Shown in pieces: positions 1 to 64,000 of a DNA stretch of 64,000 bases (within the stretch, counting starts at the first letter, position 1; the number at the start of each line of letters is the position of its first letter). Position numbers and translations under genes: made by a program. The notes under the pieces are model-generated. The model saw only the letters and a program-made list of their open reading frames with translations. It had not been told where the DNA came from and ran no database searches. The stretch is from an uncultured Acidobacteriota bacterium (GTDB lineage: Bacteria > Acidobacteriota > Vicinamibacteria > Marinacidobacterales > SMYC01), in contig CAWFHP010000009.1 in NCBI GenBank assembly GCA_963815675.1, forward strand, positions 248,235 through 312,234, written 5' to 3'.

Positions 1-395
1 GGCGGTGGTGTAATCGAAGACGTAGAGCTCGGCGTCTCGAGTCGTTCCGACCATCACGTTCCAGAAGGCCACCGAAACGGAGCGCTTCAGGAAGGGGAGC
101 TCCTCCTTCGGTCGGCAGTAGACGAAGAGCTTCAGACAACCCAATCCCAGCTCGCGGAACCGGTCGCGAGACCGGCGCTTTTCGAAGGACATCCCCATGC
201 GTGCCGCGGCGTCCGCCATCTCTTTTCGGCGCTTGAATCCGTGGCGTAGGGAGTAGGTGAGCCCCGTGATCACCGCGGAGGCGAGGACCAAGGTGGGTGC
301 CGCTGGCGCCCAGTCCGGGGCGTCCTCTTGGGACGCCCACCAACCGGAGCCCACCAGAGCCAGGACAAAAAACAGCGCGACCCACTTCGCCATTC
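1..395 (-). CDS. hypothetical membrane protein, N-terminal part (gene continues beyond window start)
   Basis: Reverse complement from ATG (comp 393-395) reads MAKWVALFFVLALVGSGWWASQEDAPDW... without a stop to position 1. It has an N-terminal hydrophobic helix. It is absent from the ORF track because it runs off the edge. Confidence 0.35.
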
Positions 396-827
396 GAATT
401 CCGGAATTTCATCCATTGTACCGGCTCGATGGCGCCGGCGCTGTGGCCTGGTGAACAGATGAGCTCATCCACCTGGCACGCACGAACGTTGCAAGGGCAG
501 GGGACACGGCTGCGTTTCGGTTGTTGAAGTCAGCGGTATGTGCGGGGGGCGCGGTGGACTCGTTCCTCGCTGAAGTCGTGCCCCGGTTGCCGTCCTCTGC
601 TCGCACCGTCATCATGGATCTGACCCAAGCGCGCGAGGTGAGGTTCACGGCACGTTCCGCGCTCGAGCGTTTTGCGGCCGATCTAACGGCGAAGGGCATC
701 CGCTTTCACCTCGCCAGCGTGAGAAGGTGCCTCGAGTCGATCGCGGCAGAGCGGTCCGAGCGGGCAGGGAGGCAGCAAAGGCTTGACGGAGCTCATCCCT
801 TACAATCCTTCGCTCGGCGGCCCCACG

Positions 828-1283
828 ATGATGCAGATCGTACGGAACGATCCGTTCGGCCACGTTCTTGGCTGGTTGGTGGGTTTCGTAGCGGTGATCC
901 CGTGCGTGGTCTTTCTCTCTTCACTACTGGATGGGATCGAGTCCCGGGAGAGCTGGTCCGAAATCGTGGGCGGCATCACGCTGCTGGTACTCCTGGGCCT
1001 CGCAGTCCTTCGACTCCGCACGAAGGCATTGGAGCGGCGCCTCGCGACCTCACCGAGGATCGCCGCCGAGCTCATCCGCTACATCCATGCCGGCCAGTGG
1101 GTGAACCTTCGAGTCCGTTATCGCTGGGAAGATCGCACCTTGGAGCGAACCCTCATGGTTCCCAATGGAAAGTACAGCGCTCGATTGAGTGGGCACGAGA
1201 CGCTCACTCTGGCCATCGTACCCAACCATCCGAAGCGTGTGACCATCGTGGACCTCTACGAGTCGGATACGGCCAGTGCCTGA
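828..1283 (+). CDS. hypothetical small membrane protein (2 TM helices + soluble tail)
   Basis: Frame of ORF 783..1283 starting at tandem ATG ATG (MMQIVRNDPFGHVLGWLVGFVAVIPCVVFL...). Two hydrophobic segments. The overlapping 333-aa ORF 521..1522 looks like a GC-frame artifact. Confidence 0.4.
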   Translation: MMQIVRNDPFGHVLGWLVGFVAVIPCVVFLSSLLDGIESRESWSEIVGGITLLVLLGLAVLRLRTKALERRLATSPRIAAELIRYIHAGQWVNLRVRYRWEDRTLERTLMVPNGKYSARLSGHETLTLAIVPNHPKRVTIVDLYESDTASA

Positions 1284-1666
1284 GTTGTTGTCAGGTTAAA
1301 GAAGCGACCACCGTTTCCCCTGGCATCGGGGAGACGGAGAGGAGGTGCTTCGCGTCCGAGCGAAAGCTCCGTCGTCGGCCGCGTTTCCACCATGGCCCTT
1401 TGAGACTATTGCGCCCCGGCCTCAGGTTCAAGGCAGATGGTGACGGCCACGCTTTGATGACGGTGGATCCGCAATTTCATCCAGACGGCCTGTACCGATA
1501 CGATACGCCGGTTCTGAGATGAGTACCGGCCCGAGCGGACCTCGGTGCATCCGTGCCTCGCCGAACCCGTTTCGCATCTCGTCGTGTCGGCCAGCAAGAT
1601 AGCAGCGAAGGTTGTGTCTTTCCTGTCCGGATGAGTACGCCACACGCGCACCGGGCCACTGCTACA

Positions 1667-2156
1667 CTACCGCTGTTCCATCTGGCCAAGCTGGCGCTGC
1701 AAGCTGAGTATGTCCGGATAGACCCACTGCTCCACGATCTTGCCGTCACTCAGTCGAAAGATGGCGACCTCGGAGATCTCTACGCGGTTTCCGGTCGGCG
1801 GACGGCCGAGGAAGTCACCCGAGTTCGTGCCATGTGACTTGAATCGTACGACGACTCGGTCGCGATCGGCGATCGTGTCCTCGACTTCTTCGGTCCAGTC
1901 CGGAAACGACCTGCGGTGTGCCATCACCTGGGCGAGCACTCCTTCTCGGCCGTGCACGGTCTCCTCGGGAAAGTGGCCGACGAAGTCTATCGGCGAATAG
2001 CTCATCGATCAGCTCGACCGTTCCCTTGCTCCAGATCTCGGAAGGGACGCGATGAACCAGCGCGATATTCCGTGCTTTCACCGAGTCGACGGAAGGTGCG
2101 CAACCTGCCGCGAGCACGATTACGGTCGCAGCGGGAAGAAAAGCGGTTCGGTTCAT
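1667..2156 (-). CDS. SnoaL-like (NTF2-fold, ester-cyclase-like) lipoprotein; apparent frameshift near 2000
   Basis: ORF 1815..2156 gives a lipobox signal MNRTAFLPAATVIVLAAGC plus a SnoaL-like N-term (NIALVHRVPSEIWSKGTVELIDELFAD). ORF 1667..2005 gives the rest (FVGHFPE...GNRVEISEVAIFRLSDGKIVEQWVY). The two frames abut. Confidence 0.55.
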
Positions 2157-2159
2157 GGT

Positions 2160-3183
2160 TCACACGGGGTCGGCGAGCTTCAGAAGCTGCTTTCCGAAGT
2201 TCTTGCCGTGGTACAGACCGATGAGCGTCTTCGGTATGTTCTCGAAACCGGTTCGAATATCCTCCGCGAAGCGAATCTTGCCCTCCTTGACCCAGGCGGC
2301 AAGCTGCTCGGTGGCCTCTCCGAAGCGGGCGGCGTAGTCGAGAACGATGAAGCCTTCCATGCGACCGCGCTGGGGTACGAGCCTGAAGTAGTTCTTCGGC
2401 CCGGGTTGCGGCTCACTGGCGTTGTATATGGAAATCGCGCCGCTGAGGACTACCCTTGCGTTTCGGTTGATGCGGGCCAGCGCCGCATCGAGAATCGTTC
2501 CGCCGACATTGTCGAAGTAGACGTCGATCCCCTTGGGGCAGAGCTGGTCGAGCCTTTTTTCCACATCCTCGTTCTTGTAATCGATGACGCCGTCGAATCC
2601 GGCGGTTTCCACAACCCAGCGGCACTTCTCGGGTCCACCCGCGATGCCGACCACCTTGCAGCCCTGGATCCTCGCGATTTGACCCGCCACCGACCCGGTC
2701 GCTCCCGCCGCACCGGAGACCACGACGGTCTCGCCCGACACGGGCTTTCCGATTCTCGAGGAGGCCGAAGTAGGCGGTGAGACCGGTCAGGCCGAGAACG
2801 CCGAGCATCCAGCTCGGGGGCACGCCCTTCGGAACCTTGCTCACGGCAGACTTCGATTCGTCCGAGACCAGGGAGTAGTCCTGCCAGCCGAAAGCCCCTC
2901 GGACGAGCTCGCCGGCCTCGAATCCGCGGCAGTTGGACTCCACGACCTGCGCGACGGCCAGGGCGCGCATCGGCTGGCCGAGAGGAACGGGTGGAACGTA
3001 GCTCGGCCGGTCGCTCATCCATCCCCGCATGGCGGGCTCGAACGACAGTACCAGATTGCGCACCAGCATCTGGCCTTCATCGGGCACTGGTACAGACGTT
3101 TCCCGATACTCGAAGTTCGATTCCCGGACCATGCCTTCGGGACGGGAGACAAGTATCCATTGACGGTTCACACCTTCGGCCAT
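2160..3183 (-). CDS. NADP-dependent oxidoreductase, MDR (zinc-free alcohol dehydrogenase-like / alkenal reductase) family; apparent frameshift near 2750
   Basis: N-half in ORF 2413..3183 (MAEGVNRQWILVSRPEGMVRESNFEYRE...LTAYFGLLE). C-half in ORF 2160..2741 with Rossmann motif VSGAAGATGSVAGQIARIQGCKVVGIAG and the family C-terminus. Confidence 0.7.
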
Positions 3184-3555
3184 GATCGCGGAAATTTAAC
3201 ATGGAGGAGCTTTGCGGAGCGAACGAAAGGTCAAGACGGTTCGGTCCATCGTGACGCTCTTGAATGAACGCGGCTCGACCGCCCAGGAAATCCATCCATA
3301 TCCAAGGCGTCGATCGACGGATCTACACCGTCTACGACTACCCCAACAAAGTCCCCAGCTCCGAGACGAGTCGCTCGACGACCTTCCCCGGTTCGGGCGA
3401 AGCATACCGGGCGGCGAGCTGCATCAACCCCGGCCTCATCACTATGCGGATTCGTCGGCGCTGGTCGTGGTGCGGGCCTGGCAAGCCCGTCGCAACCGAT
3501 AGAGCTTCGTCCCACGGTCATTCTCAGTAAGACAGAGCTCGACGTTGAAGGTTCG

Positions 3556-5740
3556 TCAGGGATTCGTCTCCAACGGATTCACCCAGAGGCCGCGGCCGAA
3601 CGTCGCCCCGTAGAGCTTTTTGGTGATGGGGTGGATTTCGAGATCCGTCACCGGGACGTGCGGGAGACCGCAGTTGAAGGGCTCCCAGCTCCACTCGAGA
3701 CCGCCCGTCTCTGTGGCGGTTCCCGTCACCCGATACACGCCTTTGGTCGTGGCCACGTAGGCGGTGTTCCCGTGGAACGGGTCGACGGCGATCATGCTGG
3801 ACATCTTCCAGTCTTCGCCCAGGGACAGGTCCGTCGGCAGGTTCTCGGTGATGTTCGTCTTGTTCCAGAAGACGAGCGGAGTGCCGCCCTGCTCGACATC
3901 GGAGGTGACTTTCTGGAGAATCCAGACACGGTTCGGCCCCTGGATCTTGCCGCTCCCATAGAACCCGGCCCAGAGCCTGTTCGAATCGCCGGGGTCGATG
4001 GCGAGGCCGACCGAGGCGGCGGAGGTGGGGAGGGTAAAGATCAGAGCCCAGCTTCCGCCGCCGTTGTCGGACGTCCAGATCTGGCCGGACGTCATGCCCG
4101 CGTAGATGGCGTTCGAGCTCGCATCGATGGCCACGCGCTTCACCTCACCGACGGCTTGCGGGTACGTCGTCTTGTCCGGACCGATGCCCGTCCAGGCGGC
4201 ACACGACGGGCACGTCGTCCAGTCGCCTCCCGCATCCCCGTGCTGGAAGGCCTCGGGACCGGCGGTGAGAAGGATGTCCGGGTCGGTTGGGTGGGTGACG
4301 AAGAACGGGTCGCCCTGGAAATGCTCTTTGTCCGGTAGTCCCGGAGCCCCCTTCCATTTCGCCTGGAAGGAGGCGAGCCAGCCTTCGGCTTTCGCCGTCT
4401 CAGTGAGGTACTGGTGTTGCGAAAAGATGGAGTCCGCGTCACCCGGAAGGATGCCGACGTAACGGCCGTCGCCGCCTCGCAAGAGAGTCCAGTCGGGCGA
4501 GCCGAGCAAAGAGGCGATGGTCCCGTTGTCCTGGGCTCCACCCAGAATCAGGTCGGCGCGGTCGTCCGACAGGGCGACGTCGAAAAAGGTCATCGTCCTC
4601 AGATCGTTGTTGATCGCGGTGCAGATCGTACCCTGCGAGACGCAGCGGAAAACGCCGCCATCGCCGGAGAAATAGAGGGTCGAGGGATCGCCGGGCTCGA
4701 AGGCATAGCCGTGCTGGTCGTCGTGGAGTCCGCGTATGCGCTGAAACGTCGTCCCGCCGTTCTCGGAGCGATAGGTCTGGATGTGGCCCATGAAGACGGT
4801 GGATGGGCTCATGGGGTCCACGAAGAGGTAGGCGTTGTACCAGCTCTCCCAATAGGCGCCGTCGAGCGCGACCGTTGGCTTGACCCATTTGTAACCGGTC
4901 TTGGCGGAGAAGCGCTTTTCCCATGAGTCTCCACCCTTCGTGCTCTGGTAGAGCTCGTAGTTTCCCGAATGGTGAATGCCGGCGTAGACAAACCCGGGAT
5001 CGCTCGGCGCGATTGCGATCCGCACCGCACCGGAGGCGCCATTGGGCAATCCGGTCGTCCCGTCGCTCAGATACTCCCAGGAGGCGTCGCCCGTCGGCGC
5101 ACCACCGCTCGTGCTTCGATAAACGCCCTTCTTGTAGATACCCACGTAGAATCTCGTCGTGTCCGTTGGGTGAGGCACGAAGCTCATGACGTCACCGGAC
5201 TTGATACGTGTCCAGGTGCCCGGACTGGCCTTGATCGCGAACTTGTCGATGACCCTCGTGCACCCAAACACCTTTGTTGCCCGCCGCGTACAGCTCGAAG
5301 CGATCGGGCGCGGTGTAGCGCACGAGCAAATTCTGGAACCGGCTTCCAATGGTCATATCGGTGAAAACGTGCCAGGACGTTCCGGCGTCGATGGATTTGT
5401 AGAGCCCGGCCGTGCTACCGGCGTAGAGAATGTCGGTATTCGTCGGGTCCATGGCCATGGCGCTGATGCCGAGAGAGGGCATGTAGTCGGACCGAGGAGA
5501 CCAGCTCGTGCCACCGTTCGTCGTCTTCCAGATGCCGCCGTAGGGTGATCCGATGTAGATGGTCTTCACGTCGTCTGGATCGACGACGATGCTATCGGCG
5601 CGGCCCGACCAGCCGTTCGTGAGCGCCGCAGGCCCCAACGACGTCCAGCTCGTTTGATCCGCGAGGCAAAGGGAATCGTTCGCGGTCCAGGTCCACCCTC
5701 CGGGAATAGACATCCGGTGCGTCGGTCCTCGGGACGACAT
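3556..5740 (-). CDS. BNR/Asp-box repeat beta-propeller domain (sialidase-like/sortilin-like) of a large secreted protein; internal frameshift near 5200-5350
   Basis: Repeated S-x-D-x-G-x-T-W motifs (TTNGGTSW, SIDAGTSW, STKGGDSW, SENGGTTF, TSDNGGGSW) across ORFs 5192..5740 and 3556..5349. It is probably the C-terminal part of the same gene as 5843..7174. Confidence 0.65.
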
Positions 5741-5842
5741 GGGAGGGATCGACCTCTGCCCAAATAGTGCGTGGCGAGGCGGTCACCAACGCGAGCGAGG
5801 CTTCGAGCTCCATCGTGCTCGCGGGCGCGAGAAAAGGTATCG

Positions 5843-7174
5843 TCACGGTCTGAAAGAGCGTGCCGGGAAGAAAGACGTCGCCGGACGACGTCCCGGAGAC
5901 GTCGCGGGTGCGGGCACGTCGTCCCGAACGTCGGTGTGGAATTCTACCGGCACGTTCTCCGCCGCCCCCCAGCCGATGTTCCTGATGCTGGCGCGAACGG
6001 TCAACGTATCGCCCGCGGAAGGCATCGCCGGATCGAAGGAGAGCTCCTCGATGAGCAAATCCGGGAGCGTCTCCGTCGCTCCTCCGAGATGGATGACCTC
6101 GGAGACGTTGTTGTCGGTCGGATCGGACTCGACTTCCCCGGCTGCTAGCTCGGCGATGGCGGAAACATAGTGCCGGCCGGGCTCGCCCGAAGTCCATTCC
6201 CCGGTCACCGTCCGCGTCTCTCCCGGGAGGAGCTCCTCGACTCTGACCGCGTCCACTGCGACGCCATCCACGAGAAAGCGCACGACGATGTCGTGGAGTA
6301 CGACCGTACTCTCCTCCACGTCCGACGTCCGGTTGGAGATTTCGGCGGTGAGTGCGATGGGCTCACCCGCCATGGCCCGGTCCGGGTCGAGGGTAAGGCG
6401 TTCGTTGACGAGGTCGGGAGGCTCCCAGGGACGAGTGGCCTCGACGAGACCGAGAAGCTCGAGCGAGGCGACGTTGTTCGTCTTCGTGCCCTCTGGAAGA
6501 AAGCCGTCGGGATCGATGCGAGCCTCGATCCGATTGGGGCTGGTGGCGCTTCCCGGCCAGACCTCTTGGACGGTTGTGCTGCTGCAAGGGGCGACCGACA
6601 CGAGCTCGCGGCCGAACTCCTCTCCGTCTCGAGCGAAGGAGACGGCGACGCTCGATGCCGCTACGCCCCCGCGGTTGACGACCTCGAGCGCGAGGCGAGC
6701 CTCGTCTCCTTCGTAAGGCGTTGGTGGATCGGCGGTGAGCTCCCGCGCAACGAGATCGGGCCAGGGTGCATCCTCGAGGCAGTCGACCTCCGGCGGGTTC
6801 GATCGGCACGTCTCGTCCTCAGGCAGGCTCGAAAGGAGCGTGTCGAGAAGGAAAAGGGCCCTGTCGTGGAGGTCCAGCATCACCTGGCGTGGAGGGCTTC
6901 TTCGAGTCTCGTGCAGAAAGGCCTCGACGTTCCTCGCACTCGGGCAGGGCCGTCCCTCACGATAGTTGGCTTCCGCAGTCCGGAGCTTCGCCAGCAGACT
7001 CTGTCGCCGTCCGCTCGAGAGGAGGTCCGCGGGCAGGTGCACGATGTAGCCCTGGAGCTCGTCGAAACCTTCGAGGACGCCCTCGGAGAGGGACGCTTCG
7101 GCCTCCTGGGCTCGAAAGGCCAGGCCGATCAGAACGACAAAGATCGTGAACGCGTTGGTGAGCCTTCGTTGCAT
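5843..7174 (-). CDS. secreted protein with signal peptide and three CARDB-like domains (N-terminal part of the CARDB+BNR protein)
   Basis: Start ATG comp 7172-7174 is preceded by GGAGG. Signal peptide MQRRLTNAFTIFVVLIGLAFRAQEA. Three ~100-aa repeats of CARDB type (LALEVVNRGGVAASSVAVSF..., LTAEISNRTSDVEESTVVLH..., LTVRASIRNIGWGAAENVPVEF...). The frame breaks around 5850-5900 before the BNR part. Confidence 0.65.
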   Translation of the reverse strand: MQRRLTNAFTIFVVLIGLAFRAQEAEASLSEGVLEGFDELQGYIVHLPADLLSSGRRQSLLAKLRTAEANYREGRPCPSARNVEAFLHETRRSPPRQVMLDLHDRALFLLDTLLSSLPEDETCRSNPPEVDCLEDAPWPDLVARELTADPPTPYEGDEARLALEVVNRGGVAASSVAVSFARDGEEFGRELVSVAPCSSTTVQEVWPGSATSPNRIEARIDPDGFLPEGTKTNNVASLELLGLVEATRPWEPPDLVNERLTLDPDRAMAGEPIALTAEISNRTSDVEESTVVLHDIVVRFLVDGVAVDAVRVEELLPGETRTVTGEWTSGEPGRHYVSAIAELAAGEVESDPTDNNVSEVIHLGGATETLPDLLIEELSFDPAMPSAGDTLTVRASIRNIGWGAAENVPVEFHTDVRDDVPAPATSPGRRPATSFFPARSFRP

Positions 7175-7285
7175 GATGCCTCCATCTGCATGGCCCGCCC
7201 GCTTTCGGACGACGCGTCCGCGTCCCCCGACACTCACCGCCCCCGGCAACGCATGCTAGGACAGCACCCGCGTCACGTCAACCGC

Positions 7286-7380
7286 CCTCCGCGCTCTCCT
7301 GGTTGCCTTTTCTTGCAAAGGCCAAGGCCTCTGCCCGTCGTGTGGGGCGAAGCGAGTCGCCATCTTCTCCTCACTACTCC
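7286..7380 (+). mobile_element. short remnant of an IS91-family transposase zinc-binding domain (about 30 codons)
   Basis: + strand reads LVAFSCKGQGLCPSCGAKRVAIFSSLL. About 80 bp are near-identical to 17911..18005 inside the larger IS91-like fragment. No ORF context remains. Confidence 0.5.
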
Positions 7381-7552
7381 CTCTCGGGGAACCGGTCGTG
7401 GACGATGCGATAGTCCTCATCGGGCTTGTACGCGGATGGGACGTTGGAATTCGGGGCTCAACCTGGAGGCGGAGGAGTGGGGCGCCTTCCCCGAGTGATC
7501 CCCGGGGGGCACGACCGGCGGGCGGCGAGAAGAGCCGCCCTGGGGGAGACAA

Positions 7553-8464
7553 TCAGGCGGAGGGGCTGACCCCCGGGAGTGCGCTCTCCGCCGCCGCCGC
7601 GGTCGGGCTCGCGGCCGCGGGCGGCCCCAGCAGCCTCACCCAGGGCAGGACCAGAACGACCGTCACCAGCATGTAGCACCCGATCAGAGGGACCAGCTCT
7701 CGTCGGCCGAGCAGCTCTGCGACCAGCAGCCCGATGACGAAGTTCTGCACCCCGACCTCGATTCCGAGGGTAAAGCTGTCTTCCCGGCCGAGGCCGAGCC
7801 TCCGCGCGGCGCCCCATGCCAGGAGCACCGCGCTCGCATGGAAGAGGCCGGCGCCCGCGAGGACCGTGAGGCTGAAGCTCGCCGCGATGGCGTGCCAGCG
7901 CTGGGCCACGTACGCCGCTCCGCCCACGGCGAAGAGCAGCAGCATCGCGCGCCGCGTCGGTCGCTCGAGGCGGCCGGCGAGCTCCGGACTCCTCGCGCCG
8001 ATAGCGACCCCAATCGCGAGCGGAGCCACGAGGATCGCGAAGCTGCCCGCGACCATCCGGGCCGCCGGCAGGTCGACGGCGGCGCCGCCGGTGAGCCTCA
8101 GGCCGACTCCGACCCAGAAGGGGATCGTCGCGATCCCGGCGAGAGTCGAGCAGGCCGTCAGCACCACCGAGAGCGGCAGCCTTCCACGACCCGCGAACGT
8201 GACCATGTTGGAGAGGGCGCCGCCCGGCACCGCGGCCAGCACGAAGAAGCCCAGGCCGATGCCGTCCGGCGCGGGGTAGGCCCACAGGAACAGCGCCGCG
8301 AGTAGCGGCAGCAGCAGGAGCTGTCCCGAGAGGCCCACGAGCAGCGCGCGCGGTCTCCTCAGAACCTCGTGGACGTACTCGAGCTTCAGCTGGATGCCCA
8401 GGAGCAGCGTCGCGACCAGCGGGACCGCCGCGAGGAGGGCGAACAGCGGGCTCGAGAGCGACAC
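7553..8464 (-). CDS. bile acid:sodium symporter (BASS/SBF) family transporter
   Basis: 303-aa polytopic membrane protein. Family motifs AAVPGGALSNMVTFAGRGRLPLSVVLTACSTLAGIATIPFW and GIEVGVQNFVIGLLVAELLG. Confidence 0.8.
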   Translation of the reverse strand: MSLSSPLFALLAAVPLVATLLLGIQLKLEYVHEVLRRPRALLVGLSGQLLLLPLLAALFLWAYPAPDGIGLGFFVLAAVPGGALSNMVTFAGRGRLPLSVVLTACSTLAGIATIPFWVGVGLRLTGGAAVDLPAARMVAGSFAILVAPLAIGVAIGARSPELAGRLERPTRRAMLLLFAVGGAAYVAQRWHAIAASFSLTVLAGAGLFHASAVLLAWGAARRLGLGREDSFTLGIEVGVQNFVIGLLVAELLGRRELVPLIGCYMLVTVVLVLPWVRLLGPPAAASPTAAAAESALPGVSPSA

Positions 8465-8474
8465 GGGCGTCCGA

Positions 8475-9851
8475 TCAGCGGGCCGCGGGCGCCGGTGCCG
8501 GGGTTCGCAGCGGGACCAGCCGCTGCAGCTTCCCCGTCTGGGAGTCGCGAGCGAAGCCGTCGACGGTCCGGACCGAGACCGCGGGCTCGGGCAGCCCGGA
8601 CGCTCTGAGGACCCGCGTCAGCTCCGCCGCGAGGGCCGTGCCGTCGAAGGGGCCGTCCGGCTGGATCTCGACGTCCAGGCCGTCCCGGGTCTGGCGGACC
8701 CGGTAGTCCGCGATGCCCGGCGTCTCGATCACGGGCGAGAGCACCGCCAGCGAGTGGACGCGCGCGCCGTCGTAGACGAAGGTCACGTACGACCGGCCCT
8801 CGACGGTGGCGACGACGTGACCGTGATCCGCCGCGTCCGGCCGGCGCGTGAGGCGGTCTTCCAGCACGTACCGGATGAGCGGCTGCGCGGTGTTGAAGAG
8901 GTTCGTCACCAGGATCCGCGCCGAGGGCGTCCCCGGCGGCACCGGACAGTTCTCCTCGTCGACGAGCTCGACGAGGGCGAGGTCGGTCCCCAGGGTGAAG
9001 GCCTCGGCGCCCGGGAGCCGGCCGCCGATCAGGCCCTCGCTGGTGGCGTAGGTCTCGAAGACCGGCGCCCCGAAGGCGGCGCCGATCTCGGCCTCGACGT
9101 CGCGACTCATCTGCTCGGCTCCCGCCATGATGCGGCGCGGGGCGATCGCCAGCCGCCCGGCCCGCTGCTCGGCCGCGAGGCGGTGGAGGAGGCTCGGGTA
9201 GCCCATGAGCATGTCGGGCCGGGCGTCGTTGAGCCGCTCGACGATCTGCGGAAGGGGCAGCGTGACGGGCGCCGGGACGAGGCGGACGAGCGCGCCGTCG
9301 AGCAAGGAGAAGGTGATCTGCGCGGCATGGGACGCGCTCGGCGCGCTGACCGCCGCCAGTGTCCTCGGGCCGGGCTCCGGGGGGCCGGGGAGCGCCACGA
9401 TCCGTGCGGCGTAGTCGGCCATCGCGTCCTCGCCGTAGACGAACATCCCCTTCAGGCCGGAGCTGCCGCCGGAGCCGATGGCGAGGTAGCGCTCCTCGAG
9501 CGACGCGGGGAGTTCGCCGGTCGCCGCCAGGTGCGCCCCGACCCTCTCGCGGGTGAGACGCCGGTCGGTGACGACCTCGTCGAACGACTCCATCATCTCC
9601 GCCTTGGTCATGACCGGCAGCGAGGCGAGCTCGCCGAGCTCGAAGCGGGAGGGGTCGACTCCCGCCAGGCGGCGCGCGTGGAACGGCGAGTGCTCGATCG
9701 CGTGCGCGAGCAGGTGACGGAGCCGCTCCTGCTGGTGCGCCTCGATCCGACGGCGGTCCCAGCGGAGCCGCTCGAGGTGGACGGGCACCTGCTCCATCAG
9801 CGTCTCCTGGAACCGGCGTCGCAGGTTTTCGAAGCTCTCGTTCACGCTCAT
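8475..9851 (-). CDS. phenylacetate-CoA ligase-like (PaaK / coenzyme F390 synthetase family) adenylate-forming enzyme
   Basis: Internal start MSVNESFENLRRRF (ATG comp 9849-9851) of ORF 8475..10205. AMP-binding-like motif AIGSGGSSGLKGMFVY and PaaK-like architecture. The start overlaps the tetR stop by 4 nt. Confidence 0.8.
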   Translation of the reverse strand: MSVNESFENLRRRFQETLMEQVPVHLERLRWDRRRIEAHQQERLRHLLAHAIEHSPFHARRLAGVDPSRFELGELASLPVMTKAEMMESFDEVVTDRRLTRERVGAHLAATGELPASLEERYLAIGSGGSSGLKGMFVYGEDAMADYAARIVALPGPPEPGPRTLAAVSAPSASHAAQITFSLLDGALVRLVPAPVTLPLPQIVERLNDARPDMLMGYPSLLHRLAAEQRAGRLAIAPRRIMAGAEQMSRDVEAEIGAAFGAPVFETYATSEGLIGGRLPGAEAFTLGTDLALVELVDEENCPVPPGTPSARILVTNLFNTAQPLIRYVLEDRLTRRPDAADHGHVVATVEGRSYVTFVYDGARVHSLAVLSPVIETPGIADYRVRQTRDGLDVEIQPDGPFDGTALAAELTRVLRASGLPEPAVSVRTVDGFARDSQTGKLQRLVPLRTPAPAPAAR

Positions 9852-10477
9852 AGCGGGTCCTCCTCCCTCTCCGGGCTCACGGGCCCCGACTCCGTCCACA
9901 GCAGCCACAACGCGTGGCGCGTCAGCTCGAACGTGGCGCCGGGGTCGCTCACGAGGTTCTCGAGTACGGTGCCGATGTCGAGGATGGCGATGAACCGGCC
10001 GACGTCCTCGGAGCTCCAGCGCGGCGTATGGCCGGTCCTCCGGGCGAGCGCGCGCCCGATCTCGGAGACCCGGTCGAGCGTTCTCGCGTGCAGCGCCGCG
10101 TAGCGGCGGTTGAGGTCGGGCAGCCGAGCGGCGTGGACCCGGAACTCGAGGACGGCCAGCGCCCAGGGAACGTCGGTCTCGCGGGTCGCCCGGGACTGCT
10201 CCCACAGGTCGCGCAGCGCCGCGCCCGGGGGGGCGTCTCGGACCTTCTCGAGCGAGCGGTTCACCCGTCGCTCCATCCGCTGCTCCATGAGGGCGAGGAA
10301 GAGGTCGTCCTTGCTCCCGAACTGGGAGTAGATGACGCCCTTGGAGAATCCTGCCTCCTCGGCGATCTGCTCCAGCGTGGCTCCGTGGAACCCCTTCTCG
10401 CGGAACAACTTTTCGGCCGCATCCAACACCAGGCCCCGATTCCTCGACGACTGCTCGGGGCGCCTGAGCCTCAACAT
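9848..10477 (-). CDS. TetR/AcrR family transcriptional regulator
   Basis: N-terminal HTH LVLDAAEKLFREKGFHGATLEQIAEEAGFSKGVIYSQFGSKDDLFLAL. 209 aa. It heads a three-gene minus-strand operon (tetR-ligase-BASS). Confidence 0.85.
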   Translation of the reverse strand: MLRLRRPEQSSRNRGLVLDAAEKLFREKGFHGATLEQIAEEAGFSKGVIYSQFGSKDDLFLALMEQRMERRVNRSLEKVRDAPPGAALRDLWEQSRATRETDVPWALAVLEFRVHAARLPDLNRRYAALHARTLDRVSEIGRALARRTGHTPRWSSEDVGRFIAILDIGTVLENLVSDPGATFELTRHALWLLWTESGPVSPEREEDPL

Positions 10478-10480
10478 ACC

Positions 10481-10510
10481 GATGATATTACAATACTGAC
10501 GGTATCACAT
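10481..10510. promoter_or_regulatory. AT-rich imperfect inverted repeat immediately upstream of tetR start (candidate TetR operator/promoter)
   Basis: gatgatattacaatactgacggtatcacatc has half-sites gatgata / tatca(ca)tc. It is the only AT-rich patch in a GC-rich context and sits 4 nt upstream of the tetR start codon. Confidence 0.3.
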
Positions 10511-10895
10511 CAATCCCGAATCTCGAGACGGAGGAGACCGGTGCGGCCTCCTCGCCCGTCGGCACAAACCGCCGCCGTCTCCGCGAGCGCGACGGGGTCT
10601 TCGAGCGGACGGCGATCCGCGAGGCGGTAACGCGCCACGGCCGGTACCGGGCTGGGGCGTCTCCCACGGTGTCCCGTCGCTCCCGCCGAGATTTCGCAGT
10701 TCTCGAGCTATTGGGTCCCCGCCAACCCCTCGGACCTGCTTAGAACCGCCTATCCGTCCCCGAGCCCCGCTAAGTACTCTCCAAAAGGGAGTTCCTGAAT
10801 CATCACGCCATCACAAAAACCGAAGGCAAACATCAGTTCTCCATCACGACCCGTTCGGGCTTACTTCCTAGGTTCCTCCTTGAAGGGAGGAAACC

Positions 10896-11750
10896 ATGAA
10901 ACGCTTGGTTGCCACCGCGGTCCTCAGCCTCGTTTCGGCCTCTCCTCTGACCGCCGAAGAAATCTCCTTCCGTTTAGCCCAGCAGCACTTCGTCATCGTG
11001 CCCGTTCACGTCAACGGGCAAGGCTCCTACGAGTTCCTGCTCGACACGGGAAGCACGACGTCGCTCGTCAATCGGGAGCTGGCGGAAGAGCTCGGCCTGA
11101 AGGCGCTCGGCGAGACCGCCATCAGGACGGCCACCGGCACCGAGCGCGTTGCGATCGCTCGGGTCGATCGCATCGAGCTCGGCTCCCAAACGGCGCAAAC
11201 GGTCCTGGTCGTCTCATCCCGTCTCGCGGGCATCCGTTCGGTCGATGACCAGGATCCGCGGCGTGCTCGGGTTTAACTTCCTCTCCCGCTTCCGCTACCT
11301 CCTCGACTACGAGGGCCGTCGCTTGGTGTTCGACGACAATCTAGCGGTAGAGGTAGAGGGCTCCCGAATCCCGTTCGACGCAAGCCGGAGCTCCATTGTC
11401 TTGGAAGCCGGCGGCGTCCGGTGGCTTCTGGACACGGGCGCGACGGGTGTGTTCCTGTTCGATTCCGACGTCCTCGACGTCCAAATGAGCCCGCGCGACG
11501 TCAGGACCGTTTCCACGAACGACGGCCGCAGAATCGCGGAATCGGGCTGGAATCCGCCAGGTCGACATCGGCGATGCTTCGTTCCATCGGCTAGCGGCGA
11601 CGCTTGCCCCACAGACGGGGCTGGAAGGCCGAGCGGATGGGCTTCTTCCAGGCACGCTCTTTGCCGCGATCTATTTTGACCACGGGCGAAACGTCATCGT
11701 TTTCAACCCACGCCTGGCCACTGGGTCTTATCCCCCTTGAAGCGTTTCGG
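10896..11750 (+). CDS. retropepsin-like (clan AA) aspartic protease with two tandem DTG domains, signal peptide; two apparent frameshifts (~11250, ~11550)
   Basis: Strong SD GGGAGG 6 nt before the ATG. Signal MKRLVATAVLSLVSASPLTA. First domain VHVNGQGSYEFLLDTGSTTSLV. Second domain VLEAGGVRWLLDTGATGVFLF in frame of 11149..11679. Family-typical C-terminus ...AAIYFDHGRNVIVFNPR ends at 11750 in a third frame. Confidence 0.6.
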
Positions 11751-11858
11751 AGTGAAGGCCGCCCCTTTCGCAACTATCTGATATCGAGTAGATTGTCCAT
11801 CTGAATCGACTGGCCCGCTTCTTGCCTCACCGTAGTCCCTTCATAGGAGCCGGGCCAG

Positions 11859-12923
11859 GTGACGATCAGGCATCGCGCGAAACCTGCCCTGCTGGCTCTG
11901 TCGTTTGTGGTTCTCACACACCCGCTCGACCTCGCCCAAACGCCGGGTGCCGGTAGCATCGACGGACGCGTTGTGGACGCGACAGGTGCTGCACTCTCCC
12001 AGGCGCGGGTCTCCGTGCTCCACCGCGGCACCGGCCTCGAGCGAAGTCTCGTCACGACGTCCAGCGGGCTCGTTCGGTTTCCTCTTCTTCCGGTGGGGCG
12101 CTATGCGCTGGAAGTATCGCTCGAGGGGGTTCGAGACGCTCCAAAGAAAGGACGTCCTCGTCTCCGTTCCCAGCGAAACCCCAACCGAAACCTGGGTCCT
12201 CCCTTCCGACTACGACGCAAACGGTCGAGGCCTGTACGACGCGCAGGACCGTTTGGACCCTCGCTACGGCGACTTCCAGGTGGAGGAATCGACGGCAAGA
12301 CGGCGCTACACGGCGCTCATCCTCTCGGCGAGACGGCGCTTCAAAAACCGCGTTCAGTTCGAGGCCTACTACACGCTCTCCGAGAACAGGACGGACGACG
12401 ACAACGAGAGAAGCGCGGGCGGGCCTCAAACAGTCAGCCGGAAAACCTCGACGCCGATTGGGCCTTCAGCTTCCTCGACGTTCGCGATCGACTCGTGGCC
12501 AACGGAGTCTTCGAGCTTCCCGGTGGCTTCAGTCTGGGAGCTCTTCTCGCCACGAACACGGGTCGCCCGTTCAACACCCTCATCGGCTCCGACGACAATG
12601 GGGATGGGAACGCCAACGACCGGGCCGTCGTGGATGATTCCAACCGCCAGAAGGTCCTCGACATGGGACTGGATCTCCCGGAGGGCCTCCAGCCGCGCAA
12701 CTCCGGCCGGCAGCCGGGCGTCTTCAACCTCGATCTGCGCGTCGCCAAGAACGTCGAGTTCGGAAAGAAGGGACGAATGGAGCTCATGGTCGAAGTCTTC
12801 AACGTCTTCAACAACGCCAACCGCTTCACCACGAGCAACGTGATCGGCTCGCCCAGCTTCGGGCGCCTTGACTCGGTGGGCACCCCTCGGCAGGTCCAGC
12901 TCGGGGCGCGCTATCGCTGGTAG
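11859..12923 (+). pseudogene. degraded TonB-dependent receptor-like gene (CarbopepD_reg N-terminus + beta-barrel C-terminus, internally deleted and frameshifted)
   Basis: N-terminus has a signal plus a carboxypeptidase-regulatory-like domain (GSIDGRVVDATGAALSQARVSVLHRGTGLERSLVTTSSGLVRFPLLPVGRYALEVSLEG). The C-terminus has barrel strands ending ...QVQLGARYRW. The middle switches to frame of ORF 11905..12843 (RYTALILSARRRFKNRVQFEAYYTLSEN). It is only about 350 codons, versus about 1000 for intact members. Confidence 0.5.
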
Positions 12924-15068
12924 TCCTGAGGAAGCTCGAGCATCCAGAGGTCGCCGGTCATCTCCGCGTACTCGTAGACAATCTGATCCCCCAGGGGTGA
13001 CCACGTGGGATAGCGGACGAAGGTATTCAAGGTCGTGTAATCGGTGAGCTGACACTCGCTCTTGTCGGTCCGCGAGACCCACCGCAGGTTCCAGACGTCG
13101 TCTCGCAGCGACGCGAACGCAATCTTGTCGCCGTCCGGCGACCAGGCTCCGGTAAAGTTCAGCCCCGGGGCGCTCGTCAATTGAACCGGGGTGCCCCCTT
13201 CCGCCGGGATGACGCCAATCTCAACGTCAAGGCCACGCTTCACCTCGAACGCGATGAGCTCGCCGTCGGGGGACCAATTGGGATACGCCATCATCTCGTC
13301 GTCGAAGGTGAGCTGGCGCTCCTCGCCGTCTTTAGTCGTGTTTGCCAGCCAGACATTGTCGATTCCTCCGTTCTTCCTCGATTGGAACGCGACTCTGGTC
13401 AGGTCGGGGGAAAGCGCTGCCCATACCCAGTGGGAAGCGAAGGAATGCAGGAACGCGACCTCGCGGGAGTCGACGTCGATGGTCCAGTAGCCTCCCCGCC
13501 CCTCGCGACGGGAGAAGAAAATCACGCGTTGGCCGTCCGAGCTCCACCGAGAGACCCGATCGGGGCCCGGGTGGGTCGTGAGTCGCCGCGCGTTCGCGCC
13601 GTCGTCATCGATGAGCCACACGTCGTGAGCCGCCCCGGTGACGGCTCGGTCGAAGGCGATCGTGCGGCCATCGGGAGAGAACTGCGGGAAGTAGTTTCGC
13701 GCGTTCGTGTAGTGCGTCAGCTGCCGGGGCGGCTCGGTAGGCTCGTGCGTCTCCCTCGAAAGGGAGACCGAGGCGAAATTGCTCGACATGACCACGCTCG
13801 CATAGACGAGTGTTTTTCCATCGCCGGAGAAGCTGGGATAGCGTATCGCCGGCGATGGGGAAACTCTCTTTATCACCAGTCGTGGCTCGGAGCCGTCGAC
13901 CGTCAGGCTCACAAGGCTCACGTTCCACAGCCCGTAGAAGCCGTCTCCGTCGCCCGTGAAGTACAGCTCGTCTCCCGATGGAGCGTAGACGACATCGTAG
14001 AGTCTTTGCGCAAACCCTGACTCCCGGGAGAAACCGGCGTTCGGCACTTGCTCGAGCTCACCCTCGAGCGAGACGGTCCAGAGCTTCGAGAGGTTGTGGT
14101 CGGAGGCCACAAAGGCGATGCGGTCCCCCTTGGGGGACCAGGCTGGGTCGCCGTGACCGCCGGGTGGGTTGTCGACCGTGGTGAGCGGGTGCGGCGGTCC
14201 GCCGTCGAGGGGACAAATCCAGAGGGTGGAAGGCGGAAGGGTTATGGAGTTGCTCCCGAGATCTTCCAATGGCTCGGACTGGAACGCGATCCGCTGGCCG
14301 TCCGGGGACCAGGTCGGTCGACTTCCGAAGTCGGTCAGCTTTCGAGGAGACCCGCCAAAGGCCGGCACCGTCCAGATTCCACCGCGATCCTTCGAGTAGT
14401 AGGCGATGACGTCTCCCGCGGGAGACCAGGCTGGCTGGAAGTTCTGAGGATCCGTCCGAGGTGAGCTGTATCTCGCCTCCGGCGGGGGTGAGCTGTTGCA
14501 CGTAAATCTCGAAGCTCCCGCTGCGGTTCGAGCTGTAGGCCACGGCGTTTCCGTCCGGAGACATCGAGGGGAAGATATCCAAAGCGGTCGAGCTCGTCAG
14601 TTGAACGGGCCGGTCGGTCCAGGACAGGTCCTCGCTCCGGGGACGAGAGAACATCAGGACGACCGCGAGTCCGACGAGGATGACTCCGGCCGCGACCGCG
14701 ACGAGGAGCGGCTTCTTGCCACGAGCTGGATGCGCCTCCTCCTCGACGACCCGAACGCCGGCAACGAAGCGGTAGCCCCGCCGCGGAACGGTCTCGATGT
14801 ACTTCGACCCGTGGGCGTCGTCGCCCAATGCTTTGCGCAGCTGCGCCACCACCCGTGTCAGCGCGTTCTCGCTGACGAACGTCTCGCCCCACACCGCATC
14901 CAGGATTTCCTGCTTGTCTAGGAGCTCTCCCCGGTGCTGGATGAAATAGACGAGAAGATCGAAGGCTTTGGGCTCGAGGAGCACCGGTGCACCGGCTCGC
15001 AGGACGAGCTCGGACGCTCCATCGACCCGAACGTCACCGAACTCGTACGTGGCTGGCAGGCTTGGCAT
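12911..15068 (-). CDS. CadC-like transcriptional regulator: OmpR/PhoB-type winged-helix DNA-binding domain + TM helix + TolB-like (PD40/WD40) beta-propeller; apparent frameshift near 14400
   Basis: ORF 14058..15068 has a wHTH (LLEPKAFDLLVYFIQHRGELLDKQEILDAVWG...RRGYRF), then TM LLVAVAAGVILVGLAVVLMF. ORF 12911..14368 continues with repeated ...SPDG..IAF... propeller blades. Confidence 0.7.
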
Positions 15069-15288
15069 CGAGCTCCGCTAACCCGGAAGTGCTCCGGCGA
15101 TTCTACCCTGCTGGTACAGGCGTCGTCGGTTTCAAACAGACAGCTCGGTTCAGAAGGGCTCTTTGCCGCCTGCCACACCGCTTGGACTTTTTCATCCGCA
15201 CACTACGCATAGCGTATGCAATCGGAAAGAGGATGTTTGTCCTGAGGGTAAAAGGCAACCCTTTGCATGGTGCTAGGATTGTAACCTC

Positions 15289-16620
15289 ATGTCGAGCGAG
15301 TTCGAAGCGCACGGGTGGACGGGGGAGCGAGGCCTTCCCACGCTTTACCTCGACGACGTGTCTGCGATCCCTTTTCTCGTCAATATCGCTGGTGTCGAGG
15401 CTTACCAACATCGGGCGCGCACTCGGGCGGGGGATGGGGATCTCTTCGCCGCCGTGACCCCGCTCACGGAAGGCTACGAGGAGTACTGCCGGGAGACTCT
15501 GGGACTCGGACATCCGGAGCTCGTCCTCGCCGATCCGGTGGGTAAACCCATCGAGGTGGCGCGAGCCTGCGCCACTGGCAAGGCCTACGAAAGGATCGCG
15601 GCTTGGGCTAGAAACGCGGGTCACGTGCTCCTACACCCCTACATGAGCATCGAGCCCGTATGGGAGCTCGCGGTTCGCGTGGCGCGCGACGCCGGGGCGA
15701 CCGTGCGCGTCATCGGGCCCCCGCCGCCCGTGACCTGGATTGCGAACGACAAAAAACGCTTCACCGAGCTCGTTCGAAGCGTCCTCGGGCGAGAGTGGAT
15801 TGGACCCACGCTCGTCGGAAGCTCTGCCGAGGGCATCGCTTCCAACCTTGCGAAGCTCGCCACGGAGCACAACCGGGTCGGTCTGAAACGTACCTGCTGC
15901 GCTTCGGCGATGGGCAATCAGGTCTTCGACTCGAGCGACTTGCGCGCGCGTGCCCAGCAGGACGTCGTTCAAACCGTTCAAGACTTCCTCAATCGCACCG
16001 AGTGGGACGGAAGGGAAGAAGTCCTCGCCGTCAGCTGGGAAGAGACGGATCGATCGCCGTCGACACAAACGTGGATCCCGCCGAGAGGTCAAGGCTCTCC
16101 CATCGTCGAGGGGATCTACGAACAGATTCTGGAAGGCAAGGAGAAAATCTTCGTGGGGAGCCGACCCTCTGGCCTCGGCTCCGCGATCGAGGAGCGCCTT
16201 TCGACGGCGAGTCTCCGCGTGGCCGAAGCACTCCAGGAGTTGGGTTATGTCGGGCGCTGTTCTTTCGACTTCATCGTCCTCGACGACGACGTCATTCGGT
16301 TCACGGAGTGCAACGGACGTTGGGGTGGAACGAGCATTCCCATGTCGCTTCTCGATCGGCTCTTGTCCGGACCGAGGCCTCCGTATCGCGCCCAGGATTT
16401 CGTGCACGGGAAGCTGGTCGGGGCAAGGTTCACCGAGCTTCTTCGATGCGTCGATGACGAGCCATACGATGCGACTGCGCGCAGGGGTCGATTCATCTTC
16501 TACAACGTCGGTCCGCTCGAGCGATCGGGCAAGCTCGACGTGATTGCGCTCGCGACGCGCCAGGAAGAAGCGGAGCGTGCGTTGACGGAGGGGTTGCCGA
16601 AGTTGTTGGGGCTGTCTTAG
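15289..16620 (+). CDS. ATP-grasp fold protein of unknown specificity
   Basis: 443 aa. ATP-grasp-like elements are WIANDKKRFTELV, VGLKRTCCASAMGNQVF and FTECNGRWGGTS (compare VIEVNPRPGG). There is no closer match from sequence alone. Confidence 0.5.
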   Translation: MSSEFEAHGWTGERGLPTLYLDDVSAIPFLVNIAGVEAYQHRARTRAGDGDLFAAVTPLTEGYEEYCRETLGLGHPELVLADPVGKPIEVARACATGKAYERIAAWARNAGHVLLHPYMSIEPVWELAVRVARDAGATVRVIGPPPPVTWIANDKKRFTELVRSVLGREWIGPTLVGSSAEGIASNLAKLATEHNRVGLKRTCCASAMGNQVFDSSDLRARAQQDVVQTVQDFLNRTEWDGREEVLAVSWEETDRSPSTQTWIPPRGQGSPIVEGIYEQILEGKEKIFVGSRPSGLGSAIEERLSTASLRVAEALQELGYVGRCSFDFIVLDDDVIRFTECNGRWGGTSIPMSLLDRLLSGPRPPYRAQDFVHGKLVGARFTELLRCVDDEPYDATARRGRFIFYNVGPLERSGKLDVIALATRQEEAERALTEGLPKLLGLS

Positions 16621-16959
16621 AACGTCTCCTGCGGGAGAGGGACTTTCCAGGTGCGTCAAACGCCAATACTGTGGCGTTCTTCGTCTCACCCGCACGGGGT
16701 TCAGACCTTGATTTCGGCCCGCGCTCCCTCACCCACCCGCCTTCGGCGTGCGACCTCTCCCGCCGGGAGGGGAGAGGCTGAACCCCAGCGTGCGCCGGTC
16801 GATCTCGCCCCGGTACCCTCGCCTTCCGGGCGGCGCGGCAGCTGATTCCGCCGCGGGCACGAACTGCGCAACCAGGCCTCCGCACGAGCGCTCAGAGCTA
16901 CGGGCGGCCGGCGCCCGACGGTCGCATCCGGGCGAAAGCGGCCGCCGATACCATACAAA

Positions 16960-17252
16960 GCGCGAGACGGGCGTGCACCTGATCGTCGGTCCGTTCTTCG
17001 TGGCGCACGAGCTGCGCGAGTCGTTCGGCGACCGGCTGCACGCGATGGTCGCGCGCCACCGTCGCAGCGAGGAGCGCGGCAAGAGGCGCGCCTGCGCCGC
17101 CGCGCCGAGCGCTACGAGATTCCCACCGTCGCCGCCTCCGAGGTGCTGTACCACAGGCGCGAGCGGCGCGACCTGCAGGACGTTCGACCCGATCCGTCGG
17201 GGGTGCTGTTCGAGCGCTTCCTCTCGCGCGAGCGCTCGGCGTCGACGGCGTG
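16960..17252 (+). pseudogene. fragment of an error-prone DNA polymerase DnaE2 (PHP-domain region), frameshifted remnant
   Basis: + strand frames read ...GDRLHAMVARHRRSEERGKRRA... then ARLRRRAERYEIPTVAASEVLYHRRERRDLQDV..., matching the DnaE2 N-terminal region (compare ...LARRHGLPLVATGDVHMHVRSRKPLQDV). About 95 codons only, with no start and no downstream polymerase core. Confidence 0.35.
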
Positions 17253-17654
17253 AGGCATGCCGTTGCTGACGCACAGCACACGCACGCGGGCCACCTGACG
17301 AGGCGCCCGGCTTTGATTCGAAGTAATGCTCCGACATCGACATCGGACTCGGGCCATCAATATAGCTATCTGAGATCGCGACGGTTTCCATTCGAGGTCC
17401 TGAAGGCGACGACGGAAGAGGTGGGGAAGGCGAACGCCGGGGCGCTCCAGACAGGCTTGGGGTCCGGGGGGTCGGCGACGGTCTCTTTCAGGATCGTGTC
17501 GGGGTCGATGTGCTCCGCCTCATCCTCGAGGTTCAGCAGGATGCGGTGACGCCTCGCGGAAGGCCGATCCTGCGCGGCGGCGGTAGTAGCGAACGAACGC
17601 GAGCTGAGCCGCCTTCAGGGCGGTACTCGATGACGGATCTCGTCTTGCTCCGTC

Positions 17655-18070
17655 ATGGGGAGCCTTGCTCCATCCCTCGGAGCCGTCGCCTGCCCGCCGG
17701 CCGTCTACCGACGAAGGAGACCGCGCGCCACCTCGCTCTATCAGCTCCTCGAGACCTACTATGGGCGCCTCAAAGGCCTATGGGAGGAGCGTTTCGAGCG
17801 ACGCTTCGGCTTCTGGCGGGGCTTCTACGACACCGCCGTCCTGAGGTATCTCGACTGCGGGCTCTTCGAGTCGGGCTTCGCCCGCGCCGTTTGTCCGAAG
17901 TGTCGTTTCGAGTTCCTCGTCGCCTTCTCCTGTAAAGGCCGGGGACTCTGCCCGTCGTGTGGGGCGAATCGAGCCGCCATCTTCTCCTCACTACTCCACG
18001 AAAGGATTCTCGCCGACGTCCCGCACGCCCAGTGGGTTTTTGCTTTACCCAAGATGCTTCCCTGCGTAGG
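17655..18070 (+). mobile_element. N-terminal fragment of an IS91-family (Y2 HUH) transposase: zinc-binding domain plus first residues of the catalytic domain, truncated
   Basis: YQLLETYYGRLKGLWEERFERRFGFWRGFYDTAVLRYLDCGLFESGFARAVCPKCRFEFLVAFSCKGRGLCPSCGANRAAIFSSLLHERILADVPHAQWVFALPKML matches the IS91 TnpA N-terminus (CxxC...LVAFSCKGRGFCPSCGGRR...VPxRQWVxxLP). Similarity ends after about 120 codons. Confidence 0.6.
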
Positions 18071-18369
18071 ACAGCGCCCGTCCCAGGTCTCGTTCTCGAA
18101 TCGCGCGCCGGAAACCCTTGAGCTTGAGCTCGAGCTCGTGCAGGAGAGCTTCATAGTCAAGCGAGGAAGGAGGTTTTCTTGGCACCGCCCGTCTCCAGAC
18201 GAGACCGAATGGGCCGCAATCTACACTCGAATCGGATGGCGTGCCACCCGCGGGCATTTCCGTCGTGCGTCGACTCTCCTCGAAGGAGAAAAGATCCGGG
18301 GAGTCCGCAGAACCGGGGCGGAAGGACAAATCAAGGGCGCGGGACTCCCGCTCGGTTAGAACCCCGAAC

Positions 18370-20321
18370 TCAGCGCTTCAGTGCCGACGTAAGGCTTCGA
18401 GCGAGGGCCTCCAGGAGGAAGGGCTTCTTCAGAAAGGCCGCCTCCACCCGATCCACGGGCCGCCTCTGCGGTTGGTGAGCATCGTAGCCGCTCACGAGGA
18501 TCACGCTCGGCGGGTGAGGCAGGGTGCGGATGAGAGCGAGCGTGTCCTCACCGCTCAGGCCCGGCATCGTCATGTCCAGGAGCACGACATCGAATGCCTC
18601 GGGCTCCGACGACAGCACGGCGAGCGCCTCGTCGCCGTTGGTCGCGGTCGAGGCCGCGAGCCCCAGCTGTTCGATCATCTCGACCGTGACCCGGCGGACA
18701 GTCTCCTCGTCGTCCACCACCAACACTCTGGTGCCGGGAGCGAACGACTCCACCGATTCCCCCGGTCCGGTCCCCGCCGCCGCCGGTTGGGGTTTCACCT
18801 CGACCGCCGGAACGGCGAGGAGCAGTACCCGGACCCGGGTTCCCCGGCCCGGAGCGCTCTCCACTTCGATTCGAGCCTCCGTGCCCGCGAATGATGCCCT
18901 GGACCGCCGCGAGTCCGAGGCCGTGCCCCGAAAACTTCGTGGTGAAGAACGGATCGAAAATACGCGCGCGGGTCTCATCGTCCATGCCGCAGCCGTCGTC
19001 GGTGACTTCGATGGCGGCATACGCAGCCGGCCCGGCGCTTGCCTCCCGTACCGACTCGACTTGCCGGGTCCGGAGGGAGACCGTGCCGCCACGCTCGTCG
19101 ATGGCGTCCGAAGCGTTGGTGATCAGATTCATCACGACCTGCTGGATCTGGGCGGCGTCGCCTTTGGCGGTAGGGCGTCCCGGGTCCAGGTCGATGTCGA
19201 GCGAGACGTTCTTCGAAATGCTGATTCGCAGGAGTCCGGCCATCTCTTCGATGAGCTCGTTCAGGGGAATCGGCTCGACGACGAACCGACCGCGTCCGGA
19301 ATAGGCCAGCAGCTGGTTCGTCAGATTCCGACGCCCGCTGAGCGCTCAGCCGCAGTCGTTCGAGAAAGGTGCGCAGCCGGCCCTCCTCCGGCACCTCGTG
19401 GAGTGCGAGCTCCGCATTGCCGAGGATGCCGACGAGGAGATTGTTGAAGTCGTGCGCCACGCCGCCGGCGAGAAGCGCGAGCCCCTCCATCTTCTGCGCC
19501 TCGCGGAGGCGCTCCTCGAGCTGACGATGCGTCGTGATCTCCATCGCGGTGCCGATGGTCCCCACGATGGTGCCGTCGGCGTCCCGGAGCGGATCGAGAG
19601 AGCAGGTGAACCGGTATCTCCCGAAGCTCGTCTCGTAACGCTGCGGTTCTCCCTCAAGCGCACGTCTGTGGCGAGGAAGGTCTTCGTGATCTCCCAGGTA
19701 CTCGGAGACGGTCAACCCCACCACTTGATCGGGAGCGAGCCCGAGAATCGCGAGACCCTTTCCCTGGGACGAAGTGAAACGAAGCTCACGGTCCGTCGAC
19801 CAGACGATGGCGGGCACCTGTTCGTAGACGACGCGCAACTGGGAGTTGCTCCGGGCGAGCTCGTCCCGGCTCTCGCGAAGGCGCTGCTCGGCGTCCCGAT
19901 GAGAGGTGACGTCGGTCGCGAAGACGATGAAGCTCGACCCGCGCCCGTACGGGTCGCCGATGCCGTGGACGTGCAACGACGCCGCAATAACGCTCCCGTC
20001 CCTGCGGTGTAGACGCACATCGGCTCCGGACGCCGCGCCCCCGGCAGCCCGGGCAAAGAGCTCCTGGCAGTCGCCGGGATCGACGATGACGTCCCGGTTC
20101 GCGTTGAGGGTGAGCATCTCCTCGGCCGAGTCGTAACCGAGCAGCCCGACGAAAGCTCGGTTCACGAACAGGTAGCACCCGTCGATGGTGATCAGGAACA
20201 CGCCGAAAGGTGCGGCGTCGAAGAGGATCTTCAAGTCGGGGGCGCTGAAACCGGCTTCGAGCGACCCCGTCGGCCCGAGAGACGGAGTCGGCGAGACCGC
20301 GGGATGGTCCGCGGAACCCAT
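18370..20321 (-). CDS. hybrid sensor histidine kinase (PAS-PAS-HisKA-HATPase_c-REC); two apparent frameshifts (~19300, ~18600)
   Basis: ORF 18975..20321 has two PAS domains and H-box GGVAHDFNNLL. ORF 18548..19243 has HATPase_c (DAAQIQQVVMNLITNASDA...GHGLGLAAVQGI). ORF 18370..19092 has the HATPase end plus a receiver (VLVVDDEETVRRV...VLLDMTMPGLSG). Confidence 0.75.
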
Positions 20322-21016
20322 ACGCGATTATCGCACGCGGCCGGCCGGCTGCCGAACGCTGCCGCCGGGATCCCCTCCGCGTTATGGGAACGCCCGCCGC
20401 CGACGTATCCTCTCTTTCGTGGTCGGACAGTCCGACGTTACGGCGAGGTCCCGGTCCATGAGCGCGCGCCGCCGTGGCGCCTGCGGCACCGGCCGCGGGC
20501 TCGGCCTCGGCCTCGGGCTTTGGCTTGGAATCGCGTTCGCTGTCAGCAAACCTCCTTCTGCCGTCCGTCGCTTCCGGGCAGCCGGCCGATGCCGTCTTCA
20601 CCGGATCGATTGTGACGTTGAATCCAGCGGGACGACCCTGGAGGAAGCCAAGCAAAAGGCGACACGATACATGATCAACTACTTGGTGGAGGTCAGAGGG
20701 CTCTCGCCTGAAGATACATGCTGTTCTCAGTGGCAGGCGACCTCGAAATCGTTGAGGCCGTCGACAAACCCAACATGCTGGTCGTCATGCGTATGCCCAA
20801 TAACGTTTTCACCGGCTCTTGATGACATGCAATGGAGAGTGATATCCAACACTTATAAGGCTTCCTCGTGTCAAGAGGGCAGTAAGATCGCTGGAGTCAC
20901 AGGACCTTCGGTTATCTCGGATCCCTACCCGCTCGTGGCCACGATCACTCGCATCGTCCGCGGCCTCTCCGCCGACCAGCCGGTGGAGCGCGCGGCGACG
21001 CTCGGAGTGAACCCAC

Positions 21017-22793
21017 TCAGCCGCGAGCCGTGAGCCCGTTCCGGATCTCGCGGCAGCGCTTCAGGCGCGCCGGGGCGGGAACCCTCCCATAGACGGATTC
21101 CGCGGCGTCGAGCTCGAGCTCGGCCGCCTCCGGATCCGAATCGAGAAGAATCTCCGCGAGACGCACCCGGATTTCCGCCGCGCTCAAACAGGCCTCCATC
21201 TCCGTCCAGATCCGGAGCGACCGGCGAATCTGTCCTATCGCGTCCTCCGCCCGTCCCATCGCGAGAGCGAGCTCTCCCCGCGCTCGGAAGACGATCGCCT
21301 GAAACGCGGGAGTAGACCAGAGCTCCGGATGCGCGTCCAGCTCCGCGAGCGCCTTGCTCGCGCGGCCGGGCTCACCCGCGAGCGCGGCGGCGATGGCGAG
21401 ATGGGCGAGGAGCGAGCCTCGCCGCTGCTGGTGCGTCCAATCGGTGTCGCCGACCGCCCGCTCGAGGCTTCGCACTGCAGCCTCGACCCGTCCCCGTTCG
21501 AGCAGCAGCAGCGCCCAGCCGGGCTGCGGCTCCCAGCCGAGCTCGTGAGCGCGTCGAAACGCCGCTTCCGCCCCGTCGAGCTCTCCTTTCGCGAGCTGGA
21601 TACTCACCGAGGACGCGCAGCGCATCGCCCTCGGCCCAGGGTGCGCTCTCCGCGAGCTGCGCCGCGGCCTCCGTCACTTCCCCTTCGGCTTCGCCGAGCT
21701 CACCACGAAGTGAGAGGACCTCCGCCCGGTGGAGCCGACAGAGCCCGGTCATGCTCCCGAGACCGTGACTCGCGCACCAGCGCCCGAACTGATTCGTCCA
21801 CTCCGCCGCGCGCCGCCAGTCGCCGCGGTTGAGACTGGCCCAGATGACTCCACAGTACACGAGGCCGCCCGACCAGGGAGTGACACCACCTCCGAGCACC
21901 GCCGCCGCCGCCTCGTCCTGAAGGTCGTTCCCGCGGTGCACGTCGCCAATCGCGAGCAGAGACAGTCCCCAATAAAGAAGCCCGAGCGCTTCGACGTCAG
22001 CGTCCTTTCGGGACGCCCCGATTCGATAGGCCTCCTCGCCGAAGGCGGCCGCCTGCTCGAGCTTCCCTTCGATGAGCGCGACACGGCCCGAGCCCCACTG
22101 CACGAGACCATGCTCCGGCGATTCGGGCACGTCGCGCAGGTAGCTCGCGGCGCGCTGGAGCCAGCCCCGCGCCACCGCCATCTCCCGTCGCTCCAAGTGG
22201 ATCTGGGCGAGCGCCGCGGCGGCACGCGCCGCGCCCCGGCAGTTCTCCCGGTCGAGATAGGCGCGGACGGCGCGCTCGAGCGGCCCGACGGCGGAGCCCG
22301 GCTGTCCCGCGCACACGGCGGCTTGCGCGAATCGCTCGAGCTCGGCGGGGACGAGCGGCTTCTCGCGCTCGGCCCTCTCGAACTCGCGAACCGCGCTCCG
22401 CCAGTCGCCTTCCTCAGAAGCCCGCCGTGCCCCCGCGAGCGGATCTCCTTCAGCCCGCGCGTTCTCCATGGGGGCTTCGATTTCCGGTTCCGGGCGAGCT
22501 TCCTGGACGAAGCGGTATCCCTGGCGGGTGTAATTGCGGATGGACCCCTCACAGCCTCCGCGGCGAAGCGCGGCGCGCGCGAGGCTTACGGCCCGATGGA
22601 GAGACCCTTCGCCGACGTTCACGCCGCGCCAGAGCGTCTCCAGGAGCTCGGCGTTGGGCACCACCCGCTCGCGGTTCCGCACCAGGTAGAAGAGAAGCTC
22701 CAGCACCCGTGGTTGCAAGTCGAGGGCGTCGCCGTCCAGCCGGAGCTCCCGCGTCTCCTCGTCCAGTTCGAACGTTCCGAATCGATGGATCAT
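21017..22793 (-). CDS. SARP/AfsR-like regulator: OmpR/PhoB-type winged helix + BTAD/TPR-like helical repeat domain; apparent frameshift near 21610
   Basis: Start MIHRFGTFELDEETRELRLDGDALDLQPRVLELLFYLVRNRERVVPNAELLETLW...YRF (ATG comp 22791-22793). A long Ala/Leu-rich TPR-like region follows, continued in ORF 21017..21625. Confidence 0.7.
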
Positions 22794-22886
22794 CGCTTCC
22801 GTCCGCCCATGATAAGCGTTTGATAAGAATCCGGAAAGGTGCGCTCTTCCCGTTCCTGCGTAATCTCGCATGAAGGAGACAACGAC

Positions 22887-23186
22887 ATGAACACATACGT
22901 GATTCGCAGGAAGGGAAACTGGGCGACGCCCAAGGAGCTGGAAGCCACCGCCGCGGTCTCGACTCGCGTCGGAAACGAGATGCCGGACCAGGTAAAGTGG
23001 ATCCGCTCCTACGTCGTGGAGGAACCGGACGGCCGCCTCGGCACCGTCTGCATCTACCAGGGCAAGGACGTCGAATCGGTGCGCGAGCACGCCCGGCGCG
23101 CCGGCATGACGGCGGACGAGATCATCCCCGTGGGAGACACGGTGGTGGTTCGCGAGGACCCGAAGCCGAACGCGAACGGGAATTGA
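22887..23186 (+). CDS. DUF4242-family small protein
   Basis: MNTYVIRRKGNWATPKELEATAAVSTRVGNEMPDQVKWIRSYVVEEPDGRLGTVCIYQGKDVESVREHARRAGMTADEIIPV. AGGAG lies 8 nt upstream of the ATG. About 100 aa, with the DUF4242-like pattern. Confidence 0.55.
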   Translation: MNTYVIRRKGNWATPKELEATAAVSTRVGNEMPDQVKWIRSYVVEEPDGRLGTVCIYQGKDVESVREHARRAGMTADEIIPVGDTVVVREDPKPNANGN

Positions 23187-23905
23187 CGTGTCCGGGAGGT
23201 TGCCGGCGCGTTGGTCCGTCGCGCCGGCAGCCTCGTCGTCAGACGTGCGCCGTGAGCTCTCTGAACGCTTGCGGCCGGCCCTCCACCAGATTGAGGAGAA
23301 CGTCGGTCATCATCGGCGTTCGCTTGAAGGCCTCCGTGCCAGCGGCGTCGTGCGGAGCGCATACGACGGCGGCGACACCGGCGCCGAAGGCCACTTCGCC
23401 GACACCGCGTGGTCGCATGGGTGTCGACGGGTCGGGCAAATCGACGGCGTCGGCGCGCATGTTCAGCGGAACGTCGAGGAACGTGGGCGGCCAGCGAGGG
23501 CCGAAGCGGTTGGGGGAGGTCAGATAGCTCGATAGCTGCGAATTCTCGGGGAGGCAGAGCGCGCGATCCTCCGAGAGGCCCCGGGTGAGCTCACCAACTC
23601 TCCCACTCCAGCAAGACACTTACTCGCCCGGATTCTGGCGCGCGCGCACTTCGGGAAGGAATCGAGACCGAAGCGCGCGCTCCCGAAGGCGAGCCAGGCG
23701 TTCTTGTCGAGATGGTCGGCACGACGCGTTCAATGGCGAGCTTTCTATGACGCGGTTCAGGCAGATGGGTTTCTTCCACCCGCTACATCGTCGACGTTCG
23801 TCACGGGGTCGCAACGCGACGCCATCGGGGGAGCCCTCCATCGACGCGACGCCCCTCGGGAAAAATCTACAAAAGAAATCTTCGATCCCGAGCGAGTGAA
23901 TATTC

Positions 23906-23986
23906 CTACCGACGGTTGTAGTAGAAGCCGCCGCCGCCGAAAAGAAGGACCAACACGACAATCAAGAGAAGCATACTAGTACTCAT
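23906..23986 (-). CDS. candidate 26-aa hydrophobic micro-protein (MSTSMLLLIVVLVLLFGGGGFYYNRR)
   Basis: ATG (comp 23984-23986) has GAAAGG 8 nt upstream. It lies in an AT-rich patch with locally AT-rich codons. It has a single TM-like helix with a Gly4 stretch. It is below the 60-aa ORF-track threshold. Confidence 0.25.
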   Translation of the reverse strand: MSTSMLLLIVVLVLLFGGGGFYYNRR

Positions 23987-24369
23987 GGCTCTAACCTTTC
24001 TGTTCTGTGAAAACGCCACTGTCTAAGCCCCCGGCCCGCCGCGAGACGGCTCGAGGCCGGCGCTCTCACCAAGGACAGTAGCAATGACTGTGCCATGACA
24101 GAGCTCTTCGCCTCCAGGGGGGGAACTCGCGAGCTTCTTCCACTCCGGCGTACGCAGAGAGCGCCTCGGCGGGAATGGCGCCGCCGCGGGCTTCTCGCCC
24201 CAGGGCGACCAGCTCGGCTACAGCGCCGACTACATCGGCGAGCCCCACCAGCGCGGCTCGCCACCACCGCAAACTGAGCGCTTCCTCTCGAAGTCACGCT
24301 GGCTGTCTGTCCGCGAAACCATCCTATCCCGCAATTGCCTTCTTCACGCCCCAACAAGCCTGGGTCCTC

Positions 24370-24560
24370 TCCCACCGAGTCATGTCGCTTCCGCGGAGGC
24401 CCTGGTCCGACGGCACCACCCACATCATCTTCATCTTCATCGAGCTCATGCCAAATGCTGGTTGCGCTGGTGTTTCCGCCGGGGTTCAATCGCTTGCGCT
24501 ACCAGGGTGTACTTGCACCGCGCGCTCGTCTTCGCCCGATGGTGATCCCTGCGCCGTTAA
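24370..24560 (+). mobile_element. C-terminal fragment of an IS91-family transposase (frameshifted remnant)
   Basis: + strand reads ...RPWSDGTTHIIFIFIELM, then in a neighbouring frame LVALVFPPGFNRLRYQGVLAPRARLRPMV. Both match the conserved IS91 TnpA C-terminus (...DGTTHVVFEPLEFIxRLAALVPxPRxNLxRYHGVLAPN...). No upstream catalytic core is present. Confidence 0.5.
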
Positions 24561-24809
24561 CGGATCAGGTCCGCGCCGTCGAGGATCCTGGAGCCCGCAC
24601 TCAGGCGGAGGTCTCGAGGCTAGCCGAGCTGTTGGACCGGGGGGAGCAAACCATCTTCGAAATCGGCGGCCGCGTCGGTGTGCTTCGCAACGAAAACATG
24701 CTACCATACACTTTCCTTACAATTTCTTTCTGCGGTGTCATGTCGATGAGCGACGGCGCCCCGTGGCAGTCCGGCGGAGGGGTTTCGGACGAAACAGCAA
24801 GAAGGGCGC

Positions 24810-27800
24810 ATGGCAAAGCGAACTCCGGCACGCGCGCAAAGGAAGCCCCGCAGAACACCCCCACTGAGCAAGGCGTCCACCGGCATCCACGGACTGGACG
24901 AGCTGACCGGTGGAGGTTTGCCCCGGGGACGGCCGACCCTCCTGTGCGGTAGCGCCGGCTGCGGCAAGACGCTCATGGCCATGGAGTTCCTGGTGCGGGG
25001 CGCCCTGGACTCCGGCGAACCGGGCGTCTTTATGGCCTTCGAGGAGAGCGACGAGGAGCTGACCACCAACTTCGCTTCACTCGGTCACGATCTGTCAGCG
25101 TTGGTGGCCAACAAGAAGCTGTCGATCGACTTCGTTCGGGTCGAGCGCAGTGAGATGGCTCAGACGGGCGAGTGCGACCTGGAAGGGCTCTTCATCCGCC
25201 TGGGACACGCCATCGACAGCATCGGCGCGAAGCGCGTGGTGCTCGACACCATTGAGGTGCTGTTCTCCGGGCTGCCCGACGCGGCCCTCCTGCGCAGCGA
25301 GCTGCAGCGCCTCTTTCGCTGGCTGAAGGCCCGGGGGATCACGGCGATCATCACCGCCGAACGGGGCGAGACCGCCCTCACCCGCCATGGGCTGGAGGAG
25401 TACGTCGCCGACTGCGTGATCCTCCTCGACCACCGCGTGGAGGGCCAGATGGCCACGCGCCGGCTGCGCATCGTCAAGTACAGAGGTTCCACCCACAGCG
25501 CCAACGAGTATCCGTTCCTGATCGACGAGGGCGGCATCTCGATCCTGCCCCTCACATCGGCGAGGCTGGAGCAGAAAGCGGGGGTCGCGCGCGTGTCCTC
25601 GGGCGTTCCGCGCCTGGACGCGATGATGGGGGGCAAGGGCTACTATCGGGGCAGCACCGTCCTGGTCTCCGGCACCGCGGGCTCGGGCAAGACGAGCCTG
25701 GCCGCGCATTTTGCCGCCGGAGCCGCCGAGCGGGGCGAGCGCTGCCTGTGGTTCTCCTTCTACGAATCGTCGAGCCAGATCATCCGCAACATGCGCTCCA
25801 TCGGCATCAACCTGGCGCCGGCGGTGCGGCGCGGGACGCTGCGTATCGAAGCGGAGCGGTCGACGATCTGGGGCCTGGAGATGCAGCTCGTCACCATCCA
25901 CAAGTTGGTGAACGAGTTCAAGCCGAGCATCGTCATCATCGACCCGGCCTCGGCTTTCGCCACCCTCGGGAGCGAGGCGGACGTCAAGGCGATGATGACG
26001 CGGCTGATCGACTTCTTCAAAGTGCAGGGCGTCACCGCGTTGATCACGAGCCTCACCGGTGGTGACGCGACTTTGGAGAGCACCGAGGTGGCCATTTCGG
26101 CGTTGATGGACACCTGGCTGTTGCTGCGGGACGTCCACAACGGCGCGGAGCGCAACCGGGTGCTGCACCTGGTGAAGTCGCGAGGGATGAAGCACTCGAA
26201 CCAGGTCCGCGAGTTCCTGTTGACGGACCACGGGGTGGAGCTGCGGGACGTGTATGCCGGGCCTTCGGGCGTGCTGCTCACCGGGAGCGCGCGCGGGGCG
26301 CTGGAGGCGCAGGAGAAGGCCCAGACCCTGCTGCACGGGCAGGAGACGCAGAGCAAGAGGCACAACCTGGAGCGCAAGCGCCAAGCCATGGAGGCGCAGA
26401 TTGCCGTGCTGCGGGCGAAGTACGAGGTCGAGGAAGCGGAGGCGGCGAGGACCATCGGTCAGGACCAGACACGTGCCGGGGTGTTGGCCGGTGACCGGGT
26501 GCGCATGGCCCGCGAGCGGCAGTCCGACAAGAGGGCGGCGCCGGAAAGGCCGGCGAAGCGCCGAGGGGATCAGCATGAAGCCCAAGTCGACAAGCCGGCT
26601 CGGCCAAGGCAAAGAGGCACGAAGCCCGCGAAGGGGCCCGAGTACATCCTGCGCCTGTACGTGGCGGGCATGACACCGCGCTCCACCCGCGCCATCGCCA
26701 ACATCAAGGAGATCTGCGAGGGGCGTCTGAAGGGGCGCTACGACCTCCAGGTGATCGACCTCTACCAGCACCCGGAGCTTGCCGCGGAGGAGCAGATCGT
26801 CGCCCTGCCCACGCTGATCAGAAAGCTCCCGCAGCCCCTGCGCCGGATGGTAGGCGACCTCTCCGATCTCGAAAAGGTTCTGATCGGGCTGGAACTGCGG
26901 GCCGGCCTTGACGGGAGCCGTGGCTTGATGAAGAAACGTCGTTCCGGGGCTGCGCTCGACACGGAAATGGACGTCCTCCGCACCCGGCTGGCCACCGCCG
27001 AAGAGGACCTGCGCGCCATCCGCAGTGGCGACGTGGACGCTGTGCTGGTCACGGGCGAGCGCGGCGACCAGGTCTTCACTCTGACGGGAGCCGACCGGGC
27101 GTATCGTCAACTCGTCGAGACGATGGGCGAGGGCGCGGCGACGCTCTCCGCGGACGGCGTCATCCTCTATTGCAACGACTGCCTGGCCATGATGCTGGGA
27201 CGACCGCTCGACCAGGTGATCGGCAGTGCACTGCGCAGATGGCTACCGCCCGCGGACCACCAGGCCCTTGCCGAGCTGCTCCTCAGAGCGCGCACGGAGA
27301 CCGCCCGCACGGAGATCGCCCTGGTGACCGCCGGGGGCACCGCGATGCCCGTGTACCTATCGGCTTCCCACCTGAGTCCAGACGGAGCCGAGACGGTGAC
27401 CTGCCTCGTGCTGACCGACCTGACAGCACAGCGACATCTCGAGAAGGTCGCCGCGGCGGAGCAGTTGGCCCGCTCCATCCTCGAACAGGCCGCCGAGGCC
27501 ATCGTGGTATGCGACATCGAGGGCCGCGTCACACGCGCGAGCCTGGTGGCCGAACAGCTCTGCGACGGCGGTCTGCTACGGAGGCCTTTTGCCGAAGCCT
27601 TTCCCCTGCAGACCCCGGACGCCCAAGCCTTCAATCTCATCTCCGTTCTGAAGGGGGAGACGTTGCGCGACGTGGATGTCGCCTTGCGTCAGCAGGGACG
27701 GGAGCTTGCCCTCATGGTGAGCGCGCGTCCGCTCGTCAGGGACCAGGAGATCTTCGGCTGCGTCATCACCTGGACCGACATCACCGCGCGCAAGCGGGTG

Positions 27801-29721
27801 GAGGACGACCTTCGCAAGAAGGATTTCCTGCTATCGGAAGCGCAGCGCCTCGGCTCGGTCGGAAGTTGGTACTGGGACCTCGTTGGTCCCATGACGTGGT
27901 CGGATGAGACGTATCGCGTCTACGGTGTGGAGTCGGACACCTTCGAGCCGACCGTGGAGAACCTGGTCGGCCTGATCCACCCCGAGGACCGGCCGACGAT
28001 GCAGGCCTGGATCGGTGCCAGTATCGGGGGCGAGCAGCCCTCCGAGCTGGCGTTTCGGATCAATCCGCCGGACGGCACCACCCGCCATGTGCTGGGTCGC
28101 GGCGAGGTGGCCCTCGACGCCGCGGGCCAGCCGGCCTATATGGCCGGCACCGTGCAGGACATCACCGAGCGAATGCAGGCGGAGCAGACCCTCCGCCTGC
28201 AAGGGCGCCGCGCTGAATGCCGCCGCCAACGCCATGGTCATCACCGACCGCAACGGTGTCGTCGAGTGGAGCAACACGGCGTTCTCCAAGCTGAGCGGCT
28301 ACAGCGCCGAGGAGAGCCTGGGGATGCGCCTTTGGGGCGCGGCACAGACGGATGCCGATGCCGCGACGGTCGCGTCGGACGAGGAGATGTGGGCGGCCAT
28401 CCTCGCCGGAAGCGTCTGGCGCGGCGAGGTGACGAGTCTGCGCAGAGACGGCAGTCGGTACCTCCAGGAACGGACCGTCACACCCGTGAAAGACGAGCGC
28501 GGAGTGATCGCGCACTTCATCGCGATCAAGGAGGACCTGACGGATCGCCGCTTCCTGGAGAGCCAACTCCAGCAATCCCAGAAGATGGAGACGGTGGGGC
28601 AGCTCGCCGGCGGGGTCGCCCACGACTTCAACAACCTCCTCACGGTCATCAACGCGACCGCCGACCTCGCGGCCGAGGGTCTGCCGGAGGGCGATCCCCT
28701 ACGTGAGGAGTTCCGTGAGATCCGACTCGCCGGCGAACGGGCGGCAACGCTGACGCGTCAGCTCCTGGCCTTCAGCCGCAAGCAGGTGCTCCAGCCCGCG
28801 GTGCTGAATGTGAACACGGTGGTGGTGAACATGGAGCGGATGCTGGGCCGCCTGATCGGCGAGAACATCCTGCTGGAAATCAGGCCGACTCCGGATCTCG
28901 GGAACGTCAAGGTGGATGCCGGGCAGCTCGAGCAGGTCGTGATGAATCTGGTGGTGAATGCCCGCGACGCCATGCCCGATGGGGGCACGTTGATCGTGAC
29001 GACGCGCAACGTCACGCTCGACGCCGCCTACGCCGCCGGCAACCCTACCAGCACGCCGGGCCCCCATGTGTTGTTGGCGATCTCCGACACCGGCTCGGGC
29101 ATGGACGAGGCGACCCGACGGAAAATCTTCGAACCGTTCTTCACCACCAAGGACGTCGGCAAGGGCTCGGGATTGGGCCTGTCCACCGTGTTCGGAATCG
29201 TCAGACAGAGCGGTGGCAGCATCGAGGTCTACAGCGAAGTGGGCAGGGGTACGGTGTTCAAGGTGTACCTACCTCTGGTGGACGCCCCGGAAGCGGTCTC
29301 GTCCGCCGGCGCAGCGAGCCCAGCTCACGGCACGGAGACCATCCTCGTCGTCGAGGACGATGCGGCGGTGCGCCGGGTGGCCACGCGCGTCCTGCGCGCA
29401 GCGGGCTACACGGTATTGACCGCCAACAACGGCATGGCTGCGCTGGCCTTGCTCGCGTCACAGGGTGGCGCCGTGCACCTGGTGCTCACGGACATGGTGA
29501 TGCCGAAGATGGGCGGCCTGGAGCTGGCGGCCCGGCTCAAGGAGCTTCGGCCGGACCAGAAGGTCTTGTTCACGTCCGGTTATACCGATGACACCATGCG
29601 GCTCGGTGGGCGACCCGACATAGCCGCCCAGTTCATCGGCAAGCCCTACACCGGGGTGGAGCTGACGCGCAGGGTCCGGGACGTGCTCGACCTCGAGGTC
29701 GCGGGGCAACCAATGCCGTAG
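24810..29721 (+). CDS. KaiC-KaiB-PAS(x3-4)-HisKA-HATPase_c-REC fusion protein (about 1,640 aa); single apparent frameshift near 28200
   Basis: ORF 24810..28706 has KaiC-type duplicated RecA/P-loop domains (GIHGLDELTGGGLPRGRPTLLCGSAGCGKT and GVPRLDAMMGGKGYYRGSTVLVSGTAGSGKT, catalytic FEES, DxxG). A coiled-coil/basic linker follows. Then a KaiB-like segment EYILRLYVAGMTPRSTRAIANIKEICEGRLKGRYDLQVIDLYQHPELAAEEQIVALPTLIRKLPQPLRRMVGDLSDLEKVLIGLEL. Then PAS domains. The frame of ORF 28015..29721 continues with a PAS domain, H-box QLAGGVAHDFNNLLTVI, HATPase_c (GSGLGLSTVFGIV) and a receiver (ILVVEDDAAVRRV...LVLTDMVMPKMGG). Confidence 0.85.
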
Positions 29722-30033
29722 TGCTTTCCGTGGCAACCAATGGAGATATGCGCAAGAGCTGTGTTTGAGCAGCTGACCATCGGGTGAGCGTTCCCGTTCC
29801 TTCGACGAATCCTCCCACTCGGCGAGCTCGCCATCAGGCTCGTCGACCGAGCCGCTGAAGAGTGCCGCCGATTGTCGACCACTCGAAGGGATAGGCGGCT
29901 CTAAGCCGAGCGGATGCTAACGGTCAGGAAGTTTCCTCTCAGCACTGCCCGTCGCGGGGTGAAATGTGCTTGGCCTGGGGACTGGCGGCACAGCATGGGG
30001 GATGCAGGGATGGAGTTGCCATGGCCCGCCGCG

Positions 30034-30639
30034 CTATTGGCAGAACGAGTACGTCTCGCGGATCGGGCAGGGCTCGGGCTCGCCGAACGGGGTTGCCGTT
30101 CGTGGGCAGCCTCGGTTGCCGGCGACAACTCCGGTCGGGATCCCGATCCACGAAGGGGCTTCGGGGCCGAGCCACCGCGACGGCGTCGCCCGATAGCAGT
30201 AGTCCACGACGCTCGTTACCGAGGCGCCTTCTGGCGGCGCCGGACGCCTGTCTCGTCCGACCCACTCGCGTGTCATGAAGTCTTTCGCGTACGGACTCCG
30301 CCGCGCGAGGTCGCGGTCGAGAAAGTCCGGTTCGTCCGTCGGGTAGTCCGGGATGCCGATCCCCTTGCATTCCGGACCTCGAGCGCAGAGGTGCTGCAGC
30401 TCATCGAAATAGCCCAGGTTGGCCGCCGAGTAGTTTTGCTCCGCGCTTAGCACGGCGCGAGTATCCGCGACCGCGCTGGCGCTCGCGGACGATTCCGCCC
30501 AACGCTGAAGCGTCACCTTGCTTATCGCGAGCAGAGCTCCGGCGAGACCAAGGAGAACGGCGGCGACGATCAAACACTCGAGCGCGCTCCGCGGCTTGCC
30601 GTATTCCTCCAACATGTTTTGGTCATATGCAAGAGTCAT
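30034..30639 (-). CDS. prepilin-type N-terminal domain (type IV pilin / pseudopilin-like) protein, atypical N-terminus
   Basis: KPRSALECLIVAAVLLGLAGALLAI hydrophobic helix followed by a pilin-like SAVADTRAVLSAEQNYSAANLGYFDELQHLC. It lacks the canonical G-F-T-L-I-E cleavage motif, so the call is tentative. Confidence 0.4.
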   Translation of the reverse strand: MTLAYDQNMLEEYGKPRSALECLIVAAVLLGLAGALLAISKVTLQRWAESSASASAVADTRAVLSAEQNYSAANLGYFDELQHLCARGPECKGIGIPDYPTDEPDFLDRDLARRSPYAKDFMTREWVGRDRRPAPPEGASVTSVVDYCYRATPSRWLGPEAPSWIGIPTGVVAGNRGCPRTATPFGEPEPCPIRETYSFCQ

Positions 30640-30880
30640 TCCCGCGGTGGGCCGCCGCTGGGGGCGAAGAACGCGACAGAAGCGACGAGCTCTGTCACTT
30701 CGAATGACGAAAATCGGAACGGGGTTCGCGAGCTGTGAGATCGCGCTCAGCCTCGTGCGATCGACAGTCCTGCCTCGCGCCTGTTCAAGGCTCGCGGTGC
30801 CCAGGATCCCGCGACGATTCCGTGGCCCGACGCCGATAGCACCGTCCGCGAAGGCAAGGACGAGCTCGCGCCGCCGGCCC

Positions 30881-31333
30881 TTACAATCCGCTCAGTGCCC
30901 GGAGTCTCGCATCCACGGCGAGAGCATCGTCGTCGCCGCGGCAGATGAGAAGGATGGTGTCGTCGCCCGCGATCGTTCCCATCACCTCGGGCCACTCCAC
31001 TTCGTCGATCGCGCGCGCCACCCCGTTTGCGTTTCCCGGCGGGGTCTTGACCACGACGAAGTTCTTGGCGGTCTCGATGCCGGTGACGAAGGCCATGACG
31101 GGCGCGAGCGGTCCTTCGGCGGCCGTCGCCCCCGCGACGTAGCGATAGCCGCCGCGGCCGTCGGGGGCCTTTCCCACCCCGAGTGCCTTGAGCTCGCGGG
31201 AGAGAGTCGATTGCGTCATGGCCATCCCCGCGGTCTTGAGCTCGTCGAGGAGCTCGTTCTGGTTACGAATCGCTTTGTCGCGAATGAGGGTGAGTATGAG
31301 CTCTTGCCGGCGTCCTCGGTCGGCCGCCATCAA
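30881..31333 (-). CDS. argR: arginine repressor ArgR
   Basis: N-terminal wHTH LIRDKAIRNQNELLDELKTAGMAMTQSTLSRELKALG and C-terminal oligomerisation/arginine-binding domain (...GTIAGDDTILLICRGDDDA...). 150 aa. Confidence 0.85.
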   Translation of the reverse strand: MMAADRGRRQELILTLIRDKAIRNQNELLDELKTAGMAMTQSTLSRELKALGVGKAPDGRGGYRYVAGATAAEGPLAPVMAFVTGIETAKNFVVVKTPPGNANGVARAIDEVEWPEVMGTIAGDDTILLICRGDDDALAVDARLRALSGL

Positions 31334-31576
31334 CCACCGCTGACTGGAGGAAGGAAGGCGACCTCGTCGTCGGGGGCGAGCTGAGTCTCACGTTTGACGA
31401 AGTCGTGGTTGACGGCGAAGTTGACCGACTTTCCGTAGGGGGCGAGACGGGCGTGGCCGCCGACGAGCTCGTCCCAGAGGCCGTTCACCGTCGTACCGGG
31501 CCTGAGCTCCAGGTCGAGCTCATCCCGTCCCACGAATCTCGCGGAAGGCGGCGAAAAAGCGCACCTTGACTTTCAA
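31330..31576 (-). CDS. moaD: molybdopterin synthase sulfur-carrier subunit MoaD; apparent frameshift near 31528
   Basis: C-terminal ...DDEVAFLPPVSGG (Gly-Gly end) in ORF 31330..31533. N-terminal LKVKVRFFAAFREI in adjacent frame from TTG (comp 31574-31576) preceded by GGAGG. Overlaps moaE stop by 4 nt. Confidence 0.6.
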
Positions 31577-32016
31577 GGCACCTCCACCGTTTCCACCGGG
31601 CCTTCCACCCAGACCTCGCCGTCCTCGAAGACCTCTTTCTTCCAGATGGGAACGATTCGCTTGAGCCGGTTGATGGCGTACTGGCAAGCGGCAAACGCGT
31701 CGTCGCGATGGGGTGCGGCCACGACGATGACGACGCTCGTTTCCCCTACGTTCAGCCGGCCCACGCGATGCTGCACGCGGACCGCCTCGATACCCCACGT
31801 CGTCGAGATCTCGGTTCCGATCCGCTCCATCATCTTGACCGCCATCTCAGGGTAGGCTTCGTACTCGAGGAAGAGTACTTTCTTCCCCTGGTTCGTGCCT
31901 CGTACGATTCCGGAAAAGGTGACGATGGCGCCGTCCGACTGACTCGCGATCTGGAGGGCGAGGGTACGCACGTCCAGAATGTCCTGAACGATCTCGAACG
32001 TAGGTCTGGTGCTCAT
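31573..32016 (-). CDS. moaE: molybdopterin synthase catalytic subunit MoaE
   Basis: 147 aa. FEIVQDILDVRTLALQIASQSDGAIVTFSGIVRG...VGETSVVIVVAAPHRDDAFAACQYAINRLKRIVPIWKKE is the typical MoaE. Confidence 0.85.
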   Translation of the reverse strand: MSTRPTFEIVQDILDVRTLALQIASQSDGAIVTFSGIVRGTNQGKKVLFLEYEAYPEMAVKMMERIGTEISTTWGIEAVRVQHRVGRLNVGETSVVIVVAAPHRDDAFAACQYAINRLKRIVPIWKKEVFEDGEVWVEGPVETVEVP

Positions 32017-32061
32017 CGGCGTCGCTGATCTTAGCCTAGCGCGCTCCGGGCGGACAACTCT

Positions 32062-32907
32062 CTAGCGCCCGGCCGACTCACCGTCCGGCCAGAGGGTGCA
32101 GGAGACGAAATGCTCTACCGGCCCGTGGCCGTGACCGATGGCGATCCCTCGGCGCAAAGCGGCGGTGAGGTAGTCCTTGGCCACCTCGATCGCCCTTTCG
32201 AGCTCGAGGCCGCGGGCGAGCCCCGAGGTGATCGCGGCGCTGAACGTGCATCCGGTCCCGTGCGTCCTCGTCGTCTCGATCCGGGGCGCCCGGTACGATC
32301 GAAACCGGCCGGAAGAGTAGAGAAGGTCGACGGATTCCTCGCCTCTGCCGTGCCCTCCCTTGATGAGTGCCCCGCGCGCACCCATCTCGACGATCTGACG
32401 CGCGGCGCGACGAATCGCGTCCTCGTCACCATCCTCGATGGGAAACCCTACCAGGGTCTCCGCCTCCGGGAGGTTCGGCGTCACGACGAGCGCCCGGGGA
32501 ACGAGCCGTCCGGCGAGGGAGGACACCGCCGAGGGGTCGAGGAGCCGGGCCCCGCTCTTCGCCACCATCACCGGATCCACCACTGCCCGCTCGATCCGAT
32601 GCTCCTCGAGCCTGGCGGCAACCACTTCGATGATGCCTCGAGATGAGAGCATGCCCGTTTTGGCGGCATCGACCCCGATGTCGCGAACGACGGCATCGAT
32701 CTGGAGACCCACGAGCTCGGGGGAAAGCTCGGCGACGCCCGTCACTTCGACCGTGTTTTGCGCCGTCACCGCGGTCAACGCACACGTTCCGTAAACGCCC
32801 AGGGCGGCGAAGGTCTTGAGGTCGGCCTGGATGCCCGCGCCAGCACCCGAGTCGGAGCCAGCGATGGTCAAGGCCACGAAAGGTCTTCGGTCGAGTGTCG
32901 CCGTCAT
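32062..32907 (-). CDS. thiD: hydroxymethylpyrimidine/phosphomethylpyrimidine kinase ThiD
   Basis: [42 protein letters not shown]...[11 protein letters not shown]...[19 protein letters not shown]. Classic ThiD/PdxK-fold motifs. Confidence 0.85.
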
Positions 32908-33032
32908 GCCTACCTTCTATATAGCACGGGCCCACCTTGACCGCCCTCGGCAGGTCCGGTATGCTATTGAATAAAGGCGATTTCCCCCATCCGTAGCCTC
33001 GTCGACTTTTTCTTTTCGCGGGAACCGAGGAA

Positions 33033-34966
33033 ATGGCGAAGCCATCACTCCAGTCGCTGCCAGGCGACCGACCGGACTCATCCGGGTGGCAGTATCGCGC
33101 CGCCTTCGAGAAGATTCCCGTCGCAACGTTTCTCTTCGACGCCGCCAACCGTTTCTGTCTCGATGCGAATCAGGAGGCCGGGAACCTCACCGGCTACACG
33201 CGCCGCGAGCTCCTCGACCTTCGCCTCGAAGACCTGCACCCGAGATTGGAACGCCCTCGGGCGGTCGAGCATTTCAACAAGTGGCTCACGTCCCCGGGCT
33301 TTACCTATGACGACCTGCCGCTCGAGACCAAGGAGCAGGGACGACTCCCCGTCTCGGTCCAGGGCTCCACCCTCGGTTTCGACGAGGGCAAGGCGGTGCT
33401 GGTGCATTGTCGCGACCTGAGCGAGGAGCGGCTCCTCCAGCGGGAAGTCCTGTTCCAGAGCCACAAGCTCACCGCGTTGAACTCCCTTTCATCGGCGATC
33501 AGCAAATCCCTCGACTTGAGCGAGATTCTCTCCGATTCTCTGAACGTGATCATGGATGCGAGCGGGAGCGTCTACGGCGAGATGCTCCTCTATCAGGAAG
33601 AAACCCGCACGTTCCAGCTCGCCGTATCCCAGGGGGACATACGCGAGAGCCCGAAGATCCGCTCCTCCGGCTCGAAGACTGCGATCTCGCGGCGCGGGTG
33701 CTCAAGAGTGGAGAGCCGACGCTCCTCGAGTCGAGCGAGCGCGAGCCAAGGCTCCACGAGATTCTGCGGGACCGCGAAGAGGTGGGGGCGGTAGCGGGGA
33801 TTCCGCTCCGGAGCAAGAACCGCGTTCTGGGAGTGATGCATCTCGGCATCGCCTCGAAGCAGCTCTTTCCCACCTTCGACTTCGACCTGTTCACGTCCAT
33901 CGGAAACCAGATCGGGATGGCGTGCGAGAACGCGCTCCTGTTCCAGCGCACCGCGCACCAGACGAAACAAATCAAGGTACTGAACAACATCGCGCGGGTC
34001 ATCAGCAGCAGCCTCCAGATCGAGGAGGTCTTCGACGCTTTCGCTCACGAGATGGAGAAGCTCATCTCGTTCGATCGTCTCTCGGTGGCTTTTCTCGACG
34101 AGTCGGGGAGCTATCTCAGAATCTTCGCCTCGGGGTCGCGAACCGACTCCGGCTGGGGAATGGAATCACTCATACCCCTGGTGGGGACGGGCCCGGGATG
34201 GGTCGTGCTGAACGAAAAGCACTTCATCCACCCCGATACCAAGAGTCAACCCCGTTTCATCGAGGATCGGTTCCTCCACGAGGACGGGATCCGCTCCTAC
34301 ATCCTCCTCCCGCTCGAGTCGCGCGGGCGCGTCGTCGGGACCTTCGGCCTGGGGGCGGCGAAAGACCACGGATTCTCGGAAAAGGATCTTCCGCTCCTCA
34401 CCCAGCTCTCGAAACAGATCTCGGTCGCCATCGAGAACGTCAAGCTCTACCGGAAAACGATCGAGACTTCGATCCTCGACGACGTGAGCTCGCTCTTCAA
34501 CTCGCGCTACTTCCATCAGTCGCTCGAGCGCGAGCTGAAGCTTACCGCCCGGCACAAGTCGCGGCTGAGCCTGCTCTTCATCGACCTCGATCACTTCAAG
34601 ATCCTGAACGACACCCACGGACACCTCCGGGGAAGCAAGGTTTTGAGGGAAGTGGGGTTCCTGCTGCGGGCCGCCATCCGCGAGACCGACATCGCCGCTC
34701 GCTACGGCGGCGACGAGTTCGTCACCATTCTGCCCGACACCGATTCCCCCCAGGCGCAGCGGCTGGGAGAGAGGATGAGACAGATCATCCTGCGGAATAC
34801 CTTCTTGAAAGAAGAGGGTATCAACGCCCGGCTGGGGGCGAGCATCGGCGTCGCCACCTTCCCCACCGAGGCCCCGACGAAAGAAGAGCTCATCCACCTC
34901 GCGGACGAGCGCATGTACGAGGACAAGGAAAAGAACCGGGGAAAACCCATTCCCCGCGACGCCTGA
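33033..34966 (+). CDS. PAS-GAF-GAF-GGDEF diguanylate cyclase; apparent frameshift near 33660
   Basis: ORF 33033..33794 has a PAS domain. ORF 33407..34966 has two GAF domains and GGDEF (LSLLFIDLDHFKILNDTHGHLRGSKVLREVG...RYGGDEFVTIL) with intact GGDEF and RxxD-like context. Confidence 0.8.
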
Positions 34967-36235
34967 TTACTTTCGGGCGGCAGTGAAGGTGAGGATGACG
35001 GCGGCGCCGGGCTCCGTCTCGGCGCCATCGGCCGCCGAGAGCTTCTGGCCTTCGGTGTCCTCGATGGCATCGTAGAGAATGAGCCGAATCCCCTTGCCCG
35101 GATTGAGGGTCTTGTTGGGCTTGACCGTGAGCGTGCGGGTTGGACCGTCGTACGTTATCGCGAGATCGGGGAACGGATTTTCGATACCGTCGTCGTCGGC
35201 ATACAGAAGATCCACGTTGCGATGGAAGCTCTCCGCCTTCATGTCCTTCGAGAACTGCACCTTGAAATCGGTGTCGAGGGGGATGCTGCCGTCACCGGCG
35301 ATGGGAAGGGTGAAGGTCACCTCGGGCGGAGGGCCTTTGACCTGGTCTTCGTCTCCACCGACCTTCGTCGGCTCGAGGTCGGGCTTTCCGGGGTCTTCCG
35401 CGAGCGAGATCTTCAGCGCTTTCAAATAGACCGTGCCGTCGACGTTCCAGGGCTCGCCGATGACGCGCAGCCATTCACCGGTGTCGCGCTTCTTCTCGGG
35501 ATCGAGGCGAAAATCCTTACCGCGCGGCCGGCGGCCCGTCACCCAGATCGCGGCGTCCGCCACTTTGATCACGAAATCGCGCGGGGTCCGTTTGTCCTGA
35601 ATCGAAAGATCGCCGTAGAGATTGCTTCCACGAAACTTGCCGAGAACGCTCACCTTTTTGCCCAGGTAAGGACCCGGGTCCTCGATGAGCTCGCGCAGGT
35701 CGAGAGTGGTCAACGAGGAGGAATCGATGTCGGGGTCTTCGATCTCGGGCTCGTCTTCGGGCTTGGGGGGCTTCAGGTTGCTCTCGGTGGGAATTCCGAT
35801 GACGTCGGCGGTCATGACCGCGATGAAGTACTGCTTGTCGAAACCCAACGAGTCGCTGCGCACCGCGCCGGGAAAATACCGCAGGACGGGATGGTACTGG
35901 GGGTTCATCACGCTCTGGAGATCGAAGAAGATTCCGCTGATCTCCACCTTCTGCCCGACCTTGAAGCGGAGATCTTCCATGCTTTGCGAGCCGGTTCCGA
36001 CACGAACCTCCTGGAGGGCATCTTCACCGCGGAGCTCGAAGATGTTGTAGTTCGAGTCCTGGGTGTCGCCGTAGCGGAGCTCTCCCTGGACGATGACTCT
36101 CTTTTCGTTGTACATGGCGCCCGACGTCGTGAGCTCGTGCACGCTCACGTGTACGGGGTCCTGGTCCTGGTACTGCGCGGAGAGGTGTGCCGGAAGAGCG
36201 AGGGAGAGAGCGAGACCCAGCCAAAGCCCGCGCAT
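34967..36235 (-). CDS. hypothetical exported protein (signal peptide, 422 aa)
   Basis: Internal start MRGLWLGLALSLALPAHLSAQ (ATG comp 36233-36235) of ORF 34967..36808. The upstream 190 codons of that ORF are Arg-rich GC noise. No recognisable catalytic motif. Confidence 0.5.
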   Translation of the reverse strand: MRGLWLGLALSLALPAHLSAQYQDQDPVHVSVHELTTSGAMYNEKRVIVQGELRYGDTQDSNYNIFELRGEDALQEVRVGTGSQSMEDLRFKVGQKVEISGIFFDLQSVMNPQYHPVLRYFPGAVRSDSLGFDKQYFIAVMTADVIGIPTESNLKPPKPEDEPEIEDPDIDSSSLTTLDLRELIEDPGPYLGKKVSVLGKFRGSNLYGDLSIQDKRTPRDFVIKVADAAIWVTGRRPRGKDFRLDPEKKRDTGEWLRVIGEPWNVDGTVYLKALKISLAEDPGKPDLEPTKVGGDEDQVKGPPPEVTFTLPIAGDGSIPLDTDFKVQFSKDMKAESFHRNVDLLYADDDGIENPFPDLAITYDGPTRTLTVKPNKTLNPGKGIRLILYDAIEDTEGQKLSAADGAETEPGAAVILTFTAARK

Positions 36236-36325
36236 GTCCTCATCGTAGCGAGGCGAGCGATGCCGGTCAAATTCTCCTCTCCGGCCCCCCGAAAGCGTTG
36301 AATCGAGGTGCCTCCCTGGCGGAGA

Positions 36326-37022
36326 ATGGGTATCATGACCAAGCCGTCCGGGGCCGGTCATCGTCCGTTTCGCGTGTTGAAAGAACTGGTCGCGAGCGGA
36401 GAGATTGAGCTCGCGCCGCCGACGGACAAGATGGTAGCGGCGCCGCGACGAGTCGCGTCGAGCCTGAGCGACGAGGAAGCCTTCGCGCAGGGCATGGTGG
36501 AAGTGCGTCGTCTCGGGTGGAGCGACACTCCCTTGAGCCTTCCCGTCCCCGTGGAGTTTCCCAAGCGGGCGGACGACGAAGCCGAAGCTCTCGTGGCGCT
36601 CGCCGAGTTCGTGGAAGGCAGGGGCGAGATGGATCCCGTTCGCGACGGGAGAGGGCGTCGAAGGCGCTTCGAGCCGGGAAGCGAGGCGCTTTCTACCCCG
36701 GTTGAAGCGGGGCGACTTCTCGGTCCAGGGACAACTCGACCTCCATGGGCTCGGACGAGCCGACGCGCGCGCGGCGCTCGAGCGCTTCCTCCGCGACGCC
36801 CAGCACAAGGGGTACTGCTGCGTCCGCGTCGTTCACGGCCGCGGGACGCACTCCGAGAGCGACCCCGCGTTGATGAAGCGCGAGGTGACCCGGCTTCTCT
36901 CCTCGCGACGGCTCAGGCGCACCGTCGTCGCGTTCGCGTCGGCGCGATGGCGTGACGGGGGAAGCGGCGCGGTCTACGTGCTCCTTTACCGGCGGTGGGA
37001 TCCGCCCCGGCGCTCCGGATAG
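36326..37022 (+). CDS. Smr (MutS2-related) domain protein; apparent frameshift near 36660
   Basis: C-terminal Smr domain ...RLKRGDFSVQGQLDLHGLGRADARAALERFLRDAQHKGYCCVRVVHGRGTHS... Unrelated N-terminal region in frame of ORF 36308..36955. Confidence 0.55.
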
Positions 37023-38135
37023 TCACCGCAACCGCTCGGCGAGCCCAGAGCATCGATGTCCCGCGGTGTCAGAGATAGCGCCGGGATCTCCCGGACTCCC
37101 TCTTCTCCCAGACGAAGCTCGACGTCGGCGTTCAAGTCCATTCCGGAGAACTCTTTCCGCAGGTACTTGAGGTAGCCTGCGGCGGCAATCATCGCCGCGT
37201 TGTCCGTGGAGAGCCGGACGCTCGGAAAAAAGACCGGGACTCCGAGCTCTCGCGCGGTCTCTCCGAACGTGGAGCGGAGCTCCTGGTTGGCGGCGACGCC
37301 ACCGGAGACGAGGATCGCGCGGGCACCGTGCTCTCTCACCGCCTGTTCGGTGCGCTGTACCAAAGCACTCACGACCGCCCGCTGAAAGGAAGCCGCGAGA
37401 TCGCAGAGGTCGCCTCGCCTCTCGGGACACTCGCCTTCCCCGAGCGGTGGAATGGGTGTGGCGAGGGTCGCTCGGAGGACGGCGCTCTTGAGCCCACTGA
37501 AGCTGAAATCGGCGCTTCCGTCGGTGAATTTCGGAAGGGTGAACGAGTAGGCCTCGGCATTGCCGAGGTGAGCCAGCCGATCGAGGATGGGACCTCCGGG
37601 ATAGCCGAGCCCGAGCCTCTTGGCGACCTTGTCATACGCTTCGCCCGCGGCGTCGTCTCTCGTTTTTCCCAGGAGTCGATAGGATTCCTCCTTCTCCATC
37701 AGAAACAGGCTGGTGTGCCCACCCGAGACGACGAGAGAGACGGCGGGATGAGGAATCTCGGTGGGTGACTCGAGATAAACGGCACGGATGTGTCCCGCCA
37801 GGTGATCCACCGGGAGGAGCGGAATCCGCCGGGCGTACGCGATCGACTTCGCGAAGCAAAGCCCCACGAGGAGCGAACCGATGAGCCCCGGACCCTGGGT
37901 GACGGCGACGGCGTCGATGTCGTCCAGCGAGACCGATGCCTCGCGGAGCGCGCCCTCCACGATGGGACCGATATGGCTCAGATGCTGGCGCGACGCCAGC
38001 TCGGGGACGACCCCTCCGAAGGGTCGATGGGTCTCGACCTGGGAGGCAACCCGGTTCGAAAGGAATCCTTTGCCCGTCCTCGACGACGGCCGCGGAGGTC
38101 TCGTCGCAGGAGCTCTCGATTCCGAGAATTCGCAT
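36986..38135 (-). CDS. tsaD: tRNA N6-adenosine threonylcarbamoyltransferase TsaD (Kae1/YgjD family); apparent frameshift near 38060
   Basis: MRILGIESSCDETSAAVVEDG (ORF 37632..38135) continues in ORF 36986..38158 with ...ETHRPFGGVVPELASRQH...VSGGHTSL...GGVAANQELR... The 3' end overlaps the convergent Smr gene by about 37 nt. Confidence 0.8.
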
Positions 38136-38171
38136 TGCATCTCCGATTGGCCCGCCATGGATCCTCGCCGC

Positions 38172-39218
38172 TCAAGCGGCGCGGACGCCGGCCATTTCCC
38201 GCAGGCTTTCGGTGTAGGGCGCCCTGGCGACGCCGTTCTCGCAGACGATGGCGGTCACCAGGCGGTGGGGCGTCACATCGAAGGCGGGATTTCGGATAGC
38301 CACTCCTTCGGGCGCGATGCGGACTCCCTGAACGTGCGTCACTTCTTCCGGGCTCCGTTCCTCGATGGGGATCTCTTTTCCGGTCGCGATGGAGAGATCG
38401 AACGTCGAAGTCGGAGCCACGGCATAAAACGGAATCCCGTGCTCTTTCGCCAGGACCGCGACGGAATAGGTACCGATCTTGTTGGCGACGTCGCCGTTCG
38501 CCGCGATGCGGTCGGAGCCGACGACGACGGCGTCGATCTCACCTCGCGCCATGAAATGACCGGCCATGTTGTCGGTAATGAGAGTGACGGGAATGCCGTC
38601 CTTCGCCAGCTCCCAGGCGGTGAGCCGCGCTCCCTGAAGAAACGGCCGGGTCTCGTCGGCAAAAACAGAGATGCGCTTCTTCGCCTCTACCGCGGCGCGA
38701 ATGACGCCGAGGGCGGTTCCGTAGCCGGCGGTGGCGAGGGCCCCGGCATTGCAATGGGTGAGCACTCTTGCTCCATCCGCGAGAAGCTTTTCGCCGTGCG
38801 CTCCCATGCGACGGTTCATCTCGATATCCTCTTTCTGGATGACGAGCGCCTCCTGCTCCATGCCTTCGAGCGTTCGCGGAATGCCTTCGGGCAGTAGCTC
38901 TTCGAACCGGCGCTTCATGCGCTCGATCGCCCAGAAGAGATTCACCGCCGTCGGACGGGTCTCGGCCAGGAGCGTCGAGAGAGAAGACATCCTGTCGCGG
39001 AGCTCAGCCTCGCTCGCGTCCGGTGTCGAACGGAGCCCGAGAGCGATTCCCATCGCGGCGGTCACGCCGATGGCGGGCGCGCCCCTGACCACCATGTCCT
39101 TGATGGCCTGAGCGACGGACGGAGCGTCGCGGCAGACGACGTAGTCCTCACGGGTCGGGAGGTTCCTCTGATCGATGAGGACGACGGCATCGCCATCCCA
39201 GCGAATGGTCTCGAACAC
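38172..39218 (-). CDS. mtnA: S-methyl-5-thioribose-1-phosphate isomerase MtnA (eIF-2B alpha/beta/delta-like)
   Basis: 348 aa. [21 protein letters not shown]...[11 protein letters not shown]...[21 protein letters not shown]...[19 protein letters not shown] matches MtnA throughout. Confidence 0.85.
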
Positions 39219-39274
39219 GGTTAACGCCTCCGATTCTGCAGTCTAAAGGGACGGAGCTCGAACCGCAACAACCC

Positions 39275-40519
39275 GTGATACATTCTTCTTCCTCCAACGT
39301 GCTCGCACGAATCCTGGCGCTCTCGATAGGGAGTGAGGTCCTTTACCTCGTCCTCGCTTCCCGAAGCCGTCTACCACCATCTGCGGGCCCGCTCGCATCC
39401 TGGTACCACCCCGGCCGGTTCGAGGAGACGCTCGTCTTCGTGCTGCTCTGGTCCGCGCTCTTTCTTCTTTACGGGCTCGCCATCCGGGTAACGTCACGGA
39501 GGAAAGGCGGGACGGCCTTCGGCGTCATCTTCGTGACGTCCGTGATCTTCCGGGTCAGCTTCTTCTGCACGAGCGCGCTCGAGACGGAGACCGATTCGCC
39601 TCCGGTTTTCCTCGAGGCCGACTCTCCGATGTCCCGCGCGGTGAGCACGCTCGAGTCGACCCTCGGCGGGGTCCCGCTCGGCGAGCCCTTGACGAGACGG
39701 CTCGGGCGGGAGTCGGCGGTGCGGGCGGGCGTCGCTTTGCTCTTCGATCTGGGAAGTCTGGCCCTCGCCCCGGGACTTCTTCGCGCCCTGTCCCTTCCCG
39801 AAGGCCTGGCGCTCGTCCAGGGCTGGAACCCGCTGCTGATCAAGGAAGTCTCGGGGAACGCCCGCATCGAGTCGATCGCTCTGTTCTTCCTTCTTCTCGC
39901 CTTTCGCCTCGCGCAGACGGACCGGAAGAGCCTCGGCGCGCTCGCCTACGGAGCGAGTCTGACCGGTCCCCTTCCGCTGCTCGCCACCCTTCCCCTCCTC
40001 GTCAAGGCGCTCGGGACGCGCGTGGCCCTCGCCCTCGCCGTCGCCGGCGGGGCCTGGGGCGCTCTTGCCAGCTCCTCGTCCTGGCCGGACCTTCTCGGCT
40101 GGCCGCCGCGGGACACACTGGGAGGGAGCCTGTTTCCCGCTCTCGCGACGGTGAATCGCATCTTCGTGACGCGCGACGCTCGGGTCACGGTATGGATGTG
40201 CGGCGTGATTTTCCTGCTGGTGGCCGCGGTCGCCACCTGGAATCTCGATCGTGGCCTCGTGGCGCTTCCTCGCCAGGCGCTCGTCGTCGTCACCTGCCTT
40301 CTTCTCGTCTCTCCGCAGGTGCTGCCGTCCGCGTTCGTGTCGCTCGCGACGCTCGCCCCCTACAGCGACAACCGCGGCTATGTCGTCCTCACCGCCACGG
40401 CTCCTCTGACTTATTGGGGTCTCGGTCCTTCGGGCTGGAACTTCTGGCTCGCGTTCACCCAGTACTTTCCCGGGTACACGAGCCTTCTCTATTCCTGGCT
40501 CGGGAAGAAGAAACCGTGA
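39275..40519 (+). CDS. hypothetical polytopic membrane protein (about 10 TM helices; possibly a membrane glycosyltransferase-like fold)
   Basis: 414 aa with about 10 hydrophobic helices (LVFVLLWSALFLLYGLAI, AFGVIFVTSVIFRVSFF, VTVWMCGVIFLLVAAVATW ...). No soluble catalytic motif recognised. Confidence 0.5.
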   Translation: MIHSSSSNVLARILALSIGSEVLYLVLASRSRLPPSAGPLASWYHPGRFEETLVFVLLWSALFLLYGLAIRVTSRRKGGTAFGVIFVTSVIFRVSFFCTSALETETDSPPVFLEADSPMSRAVSTLESTLGGVPLGEPLTRRLGRESAVRAGVALLFDLGSLALAPGLLRALSLPEGLALVQGWNPLLIKEVSGNARIESIALFFLLLAFRLAQTDRKSLGALAYGASLTGPLPLLATLPLLVKALGTRVALALAVAGGAWGALASSSSWPDLLGWPPRDTLGGSLFPALATVNRIFVTRDARVTVWMCGVIFLLVAAVATWNLDRGLVALPRQALVVVTCLLLVSPQVLPSAFVSLATLAPYSDNRGYVVLTATAPLTYWGLGPSGWNFWLAFTQYFPGYTSLLYSWLGKKKP

Positions 40520-40610
40520 ACGGGCCGGCGGAGAAAAACGGGTCGGCCGGGGCGGCGCTCGAGAATGGAGGCGCCGGCCCCGTCCGAACAAAGGGAAGCG
40601 GGGTGGACGG

Positions 40611-40949
40611 TTACGCCACGCCCCACTTCACGAAGATGATGCTCAGCGCGATCACGAAGACGTAGATCACGAGCGACTCGATCAGCACGAGTCCGAGCAG
40701 GAGCGCGAAACGAATCTGGGGAGAGGCGCCCGGATTCCTCGAAATGCCGTCGCAGGCGGCGCTGACCGCCCGGCTTTGGGAATAAGCGCCCACCGCGGCC
40801 GCGAGACCCAATGCGCCACCGCCCGCGAGCATGGCCCATTTGTAGACGTCGGGGGTCCACTTGTCGGAACCACCCTGGGCGAACACCGGAGCGGCAAGCA
40901 TGATGAGAGAGCCCCATACGAAGGCTGTCAACAGAACCTTTCTAATCAC
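40611..40949 (-). CDS. atpE: F0F1 ATP synthase subunit c with N-terminal signal-peptide-like extension
   Basis: Helix 1 WAMLAGGGALGLAAAVGAYSQSRAVSAACDGISRNP and helix 2 IRFALLLGLVLIESLVIYVFVIAL with the conserved carboxylate (E). An extra 25-30 N-terminal residues MIRKVLLTAFVWGSLIMLAAPVFAQ. Confidence 0.8.
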   Translation of the reverse strand: MIRKVLLTAFVWGSLIMLAAPVFAQGGSDKWTPDVYKWAMLAGGGALGLAAAVGAYSQSRAVSAACDGISRNPGASPQIRFALLLGLVLIESLVIYVFVIALSIIFVKWGVA

Positions 40950-40997
40950 CGGATATTCCTCCTTACTTGAACGACGGGAAAGTCGAAATCGACGAAA

Positions 40998-41690
40998 TCA
41001 GTGCTCCTCGGCGGCGACGGCGCCCCCGAGATAAATCATGGTCAACATGACGAAAACGAATGCCTGGAGCAGGCTCCCGAACACTCCGAAGAGCATCATC
41101 GGAACAGGGACGAGGAAGGGTACCAGGCTCCCGAGAACCAGCACGACCAGCTCTTCTCCGAAGATGTTTCCGAAGAGACGAATGGAGAGCGAGAGCACGC
41201 GACTGATGTGGCTGATGATCTCGATGGGAAGCATGATCACCGCGAGCGGCAGAACCGGACCGAGGAAATGCTTGAAATACTTGACCGCTCCCTGAGACCG
41301 GATTCCCTGGTAGTTGTAGTAGACGAACGACACCAGCGCACACCCGACCGGCATGTTCAGCGAGGTGGTGGGAGAGGAGAAGAAAGGGATGAGGCCCAGG
41401 AGGTTGCTGACGAGAATGAAGAGTCCCAGCGTACCGACGAGGCCGAGAAACTGCCGCCCCTGGTGGCCCACGTTCTCCTCGAGCATGTTGAGCAGGGCGC
41501 GCACGACCTCTTCGAGAAGCAGCTGGAGCTTCCCGGGATTGTCGACGCTGATCTTCTTCCGAAACCAGAAGCCGAACGCCGTCAGAAGAAGAGCCACGAA
41601 GATGGCCATCACCACGTGGTCGGGAACGTGGAGATGAAACACGGACTCGAGGATTCTCGATAGTATCGGTTGGTGCTCGAACTGCTCCAT
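40998..41690 (-). CDS. atpB: F0F1 ATP synthase subunit a
   Basis: 230 aa. ...LFILVSNLLGLIPFFSSPTTSLNMPVGCALVSF...PLAVIMLPIEIISHISRVLSLSIRLFGNIFGEEL... has the conserved Arg in LSIRLFGN. Confidence 0.85.
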   Translation of the reverse strand: MEQFEHQPILSRILESVFHLHVPDHVVMAIFVALLLTAFGFWFRKKISVDNPGKLQLLLEEVVRALLNMLEENVGHQGRQFLGLVGTLGLFILVSNLLGLIPFFSSPTTSLNMPVGCALVSFVYYNYQGIRSQGAVKYFKHFLGPVLPLAVIMLPIEIISHISRVLSLSIRLFGNIFGEELVVLVLGSLVPFLVPVPMMLFGVFGSLLQAFVFVMLTMIYLGGAVAAEEH

Positions 41691-41787
41691 AGTCTAGAAA
41701 CCGTGTGCGCTTAGAACCCGCCTTCCACGAGTTTGCCGGGAGGAAACGAAGGAGGCTCGGGGGACGACGTAAGGCTCTTCTAGCTCG

Positions 41788-42168
41788 CTATCCGCTCCGA
41801 AACTCCCTCACCGAATCGAGGCCCCACTCCAGAAACACCGCGGCCACCGGCGCAGACAAACCCACGGTGACCGCCAAAACGTTGACACGCCAAACGCTTA
41901 CTATAACAAACAACCCGAATCCCAACAAGAGGTAGCGCAATCCAACTCCCAGGATCGTGACCCAATACGCGTTGTCGGGCGAGCGCGCGGTGGCCACCCG
42001 GACGAGCTTCGCCAGGCCCTCGACATTGAGCGCCGAGAGCGCCCCACCGGCGGCGATGCCCGCCGCCACCGGAGCACCCCAGAACAGTCCCAGCCCCGAG
42101 AGCACCCCCACCAGAAACCAGGAATTCCGCCGGAGGCGGCGCTCGGCGGCATCGGGATCGAACTTCAC
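41788..42168 (-). CDS. atpI: ATP synthase protein I (AtpI)-like small membrane protein
   Basis: 126-aa protein with hydrophobic helices, directly upstream of atpB. This is the position typical for atpI. Confidence 0.5.
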   Translation of the reverse strand: MKFDPDAAERRLRRNSWFLVGVLSGLGLFWGAPVAAGIAAGGALSALNVEGLAKLVRVATARSPDNAYWVTILGVGLRYLLLGFGLFVIVSVWRVNVLAVTVGLSAPVAAVFLEWGLDSVREFRSG

Positions 42169-42437
42169 GGGGGCTCGTTCTCGGACGATTCCGGCGACTT
42201 CGACTCGGATTCGAGCTTCTCGAACTTGGCGAGCGTGCGAAACAGACTGACGAAAGCCGCGGCAATCCCGAGGACGAGGAAGATGAGAGAGAACCAGGGC
42301 AGAGTCCCGAGCTTCCGGTCAATCAGGTAACCGACGGCACCCCCGAGAGTGATCGAGACGGGGAACATGACGCCGAGGCTCGTGAGGAGAGCCCAGCGTG
42401 CTCGGGAAGAGACCTCCGGAGTGGTGTTCTCCGCCAT
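42165..42437 (-). CDS. AtpZ-like small membrane protein (ATP synthase operon gene 1 family)
   Basis: 90 aa. Two TM helices (WALLTSLGVMFPVSITLGGAVGYLI, WFSLIFLVLGIAAAFVSLF). Overlaps the atpI start by 4 nt. Position and size match the AtpZ/AtpQ family. Confidence 0.5.
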   Translation of the reverse strand: MAENTTPEVSSRARWALLTSLGVMFPVSITLGGAVGYLIDRKLGTLPWFSLIFLVLGIAAAFVSLFRTLAKFEKLESESKSPESSENEPP

Positions 42438-42509
42438 GGGACCTCCTCCCCTCGCTCGGGCTCTCGAGCGCCGCGACGTCTGGACCGCGCGATCGTGGCC
42501 CGAGTGGTG

Positions 42510-44126
42510 TCAGTTCCCGAGAGCGGACTCTGCCGGCCCGGCCGGGTGACCCGGCTCAGACGCCGTTACCGGTTCCCGATGCCCGCTACCCGGCGGGGTG
42601 TGAACGGCGTTCCGCGAGGGCTCGATGCGCTCGACTATGCTTCGCACCGGCACCCGCAACACGTCGAGAAACGGCTTGGGGTAGACGCCGATCCAGACGC
42701 AGAGCGCGACGAGAGGAAGGAGCGTCGCGAGCTCGCGCCCCGTCACGTCCTTGAGCTTCTCGTTCTCGGGCTTGTCGAGCTTTCCGAACATCAGACGCTG
42801 GTAGAGCCAGAGGAGATACGCCGCGCCGAGGACGATACCGGAGACGGCGAAGGCGGCGTAGCGAAAGCCCGCGTAGGGACTCGCGAACGTCCCCTGGAGG
42901 ATCATGAACTCCCCGATGAAACCGTTCAGCATCGGAAGACCCATCGAGGCGAGGGCGATGACGAGGAACAGAGCCGCGAACACCGGCACCACCTTGGCGA
43001 TCCCACCGTAAGCCGAGATCGCACGGGTGTGCGTCTGCTCGTACATGATGCCCACGATCAAGAAGAGCCCGCCGGTCGAAAGCCCGTGGTTGATCATCTG
43101 GAGAATTCCGCCCTGGAGGCCGAGCTCCGTCAAGGCGAAGATGCCGAGCATCACGAACCCGAGGTGGCTCACCGAGCTATAGGCGACGAGCTTCTTCCAG
43201 TCGCTCTGGACGAGGGCGACCAGAGCCCCGTAGATGATGCCGATGACGGCGAGCGCCAGAACCAACCAACACCATTGGCGCGTCCCGTCGGGAAGAAGCG
43301 GGAGAGAAAAGCGCACGAAGCCGTAGGTCCCCATCTTCAGGAGCACCCCGGCAAGAATGACCGAGCCCGCCGTCGGCGCCTCCACGTGGGCGTCGGGAAG
43401 CCAGGTATGAAAGGGAAACATCGGGACCTTGATGGCGAACCCGATGAAGAACGCGAGGAACACCCAGGACTGCAGCGCGACGTCGTAGTCGACACTCCAG
43501 AGCTTGGTGATGTCGAAGGTGTAGACGCCTGTCTGGGTGTGATAGGCGAAGTAGAGGGCGAGGATGCCGAGAAGCATCAGAACGCTCCCCGCCAGGGTAT
43601 AGAGGAAGAACTTGATCGCCGCGTAGAGCTTTCGCGGTCCCCCCCAGACTCCGATGAGGAAGTACATCGGAACGAGCATCACTTCCCAGAACACGTAAAA
43701 GAGGAAGAAGTCGAGGGAGACGAACACCCCGAGCATCCCCGTCTGGAGCAGGAGCAGGAAGATGTAGTACTGCTTCACCCGATCGGTGATGGCGTTCCAC
43801 GACGAAAGACAGGCGATGAAGCCGAGCAGAGTCGTCATCAACACCAGAAGGAGGCTGATCCCGTCGAGCCCGAACTTGTACTGGACGCCGATGGTCGGGA
43901 TCCAGTCGTAGACCTCCTGGAACTGGAACTGGGGTCCGCTGTTATCGAAGGCGAGCCACAGCGGAAGGGAGATGAGGAATCCCACGAAGGTGATGATGTT
44001 CGCCGCCCACTTGATCTGGGTCTCCTGCGTCCTCTTGAAAAGGAACAGGATGGCGAGCGCTCCCAGGGTGGGGAACCAGACCACCAGCGAGAGGATGTTG
44101 AAATCGAAGGGATTGTTCTCGAGCAT
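42510..44126 (-). CDS. nuoM: NADH-quinone oxidoreductase subunit M (NuoM/ND4-type antiporter-like subunit)
   Basis: 538 aa. ...FYVFWEVMLVPMYFLIGVWGG...HTWLPDAHVEAPTAGSVILAGVLLKMGTYGFVRF...VAYSSVSHLGFVMLG are typical NuoM motifs. Confidence 0.85.
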   Translation of the reverse strand: MLENNPFDFNILSLVVWFPTLGALAILFLFKRTQETQIKWAANIITFVGFLISLPLWLAFDNSGPQFQFQEVYDWIPTIGVQYKFGLDGISLLLVLMTTLLGFIACLSSWNAITDRVKQYYIFLLLLQTGMLGVFVSLDFFLFYVFWEVMLVPMYFLIGVWGGPRKLYAAIKFFLYTLAGSVLMLLGILALYFAYHTQTGVYTFDITKLWSVDYDVALQSWVFLAFFIGFAIKVPMFPFHTWLPDAHVEAPTAGSVILAGVLLKMGTYGFVRFSLPLLPDGTRQWCWLVLALAVIGIIYGALVALVQSDWKKLVAYSSVSHLGFVMLGIFALTELGLQGGILQMINHGLSTGGLFLIVGIMYEQTHTRAISAYGGIAKVVPVFAALFLVIALASMGLPMLNGFIGEFMILQGTFASPYAGFRYAAFAVSGIVLGAAYLLWLYQRLMFGKLDKPENEKLKDVTGRELATLLPLVALCVWIGVYPKPFLDVLRVPVRSIVERIEPSRNAVHTPPGSGHREPVTASEPGHPAGPAESALGN

Positions 44127-44166
44127 GAAACCTCGTCCTTACGTTAGATCTCGAGCGGCCTGCCTC

Positions 44167-46261
44167 TCAGGACCAGAAGTAGAAGTAGAAGAACCCGACC
44201 AGAATGCCGAGACCGAAGAACATCATCAACGCGTAGTTCTGGAGAACACCCGTCTGGATACGGCGTGCGCCGGTCGACAGCCACGCCAGGATCTTCCAGA
44301 CCGCGTTCACCGCGCCGTCGACGAGGCTCGCGTCCGCGAGCGAGGAAAGGTCCGCCGCGCCGACGGTGAAGCTCGCCGCCCCGTTCACCGCGCCGTCGAT
44401 GACCTCGGAGTCGAAAGTCGCGAGCGCGTTGGCGCCCCCGAGCGTGCCTCCCACCACTGTCGCTCCATAGATCTCGTCGACGAAATACTTGTTGTAGAGG
44501 AGCTGGTAGATCGAGGGCCAGCCGCGGGAAACGGCCTCGTCCCCCTTGGGCTTCTCCCAGTACATCCGGTAGGCGACGAAGATGCCGGCGACGGCGATCG
44601 CGACCGACAGCAGCATGAATATCCACTCCACCGAGGCGCTCGCTTCCGCGGCCTCGTTGCTCGCCTCGAATCGCCTGCGTTCCCGCGAGGATGGCCGGCT
44701 CGAGGAACGACTCGATGTGATTCGCTCCACCGAGGAGGTGGGGCCAGCCCACGAACCCGGCGAAAATCGATCCGAGGGCGAGCACCACGAGCGGCATCCA
44801 CATGACCGGCGGCGCCTCGTGGAGATGCCCTTCCATTTTCTCCCCGCCGCGAAACTTGCCGAAGAACGTGAGGATGACCTGCCGGGTCATGTAGAACGCG
44901 GTCATACCGGCGGCGGCAGCGCCCACGATCCAAAGAAGCGTCGCGTGGCCGCCTCGAGTCGCGTTCCAGAGGATCTCGTCCTTACTGACGAAGCCCGCGA
45001 AAGGAGGAATCCCGGCGATGGCGATGGTGGCGATGATGAACGTGCGGGCGGTCCAGGGCATGTGGTGGTAGAGCCCGCCCATGTTCCTCATGTCCTGCAT
45101 CTCGGTGTAGTGGCGATGTCCGCCGGAGCCGTGCTCGGCGTGCTCCATCGAGTGGATCACGGCTCCCGAGCCGAGGAAGAGACAGGCCTTGAAGAAGGCG
45201 TGGGTCATCAGGTGGAAGATGGCCGCCGCGAAAGCTCCCACGCCGCAGCCCAGAAACATGTAGCCGAGCTGCGAGACCGTCGAGTAGGCGAGGACTTTCT
45301 TGATGTCGTTCTGGAACAGACCGATCGACGCGGCAAAGATCGCGGTCGCGACTCCGATGGTGGCGACGACGCTCATGGCGAGGGGAGCGTGCGCGTAAAG
45401 GACGCCGCAGCGGGCCGTCATGTAGACCCCGGCGGTGACCATGGTCGCGGCGTGGATGAGAGCGGAGACCGGCGTCGGGCCTTCCATCGCGTCCGGTAGC
45501 CAGACGTAGAGAGGAATTTGCGCCGACTTCCCGGTGGCGCCGACGAACAAGAGGATGCCGATCGCCGCGAGGAGTCCGAGCCCCGCCTGCTCGGCGGGGA
45601 ACCGCTCGGCGATGGCCTTCATCACCTCGTAGAAATCCACCGAGCCGAAGTTGTAAAAGATGAGCATGATCGCGAGGACGAACCCCGCGTCGCCGATACG
45701 GTTGACGATGAAGGCTTTCTTTCCCGCGTTGGCCGCCGAGTCCCGCTCGAACCAAAACCCGATCAAAAGATAAGAGCAGAGCCCCACCCCTTCCCAACCG
45801 ATGAAGGCGATGAGGAAGTTCGCGCCCAGCACCAGGTTCAACATGAAGAAGGTGAACATGTTGAGGTAGGTGAAGAAGCGCCAGAAGCCCTCGTCGTGGC
45901 TCATGTAGCCGATGGAGTAGATATGGATGAGCAGACCGATGCCGCTCACGACGAGCACCATGAGCATCGAGAGCGCGTCGAGGCGATACTTCCAGTCGAC
46001 GACGAAGTTCGCCGTGCCCCCACCCGCCTGAGAGACGCTCATTCCCGGGATCCAGGTGAAGAGAGTCTTCTCCAGGATCGACTCGCCGCCTCCGGTCAGG
46101 AAGACGCCGAAATAACAGCCGAGCGCGATCAGAAAAGAGATGGTGACGACGCCGCAAGCGATGGCGGCGACGACGTTCTTCGGCAAGCGTTTGCCGAAGA
46201 GCCCGTTGAGGATTGCCCCGACACCGGGGATGAGAGGAATGAGCCAGAAGAATTCACTCAC
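44167..46261 (-). CDS. nuoL: NADH-quinone oxidoreductase subunit L (NuoL/ND5-type); apparent frameshift near 44650
   Basis: ORF 44144..46261 has ...IGWEGVGLCSYLLIGFWF...TGKSAQIPLYVWLPDAMEGPTPVSALIHAATMVTAGVY... The NuoL C-terminal horizontal-helix region is in ORF 44167..44730. Confidence 0.85.
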
Positions 46262-46460
46262 GACGAAATCTCGCTAACGGCGAATAGACGAGACAAAAAC
46301 GAACGGAAAGACGGTGGAACGTTGCCTTCCATGCTCTCCAAAACGAGTCGCATCTTATAGCACCGGCCTCTATTGTTGTCAAGGTGAGGAAACGTGGCAA
46401 GCTTCCGCTACCGTATTGATTCTCAAGAAATTAGGAGACACCGTCCGTTCGCCGGGGGCT

Positions 46461-47228
46461 TCAAAAGACCCCTTTGACCGCCCCGCCGTCTACCTGGATC
46501 GCGGTACCGGTGACATAGCCCGCCCGCTCGGAGCAAAGAAGCGCGACGACGGCAGCGAGCTCCGAGGGCTCCCCGAGTCGTCCCATCGGGACCTCGCTCG
46601 TCCATCTCCGGTGGACGTCCTCTTCGGAAATCCCCTCGCGCTCGCTCATCCGGGCCGCGAGCTCCACGAGGCGGTCCGTTCGGGTATACCCGGGACAGAC
46701 GACGTTGACGCCGATTCCGAATGGGCCGAGCTCGTTCGAGAGCGTCTTCATGAAACCGAGGACCCCGGAACGCGCGGTGTTGGAGAGAATGAGGCCGTCG
46801 ACGGGCTGTTTTGCCGCGATGGAGGTGATGGCGACGATCCGACCTTCGCGCCGCTCTTTCATCCCGGGGACGACGGCGCGGCAGAGAAGAATGGTCGAAA
46901 GAAGATTCAGCTCGATCGCGTCCCGAAAGGCGGATGGCTCGGTGGTATCGAACTTCGTCGAGGGAGGGCCGCCGGCATTCGCCACGAGGATGTCGACGCG
47001 CCCGAAGCGCTCCCGCGTCTCCTCGACCCACGCGGTCACCTCGCGCTCTCGAGTGACGTCGGTGGGCCGGAAGATTACGTCGGCTCCGGAGTCGGTCTCG
47101 ATCTCACGGGCGGTGGCCTCGAGAACGCGCGCGTCCCGCGAGGCGAGGGAGAGCCGCGCGCCTTCCGCGGCGAGGGTGGCGGCGACCGCCTTACCGAGAC
47201 CTCGGCTTGCCCCGGAGACGAGAGCCAC
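46461..47228 (-). CDS. short-chain dehydrogenase/reductase (FabG-like SDR)
   Basis: ALVSGASRGLGKAVAATLAAEGARL...NAGG...YxxxK-type catalytic region (SNTARSGVLGFMKTLSNELG), PGYTRT. The true start is probably a few codons upstream of the listed one (no in-frame ATG nearby). Confidence 0.8.
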   Translation of the reverse strand: MALVSGASRGLGKAVAATLAAEGARLSLASRDARVLEATAREIETDSGADVIFRPTDVTREREVTAWVEETRERFGRVDILVANAGGPPSTKFDTTEPSAFRDAIELNLLSTILLCRAVVPGMKERREGRIVAITSIAAKQPVDGLILSNTARSGVLGFMKTLSNELGPFGIGVNVVCPGYTRTDRLVELAARMSEREGISEEDVHRRWTSEVPMGRLGEPSELAAVVALLCSERAGYVTGTAIQVDGGAVKGVF

Positions 47229-47302
47229 CTTTCCCGAAAGCCCGAGGAATCCATCGGTCGGGAATTCTAGCAGGAGTTGGGGTGAAGGTGTGCGGGCCGA
47301 GC

Positions 47303-47647
47303 CTAGGTGTATTGCTTTTCCTTGCAGGTGATACAGACTTTCGTCCAGGGGACTGCCTTCAGTCGAGCGGCGGAGATCTCCTCTTCACACTCGATACAGA
47401 TACCGTAGGTGCCCGACTCCACGCGCGCCAGAGCGTCCTCGATGGCGCGAAGCAGCTTCGCATCCGTCTGTTTCAGCTGGATGCTGATCTCTTCTTCGTT
47501 GGCCGCGGAGGAGCGGTCGGCAAAGTCACCGTGGCCGTCGGTGGACGTGTCACCGGTGAGGATACCCTTCATGCCTATCGCCCGTTCGAGATCGTGTTTC
47601 TTCTCGAGAAGCGCTTTTTTGTGCTGTGCCAGCTCAGATTTCTTCAT
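47303..47647 (-). CDS. dksA: DksA/TraR-family C4-type zinc-finger protein
   Basis: Internal start MKKSELAQHKKALLEKKHDL... (ATG comp 47645-47647) with C-terminal CIECEEEISAARLKAVPWTKVCITC four-Cys finger. 114 aa. Confidence 0.7.
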   Translation of the reverse strand: MKKSELAQHKKALLEKKHDLERAIGMKGILTGDTSTDGHGDFADRSSAANEEEISIQLKQTDAKLLRAIEDALARVESGTYGICIECEEEISAARLKAVPWTKVCITCKEKQYT

Positions 47648-47765
47648 TCGATCGGTCCGACTCTCTAACAAGCTTGGAAACCCGTAAGTATAACCCGTCT
47701 GGGACGGGCGGGCAAGGAAAGGAAATGAGCGGTTCGGAGCCGAATTCGGGACCGGAACGGTCGAG

Positions 47766-48077
47766 CTAGCTCCGGACGTAGCCGCGGAGCCGGCCGGCGT
47801 CCTCCATGGACATCGACAGAAACTCGACTCCCGCGACACAATCTTCCTCGAGCTGCTCGACGCGGACCACTCGAGCCTCCACGACGGCCGAATCCTTGTC
47901 CAAAAACAGCTTGATGATGTAGGCGGAGCCGGGAGTAAGGTGGCGGCGCAGTCGCATCAACATCCCGCCGATGCTGAGGTTCAAAACCGACGCTTCCCAG
48001 CCATCTCCAAGCTGCGCAAAGCACGAGCCCAGAGAGTCGACCCGGTGATGCCGTCTCCGGGAGAGCTGTGGCATCGG
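47766..48077 (-). CDS. PilZ domain protein (c-di-GMP receptor-like)
   Basis: MPQLSRRRHHRVDS...VLNLSIGGMLMRL has the RxxxR plus D/N-x-S-x-GG PilZ signature. About 100 aa. Confidence 0.5.
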   Translation of the reverse strand, partial: PMPQLSRRRHHRVDSLGSCFAQLGDGWEASVLNLSIGGMLMRLRRHLTPGSAYIIKLFLDKDSAVVEARVVRVEQLEEDCVAGVEFLSMSMEDAGRLRGYVRS

Positions 48078-48193
48078 ATGTGTCCGCTCCTGATTGAAAC
48101 CGGAGGACAATCCATCGGGCACCATCGTCCCAGGCGTGCAATCGTATCTCTACCGGAAACGGCTGACAACCGTCAAAAACGCGAGAGCCCGTC

Positions 48194-48693
48194 TCAATGC
48201 GCCGTCTTGCCTCCGAGAAGGTCGAGCGCGTGGTGGAGGGTCGGTGCGAGCGCCGAGAGCCCCTGGATCACCGCTTTCGGGCTTCCCGGAAGGGCGACGA
48301 TGAGGACGGAGCCCACGCTTCCCGCGACGCTCCGAGAGAGGACCGCCATCGGCGTGTGCGCGAGGCCGCTCGAGCGGAGAAGCTCCCCATAGCCCGGAAG
48401 CTCCTTCTCGAAAAGCGTGCGCAGCGCCTCGGGCGTCACGTCCCTCGGTCCGAGTCCCGTGCCCCCGGTGGTGACGACGAGATCGACCCGTCCGTCGTCC
48501 TCTCGGAGCCAGGCCTGTACCTGCCGGACGATGTTCTCACGCTCGTCGGCCACCGCCGTCCGGCGAACAACGTCGAAGCCGAGCCTCCCGAGCGCCTCAA
48601 CCGCAACGTCTCCCGATAGAGATCCTGTCGGGTGCCGGCGGCGACTCCGTCGCTCACGGTGAGAACCGCCGCCCGGCGGGATGTGGGCTCCAT
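48194..48693 (-). CDS. mogA: molybdenum cofactor biosynthesis protein MogA/MoaB family; apparent frameshift near 48600
   Basis: N-terminus MEPTSRRAAVLTVSDGVAAGTRQD (ORF 48436..48693) joins ...SGDVAVEALGRLGFDVV...VDLVVTTGGTGLGPRDVTPEA...GSPKAV (ORF 48194..48913). Confidence 0.65.
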
Positions 48694-48763
48694 CTGCTAG
48701 CTCCGCCCGCAGTATAAAGCTATAGTGGAGTTCTTCAGAAAACGACCCGCGAAGCTCGAAACG

Positions 48764-49688
48764 ATGGACAAGCGCACACGAATCGGGATCTTGACGGGTA
48801 TCCTGCTCACCGCCCCCGCGGTTGCTGGCATCGGCCAGGAGCAGAACGAACGCTATCAGTTCCGGGTGACGGTCGACCTCATCTCGCTCAACGTGACCGT
48901 CACCGACACCCACAATCGTTTCGTCACCGAGCTTCTACAGAAGGATTTCTCGGTCTACGAGGACGGTGTCGCCCAGGAGATTCTCGGTCTTCTCGAGGGA
49001 AGACCTCCCCATTCGCATGGTGCTCCTCATGGATACCAGCGCGAGCATGGACGAGAAGATGAGCTTCGCCCAGCAGGCCGCGGTGAACTTCGTCACGAGG
49101 ATGAAGCTCGACGATCTCACTCAAGTCGTGGAGTTCGGAAGCAAGGCCAACGTGCTGCAGGCCTTTACCGACGACAAGGACAGGCTCGTCCGAGCCATCC
49201 GGATGACCCAGGCGGGCGGCACGACGAGTCTCTATAACGCCCTTTACATCGCTCTCAAGAACCTGAGCCGCCGGAGGGAGGACATCCGGCGTCAGGCGAT
49301 CGTCGTTCTTTCCGACGGTGAGGACACGAGCTCCCTCGTCAGCTTCGAGCAGGTTATGGAGCTCGCGAAGAACACCGACGTCACCATCTACACCATCTCG
49401 CTGCGGCGCCAGAACGCGCAGCGCGGTCGCGCATTTTCCGAGGCGGAGCACGTTCTCAAGAAGCTCGCCGAGGATACCGGGGGACAGTGGTTCTTCCCAT
49501 CGCAGATCCAGGAGCTCGCATCGGTCTACGACCGTATATCCACGGAGCTCAAGAGCCAGTACAACATCGGTTACATCTCCAACAATCCGAAACGGGACGG
49601 GTCCTGGCGGCGGGTTGTCGTGCAGACGGACTACCCCGACCTGCTCGTTCGAACAAAGCTCGGCTATTACGCTCCCAAGGGGCAATGA
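48764..49688 (+). CDS. von Willebrand factor type A (VWA) domain protein with signal peptide; apparent frameshift near 48990
   Basis: MDKRTRIGILTGILLTAPAVAG signal in ORF 48725..49237. MIDAS motif VLLMDTSASM and the VWA fold in ORF 48966..49688. Confidence 0.7.
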
Positions 49689-49689
49689 G

Positions 49690-50763
49690 CTAGTTCCAAC
49701 CCGGGAGGCCCAGGTCGAAGGCCTTCTGCTCCGCCTGAGTCAGCTGGTTCCGGAGACTCATGGTGGTCGTAAAGCTCCGGCGCAAGTGCGTTTCGCTATC
49801 TTCGGCGGCGAACACTGACTGGGTCCCGCCCGCGAGACCGGCGCTTTCGCTTCGTCCCCCGACGGTAATCCGGACGCGGGTAATCCAGGAGCCGGGGTCG
49901 TTGCCCATGGGAATTCGGGCCGGCTCGTCCTCGAAGTCGTCCACGATGCCTTGTCCGTACTGGATCTGGAGGTTCTCGATGTTCGCCGCCACCGGGGTCC
50001 ATGGCTCGCCCGAGGCGGCATCTCGGCGCTCGAGTGAGGGACTCGGTGCGGGAGGCAGCGGATTGACACGGTACTGAACGACATGGAAGAGACCGATGAC
50101 GGCACACTCGAGGCTCACGTCGCTATCGAACGCCCGAGGAGCATCAATCCCGGTGACGCCCCGTCCGGCGTCGAGACTCACGTCGAGCGTCCCGCAAGCC
50201 GCCGGGCCGCTCTTCCCACCCGAGCCGGAGCACTTCGGAGGCTCGCTTACCCGGAACGAAACGATCCCGGGAGAGACGGTGTCACAGGCCGGGTCGCCGT
50301 TCGGCCCCTGGAGGGCGAATAGGACCATGCCTTCCAGATAAACGACTTCGTAGTCCGGCGGGCGGAACGAAAAGCTGCCCGGGTCCAGGTGAAGCGTGGC
50401 GGTGGCACCGACCGTGCCGCAGCGCTCCCCGCCGCCCGAGCAGGCGAGCGGTCTCGACACCGGGATCTCGGGATCGGCGTAGACGACGGCCACGGCGTCC
50501 GGCGTCACCCCGCCGCCATCGGACCACATCACCGCCAGGTTCGGCGGGGTGTTGAAACCGGCGATCGCCAGGTCCCGGCTGAGTCGGTCGAGCCCCGCTC
50601 GCGCTCTCGCGTTCACGTCGGAGATCTCCGGCTCGCGGCGAAAGGTCTCCTGGCCTTTCTGGAGAAGGACGAAGACCGAGGTCATCACGACCATGGTGAT
50701 GACGAGAGCGATCAGAATCTCGATGAGCGAGAACCCGTGCTCTCGCTTCCGGCAGACGGCCAT
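49690..50763 (-). CDS. type IV pilus minor pilin / pseudopilin (PilW-like), prepilin-type N-terminal methylation domain
   Basis: Internal start MAVCRKREHGFSLIEILIALVITMVVMTSVFVLL gives G|FSLIE prepilin cleavage motif plus a hydrophobic helix. About 355 aa, and Gly-rich. Confidence 0.6.
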   Translation of the reverse strand: MAVCRKREHGFSLIEILIALVITMVVMTSVFVLLQKGQETFRREPEISDVNARARAGLDRLSRDLAIAGFNTPPNLAVMWSDGGGVTPDAVAVVYADPEIPVSRPLACSGGGERCGTVGATATLHLDPGSFSFRPPDYEVVYLEGMVLFALQGPNGDPACDTVSPGIVSFRVSEPPKCSGSGGKSGPAACGTLDVSLDAGRGVTGIDAPRAFDSDVSLECAVIGLFHVVQYRVNPLPPAPSPSLERRDAASGEPWTPVAANIENLQIQYGQGIVDDFEDEPARIPMGNDPGSWITRVRITVGGRSESAGLAGGTQSVFAAEDSETHLRRSFTTTMSLRNQLTQAEQKAFDLGLPGWN

Positions 50764-51313
50764 GGGGGAGTCCTCCAGGCTAAGGCAACGGCAGATTGGT
50801 ATTGGGTTTCCGAAGTCGAGAGATAGCAAAGGGCGTACCAGAGGAGAGCCGGCTCCAAGCTGTTGGGAACAAAGGCTGGAACGCGATCACGACTCCCACC
50901 CACGCCCGAGAGGTGTGGGGGTCTTCCTCTCGACGCGGGACGCCTCGCCTGGGGCACCGTCCCGCGGTCGCGACAAGAGCAGTCTCTGGAACGAGTTTCG
51001 CCGGGAGGGAGTCACCACGATCCCGCGTGGTGAAACCCCCAGACGCGATCGATCGACCTTTCCGCCACGCGAGGGGAGGGGGTTGCAAAAAAGCTCTTCC
51101 GGGCCAGCAAGAAAATTTACAGGAAACGCGGGGCGGGCGCTCGTCGACGAGCTCCTATCGCCTTATTTTGCAGCTATTTCCGGTCAAGCTGCGTCGCAAG
51201 CTCGCGTGGCACGTGCCTTGCTAATACGAATGGCGTCTACTAACCGGATGCTTCCGGATTGGGAAAGGGCCCAGCCCGGAAGCCCGAGCTCCCTCCTATC
51301 GTAGGCAGGGAAA

Positions 51314-51350
51314 GGGGCCGGACATCTTCAGGATGTCCGGCCCCTTTTCT
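51314..51350 (+). terminator. intrinsic terminator-like hairpin (13-bp perfect GC-rich stem, 5-nt loop, T-tract)
   Basis: ggggccggacatc ttcag gatgtccggcccc followed by ttttct. Located 60 nt upstream of dgt, at the end of an about 550-nt region with no convincing CDS. Confidence 0.5.
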
Positions 51351-51410
51351 CGTTCCCCGTCCTTTGACACGCCTTCGCAACGAGGAGTAGTGTCGAGAAG
51401 AGTAGTCGAG

Positions 51411-52562
51411 ATGCCGGACCGCCGATTCTTCGAGTCGATGGAAGAGACGTCGCTCGCTCCCTATGCCGCCACGAGTGCGAGCTCCCGCGGGCGTCGCTAC
51501 CCCGAGCCCGAGCATCGGTTCCGCACGGCGTTCCAGCGTGACCGCGATCGCGTCGTTCACAGCACCGCGTTTCGACGGCTCGAGTACAAGACGCAGGTGT
51601 TCGTCAATCACGAGGGCGACCATTACCGTACGCGGCTCACCCACTCGCTCGAGGCAGCGCAGCTCGCCCGCACCATGGCGCGTTACCTCAGGCTCAACGA
51701 AGATTTGACCGAGGCCATCACCCTCTCCCACGACCTCGGACATACTCCGTTCGGCCACGCGGGAGAAGACGCCATGAACGCGATGATGGCTGACGATGGA
51801 GGCTTCGAGCACAACCTCCAGTCGCTGCGGATCGTGGACAGCCTCGAGCGCCGCTACCCGGGTTTCCGCGGTCTAAACCTCACCTTTGAGGTGCGGGAAG
51901 GAATTCTGAAACACTCGCCGCGGGCCCTGGAGCATGGTCCGGAGGAGCTTCGCGACGGAACCGCTCCGCCCCTGGAGGCGCAGCTCGTCAATCTGGCGGA
52001 CGAGACCGCTTACACCAACCACGACCTCGATGACGGACTGACATCGGGTCTGCTCGAGCTCGAAGCGCTCGAGGAAGTGGAGCTGTGGCGGCGACACTTT
52101 GGAGAGGCGTCGCGCGTCTATTCGAAAGAGCCCCGAAAGATACGGATTCGAGTCGCCATCCGCGGCATCATCAACGAGCTCACCACGGACCTCATCGAAG
52201 AGACCGAGCGTACCATCGCGACCGAGGGGATCGAGACGATGGACGACGTCCGGCACCACGGCGGGCACCTCGTCCGTTTCACCCAGGAGGGCGCCGAGCT
52301 CCAGGCGGAATTGAAGCGCTTCCTCTTCAAGAATCTCTACCGCCACTACCGCGTCGTGAGAATGGCGGAGAAGGCCAAACGAGTGGTGCGCGAGCTCTTC
52401 ACCGCCTACACCGACAACGCCGGGCAGCTCCCTCCTCACATCGCGGCGCGCATTCCCGAGGATGGCCTTCATCGAGTCGTTTGCGACTACATCGCCGGGA
52501 TGACGGATCGATTCGCGCTCGACGAGCACCGCAAGCTCTTCGATCCGCTCGTGCGGCTGTAG
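51411..52562 (+). CDS. dgt: dGTP triphosphohydrolase-like HD-domain protein (Dgt family)
   Basis: ...RTAFQRDRDRVVHSTAFRRLEYKTQVF...HSLEAAQLARTMA...LSHDLGHTPFGHAGE... HD motif and Dgt-family N-terminal signature. 383 aa from ATG 51411. Confidence 0.8.
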   Translation: MPDRRFFESMEETSLAPYAATSASSRGRRYPEPEHRFRTAFQRDRDRVVHSTAFRRLEYKTQVFVNHEGDHYRTRLTHSLEAAQLARTMARYLRLNEDLTEAITLSHDLGHTPFGHAGEDAMNAMMADDGGFEHNLQSLRIVDSLERRYPGFRGLNLTFEVREGILKHSPRALEHGPEELRDGTAPPLEAQLVNLADETAYTNHDLDDGLTSGLLELEALEEVELWRRHFGEASRVYSKEPRKIRIRVAIRGIINELTTDLIEETERTIATEGIETMDDVRHHGGHLVRFTQEGAELQAELKRFLFKNLYRHYRVVRMAEKAKRVVRELFTAYTDNAGQLPPHIAARIPEDGLHRVVCDYIAGMTDRFALDEHRKLFDPLVRL

Positions 52563-52738
52563 CGGCCCGTAGCGATAAGACCACAGTTTCGTTCGCTTTC
52601 CAGGCGCGAGCCCCGTACGAGCTCGAGACGAACATTGTACTGGAACGATTTAGGTACTGGAACGATTTAGAATCGCGCGACCGGCAAATCCTCTGACATG
52701 GCGCGATTCTTGCACTCCGCAAAGGAAAGGAGAATCGT

Positions 52739-53104
52739 ATGAAAGAAGCGGTCGCGACCGAAAAACGCGAGTACCCCAGGCTCGCCCCGACGATCCTTCG
52801 CGCCGAGGTCGAGCGCGACGGAGCGCGTAGCCAGGGCTACCTCATGAACGTGAGCCTGGGAGGAGCGTTCCTCTCGGTCGAGAACCCGCCGTTGCCCGAA
52901 GCTGCCGTGACGGTCTACGTCACGCTGCCGTGGGGGATGGGAGATTGTGAGCTCGAGGCGCGATCGGTCTGGCTCCAGACCGACGAGGAGGAGCGCGCGA
53001 TCGGCGCCGGGATCTCGTTCGTCGCCGTCTCCGAGGACGCGAAGCAGAGGCTGAGAGGCTATCTCGAGCGCTTCGTCGAGCTCGCGGCCGACATCACCGG
53101 CTGA
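52739..53104 (+). CDS. PilZ domain protein
   Basis: MKEAVATEKREYPRLAP...GYLMNVSLGGAFLSV has the PilZ RxxxR / D-x-S-x-GG pattern. 121 aa. Confidence 0.55.
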   Translation: MKEAVATEKREYPRLAPTILRAEVERDGARSQGYLMNVSLGGAFLSVENPPLPEAAVTVYVTLPWGMGDCELEARSVWLQTDEEERAIGAGISFVAVSEDAKQRLRGYLERFVELAADITG

Positions 53105-53232
53105 CCGCGATTTCTAAGCGGAGCGAGGTCTGGCGGCCGTCTTTCAACGGCTCGATGAAGAGAATGCTGCGCGAGTCGACCGCGCACGGAATACGCGGTC
53201 GAGACCTCGGCTCGCGCGCGACGCCTGCCTCG

Positions 53233-53592
53233 TCAGGAGGCTCGGCGTCGTACTTTTTTCAGCGACTTGCCCTTTCCCAGGTGCTCCAGGAGCTGCAGGA
53301 AGTCGCCCCGAAGAACGTCGCTTTTTCCCAGCTGCCGGAAGGCCGCCAGGAGACGCCGCTCGCGTGGATCGCCGGGAGTAGTCCGACCCCGGTCCTTTTC
53401 GTCCGGAAGGAAATAAGACACCGGGGTATCGAGGGCTTCGGCAATCTTGTGAAGCCAATCGAGCGATATCCGACGGCGTCCCTTCTCGAAGTTGGTGAGA
53501 GCTCCGGGGGAGATCCCGACCATGCGAGCCAAAACTTTTTGACGGATGCGCTTGGACTTGCGGACCTCGCGAATCCGTTCACCTACCTTCAT
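53233..53592 (-). CDS. XRE-family (Cro/C1-type) helix-turn-helix transcriptional regulator
   Basis: Internal start MKVGERIREVRKSKRIRQKVLARMVGISPGALTNFEKGRRRISLDWLHKIAEALDTPVSYFL (ATG comp 53590-53592). Classic HTH_XRE. Confidence 0.65.
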   Translation of the reverse strand: MKVGERIREVRKSKRIRQKVLARMVGISPGALTNFEKGRRRISLDWLHKIAEALDTPVSYFLPDEKDRGRTTPGDPRERRLLAAFRQLGKSDVLRGDFLQLLEHLGKGKSLKKVRRRAS

Positions 53593-53826
53593 TTCAGAGC
53601 CTGCAGTCAATTCTGAGCTTACCTCCACCGGCGCGCGGCGCGACCCCTTGGTCGACGAAACGGGGACCGGTCTATCGAGAACCCCTAAGTCAACGTGAGA
53701 GATTTCCTGATGGGCCATGATCCTTATACCTATGCCTCCCTGGGGAGAACTCAACGCTAGCACAAGCCGTCGCGGAGAACAATAGCTTAACGCACGGTAA
53801 GTGCCCGCGTTGGGGGGCAGGTGAAA

Positions 53827-54435
53827 TCAAGGCTTTTCGGTTGGAGGCGCAGGGGGGCTTTCCGGGTCGATGAACTTCTCCACGCCAGGGGCGCCGATCT
53901 TCTTCGGGACCTGGATCTCGACCATGGGCTTCCACCTCGACGGCCCGACGCGAAGGAAAAGCGCGACATCGACGTCTTCCCACTTGCCGTTTTGAAACAT
54001 ATGGTCCGGGGCGTCCTTCGAGATCACATTGGTGTTGGAGCGCATCGTCAAATCGTCGGAGACGCCGCCCGAAGGGATCGGCTGGTCGGAGACGGAGTAA
54101 AGGAAATCGCTGCCCCAGGGATCATCGGGAAATTTTTCCCGCTTGAAGACCGCCATGGCCTGGATGTATCCCACCGGTCCGGAGCCGCGATTCGCGACCC
54201 GGAACCGCACGACCGGGTGAATGAAGTTGTTCCCTTCGCGATCCTTTCCGCGCACCGCCCAGTAGGCGGCCACGTCTTTCAGCTCGAGCGCATCGACCTT
54301 GGCCTCGCTTTCGGCGTTGCTGCATCCGACGAACGGGAACGAGAGCGCGAGCGCGGCGAGCGCGGCGAGCGCGAGGCCGGCGACGAACCCTTCGTGCGCG
54401 CGAATTTGACAGTAGCGTTGGGTATTCACTAACAT
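53827..54435 (-). CDS. hypothetical lipoprotein (lipobox ...FPFVGC)
   Basis: Only the C-terminal 202 codons of ORF 53827..55536 are plausible: MLVNTQRYCQIRAHEGFVAGLALAALAALALSFPFVGCSN... The upstream part of that ORF is antisense to the ABC ATPase gene. Confidence 0.5.
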   Translation of the reverse strand: MLVNTQRYCQIRAHEGFVAGLALAALAALALSFPFVGCSNAESEAKVDALELKDVAAYWAVRGKDREGNNFIHPVVRFRVANRGSGPVGYIQAMAVFKREKFPDDPWGSDFLYSVSDQPIPSGGVSDDLTMRSNTNVISKDAPDHMFQNGKWEDVDVALFLRVGPSRWKPMVEIQVPKKIGAPGVEKFIDPESPPAPPTEKP

Positions 54436-54579
54436 GCAAACGCTTCCGGCGCGATTATGGTAGCTGCGAAATCTCTCCTGGCAGCAGCCGCGACCGAGTC
54501 GACTCGTATCTGTCGACGCAACCTCTGCGCTACGGCCGCCAGAATTATACTCTACAGGCACAGAGGAGTCTGAACCGTC

Positions 54580-55644
54580 GTGATCGAAGTCTCGGGTATC
54601 ACCAAAGAGTTCGGCCGCTTCACCGCGGTCCGCAATCTCGAGTTCACCGTTCAGAAGGGAGAGGTGCTCGGCTTTCTCGGACCGAACGGCGCGGGCAAGA
54701 CCACGACGATGAGGATCCTCACCGGGTACATCCCACCGACGAGCGGCACGGCACGAGTCGCGGGACACGACGTGATCGCCGAGCCCCTGCTCGCGAAGCG
54801 CAAGATCGGCTATCTTCCGGAAAACCCGCCCCTCTATCCGGAAATGACGGTTACGGATTACCTGGATTTCGTTGCTCGGATCAAGATCAAGGGGGCGACG
54901 AAATCGACCCGCCAGGCGAAAGTCATGGCGTCGATCGAGCGTTGCGCGCTCGAAGAGGTCGAAAAGAAACTCATCGGCAGGCTTTCCAAGGGTTACCGTC
55001 AGCGCGTGGGGCTCGCGCAGGCCCTGGTGCACGACCCCGAGGTCCTGATCCTCGACGAGCCCACCGCCGGTCTCGATCCGAAACAGATCAACGATACCCG
55101 CGAGCTCATCCGCTCTCTCGGTGGGGCCCGCACGATCGTGCTCTCGACCCACATCCTCCCCGAGGTCGCGGTGACTTGCGACCGGGTCGTCATCATCAAC
55201 CGGGGCCGGGTCGTCGCTCAGGGAACGACCGCGAGTCTCACGGAAAGATTCCGGGGTGCCGAGCCGCTCGAGGTGACGGTCGCCGGCTCCGACCAGGACG
55301 CCCGCCGCGTCCTCGTCGCCATCGACGGCGTGCGCACCGTCGAGTCCGTGGGCATCGACGCAGGGGCGACCGTCTTTCGCGTCGACGTCGCGGAAGGAAG
55401 AGACCTCCGAAGCGAGATTTCCTCGCGGATCGTCTCGGCGGGGCTCGGGCTTCTCGGCCTCCATCAGCATGGAATGACGCTCGAGGAAGTCTATTTGCGC
55501 GCGATCTCCTCGGAAGAGATCGCGGAGCATGAGCATGCAGAGGCCGCTCCCCTCGAGCCCGATAAGGCGGATCCGGGCGAGGAAGCCGATGAAGGCGATC
55601 CAGCCGATAAAGCCGATAGAGCCGATAAAGGAGGTGCCGCGTGA
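54580..55644 (+). CDS. ABC transporter ATP-binding protein (ABC-2/gliding-motility GldA-like), acidic repeat tail
   Basis: Walker A GPNGAGKTT, signature LSKGYRQRVGLAQAL, Walker B ILILDEPTAGLD. GTG start. The C-terminus has a D/A/E/K-rich low-complexity tail. Confidence 0.85.
   Translation: MIEVSGITKEFGRFTAVRNLEFTVQKGEVLGFLGPNGAGKTTTMRILTGYIPPTSGTARVAGHDVIAEPLLAKRKIGYLPENPPLYPEMTVTDYLDFVARIKIKGATKSTRQAKVMASIERCALEEVEKKLIGRLSKGYRQRVGLAQALVHDPEVLILDEPTAGLDPKQINDTRELIRSLGGARTIVLSTHILPEVAVTCDRVVIINRGRVVAQGTTASLTERFRGAEPLEVTVAGSDQDARRVLVAIDGVRTVESVGIDAGATVFRVDVAEGRDLRSEISSRIVSAGLGLLGLHQHGMTLEEVYLRAISSEEIAEHEHAEAAPLEPDKADPGEEADEGDPADKADRADKGGAA
55581..55625 (+). repeat. five tandem 9-bp units (nnAGCCGAT) inside the 3' end of the ABC ATPase gene
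   Basis: gaagccgat gaaggcgat ccagccgat aaagccgat agagccgat encodes EADEGDPADKADRAD. Confidence 0.4.
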
Positions 55645-56408
55645 TCGCGAACGTATGGGCCATCGCGCGCCGTGAAGTCCAGAGCTACTTCGCTTCGCCC
55701 GTCGCTTACGTCGTCCTCGCGCTGTTCATCTTCCTCTACGGTTATTTCTTTTCCGACTATCTGTTCGCGTTCCTCGATCGCAGTATGGGACGCGGAGGAA
55801 TGGGCGCACCCGAGGTCCTGAACCTGAACCAGGACCTGATCCGGTGGCTCTTCCAGGTGACGAGCGTCGTCCTGCTCTTCGTGCTGCCGATGCTGACGAT
55901 GCGGACCTTCTCGGAAGAGGTCCGCTCCGGCACGATCGAGCTCCTTCTCACCTCGCCCGTCACCGATTTCCAGATCGTCGCGGGAAAGTTTCTCGGCGCC
56001 GTCGTCCTCTACGTCTCGATGCTCGCCCTCACTTTCCTGCACATGGGCATCCTCTTCTACTTCGGAGATCCGGAATGGAAGCCGCTCGTCGTGGGCTACG
56101 TGGGAATGCTGCTTCTCGGCTCCGCCTTCATCTCCTTCGGGCTCGTCTTCAGCAGCGTGACGCGGAACCAGATCGTAGCAGGATTTCTCTCCTTCGGATG
56201 CTTCCTCTTCCTGTGGCTCATCGAGTACGCCGAGAGCTGGGCCGGACGCGCGTCCGGATTCCTTACCTATCTCTCGATGACCAAGCATCTCGAGGAGTTC
56301 TCCAAAGGCGTCATCGACAGCCGCGACGTCGTCTACTATCTGTCGTTCATCGCGCTCGGCCTGTTTCTGGCGAAGCAATCCGTCGAGTCCTTGAGGTGGC
56401 GCGGTTGA
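55641..56408 (+). CDS. ABC-2 type transporter permease (GldF-like)
   Basis: 255 aa, six hydrophobic helices. Overlaps the ATPase stop by 4 nt. Confidence 0.8.
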   Translation: MIANVWAIARREVQSYFASPVAYVVLALFIFLYGYFFSDYLFAFLDRSMGRGGMGAPEVLNLNQDLIRWLFQVTSVVLLFVLPMLTMRTFSEEVRSGTIELLLTSPVTDFQIVAGKFLGAVVLYVSMLALTFLHMGILFYFGDPEWKPLVVGYVGMLLLGSAFISFGLVFSSVTRNQIVAGFLSFGCFLFLWLIEYAESWAGRASGFLTYLSMTKHLEEFSKGVIDSRDVVYYLSFIALGLFLAKQSVESLRWRG

Positions 56409-56436
56409 GCCTTTCGGGAGGAACGGGGACAACGAC

Positions 56437-58050
56437 GTGAAGCGGCTCAGTCCATACTTCGGCTCGGCGGGACTCGGCTTTCTCGTCGCCGGCGCGCTCC
56501 TCTCGGTGATGCAGCCGGCCCGGGATCGGGTCTGGGCTTCGTTTCTCATCATCGGGCTCGTCCTTCTCCTCGTTTACCTCGTGAGCCACTGGGAGGAGGC
56601 CTCCCGGTTCGCGGGTCGGAGAAGCGCGAAGGAGGGAGCGAACGCCGCGATCCTCGTTCTCGCGGTCATCGGTATCCTCGTCGGCATCAACTACATCGCC
56701 AGTCGGCACGCGAAGCGGTGGGACTTCACCGCCGCCCGGCAGTACACGCTTTCCGACCAAACGACGAAGACCCTCGCCGGGCTCGACCGCGACGTGGAGA
56801 TCGTGCTCCTCGACAACCCCACGTCGTCTCGCGCCATCGCCGCCCGCGATCTGCTGGAGCTCTACGACGATGCCAGCGCCCGGGTACGTTCGACGGTGGT
56901 GGATCCAGACGCCGAGCCCGAGAAGGCCCTTTCCTACCAGGAGCCCGGCGCGCCCGGCCTCACCCTGGGCACGGTGCTCGTCGTCTCGGGAGACAGGAAG
57001 GAACGGGCCACGGCGGCGACCGAGCCCGAGATCACGAACGCTCTGCTCCGCGTTCTCCGCACGGGAAAAAAGAAGATCTATTTCACCGCGGGTCACCAGG
57101 AGAAATCTCTCGACGAAAGCGATGCCAACTCCGGGCTTTCGGTGATGAAGGGCAAGCTCCAGGCGTCCACTTACGATACCGAGACCCTCGTCATCGCCCG
57201 GTCGGTCGAAGGCGGCAAGATGAAAATCCCCGGCGATGCCGGAGCTCTCGTCATCGCCGGACCCAAGACCGACTTCCTCCCCGCGGAGATCCAGGCCATC
57301 GACGAGTACCTGGGCTCGGGGGGTAAGGCCCTGTTTCTCATCGACCCGAAGAATCAGGGACAGACCGACGCCCTTTGCGCCTTTCTCCAGAAAAAGGGAG
57401 TGATCCTGGACGACGACGTCGTCGTCAATCCCCTGAGCCTGCCTCCGCTCTATCCGGTGGTGCGGAGCTACGGGCATCATCCAATCGTGGAGAGCTTCTC
57501 GAACGTCATCAGCATCTTCCCTTTGGTTCGGAGCGTTTCGAGGGCGGAGAACGCACCTGAAGGTATCGAGGTGACACCGCTCTTTTCCTCGGAACCGGAG
57601 AGCTGGGCGGAGACGCGCCTCGACGAGCTCCAGACGCGGCAGGGCCCCGCGCCCGATCAAAAGAAAGGTCCGCTCACTCTCGCGTTCGCGGTGACGATGA
57701 AAGCGAAACCCGATGACGCGGCGACGAAGCCGACCGGCGGAGACGGCGGGGACGCTTCAGACGCCACCGCGAAGAGCCCGCGGGAAGCCCGCCTGGTGGT
57801 GGTCGGCGACTCGGACTTCATCGCGAACGAGCTGGCGTCGGCGCCGGTTCTGAACGCCGACTTGTTTCTGAACATGGTCAATTGGGCGGCCCAGGACGAG
57901 TCGCTCATCTCGATCCGTCCCCGCGAGCCCGAGGATCGGCGCATCTTCCTCACCCCCCAGCAGACGACGAACGTTCTCTTTCTCTCTTTTCTCATCATTC
58001 CGGGATTGATCCTCGTGACCGGTTTTTCCGTTTGGTGGAGCCGACGTTAG
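56437..58050 (+). CDS. ABC-transport auxiliary component (GldG-like, ABC_transp_aux family)
   Basis: 537 aa. N- and C-terminal TM anchors flank a large periplasmic domain. This is the typical third gene of GldA/F/G-type ABC-2 export systems. Confidence 0.7.
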   Translation: MKRLSPYFGSAGLGFLVAGALLSVMQPARDRVWASFLIIGLVLLLVYLVSHWEEASRFAGRRSAKEGANAAILVLAVIGILVGINYIASRHAKRWDFTAARQYTLSDQTTKTLAGLDRDVEIVLLDNPTSSRAIAARDLLELYDDASARVRSTVVDPDAEPEKALSYQEPGAPGLTLGTVLVVSGDRKERATAATEPEITNALLRVLRTGKKKIYFTAGHQEKSLDESDANSGLSVMKGKLQASTYDTETLVIARSVEGGKMKIPGDAGALVIAGPKTDFLPAEIQAIDEYLGSGGKALFLIDPKNQGQTDALCAFLQKKGVILDDDVVVNPLSLPPLYPVVRSYGHHPIVESFSNVISIFPLVRSVSRAENAPEGIEVTPLFSSEPESWAETRLDELQTRQGPAPDQKKGPLTLAFAVTMKAKPDDAATKPTGGDGGDASDATAKSPREARLVVVGDSDFIANELASAPVLNADLFLNMVNWAAQDESLISIRPREPEDRRIFLTPQQTTNVLFLSFLIIPGLILVTGFSVWWSRR

Positions 58051-58051
58051 G

Positions 58052-59507
58052 GTGAAGCGCTCGACCCTCGCCGCCGCCCTTCTCCTCGCAGCGCTCGGGG
58101 CCTACATCTTCTGGTTCGAGCGCGCGCCGAAGGACGACACCGAGGGCGGGGGCGAGCCCGTGTTCACCCTCCAGAAAGACGCGGTCGACCGGATCGAGAT
58201 CCGCGCCAAGGGCAAGGATCCCGTGGTAGTGGAGAAGAAGGACGAGTCGTGGCAACTGACCGCGCCTCGGACGGCGAAAGCGGATCCGAGCGAGATCGAT
58301 CTCCTGCTCCAGAATCTCTCCACCATGCGTTTCGAAGAGATCGGTGGCCAAAGCGCCCGCGGCCAAGCTTGCGGACTTCGGCCTCGACTCACCAGCGATC
58401 GACGTTCGCTTCCGCACCGAGGACGGCAAGGAGAGGACGCTCGATTTCGGCAAGGACGCTCCCACCACCGGCCACCAGTTCGCACGGCGCGACGGAAACG
58501 ACGACATCCTGATCCTGCGCGAGAACCTTTCACTCAACTTCGACAAGAGCGCCTGGGATCTGAGGGACAAGGCGGTGTTCCCTGACATCGAGGCAGGGAG
58601 CGAGAGCGAGGCACGCCGGGTCGAGATTTCGAGACCCGCGGGCAAGCTCGTGCTCGAGAACGACAACGGACTCTGGCACGTCCGGGAGCCACAGCGGGCG
58701 CGAGCCGACCGCTATCGCGTGAGCTCTCTCGTCTCCCGCGTTCGCAACGCCAAGATGAGTGAGATCGTCTCCGAGACCGCGGAAGGAGCGACGGACGACT
58801 ACGGGCTCGACCAGCCCTCGCGCCGGATCGAAATCGAGCTGCCCGAGGAAACCGAGAACCGGGACAAAGCGGACAAGCCCGAAGAGTCGGAACGGAATAC
58901 CAGGCTGCTGGAGCTTTCGATCGGTGCGAAAAAGGGCAGCGATTTCTACGCCAGGACTCCGGCTCGACCGCAGATCTTCCTCGTCGCCTTCGATCTGGTC
59001 GAGGAGCTCGACCGGAAGGTCCGCGATTTCGAGTCGATGAAGCTCTTCGATTTCGAGACCTTCGACGTCGGACGCTTCCGGATCGAGACCGGAGGTGAGA
59101 CCCGCGAGTACGTCGCGAAAAAGAGCGATTCCGGCGGGGAGAAAACCTGGCGGCAGACGTCACCCGAGCCGGGACGCGATCGAGACACCACCGCGGTCGA
59201 GGATTTCCTCTACAAGCTCAACGGGACGACGGCGAAAACGATCATCGACAGTCCCGACCTCGCGAAGCAGGGGCTTTCCGAGCCCGCGTTCGTCGTGACC
59301 GTCTGGTCCAAGGAGCCCGAGATCGAAGAGGTCCTCCGTGTCTCGAAACCCGTGGGCGGCTCCGTGTACGCGATACGGCAGGGCGACTCGGTGGCGCTCG
59401 AGCTCGCATCCGAGGCCTGGAACGGGATCCAATCCCTGATGACGATGGAGCCCAAGAAGGAAAAAGAAGAGAAGAAAGACTCGAAGCCCGAAACTCCCCC
59501 GTCCTAG
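58052..59507 (+). CDS. DUF4340-family protein (signal anchor; usual fourth gene of GldG-type ABC clusters); apparent frameshift near 58350
   Basis: ORF 58052..58585 has the N-terminus MKRSTLAAALLLAALGAYIFWF. ORF 58344..59507 has the remainder, with a K/E-rich tail. The two frames abut. Confidence 0.55.
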
Positions 59508-59519
59508 CGTTCCGACGCG

Positions 59520-60332
59520 CTATCCCTTGTAGAGCTCCCGTGCGCGCTCTCCCGCCTTTACCACCGCCTTGATGAGGGTGACGCGCAGCTTTCCGTCTTC
59601 GAGCTCGAGCAGACCGTCGATGGTGCAGCCGGCGGGAGTCGTGACTTCGTCCTTGAGCAGGGCGGGGTGAGCTCCGCTCTCGAGTACCTGCTTTGCCGCC
59701 CCGAGCGTCGCCTGCGCCGCGAGCAGGGTCGCCACGTCCCGAGGAAGGCCGAGCTTGACGCCTCCCTCGGCGAGCGACTCGAGAATGACGTAGATGAATG
59801 CCGGTCCGCTGGCGGAGAGGCCCGTGACGGCGTCCATGTACTTTTCGTCGAGCACCAGGCTCCGGCCTACGGTCTCGAAGAGGCGCCGCGTGAGATCGAG
59901 GTCGGAATCAGACGCGTGCTTGCCCCGCGAGAGAACCGTCATGCCCGCGCCCACCGAGCAGGGAGTGTTGGGCATCGCCCGCACGACCGGCACCTCCGAG
60001 CCCAGCTCTCGTTCGATGCTCGCGGTGGGAACCGACGCGAGGACGGAGATGACGAGCTTGCTCTTGTTCACCGCGCCCCGGATCTCGTGGCAGACCTCGT
60101 CCATTCCCCGTGGTTTCACCGCGAGAAGAATGACGTCGGCAAAAGCGGCTGCCTCGCGATTGTCGGTGCCGACCGAGAAGGGATGCCGCTCGTCGAGGGC
60201 GGAAGCCCGCTCCGGGTGAAGGACGGTCGCCATGACGTCCTTCGGCGCGAGGAGACCCCGGGAGAGAAATCCGTCCGCGAGGAGACCACCGATCTTGCCC
60301 AGTCCGAGAATGGCCAGTTTCTTGTTCAGCAT
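59520..60332 (-). CDS. proC: pyrroline-5-carboxylate reductase ProC
   Basis: MLNKKLAILGLGKIGGLLADGF... has Rossmann GxGxxG plus the ProC C-terminal dimerisation domain (...AVTGLSASGPAFIYVILESLAEGGVKLGLP...). Confidence 0.9.
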   Translation of the reverse strand: MLNKKLAILGLGKIGGLLADGFLSRGLLAPKDVMATVLHPERASALDERHPFSVGTDNREAAAFADVILLAVKPRGMDEVCHEIRGAVNKSKLVISVLASVPTASIERELGSEVPVVRAMPNTPCSVGAGMTVLSRGKHASDSDLDLTRRLFETVGRSLVLDEKYMDAVTGLSASGPAFIYVILESLAEGGVKLGLPRDVATLLAAQATLGAAKQVLESGAHPALLKDEVTTPAGCTIDGLLELEDGKLRVTLIKAVVKAGERARELYKG

Positions 60333-60586
60333 GAAATCATTCTACGCTCAGCGGGAGGGGCGATGCTCGCCCGAGCGTCCCCTTTCCGAATCGGCTCTCC
60401 GGCGCGTCTCGGGCGCGGCTCAGCTTGTCGCTTCTCTCCCGCGGATCCGGCGCCGAATCGAAGCGTTGAAGCCGCCCTCCGTTCTCACCGAGCTTTCGAC
60501 GCTCGGAAGTGGATCCGCCGGTGCCGAAGCTCGCGGCTCTCGAAGTGCTGGAATCCGCTGGCTGGCGACCGCCGCCTCGAGCTTTC

Positions 60587-61902
60587 CTATCGTTGCGCGC
60601 TGCCTTGGACTTCGTGCAGGCCCTCGCTTGGACTGGATGGCGCCGCGGGTTTCGAAGGGCACCACTCTACGAACGCGCTGCCATGCGCATCGAGCGCCCG
60701 AAGAAGGGTTGCTTTGTCGTGGGCTGGCAACTCCAGCGACTCGAGCAATTCATAGAAAGTGTGGGGGCGAATCGCCTGCGATGGCGCTGCCAGACGCTTC
60801 AAGAAATCGAAGAAGGGCTTCTTGACGGACGGTACGATATCCAGCTTCGCCGGTAGCGCTCCGTTGTGTACGGGCGTTCTCAGGAACATCGCGAGAGCGC
60901 GCAGGAGTGCGAATTCTTTTGTATAGATATCGTTCACGGTCACGACGTTGTTTCGTTCCGGGTTGAGCGACAACGCCGTTCGATAGAGAAACTCCAGCGC
61001 GACGAGGATCCAAGGGAGGAGTGTGACACAGCGGTAGAAGTCTCGCGCCGTGGCAATGGTGAGAGCCCCGCTCACGAGGAAACGTTGACGAACGCTGCAC
61101 GACATCGCGATCAGGATCCGGTTGAGACGTAGCTCCCCGGCCTCGTCGAGGGGAGCGGAGTGCAGACCAAAGAATTCGGCCATCTGTTCGTGCATGCGGC
61201 CGATGGCGGCGCTGTCCAGGGGCGGGTGAAGCGCTCGTCGGTCGCAGTCTGGCGGTAGTTCTTTCTCGGTTTGCTCGGACTGAAAGAGCAAATAGCCTCG
61301 GAAGTCTCCGGGCTCGAAATAGTGGCTCGCCTGATCTCGGATGGATCGGCCGAGTGAGAGCACGCTTTCTCGAAGCGGCGCGAGATTGGTCTCGTGCTGA
61401 TCGCTCGGTTCCCGCTCCATTGTCGCGAGTATCGATTCGGAGAATTCTTCGAGGATGGCCCCGTAGGCGATCTCTTTCGCCGAGGGTCCACTATAGGTTT
61501 TGAGGCCGAGCGTGCACAAGTTGTGCACATCCACCAAAACATGTCTGTCCGCAGGCAAAGAGCTTGTTGATCGGGAAAGAGGCGGCAGAGGAGCGGCTTC
61601 ATTTCCCTGCCCATTTCACGCTCGATGGTGCAAAGATTCTCCCGATCCAGTAAGTAGCAGCCGGACCGGAAATTAGCGACACGAACATCAGATTCCGTTC
61701 CCGCGGCACGGCTGAGAAAAGGGCCGAGCGCGGGATAGACACTCAAAATCTGTACGAGCTCTGCCTGAACTTCAAGGGCAAATCCATTTCCGTTGCAACA
61801 GTTGTCCTGGCACGTCGCGCAGTCATAGGCGAGCAAGCGATCCGGAAATACGAAGTCAATCGTTTTGTGATTCGCCGTTTTCGGCACGCGGCTCCCCTTC
61901 AT
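60587..61902 (-). CDS. CxxCxxCC (YkgJ-like putative Fe-S/Zn-binding) domain fused to a C-terminal domain of unknown function; apparent frameshift near 61540
   Basis: MKGSRVPKTANHKTIDFVFPDRLLAYDCATCQDNCCNGNGFALEV...CYLLDRENLCTIE... (ORF 61111..62289 frame, ATG comp 61900-61902 overlapping the upstream stop as ATGA). Continues in ORF 60587..61558 for about 320 aa with no recognisable motif. Confidence 0.5.

Positions 61903-64000: not shown

Follow-up and report, generated by a model that had tools for sequence, protein, structure and literature searches.

IS91, IS801 and IS1294 are HUH/Y2 rolling-circle elements. Members of this family do not transpose via paired inverted-repeat ends, and the terIS of IS91 is cleaved at the tetranucleotide CTCG. 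ISCR1 and ISCR2 are found next to resistance genes, and ISCR-style capture is known from clinical Proteobacteria and resistance genes. IS91-family elements insert next to CTTG or GTTC and co-mobilise adjacent DNA of up to 40 kb by one-ended transposition (PMC13181058). Here, we compare with these systems a locus of an uncultured Acidobacteriota bacterium, in which two IS91-family relics lie 10.6 kb apart within a 64-kb stretch of DNA that was analysed as a whole and is referred to as the window. In the reading that we favour, to which we give a probability of about 0.6, the relics are dead remnants of different IS91-family copies, the intervening DNA is a mosaic of a foreign cassette and about 7 kb of host-like DNA, and IS91 elements helped to move the cassette. 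The features are as follows.

7257..7270, + strand: 14-mer TAGGACAGCRCCCG, found again at 18067-18080, with no further exact match in the window
7297..7380, + strand: left IS91-family relic, an 84-nt internal scrap of 28 codons (repeat finder, blastn, tblastn)
7381..7472, unstranded: 92-nt spacer from the left relic to the cassette edge, outside both homology blocks
7473..10533, - strand: foreign cassette of 3,061 bp (Pfam, composition, near-identical copies elsewhere)
7553-8464, - strand: SBF/BASS-family transporter (Pfam SBF)
8475-9851, - strand: AMP-binding/PaaK-like adenylate-forming ligase (Pfam; homologues named PaaK-like)
9848-10477, - strand: TetR repressor (Pfam)
~10478-10520, - strand: promoter with a palindromic operator, the cassette's own
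10534..17617, unstranded: remainder of the interval, native-like in composition (Pfam, composition)
10896-11679, + strand: two overlapping Asp_protease_2 (retropepsin-like) ORFs (Pfam)
11859-12923, + strand: truncated TonB-type receptor, CarboxypepD_reg plus the C-terminal end of the OMP barrel (Pfam)
12911-15068, - strand: CadC-like/TolB-propeller regulator, Trans_reg_C plus PD40, split over two frames (Pfam)
15289-16620, + strand: pre-ATP-grasp/ATP-grasp protein (Pfam)
16621-17617, unstranded: about 1 kb without a recognisable gene (Pfam)
17618..18066, + strand: right IS91-family relic, the left (terIS-side) end and ~135 N-terminal codons (Pfam, tblastn)

The relics share a direct repeat, 7297-7380 and 17914-17997, in which 74 of the 84 aligned nucleotides are identical (88.1%) without a gap (MAFFT, repeat finder and blastn, E = 7e-23 to 1e-23), and which forms the sole such copy pair in the window. 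The original prediction had placed a repeat of about 85% identity at 7291..7380 and 17911..18005, with both copies on the + strand and encoding one zinc-finger peptide. The repeat is real, its identity and length exceed the limits of 70% and 30 bp below which it was to be dismissed, and both copies do lie on the + strand, where they encode LVAFSCKG(Q/R)GLCPSCGA(K/N)R(V/A)AIFSSLL in frame. One copy of the 14-mer TAGGACAGCRCCCG precedes the left relic and the other follows the right relic, and the 14-mer pair is therefore not collinear with the 84-nt repeat. With 2 mismatches permitted, its observed count is attained in 7 of 100 shuffles; a 23-nt extension has a blastn E of 0.58, and a promoter-like minus-strand site has a -10 that overlaps the left copy. 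The recurrence of the 14-mer is probably due to chance.

The right relic starts with a conserved leader of ~37 nt, followed by an ATG at 17655 and the zinc-binding domain, and breaks off at ~18060, beyond which the called ORF (17655-18359) continues into unrelated sequence. Roughly the first third of the transposase gene is retained: residues 54-131 of the ORF match Pfam Zn_Tnp_IS91 (PF14319, E = 1e-13), and by tblastn 17682-18059 corresponds to residues 12-131 of P0124 (59%) and 14-138 of P0006 (78%). The left relic corresponds to about residues 84-110 of a roughly 430-residue transposase in tblastn with full-length relatives; it matches P0006 at 85% over 27 aa (E 1e-10), as well as P0124, P0134 and P0164, and has no start codon, IS end or catalytic part. 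The Zn_Tnp_IS91 and tblastn matches confirm the predicted IS91-family transposase relics, a bare one on the left and an N-terminal fragment on the right, with lengths of 28 and ~135 codons in place of the predicted 30 and 120. Both relics are dead, because the catalytic domain Y2_Tnp (PF04986) is absent from the 64 kb, tblastn with P0124, P0164, P0134 and P0006 finding nothing past residue ~131. The same four references, which include full-length P0124 and P0164, detect no further IS91 piece in the window, and no oriIS or 3' element end was found there, the 3' regions of related copies being unlike the junction sequences of the window.

An Illumina contig, L001, supports 17474-18663 at 99.83% identity without a gap. 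Independent copies (the window, L002 and L003/L004) can be aligned from a point ~40 nt before the ATG and all contain TCTCGTC, inside which the CTCG tetranucleotide lies; the hairpin predicted at the left end of the right relic is no better than those of shuffles (z -0.9). The identity of the relics' lineage to any full-length protein retrieved is only ~40-60%, and the longest of 144 close homologues (mostly >55% identity) is at most 241 aa. IS91 scars elsewhere occur in clusters, with three fragments in L085, two in L134 and a nested insertion in L003, and the IS91 copy of L002 stands beside Transposase_mut and rve genes.

Of the changes that separate the left core from the right, 7 are synonymous and 3 non-synonymous (dS 0.40, dN/dS 0.13). 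The right relic is 90.5% identical to L134 over 17706-18041, with a dN/dS of 0.16, and its core is 88.9% identical to that of L003, from another metagenome. The difference of 12% between the relics is the same distance as that of the right relic from a copy in another metagenome, and the relics are therefore read as scars of two different insertions or elements. On these values of divergence, dS and dN/dS, their interpretation as two ends of one unit was rejected.

Next to the left relic, the cassette departs sharply from its surroundings, with a GC content of 72.1% against a background of 63.8% and a tetranucleotide distance of 0.033 against a null of 0.0168 +/- 0.0028 (a value reached by 0 of the 95 null segments). 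Window 7473-10533 has a copy in L135 with 96.5% identity over 3062 nt. The flanks of that copy are entirely unrelated, with genes for an aldehyde dehydrogenase and a 2-hydroxyacid dehydrogenase, and the GC contrast recurs there, at 62% versus 72%. Since the cassette occurs alone in L135 at this identity, it is taken as a separate, more recent arrival. The copies in L122 and L092 are 90-91% identical, their homology to the window stopping at the -35 of the TetR promoter. The edges of the cassette, 7473 and 10533, coincide with neither relic and carry no recognisable terIS or oriIS and no significant hairpins; the flank on the left-relic side is AGGAG, neither CTTG nor GTTC. The 92-nt spacer belongs neither to the cassette nor to the IS91 coding sequence, and does not match the IS91 3' ends from other loci. 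To judge from composition and from the copies elsewhere, the cassette has evidently been acquired horizontally as a discrete segment, and no other part of the interval can be shown to be foreign and mobile.

Beyond the cassette, the interval resembles its host. From 10511 to 17616 the GC content equals the background of 63.8% and the tetranucleotide distance is 0.0110 (null 0.0112), while the whole block lies at 0.0110 against a null of 0.0090 +/- 0.0022, a distance equalled or exceeded by 15% of null segments. The foreign composition of old insertions fades over time; composition suggests that these ~7 kb are native. Four Ca. Marinacidobacterales genomes contain relatives of the ATP-grasp gene at 80% identity; these loci share no neighbour with the window and have no IS91 piece. 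In the window, ARAGORN found 0 tRNA or tmRNA genes; Rfam gave 0 matches, no integrase or recombinase domain occurs among the scanned ORFs (5.8-19.1 kb), and the CARDB protein of the left flank has no homologue except itself. A split gene is also present outside the block, an ADH at 2160-3183.

The predicted gene content (TetR-ligase-BASS, tandem retropepsin, degraded TonB receptor, CadC-TolB and ATP-grasp) agrees with Pfam, except for the DnaE2 fragment at 16.7-17.6 kb, where nothing matches at E <= 0.1; the sole result among the seven long stop-free stretches taken from six frames is a marginal TetR_C_28 match (E = 0.14). In the suggested compositional scan, 7473-10533 alone proved foreign, and 10511-17616 agrees with the remaining window in GC and tetranucleotide usage. 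Horizontally acquired cargo beside a relic is upheld for the 3.06-kb cassette near the left relic. The pair of relics as brackets of one former composite or rolling-circle unit is not, given that the relics have diverged, only the cassette is foreign and the cassette travels alone. A composite transposon was rejected for want of complete IS copies with functional ends, the relics being an 84-nt internal scrap and a 450-nt 5' fragment. The flanked DNA as one unit was likewise rejected, the cassette being alone in L135, L092 and L122 and the neighbours of the ATP-grasp relatives being different.

An IS91 fragment is found within 0.4 kb of the cassette edge in three of nine contexts. In the window, the relic is 92 nt away. 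In L122, a fragment comprising transposase residues 317-410 lies ~325 nt upstream of the cassette, and CTTG stands exactly at the junction of IS91-side sequence and cassette. The third context (L085, L086 and L087) has three C-terminal fragments, one of them within ~5 nt of the TetR promoter. IS91 pieces are absent from five of the nine contexts, including the closest copy, L135 (flanks of 1.1-1.35 kb), and the flank of L092, at 263 nt, is too short to judge. The comparison loci, ~1.4 Mb from mixed taxa, contain none: no IS91 fragment was found in 80 ATP-grasp loci (1.24 Mb) or, among 42 PaaK-like metagenome loci, in the 40 that remain when L122 and the short L092 are set aside. With the window left out, the counts are 2/8 cassette contexts versus 0/114 comparison loci (p ~0.004); it may simply be that communities harbouring the cassette are rich in IS91 scars. 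The window, L085 and L122 are unlike in orientation and in type of junction, so there is no single conserved IS91-cassette architecture.

It has to be weighed whether the entire 7.3-18.07 kb was once a single IS91 transposition unit, now eroded and drifted in composition to that of the host, in which rolling-circle replication started in the right element, missed terIS and ran leftwards to the left element. The geometry fits, as both relics point the same way and the block is situated 5' of the right relic, beyond its terIS, where DNA is co-mobilised when transposition is one-ended (PMC13181058); moreover, the left end of that relic resembles an authentic IS terminus, 10.6 kb falls within the reported <=40 kb, the ATP-grasp gene is non-syntenic with its 80% relatives and several genes of the block are broken. 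One old event, however, should have blurred both parts of the interval, whereas 10511-17616 is genome-like and the cassette is still a sharp outlier that arrived separately and more recently, as its lone 96.5% copy indicates. The relics, moreover, have diverged like copies from different organisms, oriIS and the catalytic part are gone, and genes are split outside the block as well, as at the ADH. We regard such a unit as improbable. A less remote, still unlikely, explanation is that the two IS91 scars, as unrelated debris of a stretch prone to recombination, contributed nothing to the movement of the intervening genes, the cassette having come by transformation with illegitimate or homologous recombination, or on an unrecognised element; its closeness to IS91 would then reflect a shared preference for, or tolerance of, 'junkyard' regions. 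This agrees with cassette ends that lack IS91 termini, significant hairpins and, on the left-relic side, CTTG/GTTC, with the lack of an IS91 piece in L135 and five other contexts (one flank being just 263 nt), and with the clustering of IS91 scars with one another and with other IS (L085, L134, L003, L002). It accounts poorly for IS91 within 0.4 kb in three of nine independent contexts and in none of the comparison loci, and for CTTG, the IS91 target (PMC13181058), exactly at the L122 junction.

Because the cassette circulates in related uncultured bacteria, often beside IS91 fragments, IS91 involvement is the most likely history, and we infer a causal role of IS91 in moving the cassette. IS91-family elements would have taken part in its transfer either by rolling-circle transposition, one-ended or mobilised in trans, or by way of recombination at hot spots rich in IS91, and later deletions would have left the scars. 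That the cassette is a genuine IS91/ISCR-type transposition unit, moved in trans or by one-ended rolling-circle transposition among uncultured marine-sediment Acidobacteriota, with the left scar as the footprint of one such event, is a tentative and rather doubtful extension of this reading. The whole picture is one of ordinary genome decay. In annotation, pseudogene debris is the proper description of ORF 17655-18359 and of the 84-nt scrap, and the 10.6-kb interval does not warrant the label of a transposon or island; the useful biology is the discrete, recently exchanged three-gene cassette that recurs beside IS91 fragments. If the link is causal, IS91/ISCR-type capture extends to environmental Acidobacteriota and to non-resistance cargo, which would modestly broaden a known mechanism.

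Among known systems, tRNA/integrase islands resemble the locus in having a patch of foreign composition, accessory functions and adjoining mobile-element debris, but the window has no tRNA in 64 kb, no integrase in the scanned ORFs and an anomaly of just 3 kb. Composite transposons of the Tn5/Tn10 type likewise have two same-family IS sequences around accessory genes, whereas the copies here are fragments without ends, only 88% identical over 84 nt, and the intervening DNA is not one unit. The locus has several features of the IS91, IS801 and IS1294 group: the relics carry the PF14319 N-terminal domain and the FSCK-x-R-x-x-CPSC motif, their full-length relatives of 420-440 aa carry Y2_Tnp, the left-end leader is conserved with an invariant TCTCGTC, and a CTTG junction occurs in the related contig L122. 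Unlike the described elements, the copies here are truncated, belong to an acidobacterial lineage and are without a catalytic domain, oriIS or orf121-like gene. ISCR1/ISCR2-type one-ended units differ in that no intact element is attached here, junction types vary and the cassette ends are not demonstrably derived from terIS or oriIS. The likeness is that an accessory operon recurs beside IS91-family sequences in different contexts, true here of the 3.06-kb cassette only (3/9 versus 0/114), and both the window and L085 have IS fragments of the same orientation flanking the cassette on its two sides. In place of a resistance gene, the cargo here is a TetR-ligase-transporter operon; if the cassette is an IS91/ISCR unit, it would represent the ISCR-style capture of a metabolic uptake/activation operon.

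The 84-nt direct repeat on which the original prediction was built is real. Positions 7297-7380 and 17914-17997 align without gaps at 88.1% identity (blastn E 7e-23), neither below 70% identity nor over less than 30 bp, and form the one significant direct repeat at this place in the window; both copies lie on the + strand, and each is in frame for the transposase zinc-finger peptide that had been read from them. The Pfam family Zn_Tnp_IS91 is matched by an ORF at 17655-18359 (E 1e-13), and a search of 1.8 billion representative proteins returned 7,440 relatives, among them full-length transposases of 392-440 aa (including P0124, 434 aa and 60% identical, and P0164, 421 aa). With full-length transposases as queries, tblastn recovered exactly two IS91 pieces in the whole window and no match anywhere in it to the catalytic domain, Y2_Tnp.

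Features of the interval
7290/7299-7379, + strand: left IS91 piece, transposase residues ~84-110 (tblastn)
17682-18059, + strand: right IS91 piece, transposase residues ~12-131 (tblastn)
7473-10533, - strand: cassette of TetR, PaaK-like ligase and SBF transporter genes
10534-17617: remaining 7 kb between the cassette and the right relic

Upstream of the right relic, the sequence can be aligned with independent copies in other assemblies (L002, L003, L004) only from ~40 nt before the ATG, at ~17618, and the leader common to all four contains an invariant TCTCGTC. Since homology begins at ~17618 in independent copies, the right piece looks like a genuine left end, belonging to an element that has lost its 3' two-thirds; the left piece is an internal scrap without any end. 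The right relic is also covered by an independent Illumina contig of 1.19 kb (L001), which is 99.83% identical to 17474-18663 and ungapped; this excludes an assembly artefact there. Judged by the zinc-binding domain, the two pieces are assignable to the IS91 family as remnants, and they fail as elements because they lack the catalytic domain and oriIS, the end downstream of the transposase gene. Both are almost certainly dead. An oriIS could not be defined from the sequence 3' of the transposase stop in L085 (three copies), L002 and L122, of which only two L085 copies align, and these sequences match none of the window junctions. Folding of the junction-region DNA gave no structure better than shuffles (z -1.1 to +0.2), and when short GC-rich pieces of the junctions were compared with all loci by tblastx, only low-complexity noise came back.

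Close homologues of the right N-terminal fragment number 144, mostly at more than 55% identity; the 120 of them that were listed are all 76-241 aa long, including those on long-read contigs of 7-8 Mb, and full-length proteins appear only at 60% identity or less. Relics of the 5' part seem to be the main form in which this acidobacterial IS91 lineage persists. Many N-terminal ORFs of 137-138 aa (P0002, P0003, P0005, P0017) end in an identical junction, AQWVF/TLWTQ(L) followed by the stop, as in L003:2947-3569, L004:418-1040 and L134:544-1166 of other assemblies. Between L134 and L003/L004, DNA homology (79%) starts at the IS left end, crosses the junction and continues for 190 nt past it; the stretch includes an overlapping conserved 61-aa ORF (dN/dS ~0.37 in its own frame, >1 in the two others). 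For the zinc-domain part, dN/dS is 0.2 at dS 0.8. The L003 transposase picks up again 2.7 kb further downstream. Two origins can be envisaged, a nested insertion at a specific site or a two-ORF derivative that has been propagated.

The two cores of the window differ by seven synonymous and three non-synonymous changes (dS 0.40, dN/dS 0.13, Nei-Gojobori). Their identity of 88.1% is close to the 88.9% between the right core and the same stretch in L003, from an unrelated metagenome, so the scars are as far apart as copies from different organisms. Their divergence took place under selection on the protein, that is, as separate functional elements, and in the best-supported reading the scars are two unrelated IS91-family remnants. 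We infer, moreover, that homologous recombination would be inefficient over 84 nt at 88%. The 14-mer TAGGACAGCRCCCG is found exactly at 7257-7270 and 18067-18080 and nowhere else in the window, in each case beside an IS91 relic: the first copy precedes the left relic, the second follows the right one. It was rejected as a meaningful flank and its recurrence is probably chance, because its placing is not collinear with that of the repeat and its statistical support is weak. A single sigma-70-like promoter was recognised in 7.1-10.9 kb; it lies upstream of the left-flank CARDB gene, whose protein has no homologue except itself, and its -10 (TAGCAT) is overlapped by the left 14-mer.

The whole block had been regarded as eroded, formerly mobilised cargo, and the compositional scan agrees with foreign origin for 7450-10510 but not for 10511-17616. 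GC content rises from ~65% to 72-76% at ~7.4-7.5 kb and falls back at ~10.4-10.5 kb; it is 72.1% in the former segment and 63.8% in the latter, equal to the value for the remaining window, cassette excluded. The tetranucleotide distance of the cassette to the window background is 0.033 (null 0.0168 +/- 0.0028; reached by 0/95 equal-sized segments), whereas for the rest of the block it is 0.0110 (null 0.0112), equalled or exceeded by 44% of null segments. The interval is thus a mosaic, and outside the cassette it is best read as ordinary host-like DNA. There was no tRNA or tmRNA in the window, no Rfam match, and no integrase domain among the scanned ORFs. A second high-GC patch at 21000-22800 (70-72% GC, GC skew ~-0.12), which encodes a TPR protein and has long ORFs that match nothing in Pfam, is similar to the cassette in composition.

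The three cassette genes are intact, with TetR and ligase overlapping by 4 nt. The PaaK-like adenylate-forming ligase has 458 aa, and beyond its 90% cluster its best non-self matches reach 55-64% identity. Other assemblies yielded three close copies of the cassette, and the setting differs in each.

Close copies of the cassette
L135 (5.5 kb): matches window 7473-10533, 96.5% over 3,062 nt; flanks unrelated
L092: 91% identical; no homology beyond the TetR promoter -35, (C)TTGA, at ~10506-10513 of the window; upstream sequence different
L122: 90% identical; stops where L092 does, at the TetR promoter -35; yet another upstream sequence

The L135 flanks encode an aldehyde dehydrogenase and a 2-hydroxyacid dehydrogenase and have 62% GC against 72% in the cassette. 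Distant versions of the operon, at 56-64% protein identity, lie in unrelated contexts (L085-87, L088/89, L090/91, L132, L133). Compared in this way, the cassette is a discrete, recently exchanged unit, with an SBF-side boundary set by a single close copy, L135. Its edges, 7473 and 10533, match neither IS91 relic, and the left relic stops 92 nt before its start. A conserved promoter/operator, TTGA-N3-GATACC-N4/5-GGTAT-N-TTAATATC-N3-GGTATG, is present at window 10478-10520 (minus strand), L122:714-752, L092:254-292 and L135:1369-1405. The half-sites of its GATACC...GGTATC palindrome overlap both the start codon of TetR and the stretch from -35 to -10, which suggests autoregulation.

In the remaining 7 kb the ATP-grasp gene is intact, the TonB-type receptor truncated and the CadC-like/TolB-propeller regulator split; there are also retropepsin-like ORFs, and ~1 kb has no recognisable gene. 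The DnaE2 fragment once assigned here found no Pfam support in seven long stop-free stretches over six frames of 16.65-17.65 kb. Relatives of the ATP-grasp gene are 80% identical in four Ca. Marinacidobacterales genomes and 52-64% identical across Acidobacteriota, Myxococcota and Planctomycetota. Other window genes lie within +/-10 kb of these relatives at 0/80 loci, so the gene itself is poorly anchored; nor is it linked to IS91 at those loci. At 15143-16638, the gene (with a pre-ATP-grasp domain) and ~150 nt upstream are all that the relatives have in common, and it behaves like a widely exchanged single-gene module. Genes split over two overlapping frames occur at 2160-3183 (zinc-ADH-type oxidoreductase), 3556-5740 (Sortilin/BNR-like), 10896-11679 (retropepsin-like) and 12911-15068 (CadC-like/TolB regulator), and are either real pseudogenes or assembly indels; 17474-18663, the sole stretch compared with the independent Illumina contig, has no indels. 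As the split ADH lies outside the interval, gene decay is not specific to the block. At 24810-29721, KaiC, KaiB and PAS domains are fused in a 1,298-aa ORF, behind which comes a sensor-kinase segment; the kinase beside the right relic, at 18935-19496, is an inverted paralogue of part of that segment (72-77% nt, inverted repeats I1 and I2).

IS91-family elements begin at oriIS, downstream of tnpA, and end at terIS, upstream of it, and insert next to CTTG or GTTC; termination fails in 1-10% of events or more, adjacent DNA then being co-mobilised by one-ended transposition, and up to 40 kb can be moved (PMC13181058). Fragments of the family adjoin the cassette in three of nine contexts.

IS91 fragments beside the cassette
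Window: left relic, 92 nt from the cassette
L122: transposase residues 317-410, ~325 nt upstream, same strand; CTTG exactly at the cassette junction
L085-87: three C-terminal fragments, all antisense to the operon; one within ~5 nt of the TetR promoter

The 80 ATP-grasp loci (1.24 Mb) are free of such fragments, as are the other metagenome loci retrieved through the ligase. Omitting the window, as the case that prompted the question, leaves 2/8 contexts against 0/114 loci (p ~0.004), the comparison loci being taxonomically mixed and IS91 scars clustering with other IS debris; the association is suggestive but does not amount to proof. The junctions at residue 110 on the SBF side (window) and residue ~360 on the TetR side (L085) raised the idea that the cassette had replaced the middle of a transposase gene, as a mobile insertion cassette with both IS ends. 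This was rejected in view of the opposite relative orientation of the L122 fragment, the lack of N-terminal scrap next to SBF in L085, and the absence of any IS91 piece in L135.

That the whole block moved as one IS91 transposition unit is formally possible because the right relic has the block on its terIS side; composition, the independent distribution of the cassette and the divergence of the two scars argue against it, and with it against the pair as brackets. We put the probability that the relics do not bound one unit at roughly 75%. The best-supported reading, of separate remnants, has a small, recently acquired cassette beside the left scar, its movement plausibly helped by IS91-family elements. 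On a causal role for IS91 our judgement is evenly divided, and a purely coincidental meeting of scars and cassette is possible. Among known systems, the interval departs from both a composite transposon and a tRNA/integrase island, failing the tests for each, while the cassette, though without demonstrable IS ends, behaves like ISCR/IS91-associated cargo.

Follow-up and report, generated by a model that had tools for sequence, protein, structure and literature searches.

About 100 residues of a rolling-circle transposase of the IS91/ISCR family, from its conserved C-terminal part, are encoded at positions 24391–24685 (+ strand) of the window (the whole 64,000-nucleotide stretch of an uncultured acidobacterial contig that was analysed), upstream of a gene that fuses KaiC, KaiB and histidine kinase domains. 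This fragment is very probably a non-functional piece from the interior of a tnpA gene, truncated at both ends, that came from an ISCR-like element in the HUH (rolling-circle) family IS91. It has no mechanistic role now and simply fills the intergenic space that separates the KaiC fusion gene from a small membrane-protein gene. The first-pass annotation had proposed a coreless transposase remnant next to a KaiC gene that may have arrived as IS91-mobilized cargo; we find that the remnant is genuine, but that the cargo interpretation is not supported. The relic and its neighbours are as follows.

23906–23986, − strand: small membrane-protein gene, the left neighbour of the relic.
24391–24444, + strand: relic segment A, frame +1, RRPWSDGTTHIIFIFIE; about residues 349–368 of ISVsa3 TnpA and HMM profile positions 248–267; it lacks three codons that homologues have.
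24445–24454, + strand: 10-nt insertion (ctcatgccaa), after which the relic continues in frame +2 instead of frame +1.
24455–24685, + strand: relic segment B, frame +2, MLVALVFPPGFNRLRYQGVLAPRARLRPMVIP...SRLAELLDRGEQTIFEIGGRVGVL; ISVsa3 TnpA 371–453 and HMM profile positions 269–331 (E 1.8e-10).
24810–29721, + strand: KaiC-KaiC-KaiB-PAS-PAS-HisKA-HATPase-REC fusion gene, delimited by Pfam domains and alignment to loci L014 and L059 of other genomes.

Independent profile and protein searches, in which the frame-repaired peptide was used as the query, place the fragment in the IS91/ISCR family with E values of 1e-9 to 1e-10, confirming the similarity that had been proposed from the letters alone. 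The peptide matches positions 362–416 of 509 of the NCBIfam model ISCR_clade_Ia (E 1.2e-9), three Y2_Tnp proteins from metagenomes (up to 51% identity, best E 4.7e-10) and more than 5,000 plasmid IS91/ISVsa3 (ISCR2) genes (35% identity, 88% query coverage, E 1e-9). Pfam Y2_Tnp (PF04986) aligns over profile positions 143–178 of 183 (E 6e-4); judged by Pfam alone, its score of 20.3 bits falls marginally short of the cut-off of 20.9. An HMM trained on 20 full-length relatives matches 24391–24450 and 24455–24634 (profile 248–331 of 392, E 1.3e-10), and these are its only matches on the fragment's side of the window. The peptide carries the C-terminal block of Y2_Tnp proteins (DGT.H...L..L.P.PR..L.RY.G.LAP) in the form DGTTH...LxALVPxPRxNLxRYHGVLAP, and it matches the ISCR-like clade with LAALVPPPRxNLxRYHGVLAP (E 1e-17). 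The fragment corresponds to the penultimate conserved block, at about residues 350–455 of roughly 500, and leaves the extreme C-terminus uncovered; some 20% of the transposase gene survives. The family assignment made earlier was sound, although its extent (24370–24560) was too short, as the match runs to about 24685.

The two-frame split seen at first reading was also borne out, with frame +1 at 24391–24444 and frame +2 from 24455. Once the insertion is removed, the peptide reads FIEMLVALVFPPGF, and in a protein alignment this runs collinear with LIEMLSVLIPPPRF of P0003, the exact placement of the indel at 24445–24454 being ambiguous by a few bases. In segment B the CxxCGG zinc ribbon has decayed to FEIGGR, and faint similarity extends perhaps as far as 24721; the 3′ limit of the relic is fuzzy, between 24685 and 24770. 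Because the lesions are a 10-nt insertion and a 3-codon deletion and not a single-base slip, they reflect real decay rather than read error. The probability that the similarity arose by chance, or that an intact gene was disfigured by assembly or sequencing errors, is practically nil. Several genes near the relic have single-base frameshifts that suggest long-read errors, and the Pfam score falls just below the gathering threshold; against this, four independent searches returned E values of 1e-9 to 1e-10, which refute a chance match or artefact, the first 350 residues have no coding sequence in any frame, and the indels of 10 nt and 9 nt are not homopolymer slips.

The element is truncated on its 5′ side. 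No frame matches the upstream 247 positions of the purpose-built HMM, either in 23000–24400 or in the whole window, and tblastn with the 20 full-length relatives found no central transposase region anywhere in the window. The HUH motif and catalytic tyrosine are accordingly absent, with profile positions 1–247 unmatched by both HMM and tblastn, as the first reading had it. Upstream of 24391 there is, in any frame, no Zn-binding domain (PF14319) contiguous with a catalytic domain, and the only Zn_Tnp_IS91 domain sits at a distance of 6.3 kb and comes from another subgroup. No terIS end with a palindrome was found 5′ of tnpA, where 23990–24390 is devoid of homology or notable repeats.

On the 3′ side, full-length relatives have 93–127 residues after the YHGVLAP motif, whereas only 83–96 codons are available here before the KaiC module (24771/24810). 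As no full-length relative has so short a tail, the end of the transposase and the whole oriIS-bearing 3′ end must be missing; tail lengths vary among homologues, and a very short-tailed transposase is the remaining caveat on the 3′ truncation. No open frame runs through the zinc ribbon to a stop codon, owing to the 10-nt insertion, the 9-nt deletion, the FEIGGR sequence and the short tail. Tests of structure and space revealed no oriIS end with subterminal palindromes 3′ of tnpA beside a 4-nt target. The search for oriIS/terIS-like hairpins suggested by the first-pass annotation was likewise negative: inverted-repeat searches and folding gave none at 24560–24810 or after 29721 (fold z-score near the junction, +2.46), and no such hairpins, inverted repeats or flanking direct repeats occur around 24300–24900 and 29650–30300. 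Nor was a repeated flanking segment found that could mediate recombination. Between relic and KaiC unit lies a short interval.

24722–24770, no strand: junction interval, from the last trace of the relic to the first base shared with other KaiC loci; comparatively rich in AT and free of hairpins and of matches to the sigma-70 consensus. Homology to L059 begins at 24771.

Other IS91 debris is common in the window, with at least two subgroups represented, because two further relics were recognized and the larger is of a different subgroup.

17655–18063, + strand: N-terminal Zn_Tnp_IS91 domain relic of about 136 residues, from a different IS91 subgroup, which breaks off after ...VFALPKML.
7297–7380, + strand: 84-bp crumb of the same N-terminal domain, LLVAFSCKGQGLCPSCGAKRVAIFSSLL, with 88% DNA identity to 17914–17997.

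The relics at 17.7 kb and 24.4 kb are both on the + strand, stand in N-to-C order and together lack only the central core, so that they might be read as halves of one gene split by a 6.3-kb insert of histidine-kinase and regulator genes. This is extremely unlikely. The 17.7-kb relic is 72–89% identical to a subgroup with C-termini of the form ...HLVRFYGAYANRVR... (L083 and L084); BLASTP found no similarity between these C-termini and the 24.4-kb relic, which fits the ISCR-like clade at E 1e-17. Decay is also very unequal, with best database identities of 89% and 51%, respectively. The difference in subgroup rules out 17655–18063 as the missing half.

Both the KaiC gene and the relic sit in a hypervariable zone beside argR, the right-hand limits of which were defined by comparison with relatives.

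29864, no strand: homology breakpoint relative to a sister-strain contig (L166, 96% identical), 143 bp past the KaiC stop codon.
30881–31333, − strand: argR, the first gene of a conserved block (argR, moaD, moaE, thiD and onward past 41 kb).

With argR as the anchor we recovered L165, L166 and L167; thiD as the anchor gave, in JGI metagenomes, only relatives of at most 60% identity. The block is syntenic in L165 and L167 from 41.6 kb of the window to argR, and synteny ends at the argR 3′ end (30888/30924), beyond which the two match neither the window nor each other. Left of 29864, L166 has unrelated DNA and no KaiC at the site, on a short metagenomic contig whose end could be chimeric. On its left side, no boundary of the variable zone turned up. 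Because L165 and L167 lose synteny at argR and L166 diverges 143 bp past the KaiC stop, gain or loss of KaiC is plausible. Horizontal exchange was probably responsible, since the gene lies outside the conserved core, is missing at this site in a 96%-identical strain and recurs elsewhere as a bare coding sequence at 86–90% nucleotide identity with different flanks.

The fusion itself is split here into open reading frames at 24810–28706 and 28015–29721 by one extra G near 28190; kaiC, kaiB and kinase form a single reading frame here and in about 80 environmental genomes. Its distribution is patchy and crosses phyla, with 70–87% identity and unrelated flanks. The unit common to other genomes is limited to 24771–29705, that is, the coding sequence and ribosome-binding site, which is 86–90% identical at the nucleotide level to L014 and L059 between unrelated flanks. 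No synteny was found through KaiC homologues in GTDB genomes, in which flanks differ even for 85% orthologues. The synteny comparison called for at first reading showed flanks that are not conserved at orthologous loci and KaiC absent at the site in L166. Terminator, Rfam and tRNA scans near the locus gave nothing relevant.

These comparisons bear on the proposal that an IS91/ISCR-type element brought the KaiC fusion by one-ended rolling-circle transposition and then decayed to a 3′ coding remnant. Such elements are ordered terIS, (orf121), tnpA, oriIS, and one-ended transposition overruns terIS and co-mobilizes DNA upstream of tnpA (PMC13181058, PMC13393415). The proposal draws on the adjacency and shared orientation of relic and KaiC, the strain without KaiC at the site, the patchy occurrence of the gene between unrelated flanks, and the known co-mobilization of flanking DNA by IS91-family elements (PMC13181058). 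However, KaiC sits past the 3′ end of tnpA, downstream on the oriIS side, whereas cargo is expected beyond terIS, 5′ of the gene (PMC13181058, PMC13393415), and there is neither space for oriIS before KaiC nor any hairpin. Of 80 KaiC-fusion loci in other species, not one has a recognizable IS91-type transposase gene within 10 kb, and the unit shared across genomes is the bare KaiC coding sequence, with no common end sequences. KaiC thus neither lies 5′ of tnpA nor recurs beside the same insertion sequence elsewhere. The atypical composition anticipated for imported cargo is also lacking: KaiC has a GC3 of 0.82–0.85 against 0.78 ± 0.05 for window genes, and neither its GC nor its GC3 is an outlier. 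KaiC as IS91-mobilized cargo is not supported, and we regard this route as very unlikely. The weaker notion that KaiC lies in recently exchanged DNA is upheld by the strain and species comparisons.

At the two closest KaiC loci (L014 and L059) there are only IS91 relics of about 36 residues, some 7 kb off, which are unrelated to the relic in the window and separated from KaiC by genes that are not common to them. An IS91 relic within about 7 kb thus occurs at all three of the closest orthologue loci (the window, L014 and L059) against none of 78 others; lineage is the simplest explanation, although it is not formally separated from a link to KaiC. In a plasmid search for KaiC only distant kaiC-kaiB-kinase operons appeared, with no IS91 link.

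That the relic was co-opted, so that its 3′ part now provides the KaiC fusion with an outward promoter or a 5′ leader in the manner of the ISCR1 oriIS end, is very improbable. In ISCR1, POUT promoters drive downstream genes (PMC13393415, PMC6218425), and the relic is co-oriented with KaiC, ends 90–125 bp before the ATG and is followed by sequence that, over the last 120 bp before KaiC, is relatively AT-rich for the genome. Yet no sigma-70-like site occurs in 23500–30300, the oriIS region in which POUT resides in ISCR1 is missing, and L014 and L059 have KaiC without such upstream sequence. The first-pass annotation had the strand right, but its distance of 250 bp to the KaiC start is about 90–125 bp, to the ATG at 24810. 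It is likewise highly doubtful that an ISCR-like element took part in assembling the island, for example through a circular tnpA-plus-KaiC intermediate that was integrated by recombination, with oriIS later deleted and the relic perhaps acting as a KaiC promoter or leader. Recombination of a circular intermediate would put cargo 3′ of tnpA, as in ISCR1 complex integrons. If this were true, IS91-type elements would spread timing and signalling modules among soil Acidobacteria and neighbouring phyla.

The preferred history, a dead tnpA fragment and a KaiC gene that share a variable zone without delivery by the insertion sequence, is one in which we have considerable confidence. An ISCR-like element would have inserted in the hypervariable chromosome stretch beside argR in a Vicinamibacteria-like acidobacterium. 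Later rearrangements would have removed about 1,050 bp of 5′ coding sequence (Zn finger, HUH motif and catalytic Tyr) with terIS, as well as the last 10–40 codons with the oriIS end, and the surviving piece would then have gathered indels. The relic–KaiC junction would have formed after the insertion, either through a deletion or when the KaiC segment was inserted; because it cuts into the former transposase gene, it should postdate the insertion, and the insertion sequence would not have delivered KaiC. We infer this order of events from geometry.

The relic itself is of little importance, being a routine pseudogene fragment of a well-known insertion-sequence family from an uncharacterized environmental ISCR-like clade. 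Together with the two other IS91 relics and several truncated genes, it marks the 30 kb left of argR as decaying and strain-variable, and its practical use is as a marker for the zone that houses the unusual KaiC-KaiB-PAS-kinase-receiver fusion. For students of that fusion, the message is that the gene is not part of the conserved core.

Among known systems, the closest are the ISCR elements (ISCR2, or ISVsa3; ISCR_clade_Ia): the relic aligns with ISVsa3 TnpA 352–453 at 35% identity. Its nearest full-length relatives score 300–408 bits on ISCR_clade_Ia, far above the IS91 equivalog model but far below the curated cut-off of 925 bits, and so represent an uncharacterized environmental clade and no named ISCR. 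Unlike ISCRs, the relic has no Zn finger, HUH motif, catalytic Tyr, terIS or oriIS, and its host context is an acidobacterial chromosome rather than a proteobacterial resistance plasmid or ICE. IS91, IS801 and IS1294 share the transposase superfamily, and their one-ended transposition is the mechanism of the gene capture first proposed (PMC13181058); it moves DNA adjoining terIS, 5′ of tnpA, whereas the putative cargo here is 3′ and both element ends are absent. ISCR1 complex class 1 integrons resemble the locus in having a co-oriented gene directly 3′ of the transposase end, but ISCR1 has an intact oriIS with promoters between rcr and cargo, a segment absent here. Finally, the KaiC fusion aligns at 42–47% identity with the consecutive kaiC, kaiB and HWE/PAS kinase genes of the kaiC-kaiB-histidine kinase operons on Cereibacter sphaeroides and Rhizobium plasmids, which are separate genes there and one reading frame here.

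The sequence upstream of the KaiC fusion gene (KaiC–KaiC–KaiB–PAS–PAS–HisKA–HATPase–REC; 24810–29721, + strand) carries a remnant of an IS91/ISCR-type transposase. Translation of 24100–24810 in three forward frames gave RRPWSDGTTHIIFIFIE in +1 and MLVALVFPPGFNRLRYQGVLAPRARLRPMVIPAPLTD... in +2. The frame-repaired peptide matched NCBIfam ISCR_clade_Ia (positions 362–416 of 509, E = 1.2e-9), Pfam Y2_Tnp (profile 143–178 of 183, E = 6e-4, slightly below the gathering score), three metagenomic Y2_Tnp proteins (best 51% identity, E = 4.7e-10) and more than 5,000 plasmid copies of the IS91-like element ISVsa3 (ISCR2; 35% identity, 88% of the query). By tblastn, residues 352–368 and 371–453 of ISVsa3 TnpA, taken from a Phaeobacter plasmid, aligned to 24400–24450 and 24458–24685, respectively. 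An HMM of 20 full-length relatives, gathered in an exhaustive search that started from the best match, matched 24391–24450 and 24455–24634 (profile 248–331 of 392, E = 1.3e-10) and nothing else nearby. The relic also matches the clade marked by LAALVPPPRxNLxRYHGVLAP at E = 1e-17; full-length members of this clade score 300–408 bits on ISCR_clade_Ia, under its cut-off. The similarity to IS91/ISCR transposases far exceeds chance. The first-pass annotation was thus right to see such a remnant upstream of KaiC, split over two frames and with no upstream catalytic core; its extent is here refined to 24391 to about 24685.

The relic is decayed and truncated. A 10-nt insertion at 24445–24454 separates the two frames, and its removal restores FIEMLVALVFPPGF, collinear with LIEMLSVLIPPPRF; homologues also reveal a 3-codon deletion (TTHIIF---IFIE versus TTHVIFEPLDLIA). 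Because these indels are not homopolymer slips, the frame break reflects genuine decay. Further 3′, the relic reads FEIGGR, a degenerate form of the zinc ribbon CxxCGG, and similarity peters out between 24685 and 24721. Full-length relatives continue for 93–127 residues (median 103) beyond the YHGVLAP motif. In the relic this motif ends at 24520; DNA common to the KaiC orthologue loci starts at 24771 and KaiC itself (ATG) at 24810, which leaves room for only 83–96 codons. The 3′ end of the transposase coding sequence and the entire non-coding oriIS end are therefore missing. The relic is an internal fragment, approximately residues 350–455 of about 500, cut on both sides.

That the relic might act as a promoter or leader for KaiC has no support in the sequence. 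No sigma-70-like promoter site, Rfam match or tRNA was detected in the relic/KaiC region. The relic is an ordinary pseudogene fragment with no demonstrable present function. Directly left of the intergenic region that holds it, a small ORF with a good ribosome-binding site (23906–23986, − strand) encodes a 26-residue hydrophobic peptide (MSTSMLLLIVVLVLLFGGGGFYYNRR).

The KaiC fusion had been proposed to be IS91-mobilised cargo whose element has since decayed. IS91 is ordered terIS, orf121, tnpA, oriIS, and one-ended transposition, a termination failure at terIS, co-mobilises the DNA next to terIS (PMC13181058); in ISCRs, the terIS region precedes the start codon and contains the rcr promoter, and oriIS is found downstream of the gene (PMC13393415). 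In the window, KaiC comes after the 3′ end of tnpA, the wrong side for such cargo. Scanning one genome per species yielded 80 loci encoding KaiC-fusion relatives, none of which (0/80; tblastn and HMM) lies within 10 kb of a recognisable IS91-type transposase gene. The exceptions are crumbs of about 36 residues in the two closest loci (85% amino-acid identity), absent from the other 78:

L014, 21942–22199, − strand: IS91-block crumb (PRFNTVRYAGVLAA.SKWR), on the strand opposite to KaiC and some 7 kb downstream of it
L059, 21508–21669, − strand: crumb of the same block, likewise about 7 kb downstream and on the opposite strand

The crumbs are 69% identical to each other and, at 43–50%, come no nearer to the window relic than database proteins do (59–66%); the genes between KaiC and crumb are unrelated in the two loci. 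Their confinement to the closest relatives is probably a lineage effect. Among the window, L014 and L059, nucleotide identity of 86–90% is confined to the KaiC coding sequence (and, in L059, its ribosome-binding site); the DNA on either side is unrelated, and no common terminal sequences flank KaiC in the three. Neither inverted repeats nor stable hairpins, including any resembling oriIS or terIS, occur at 24300–24900 or 29650–30200; the predicted DNA fold of 24640–24810 is weaker than in shuffled sequence (z = +2.46), and that of 29722–29900 has z = −0.8. KaiC is also not a compositional outlier (GC3 0.82–0.85 and GC 0.67; 36 other window ORFs, mean 0.78 ± 0.05 and 0.64 ± 0.03). Mobilisation of KaiC by the element is unsupported and mechanistically disfavoured. 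Across loci L002–L081, the fusion is present with 70–76% amino-acid identity in MAGs labelled Thermoanaerobaculia, Anaeromyxobacter, Solirubrobacteraceae, Lentisphaerae and Kiritimatiellia, and with 51–63% in cyanobacteria and methanogens.

KaiC itself reads as two overlapping ORFs (24810–28706 and 28015–29721), split by one extra G at about 28185–28195 (caagggcgc versus caa-agcgc in L014 and L059). Frame breaks also occur in the orthologues of L014, L059 and L004. The break may stem from long-read assembly and not mark a pseudogene, and assembly errors may likewise account for the single-base frameshifts of KaiC and its neighbours.

To the right of KaiC, a conserved block begins with argR (30881–31333, − strand), whose product has its best named matches in Vicinamibacteria. 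Three related contigs show what lies beyond it:

L165: ArgR 88% identical; collinear from window position about 41.2 kb leftwards to the argR 3′ end (30888), then formamidase and outer-membrane protein genes
L167: ArgR 80% identical; collinear from window position about 41.6 kb leftwards to the argR 3′ end (30924), then toxin–antitoxin, helicase and RNase H-like genes
L166: short sister-strain contig, 4 kb at 96% nucleotide identity; homology to 29864, without 30017–30604 (most of ORF 30034–30639), then unrelated DNA in which a signal-peptide gene begins on the opposite strand

Because homology to L166 ends 143 bp past the KaiC stop, KaiC is not at that position in the sister strain. The differing contents left of argR in four genomes therefore define a plasticity zone, and both the KaiC fusion and the relic lie inside it. 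These data support a recent gain or loss of KaiC but do not point to a vehicle. The argR-downstream site (window 29864–30888; L165, L166, L167) is a hotspot, with four contents in four related genomes; at the equivalent place, L167 has BrnT, HepT and DUF4926 toxin–antitoxin genes and a helicase/MZB and RNase H-like pair. The left 30 kb of the window appears rich in decayed genes; three apparent gene fragments are listed first, followed by two genes that read as split:

2160–2741, − strand: partial ADH gene, ADH_zinc_N domain alone
8475–10205, − strand: partial AMP-binding enzyme gene
11859–12923, + strand: TonB-type outer-membrane protein gene with an internal deletion (CarboxypepD_reg N-terminus and the last 200 of 838 barrel positions)
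18370–20321, − strand: PAS–PAS–HisKA/receiver hybrid kinase gene, two overlapping ORFs in different frames
21017–23090, − strand: winged-helix and TPR regulator gene, two overlapping ORFs in different frames

The split kinase and regulator genes could be either sequencing indels or a run of variable-zone pseudogenes.

The same ISVsa3 TnpA tblastn run found two further IS91 pieces:

17655–18359, + strand: ORF starting with an intact-looking Zn_Tnp_IS91 domain of about 136 residues (Pfam E = 1e-13)
7297–7380, + strand: 84-bp crumb from the same Zn-finger-encoding stretch, with 88% DNA identity to 17914–17997; intergenic, flanked by a CARDB-domain gene and an SBF transporter gene

Homology of the 17.7-kb ORF ends after ...VFALPKML (about 18063), beyond which lies unrelated read-through; the identical truncation recurs in L082, an independent short-read contig with 99.8% identity. 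Many database relatives (P0154, P0155, P0157 and P0169) end at residues 137–138 and share a non-homologous ending, ...HAQWVFTLWTQ(L), which suggests that a truncated derivative of this subgroup has itself spread. We considered whether a single gene, interrupted by 6.3 kb, could account for both the 17.7-kb N terminus and the 24.4-kb C terminus, and rejected this because the subgroups differ. The N-terminal relic is 72–89% identical to its own subgroup, whose C termini on long contigs (L083, L084) are of the type EFLARVLIH.PEP.KHLVRFYGAYANRVR and gave no BLASTP match to the 24.4-kb relic. Both contig copies (L083 5001–5983; L084 5001–6311) carry internal deletions, joining the N-terminal 168 to the C-terminal 170 residues or similar, and none of 120 database matches is an intact copy (longest ≤238 residues). 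The 64 kb therefore hold the remains of at least two IS91-family lineages.

We propose that an ISCR-like element inserted in the variable zone long ago, an age suggested by the relic's best database identity of only 51% and its multiple indels. Later rearrangements would have cut away the 5′ 70% and the 3′ end of the element, the right-hand cut being the junction with the KaiC segment. As cut and junction coincide, the junction would postdate the arrival of the IS and would stem from insertion of the KaiC segment into or next to the dead IS or from a deletion that fused the two. Cargo beyond oriIS is known for ISCR1-type elements, but there oriIS and outward promoters are kept, whereas that segment is absent at the relic. 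Plasmids of Cereibacter and Rhizobium carry kaiC, kaiB and the kinase as separate genes, whereas the window encodes them as one fusion.

Follow-up and report, generated by a model that had tools for sequence, protein, structure and literature searches.

A probable free kaiB gene beneath an apparent KaiC-KaiB-kinase fusion in an uncultured Acidobacteriota bacterium

Results

Reading frames and genes of the locus

The window analysed here is a stretch of 64,000 nucleotides from an uncultured Acidobacteriota bacterium. In the sequence as given, a stop-free frame on the forward strand (24810-28706, 1298 aa) encodes the CI and CII domains of KaiC, then a KaiB segment and then three PAS domains. The HisKA, HATPase_c and REC domains lie outside this ORF, in another frame (ORF 28015-29721), the switch being located at about 28206. 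Coding frames were evaluated with a codon log-odds model, used instead of a GC3 frame plot, which was too noisy at 64% GC. An ORF on the opposite strand (25095-27110) had a codon-usage score of 79, against 388 for the forward frame, and is read as a high-GC shadow ORF. The features discussed below, including those brought out by comparison with related loci (L-numbers), are the following.

24810-26578, + strand: putative kaiC, 589 aa, with CI, CII and C-terminal extension (Pfam, NCBIfam and PDB matches, repair)
26307-26534, + strand: coiled-coil-type C-terminal extension of KaiC, about residues 500-575 (alignment with the KaiC_RS tail)
26555-26571, + strand: 1-nt deficit, GAAGCGCC-GAGG in the window (alignments with L001, L002, L003, L049, L050 and L078)
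26575-26911, + strand: putative kaiB, 111 aa, ATG at 26575, TGA at 26909-26911 (free kaiB in relatives)
26586-26598, + strand: 1-nt surplus in the KaiB N-terminal tail, GTCGACAAGCCGG against GTCGACAA-CCGG in L078 (alignment)
26611-26624, + strand: second 1-nt surplus in the KaiB N-terminal tail, AAAGAGGCACGAAG against AAAGAGGG-CGAAG in L078 (alignment)
26634-26904, + strand: KaiB domain (PF07689, PDB matches, identity to Synechococcus elongatus KaiB, placement in the NJ tree)
26899-26912, + strand: 1-nt deficit before the kaiB stop, GGGCCGG-CCTTGAC against GGGTCGGGCCTTGAT in L078 (alignment)
26913-26930, + strand: intergenic signals, GGGAG ribosome-binding site at 26913-26917 and kinase ATG at 26928 (relatives)
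26928-29721, + strand: hybrid histidine kinase gene, four PAS domains, HisKA, HATPase_c and REC (Pfam, relatives)
28197-28212, + strand: kinase frameshift, 1-nt surplus, CTGCAAGGGCGCCGCG against CTGCAAGGG-GCCGCG in L078 (alignment)

The kaiC product matched Pfam KaiC/ATPase (E = 5e-104) and NCBIfam KaiC (681.8 bits), and its top PDB match was KaiC of Rhodobacter sphaeroides (KaiC_RS, 8DBA; E = 2e-175), to which the extension could be aligned through residue 558 of 568. The natural kaiC stop is the TGA at 26576-26578, within the ATGA overlap with the kaiB start; it is out of frame in the window because of the 1-nt deficit at 26555-26571, and after a 1-nt repair KaiC ends in ...AKRPRGSA*, resembling L078 and P0006. 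The kaiB product has a basic N-terminal tail of 20 aa, and the kaiB TGA does not share the frame of the 1298-aa ORF, which reads through it as a result of the deficit at 26899-26912. The kinase gene encodes 930 aa after repair, its Pfam domains being split across two frames in the window. None of the boundary signals is missing: the window retains the ATGA overlap, the TGA of kaiB, the GGGAG and the ATG of the kinase, and the string from GGGAG to the kinase ATG is identical in L001, L002 and L078. The ORF list of the window shows no kaiA-like gene beside the operon. In the sequence as given, no start codon specific to the KaiB domain lies in its frame, the ATG at 26575 being out of frame with it by 2 nt; if the window sequence is right, KaiB is obtainable only as a fusion.

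Identity of the KaiB domain

The translation of 26634-26904 is the sequence quoted in the earlier note, which had described it, from the DNA alone, as KaiB-like along its whole length. This was borne out: the domain matched Pfam KaiB (PF07689) over profile positions 1-81 of 82 with 95.1 bits (E = 2e-27; gathering cut-off 27 bits) and KaiB of S. elongatus with 58% identity over 85 residues, ungapped (BLASTP, 100 bits). The top solved structure was R. sphaeroides KaiB (8FWJ, E = 3e-28), and cyanobacterial KaiB structures matched at E values of 1e-26 to 1e-24. The NCBIfam KaiB equivalog cut-offs were narrowly missed (103.8 vs 110 for NF006798 and 102.2 vs 145.3 for TIGR02654).

Two of the checks that the note had proposed, on residues and on phylogeny, also came out in favour of KaiB. 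With residue positions defined as in PMC11665890, the fold-switch half, in which ALPTL is read by alignment, keeps the equivalents of Pro63, Pro70, Pro72 and Gly89; the Tyr8 equivalent is also kept, and Asp91 is replaced by Glu. The motif DLSxxEKVLIGL was found at the C-terminal end. In an NJ tree the domain nested among free KaiB genes, at a distance of 0.45 from cyanobacterial KaiB and 0.76 from the SasA N-domains, which branched outside all KaiBs. From generic thioredoxins, too, it is far removed. Among KaiB paralogues the domain falls in the kinase-proximal group, outside the clade that holds R. sphaeroides KaiB (KaiB_RS) and all 81 kaiC-proximal copies. Judged by its sequence, it is a KaiB of the non-cyanobacterial kind, and for family membership this evidence is decisive. 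The choice that AlphaFold makes between the two KaiB folds varies with the alignment supplied.

Related loci and database searches

In all of the roughly 130 related loci, which come from genomes and metagenomes, separate ORFs encode KaiC, a PAS histidine kinase and KaiB, the last in one or two copies. The closest relative, L078 (96.3% nucleotide identity over 2438 nt), encodes a KaiC ending in ...KRPRGSA*, a 111-aa KaiB and a kinase whose first residues are MKKRRSG...; a free kaiB of 111-116 aa is present at the corresponding position in L078, L001, L002 and L049. The kinase of the relatives has its own ATG and begins with PAS, without a KaiB-like domain. Change between the window and L078 is mostly synonymous in KaiC and KaiB (in KaiC, 19 synonymous and 8 non-synonymous codon differences), and the PAS region is less constrained (10 synonymous, 14 non-synonymous). 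The kai operon is more frameshifted still in the sister assemblies L003 and L050, whose contigs bear names of the 'contig_N' type. One metagenome-assembled genome holds two copies of the operon (L036 and L041), 97.7% identical and with different flanks.

A 41-mer specific to the window at the KaiB start had no exact match in JGI metagenome contigs, and both the window protein and its junction peptide were absent from a collection of 5.8 billion proteins and from the GTDB species representatives. The KaiC-KaiB 'fusions' in a library of 1.84 billion proteins are short fragments, and in those examined in detail the junctions are visibly out-of-frame translation. On this ground P0130, P0135, P0137, P0148 and P0246 were rejected as natural fusions. 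P0002, clean at first sight, was also rejected; kaiC is frameshifted on its contig, where a TAAGGAG (stop plus ribosome-binding site) precedes the kaiB ATG, one base out of frame. In L110, considered as a tethered KaiB and discarded, a deletion has fused the CI domain of KaiC with the C-terminal half of KaiB.

One-base indels in the kai operon

Relative to L078, the operon contains five frame-breaking 1-nt indels, each site being one base long or short (about 26563, 26594, 26619, 26906 and 28206): three of them lie where kaiC meets kaiB, a fourth precedes the kaiB stop and the fifth is within the kinase. At 26555-26571 every relative examined has one extra base (AAGCGCCCG in four, AAGAGCCCG in L002, AAGCGTCCG in L049), and the window has 55 nt between an anchor and the kaiB ATG, where relatives have 53, 53, 53 and 56 nt, all of these being 2 mod 3. 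From that ATG to the KaiB domain the spacing is 80 nt in the window; each of four relatives has 78 nt. Across the kinase site, where L049 has CAA-GGCGCC, the protein of the relatives reads ...LRLQ(S/G)AALNAAAN....

All five indels fall within linkers, which total about 200 nt or about 4% of the operon, and none in its roughly 4.7 kb of domain-coding sequence. Each of them can be read as a change in homopolymer length. A cause of the GATC class described below was rejected, as all 33 GATC sites of the operon look intact and only the indel at 26563 is close to one (6-7 nt). Among other motifs (CCGG, GCCGGC, GGGCC, GGGCG), all common at the GC content of the window, none was convincingly shared by the five sites. 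Five one-base edits yield KaiC (589 aa), KaiB (111 aa) and kinase (930 aa), collinear with the relatives.

Frameshifts elsewhere in the window

At least 11 further one-base frameshifts were found in conserved genes of the window, namely nuoL, a hybrid histidine kinase (twice), ADH, an Asp protease (twice), VWA, TPR and PD40 regulators, DUF4340 and OMP. Eleven of 12 frameshifts lay at GATC read as GAATC, GATTC, GGATC or GTATC, or at GATC plus or minus one base, which is a signature of long-read error. One-base repairs regained full-length proteins, NuoL becoming a single stretch (699.5 bits) and the hybrid kinase regaining PAS-PAS-HisKA-HATPase-REC. Frameshifts outside the GATC class numbered only 1-3 in the 59 kb beyond the operon, and errors spread uniformly therefore do not explain the kai cluster. 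It should be noted that the kai indels, not of the GATC class and confined to linkers, run counter in this respect to an origin as artefacts.

Discussion

The segment is best explained as the kaiB of an ordinary operon of kaiC, kaiB and a PAS/histidine-kinase/receiver gene, its fusion with the neighbouring genes arising from sequence errors; we put the probability of this reading at about 0.75. The operon type is the KaiA-less 'KaiBC hourglass' known from R. sphaeroides and Rhodopseudomonas palustris. A free KaiB of 111 aa would be made from its own ATG at 26575, overlapping the kaiC stop as ATGA, and the kinase would be translated separately by means of the GGGAG and ATG at 26913/26928. The 1298-aa ORF would result from a surplus or a missing base at each of five sites, and the likeliest source of these is consensus error in a metagenome assembled from long reads. 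The errors left in nanopore consensus sequences are mainly homopolymer indels, which shift the frame (PMC8011154). Reads from the operons of near-identical strains, or from paralogous operons, may have been merged, and errors may in this way gather in the hypervariable linkers at the gene boundaries; the presence of two operon copies in one genome offers a route to such mixed-read consensus errors.

The covalent attachment of KaiC, KaiB and kinase, as described in the earlier note, is thus probably an artefact. All of the about 130 loci, L078 included, have separate genes, the attachment would require four 1-nt indels, the boundary signals are kept, and the window holds many other one-base frameshift errors.

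The same indels might instead be real mutations in a recently damaged or remodelled operon, which we regard as unlikely. The product would then be a KaiC-KaiB-PAS1-3 chain ending in about 165 out-of-frame residues, with the catalytic half of the kinase cut off and devoid of an obvious start codon, and the long ORF would owe its length to high GC, at which out-of-frame stops are few, and not to an evolved design. The scarcity of non-GATC frameshifts elsewhere speaks for damage, since the kai indels are not obviously of the same error class, as do the frame change at 28206, which parts HisKA-HATPase-REC from the ORF, and the weaker constraint on the PAS region than on KaiC. However, decay would be expected to strike domain-coding sequence as often as its share of the operon implies, not to place five of five indels in about 4% of the operon; the change in KaiC and KaiB is mostly synonymous, and five fixed frame-breaking indels are many for a divergence of 3.7%. 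Plain pseudogene decay is ranked low because the indels spare all domain-coding sequence.

A functional megaprotein, with KaiB tethered between KaiC and the PAS kinase and only the indel at 28206 due to sequencing error, is very unlikely in our judgement. Such a tether would raise the local concentration of KaiB and would place it N-terminal to the kinase, as in SasA. The frame of the window does run unbroken from KaiC through KaiB to PAS, the three indels at the first junction jointly restore the frame exactly, the domain bodies are free of indels, as expected under selection within a fusion, and KaiB alone has no in-frame start. Against this, neither L078 nor any other related locus has a fusion, and comparable database 'fusions' are frameshift artefacts; three indels at one junction and a fourth at the other would have to arise within 3.7% divergence, and the fifth would have to be ascribed to error, an origin denied for the other four, while stop, start and ribosome-site signals stayed intact. 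Geometry is also unfavourable. The C-terminal tails of KaiC_RS form a coiled coil of roughly 115 Å between two hexamers, with KaiB on the distal CI ring (PMC10076222), and a linker of about 35 residues would presumably have to span back along the entire hexamer bearing a 900-aa kinase. That the four junction indels are real and the one at 28206 an error, giving a single chain of about 1640 aa (KaiC-KaiB-PAS x4-HisKA-HATPase-REC), is less probable still; if true, an entire KaiBC-kinase operon would have fused very recently, with clock ATPase, KaiB regulator and output kinase in one chain.

Returning to the ordinary operon, the R. sphaeroides hourglass timer (8DBA, 8FWI, 8FWJ; PMC10076222) contains the KaiC most similar to that of the window. 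Both have a C-terminal coiled-coil extension, about 50 aa beyond CII in the window, which in KaiC_RS builds the coiled coil of a dodecamer (PMC10076222), and both loci have the order kaiC-kaiB-PAS/HK with no adjacent kaiA. They differ in that Ser413-Ser414 of KaiC_RS is Ser-Ala (AISALMD) in the window and its close relatives, the window thus lacking the two adjacent serine phosphosites of the KaiA-independent kaiC2-group KaiC. The KaiB of the window also stands in the kinase-proximal group, apart from the KaiB_RS clade, and the three genes share one frame in the window as given. In R. palustris, kaiC, kaiB and PAS/HK are under one promoter (PMC4794148); by the published description the three-gene layout is that of the window, the genes being separate there. 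By analogy with R. sphaeroides, KaiC would autophosphorylate without KaiA by virtue of its coiled-coil tail, fold-switched free KaiB would bind the CI ring in its post-hydrolysis (ADP-bound) state, with little dependence on phosphorylation state, and would promote dephosphorylation, and the PAS kinase would link the state of the system to signalling.

Compared with cyanobacterial KaiB (S. elongatus 4KSO, Thermosynechococcus elongatus 2QKE, fold-switched 5JYT), to which it aligns ungapped at 58% identity, the KaiB of the window differs by the basic tail of 20 aa at its N-terminus, by the absence of an acidic C-terminal tail and of a counterpart to Tyr94, and by a context without kaiA. With the SasA N-domain (1T4Y, 6X61) it shares thioredoxin-like ancestry and, only in the window as given, a position upstream of kinase-related PAS domains; the similarity amounts to 33% identity over 43 aa (BLASTP, 23 bits) and a phmmer E value of 0.01, in the thioredoxin range. 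The kinase of the operon differs from SasA in being a hybrid with four PAS domains and a receiver domain, and no polypeptide of the locus combines a KaiB-like domain with HisKA/HATPase. The SasA analogy drawn in the note therefore fails, as the kinase of the relatives has no KaiB-like domain and the catalytic half in the window is out of frame with KaiB. The note had further suggested that the gene arose by fusion of a kaiC-kaiB operon with a downstream SasA-like kinase; descent of the locus from a kaiC-kaiB operon with a kinase gene behind it is supported, and it is the fusion itself that is not upheld. The idea of a KaiB held at effective molar concentration falls along with the tether. So does the kinetic consequence, the removal of the slow KaiB step that sets the cyanobacterial period, which moreover presumes a cyanobacterial KaiABC system, this KaiC being of the KaiA-independent R. 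sphaeroides type (PMC10076222).

A real tether would let the stoichiometry and on-rate of KaiB in a Kai timer be studied as a natural experiment, and clock and output would be united in a one-chain protein. The practical lesson is that single-base errors in long-read assemblies of high GC seldom create stops, so that neighbouring genes of an operon can merge into 'fusion proteins', a KaiC-KaiB artefact also visible in public protein collections. The locus itself would be one more of the widespread soil-bacterial kaiC-kaiB-PAS/HK operons.

KaiB domain and surrounding reading frames

The segment 26634-26904 (+) translates into 90 residues, the same as those quoted in the earlier note, and on strong sequence evidence it is a KaiB domain. 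It matched the Pfam family KaiB (PF07689) over profile positions 1-81 of 82 (95.1 bits, E 2e-27) and could be aligned without gaps to Synechococcus elongatus KaiB over 85 residues (58% identity). The best match among solved structures was Rhodobacter sphaeroides KaiB (8FWJ, E 3e-28), followed by cyanobacterial KaiB structures (E 1e-26 to 1e-24), while the SasA N-domain 6X61 (E 0.01) scored no better than ordinary thioredoxins and S. elongatus SasA-N gave only 23 bits. Equivalents of Tyr8, Pro63, Pro70, Pro72 and Gly89, the KaiB residues linked to fold switching (PMC11665890), are all present. A neighbour-joining tree was built from 208 KaiB sequences of related loci, with reference sequences added. 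In it the SasA-N domains branched first and the cyanobacterial KaiBs next, and the segment was nested with free kaiB genes, which its nearest relatives carry in single copy. Pfam, BLAST identity, structure matches and tree thus agree with the earlier KaiB assignment and, because the tree places the segment with free kaiB genes, apart from SasA-N, and the KaiB C-terminal motif is present, neither a thioredoxin grouping nor a loss of the motif was found.

The earlier note also regarded this KaiB as covalently tethered to both KaiC and a kinase, in a SasA-like position. The frames concerned are:

24810-28706 (+), stop-free frame of 1298 aa: KaiC CI and CII, followed by a ~75-aa tail and a ~35-aa basic linker; then KaiB, 12 linker residues and three PAS domains; finally about 165 residues without family match
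28015-29721, ORF in another frame: fourth PAS, HisKA, HATPase_c and receiver domain

The frame switches at about 28206. Since the kinase catalytic module lies in the other frame, KaiB, if the sequence is read literally, is not in one chain with it.

Related kai loci

When the junction region was used as a protein query, no clean fusion across the junctions came up; the matches were separate KaiC (584-592 aa, at most 89% identical), small KaiB and PAS kinases. The contigs of the closest KaiCs contain three genes, kaiC, kaiB and PAS-HK-REC: kaiC (588-592 aa) ends in a TGA that overlaps the kaiB ATG as ATGA, kaiB encodes 111-116 aa, and the kinase gene is preceded by a 16-nt spacer with GGGAG (loci L001 and L002) or has its start overlapped by the kaiB stop (L049). 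Scans of GTDB species genomes (46 loci) and JGI metagenomes (80 loci), covering many phyla, showed kaiC, kaiB and PAS kinase as separate ORFs at all 126 loci except L050, a heavily frameshifted long-read MAG, and L110, a deletion derivative. The covalent KaiC-KaiB-kinase tether finds no support in the closest relative or in the other scanned loci. The operon is of a known kind, the kaiC-kaiB-PAS/HK layout having been described for Rhodopseudomonas palustris and R. sphaeroides (PMC4794148), to which the window adds new sequence.

A single kaiB was present at 45 loci and two tandem copies at 81. Among these 126 operons, the kaiC-proximal tandem copies (81/81) fall into one clade, which includes R. 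sphaeroides KaiB, and the kinase-proximal copies into a second group; only the kinase-proximal type is retained in the clade of the window. One MAG (MFD09286.bin.2.82) carries two kaiC-kaiB-kaiB-PAS copies (L036 and L041), 97.7% identical over 3.66 kb and differing in their flanking contexts. The flanks of the window's operon are shared with none of its relatives, and the kai operon may be duplicated or mobile. PAS number varies within the close clade at the linker that holds the window's frameshift: the L002 kinase has one additional PAS (369 nt) at 13366-13713, corresponding to about 28165 in the window and missing in the window, L001 and L050. In L110 (718-1488; JGI Ga0075421_100035015), ~190 N-terminal residues of KaiC (CI) are fused directly, by an in-frame deletion, to the C-terminal half of a KaiB (..LTRQGL joined to DQIVAIPTLVRRLPPPIRK..), and an intact second kaiB follows.

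The relative closest to the window is L078 (96.3% DNA identity), a JGI contig of 2432 bp; it encodes a KaiC ending in ...DKRPRGSA*, a 111-aa KaiB ending in ...ELRVGP* and a kinase starting with MKKRRSG. Exactly five differences, of one base each, break the frame.

Frame-breaking differences between the window and L078 (position; change; window; L078)
26563; -1; CC; CCC
26594; +1; GTCGACAAGCCGG; GTCGACAA-CCGG
26619; +1; AAAGAGGCACGAAG; AAAGAGGG-CGAAG
26906; -1; GG; GGG
28206; +1; CTGCAAGGGCGCCGCG; CTGCAAGGG-GCCGCG

The same differences recur against L001, L002, L003, L049 and L050. Between a conserved anchor and the kaiB ATG, relatives have 53, 53, 53 and 56 nt (all 2 mod 3) and the window has 55; from that ATG to the KaiB domain there are 78 nt in all four relatives compared and 80 in the window. 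The window nevertheless keeps the boundary signals: the ATGA overlap, the kaiB TGA (26909-26911), GGGAG (26913-26917) and the kinase ATG (26928). Five single-base edits yield a 589-aa KaiC (...AKRPRGSA*), a 111-aa KaiB and a 930-aa kinase (PAS x4-HisKA-HATPase-REC).

Sequence quality

A codon-usage model flagged numerous frame switches in the window that stay on one strand and lack a nearby stop, and family searches showed that they split single proteins. In NuoL, profile positions 3-488 and 503-597 are read in different frames; a hybrid kinase is spread over three frames, with HATPase_c cut at 85/111. Genes for an ADH, an aspartyl protease (twice), TPR and PD40 regulators, and VWA, DUF4340, PAS-GGDEF and outer-membrane proteins are also split. 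Eleven of the 12 shifts lie exactly at a GATC, read as GAATC, GATTC, GGATC, GTATC or otherwise GATC plus or minus one base (conserved genes, at about 2753, 11240, 11560, 14433, 18870, 19326, 21603, 33665, 44670, 48981 and 58350); in the twelfth, AAAA is read as AAA. Restoring GATC brings back conserved motifs (e.g. HGGSIEVES, LLEIGKP) and full-length proteins. The position of the shifts at GATC would fit bases being systematically miscalled where GATC carries Dam-type methylation, and suggests that the organism methylates this site; of its roughly 400 GATC sites, only about 3% are hit. Errors at one methylation-type motif are, like homopolymer indels, typical of what remains in a nanopore consensus; the homopolymer indels are documented (PMC8011154). 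In the sister contigs L003 and L050 ('contig_N' names, same ENA project), the kai operon is even more frameshifted.

Near the operon, a PAS-PAS-HisKA-HATPase-REC hybrid kinase gene (18403-20279, -) and a PAS-GGDEF gene (33090-34963, +) are both broken at GATC sites. Further candidate switches without a nearby stop lie at about 5260 (-), seemingly non-GATC, and about 17084 (+), with GATTC at 17120. The outer-membrane beta-barrel gene 11847-12920 (+) has a CarboxypepD_reg-like start, matches only barrel profile positions ~582-838, bears an AAAA-to-AAA frameshift at about 12418 and may be a truncated remnant.

Artefact or fusion

Most likely, the tether has no biological reality. Because of the separate genes of the relatives, the comparison with L078 and the many frameshifts of the window, we favour the reading that the five indels are artefacts and the genes separate (probability about 0.75); the database 'KaiC-KaiB fusions' examined, all out-of-frame read-throughs, also count for it. 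Against it, the kai indels are not of the GATC type, and non-GATC shifts elsewhere number only 1-3 per 59 kb; moreover, the kai indels are all confined to hypervariable linker sequence of about 200 nt in total, and the 4.7 kb of domain-coding DNA are free of them. Such clustering is very unlikely to result from uniform error. It is equally hard to obtain by plain decay, and that the indels are real and the locus degenerate appears improbable.

Two explanations remain. Localised errors would arise from length differences between co-assembled strains or between paralogous copies. The window resembles, at each indel site, a mixture of the alleles that its relatives carry, and one MAG does hold two operon copies, 97.7% identical but differently flanked. 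A real, functional fusion under selection could also confine indels to linkers, but for this four indels would have to become fixed and two gene fusions to happen at once, all within 3.7% divergence, and it is seen nowhere else; we consider it slightly less probable even than degeneration, and localised errors much more likely a priori. The 28206 indel is instructive either way. As an error, it would show that the linkers of this operon do contain one-base errors outside GATC, which would suffice to explain the junction indels. As a real change, it would sever the kinase, and there would be no KaiC-KaiB-kinase chain.

Implications for the timing system

The closest structure to the window KaiC is R. 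sphaeroides KaiC (8DBA, E 2e-175), whose C-terminal extension it shares. In R. sphaeroides this extension links two hexamers through a 12-helix coiled coil and renders autophosphorylation independent of KaiA, and fold-switched KaiB binds the CI ring and accelerates dephosphorylation, giving an hourglass timer (PMC10076222). The window and its close relatives have Ser-Ala as the KaiC phosphosite pair (about 26085-26105, AISALMD), where R. sphaeroides has Ser-Ser and cyanobacteria have Ser-Thr; Ser-Ser is retained in more distant relatives (e.g. the protein P0130). By homology to R. sphaeroides, the same KaiA-independent hourglass mechanism would operate here with a free KaiB, and the PAS hybrid kinase may be its coupled sensor or output.
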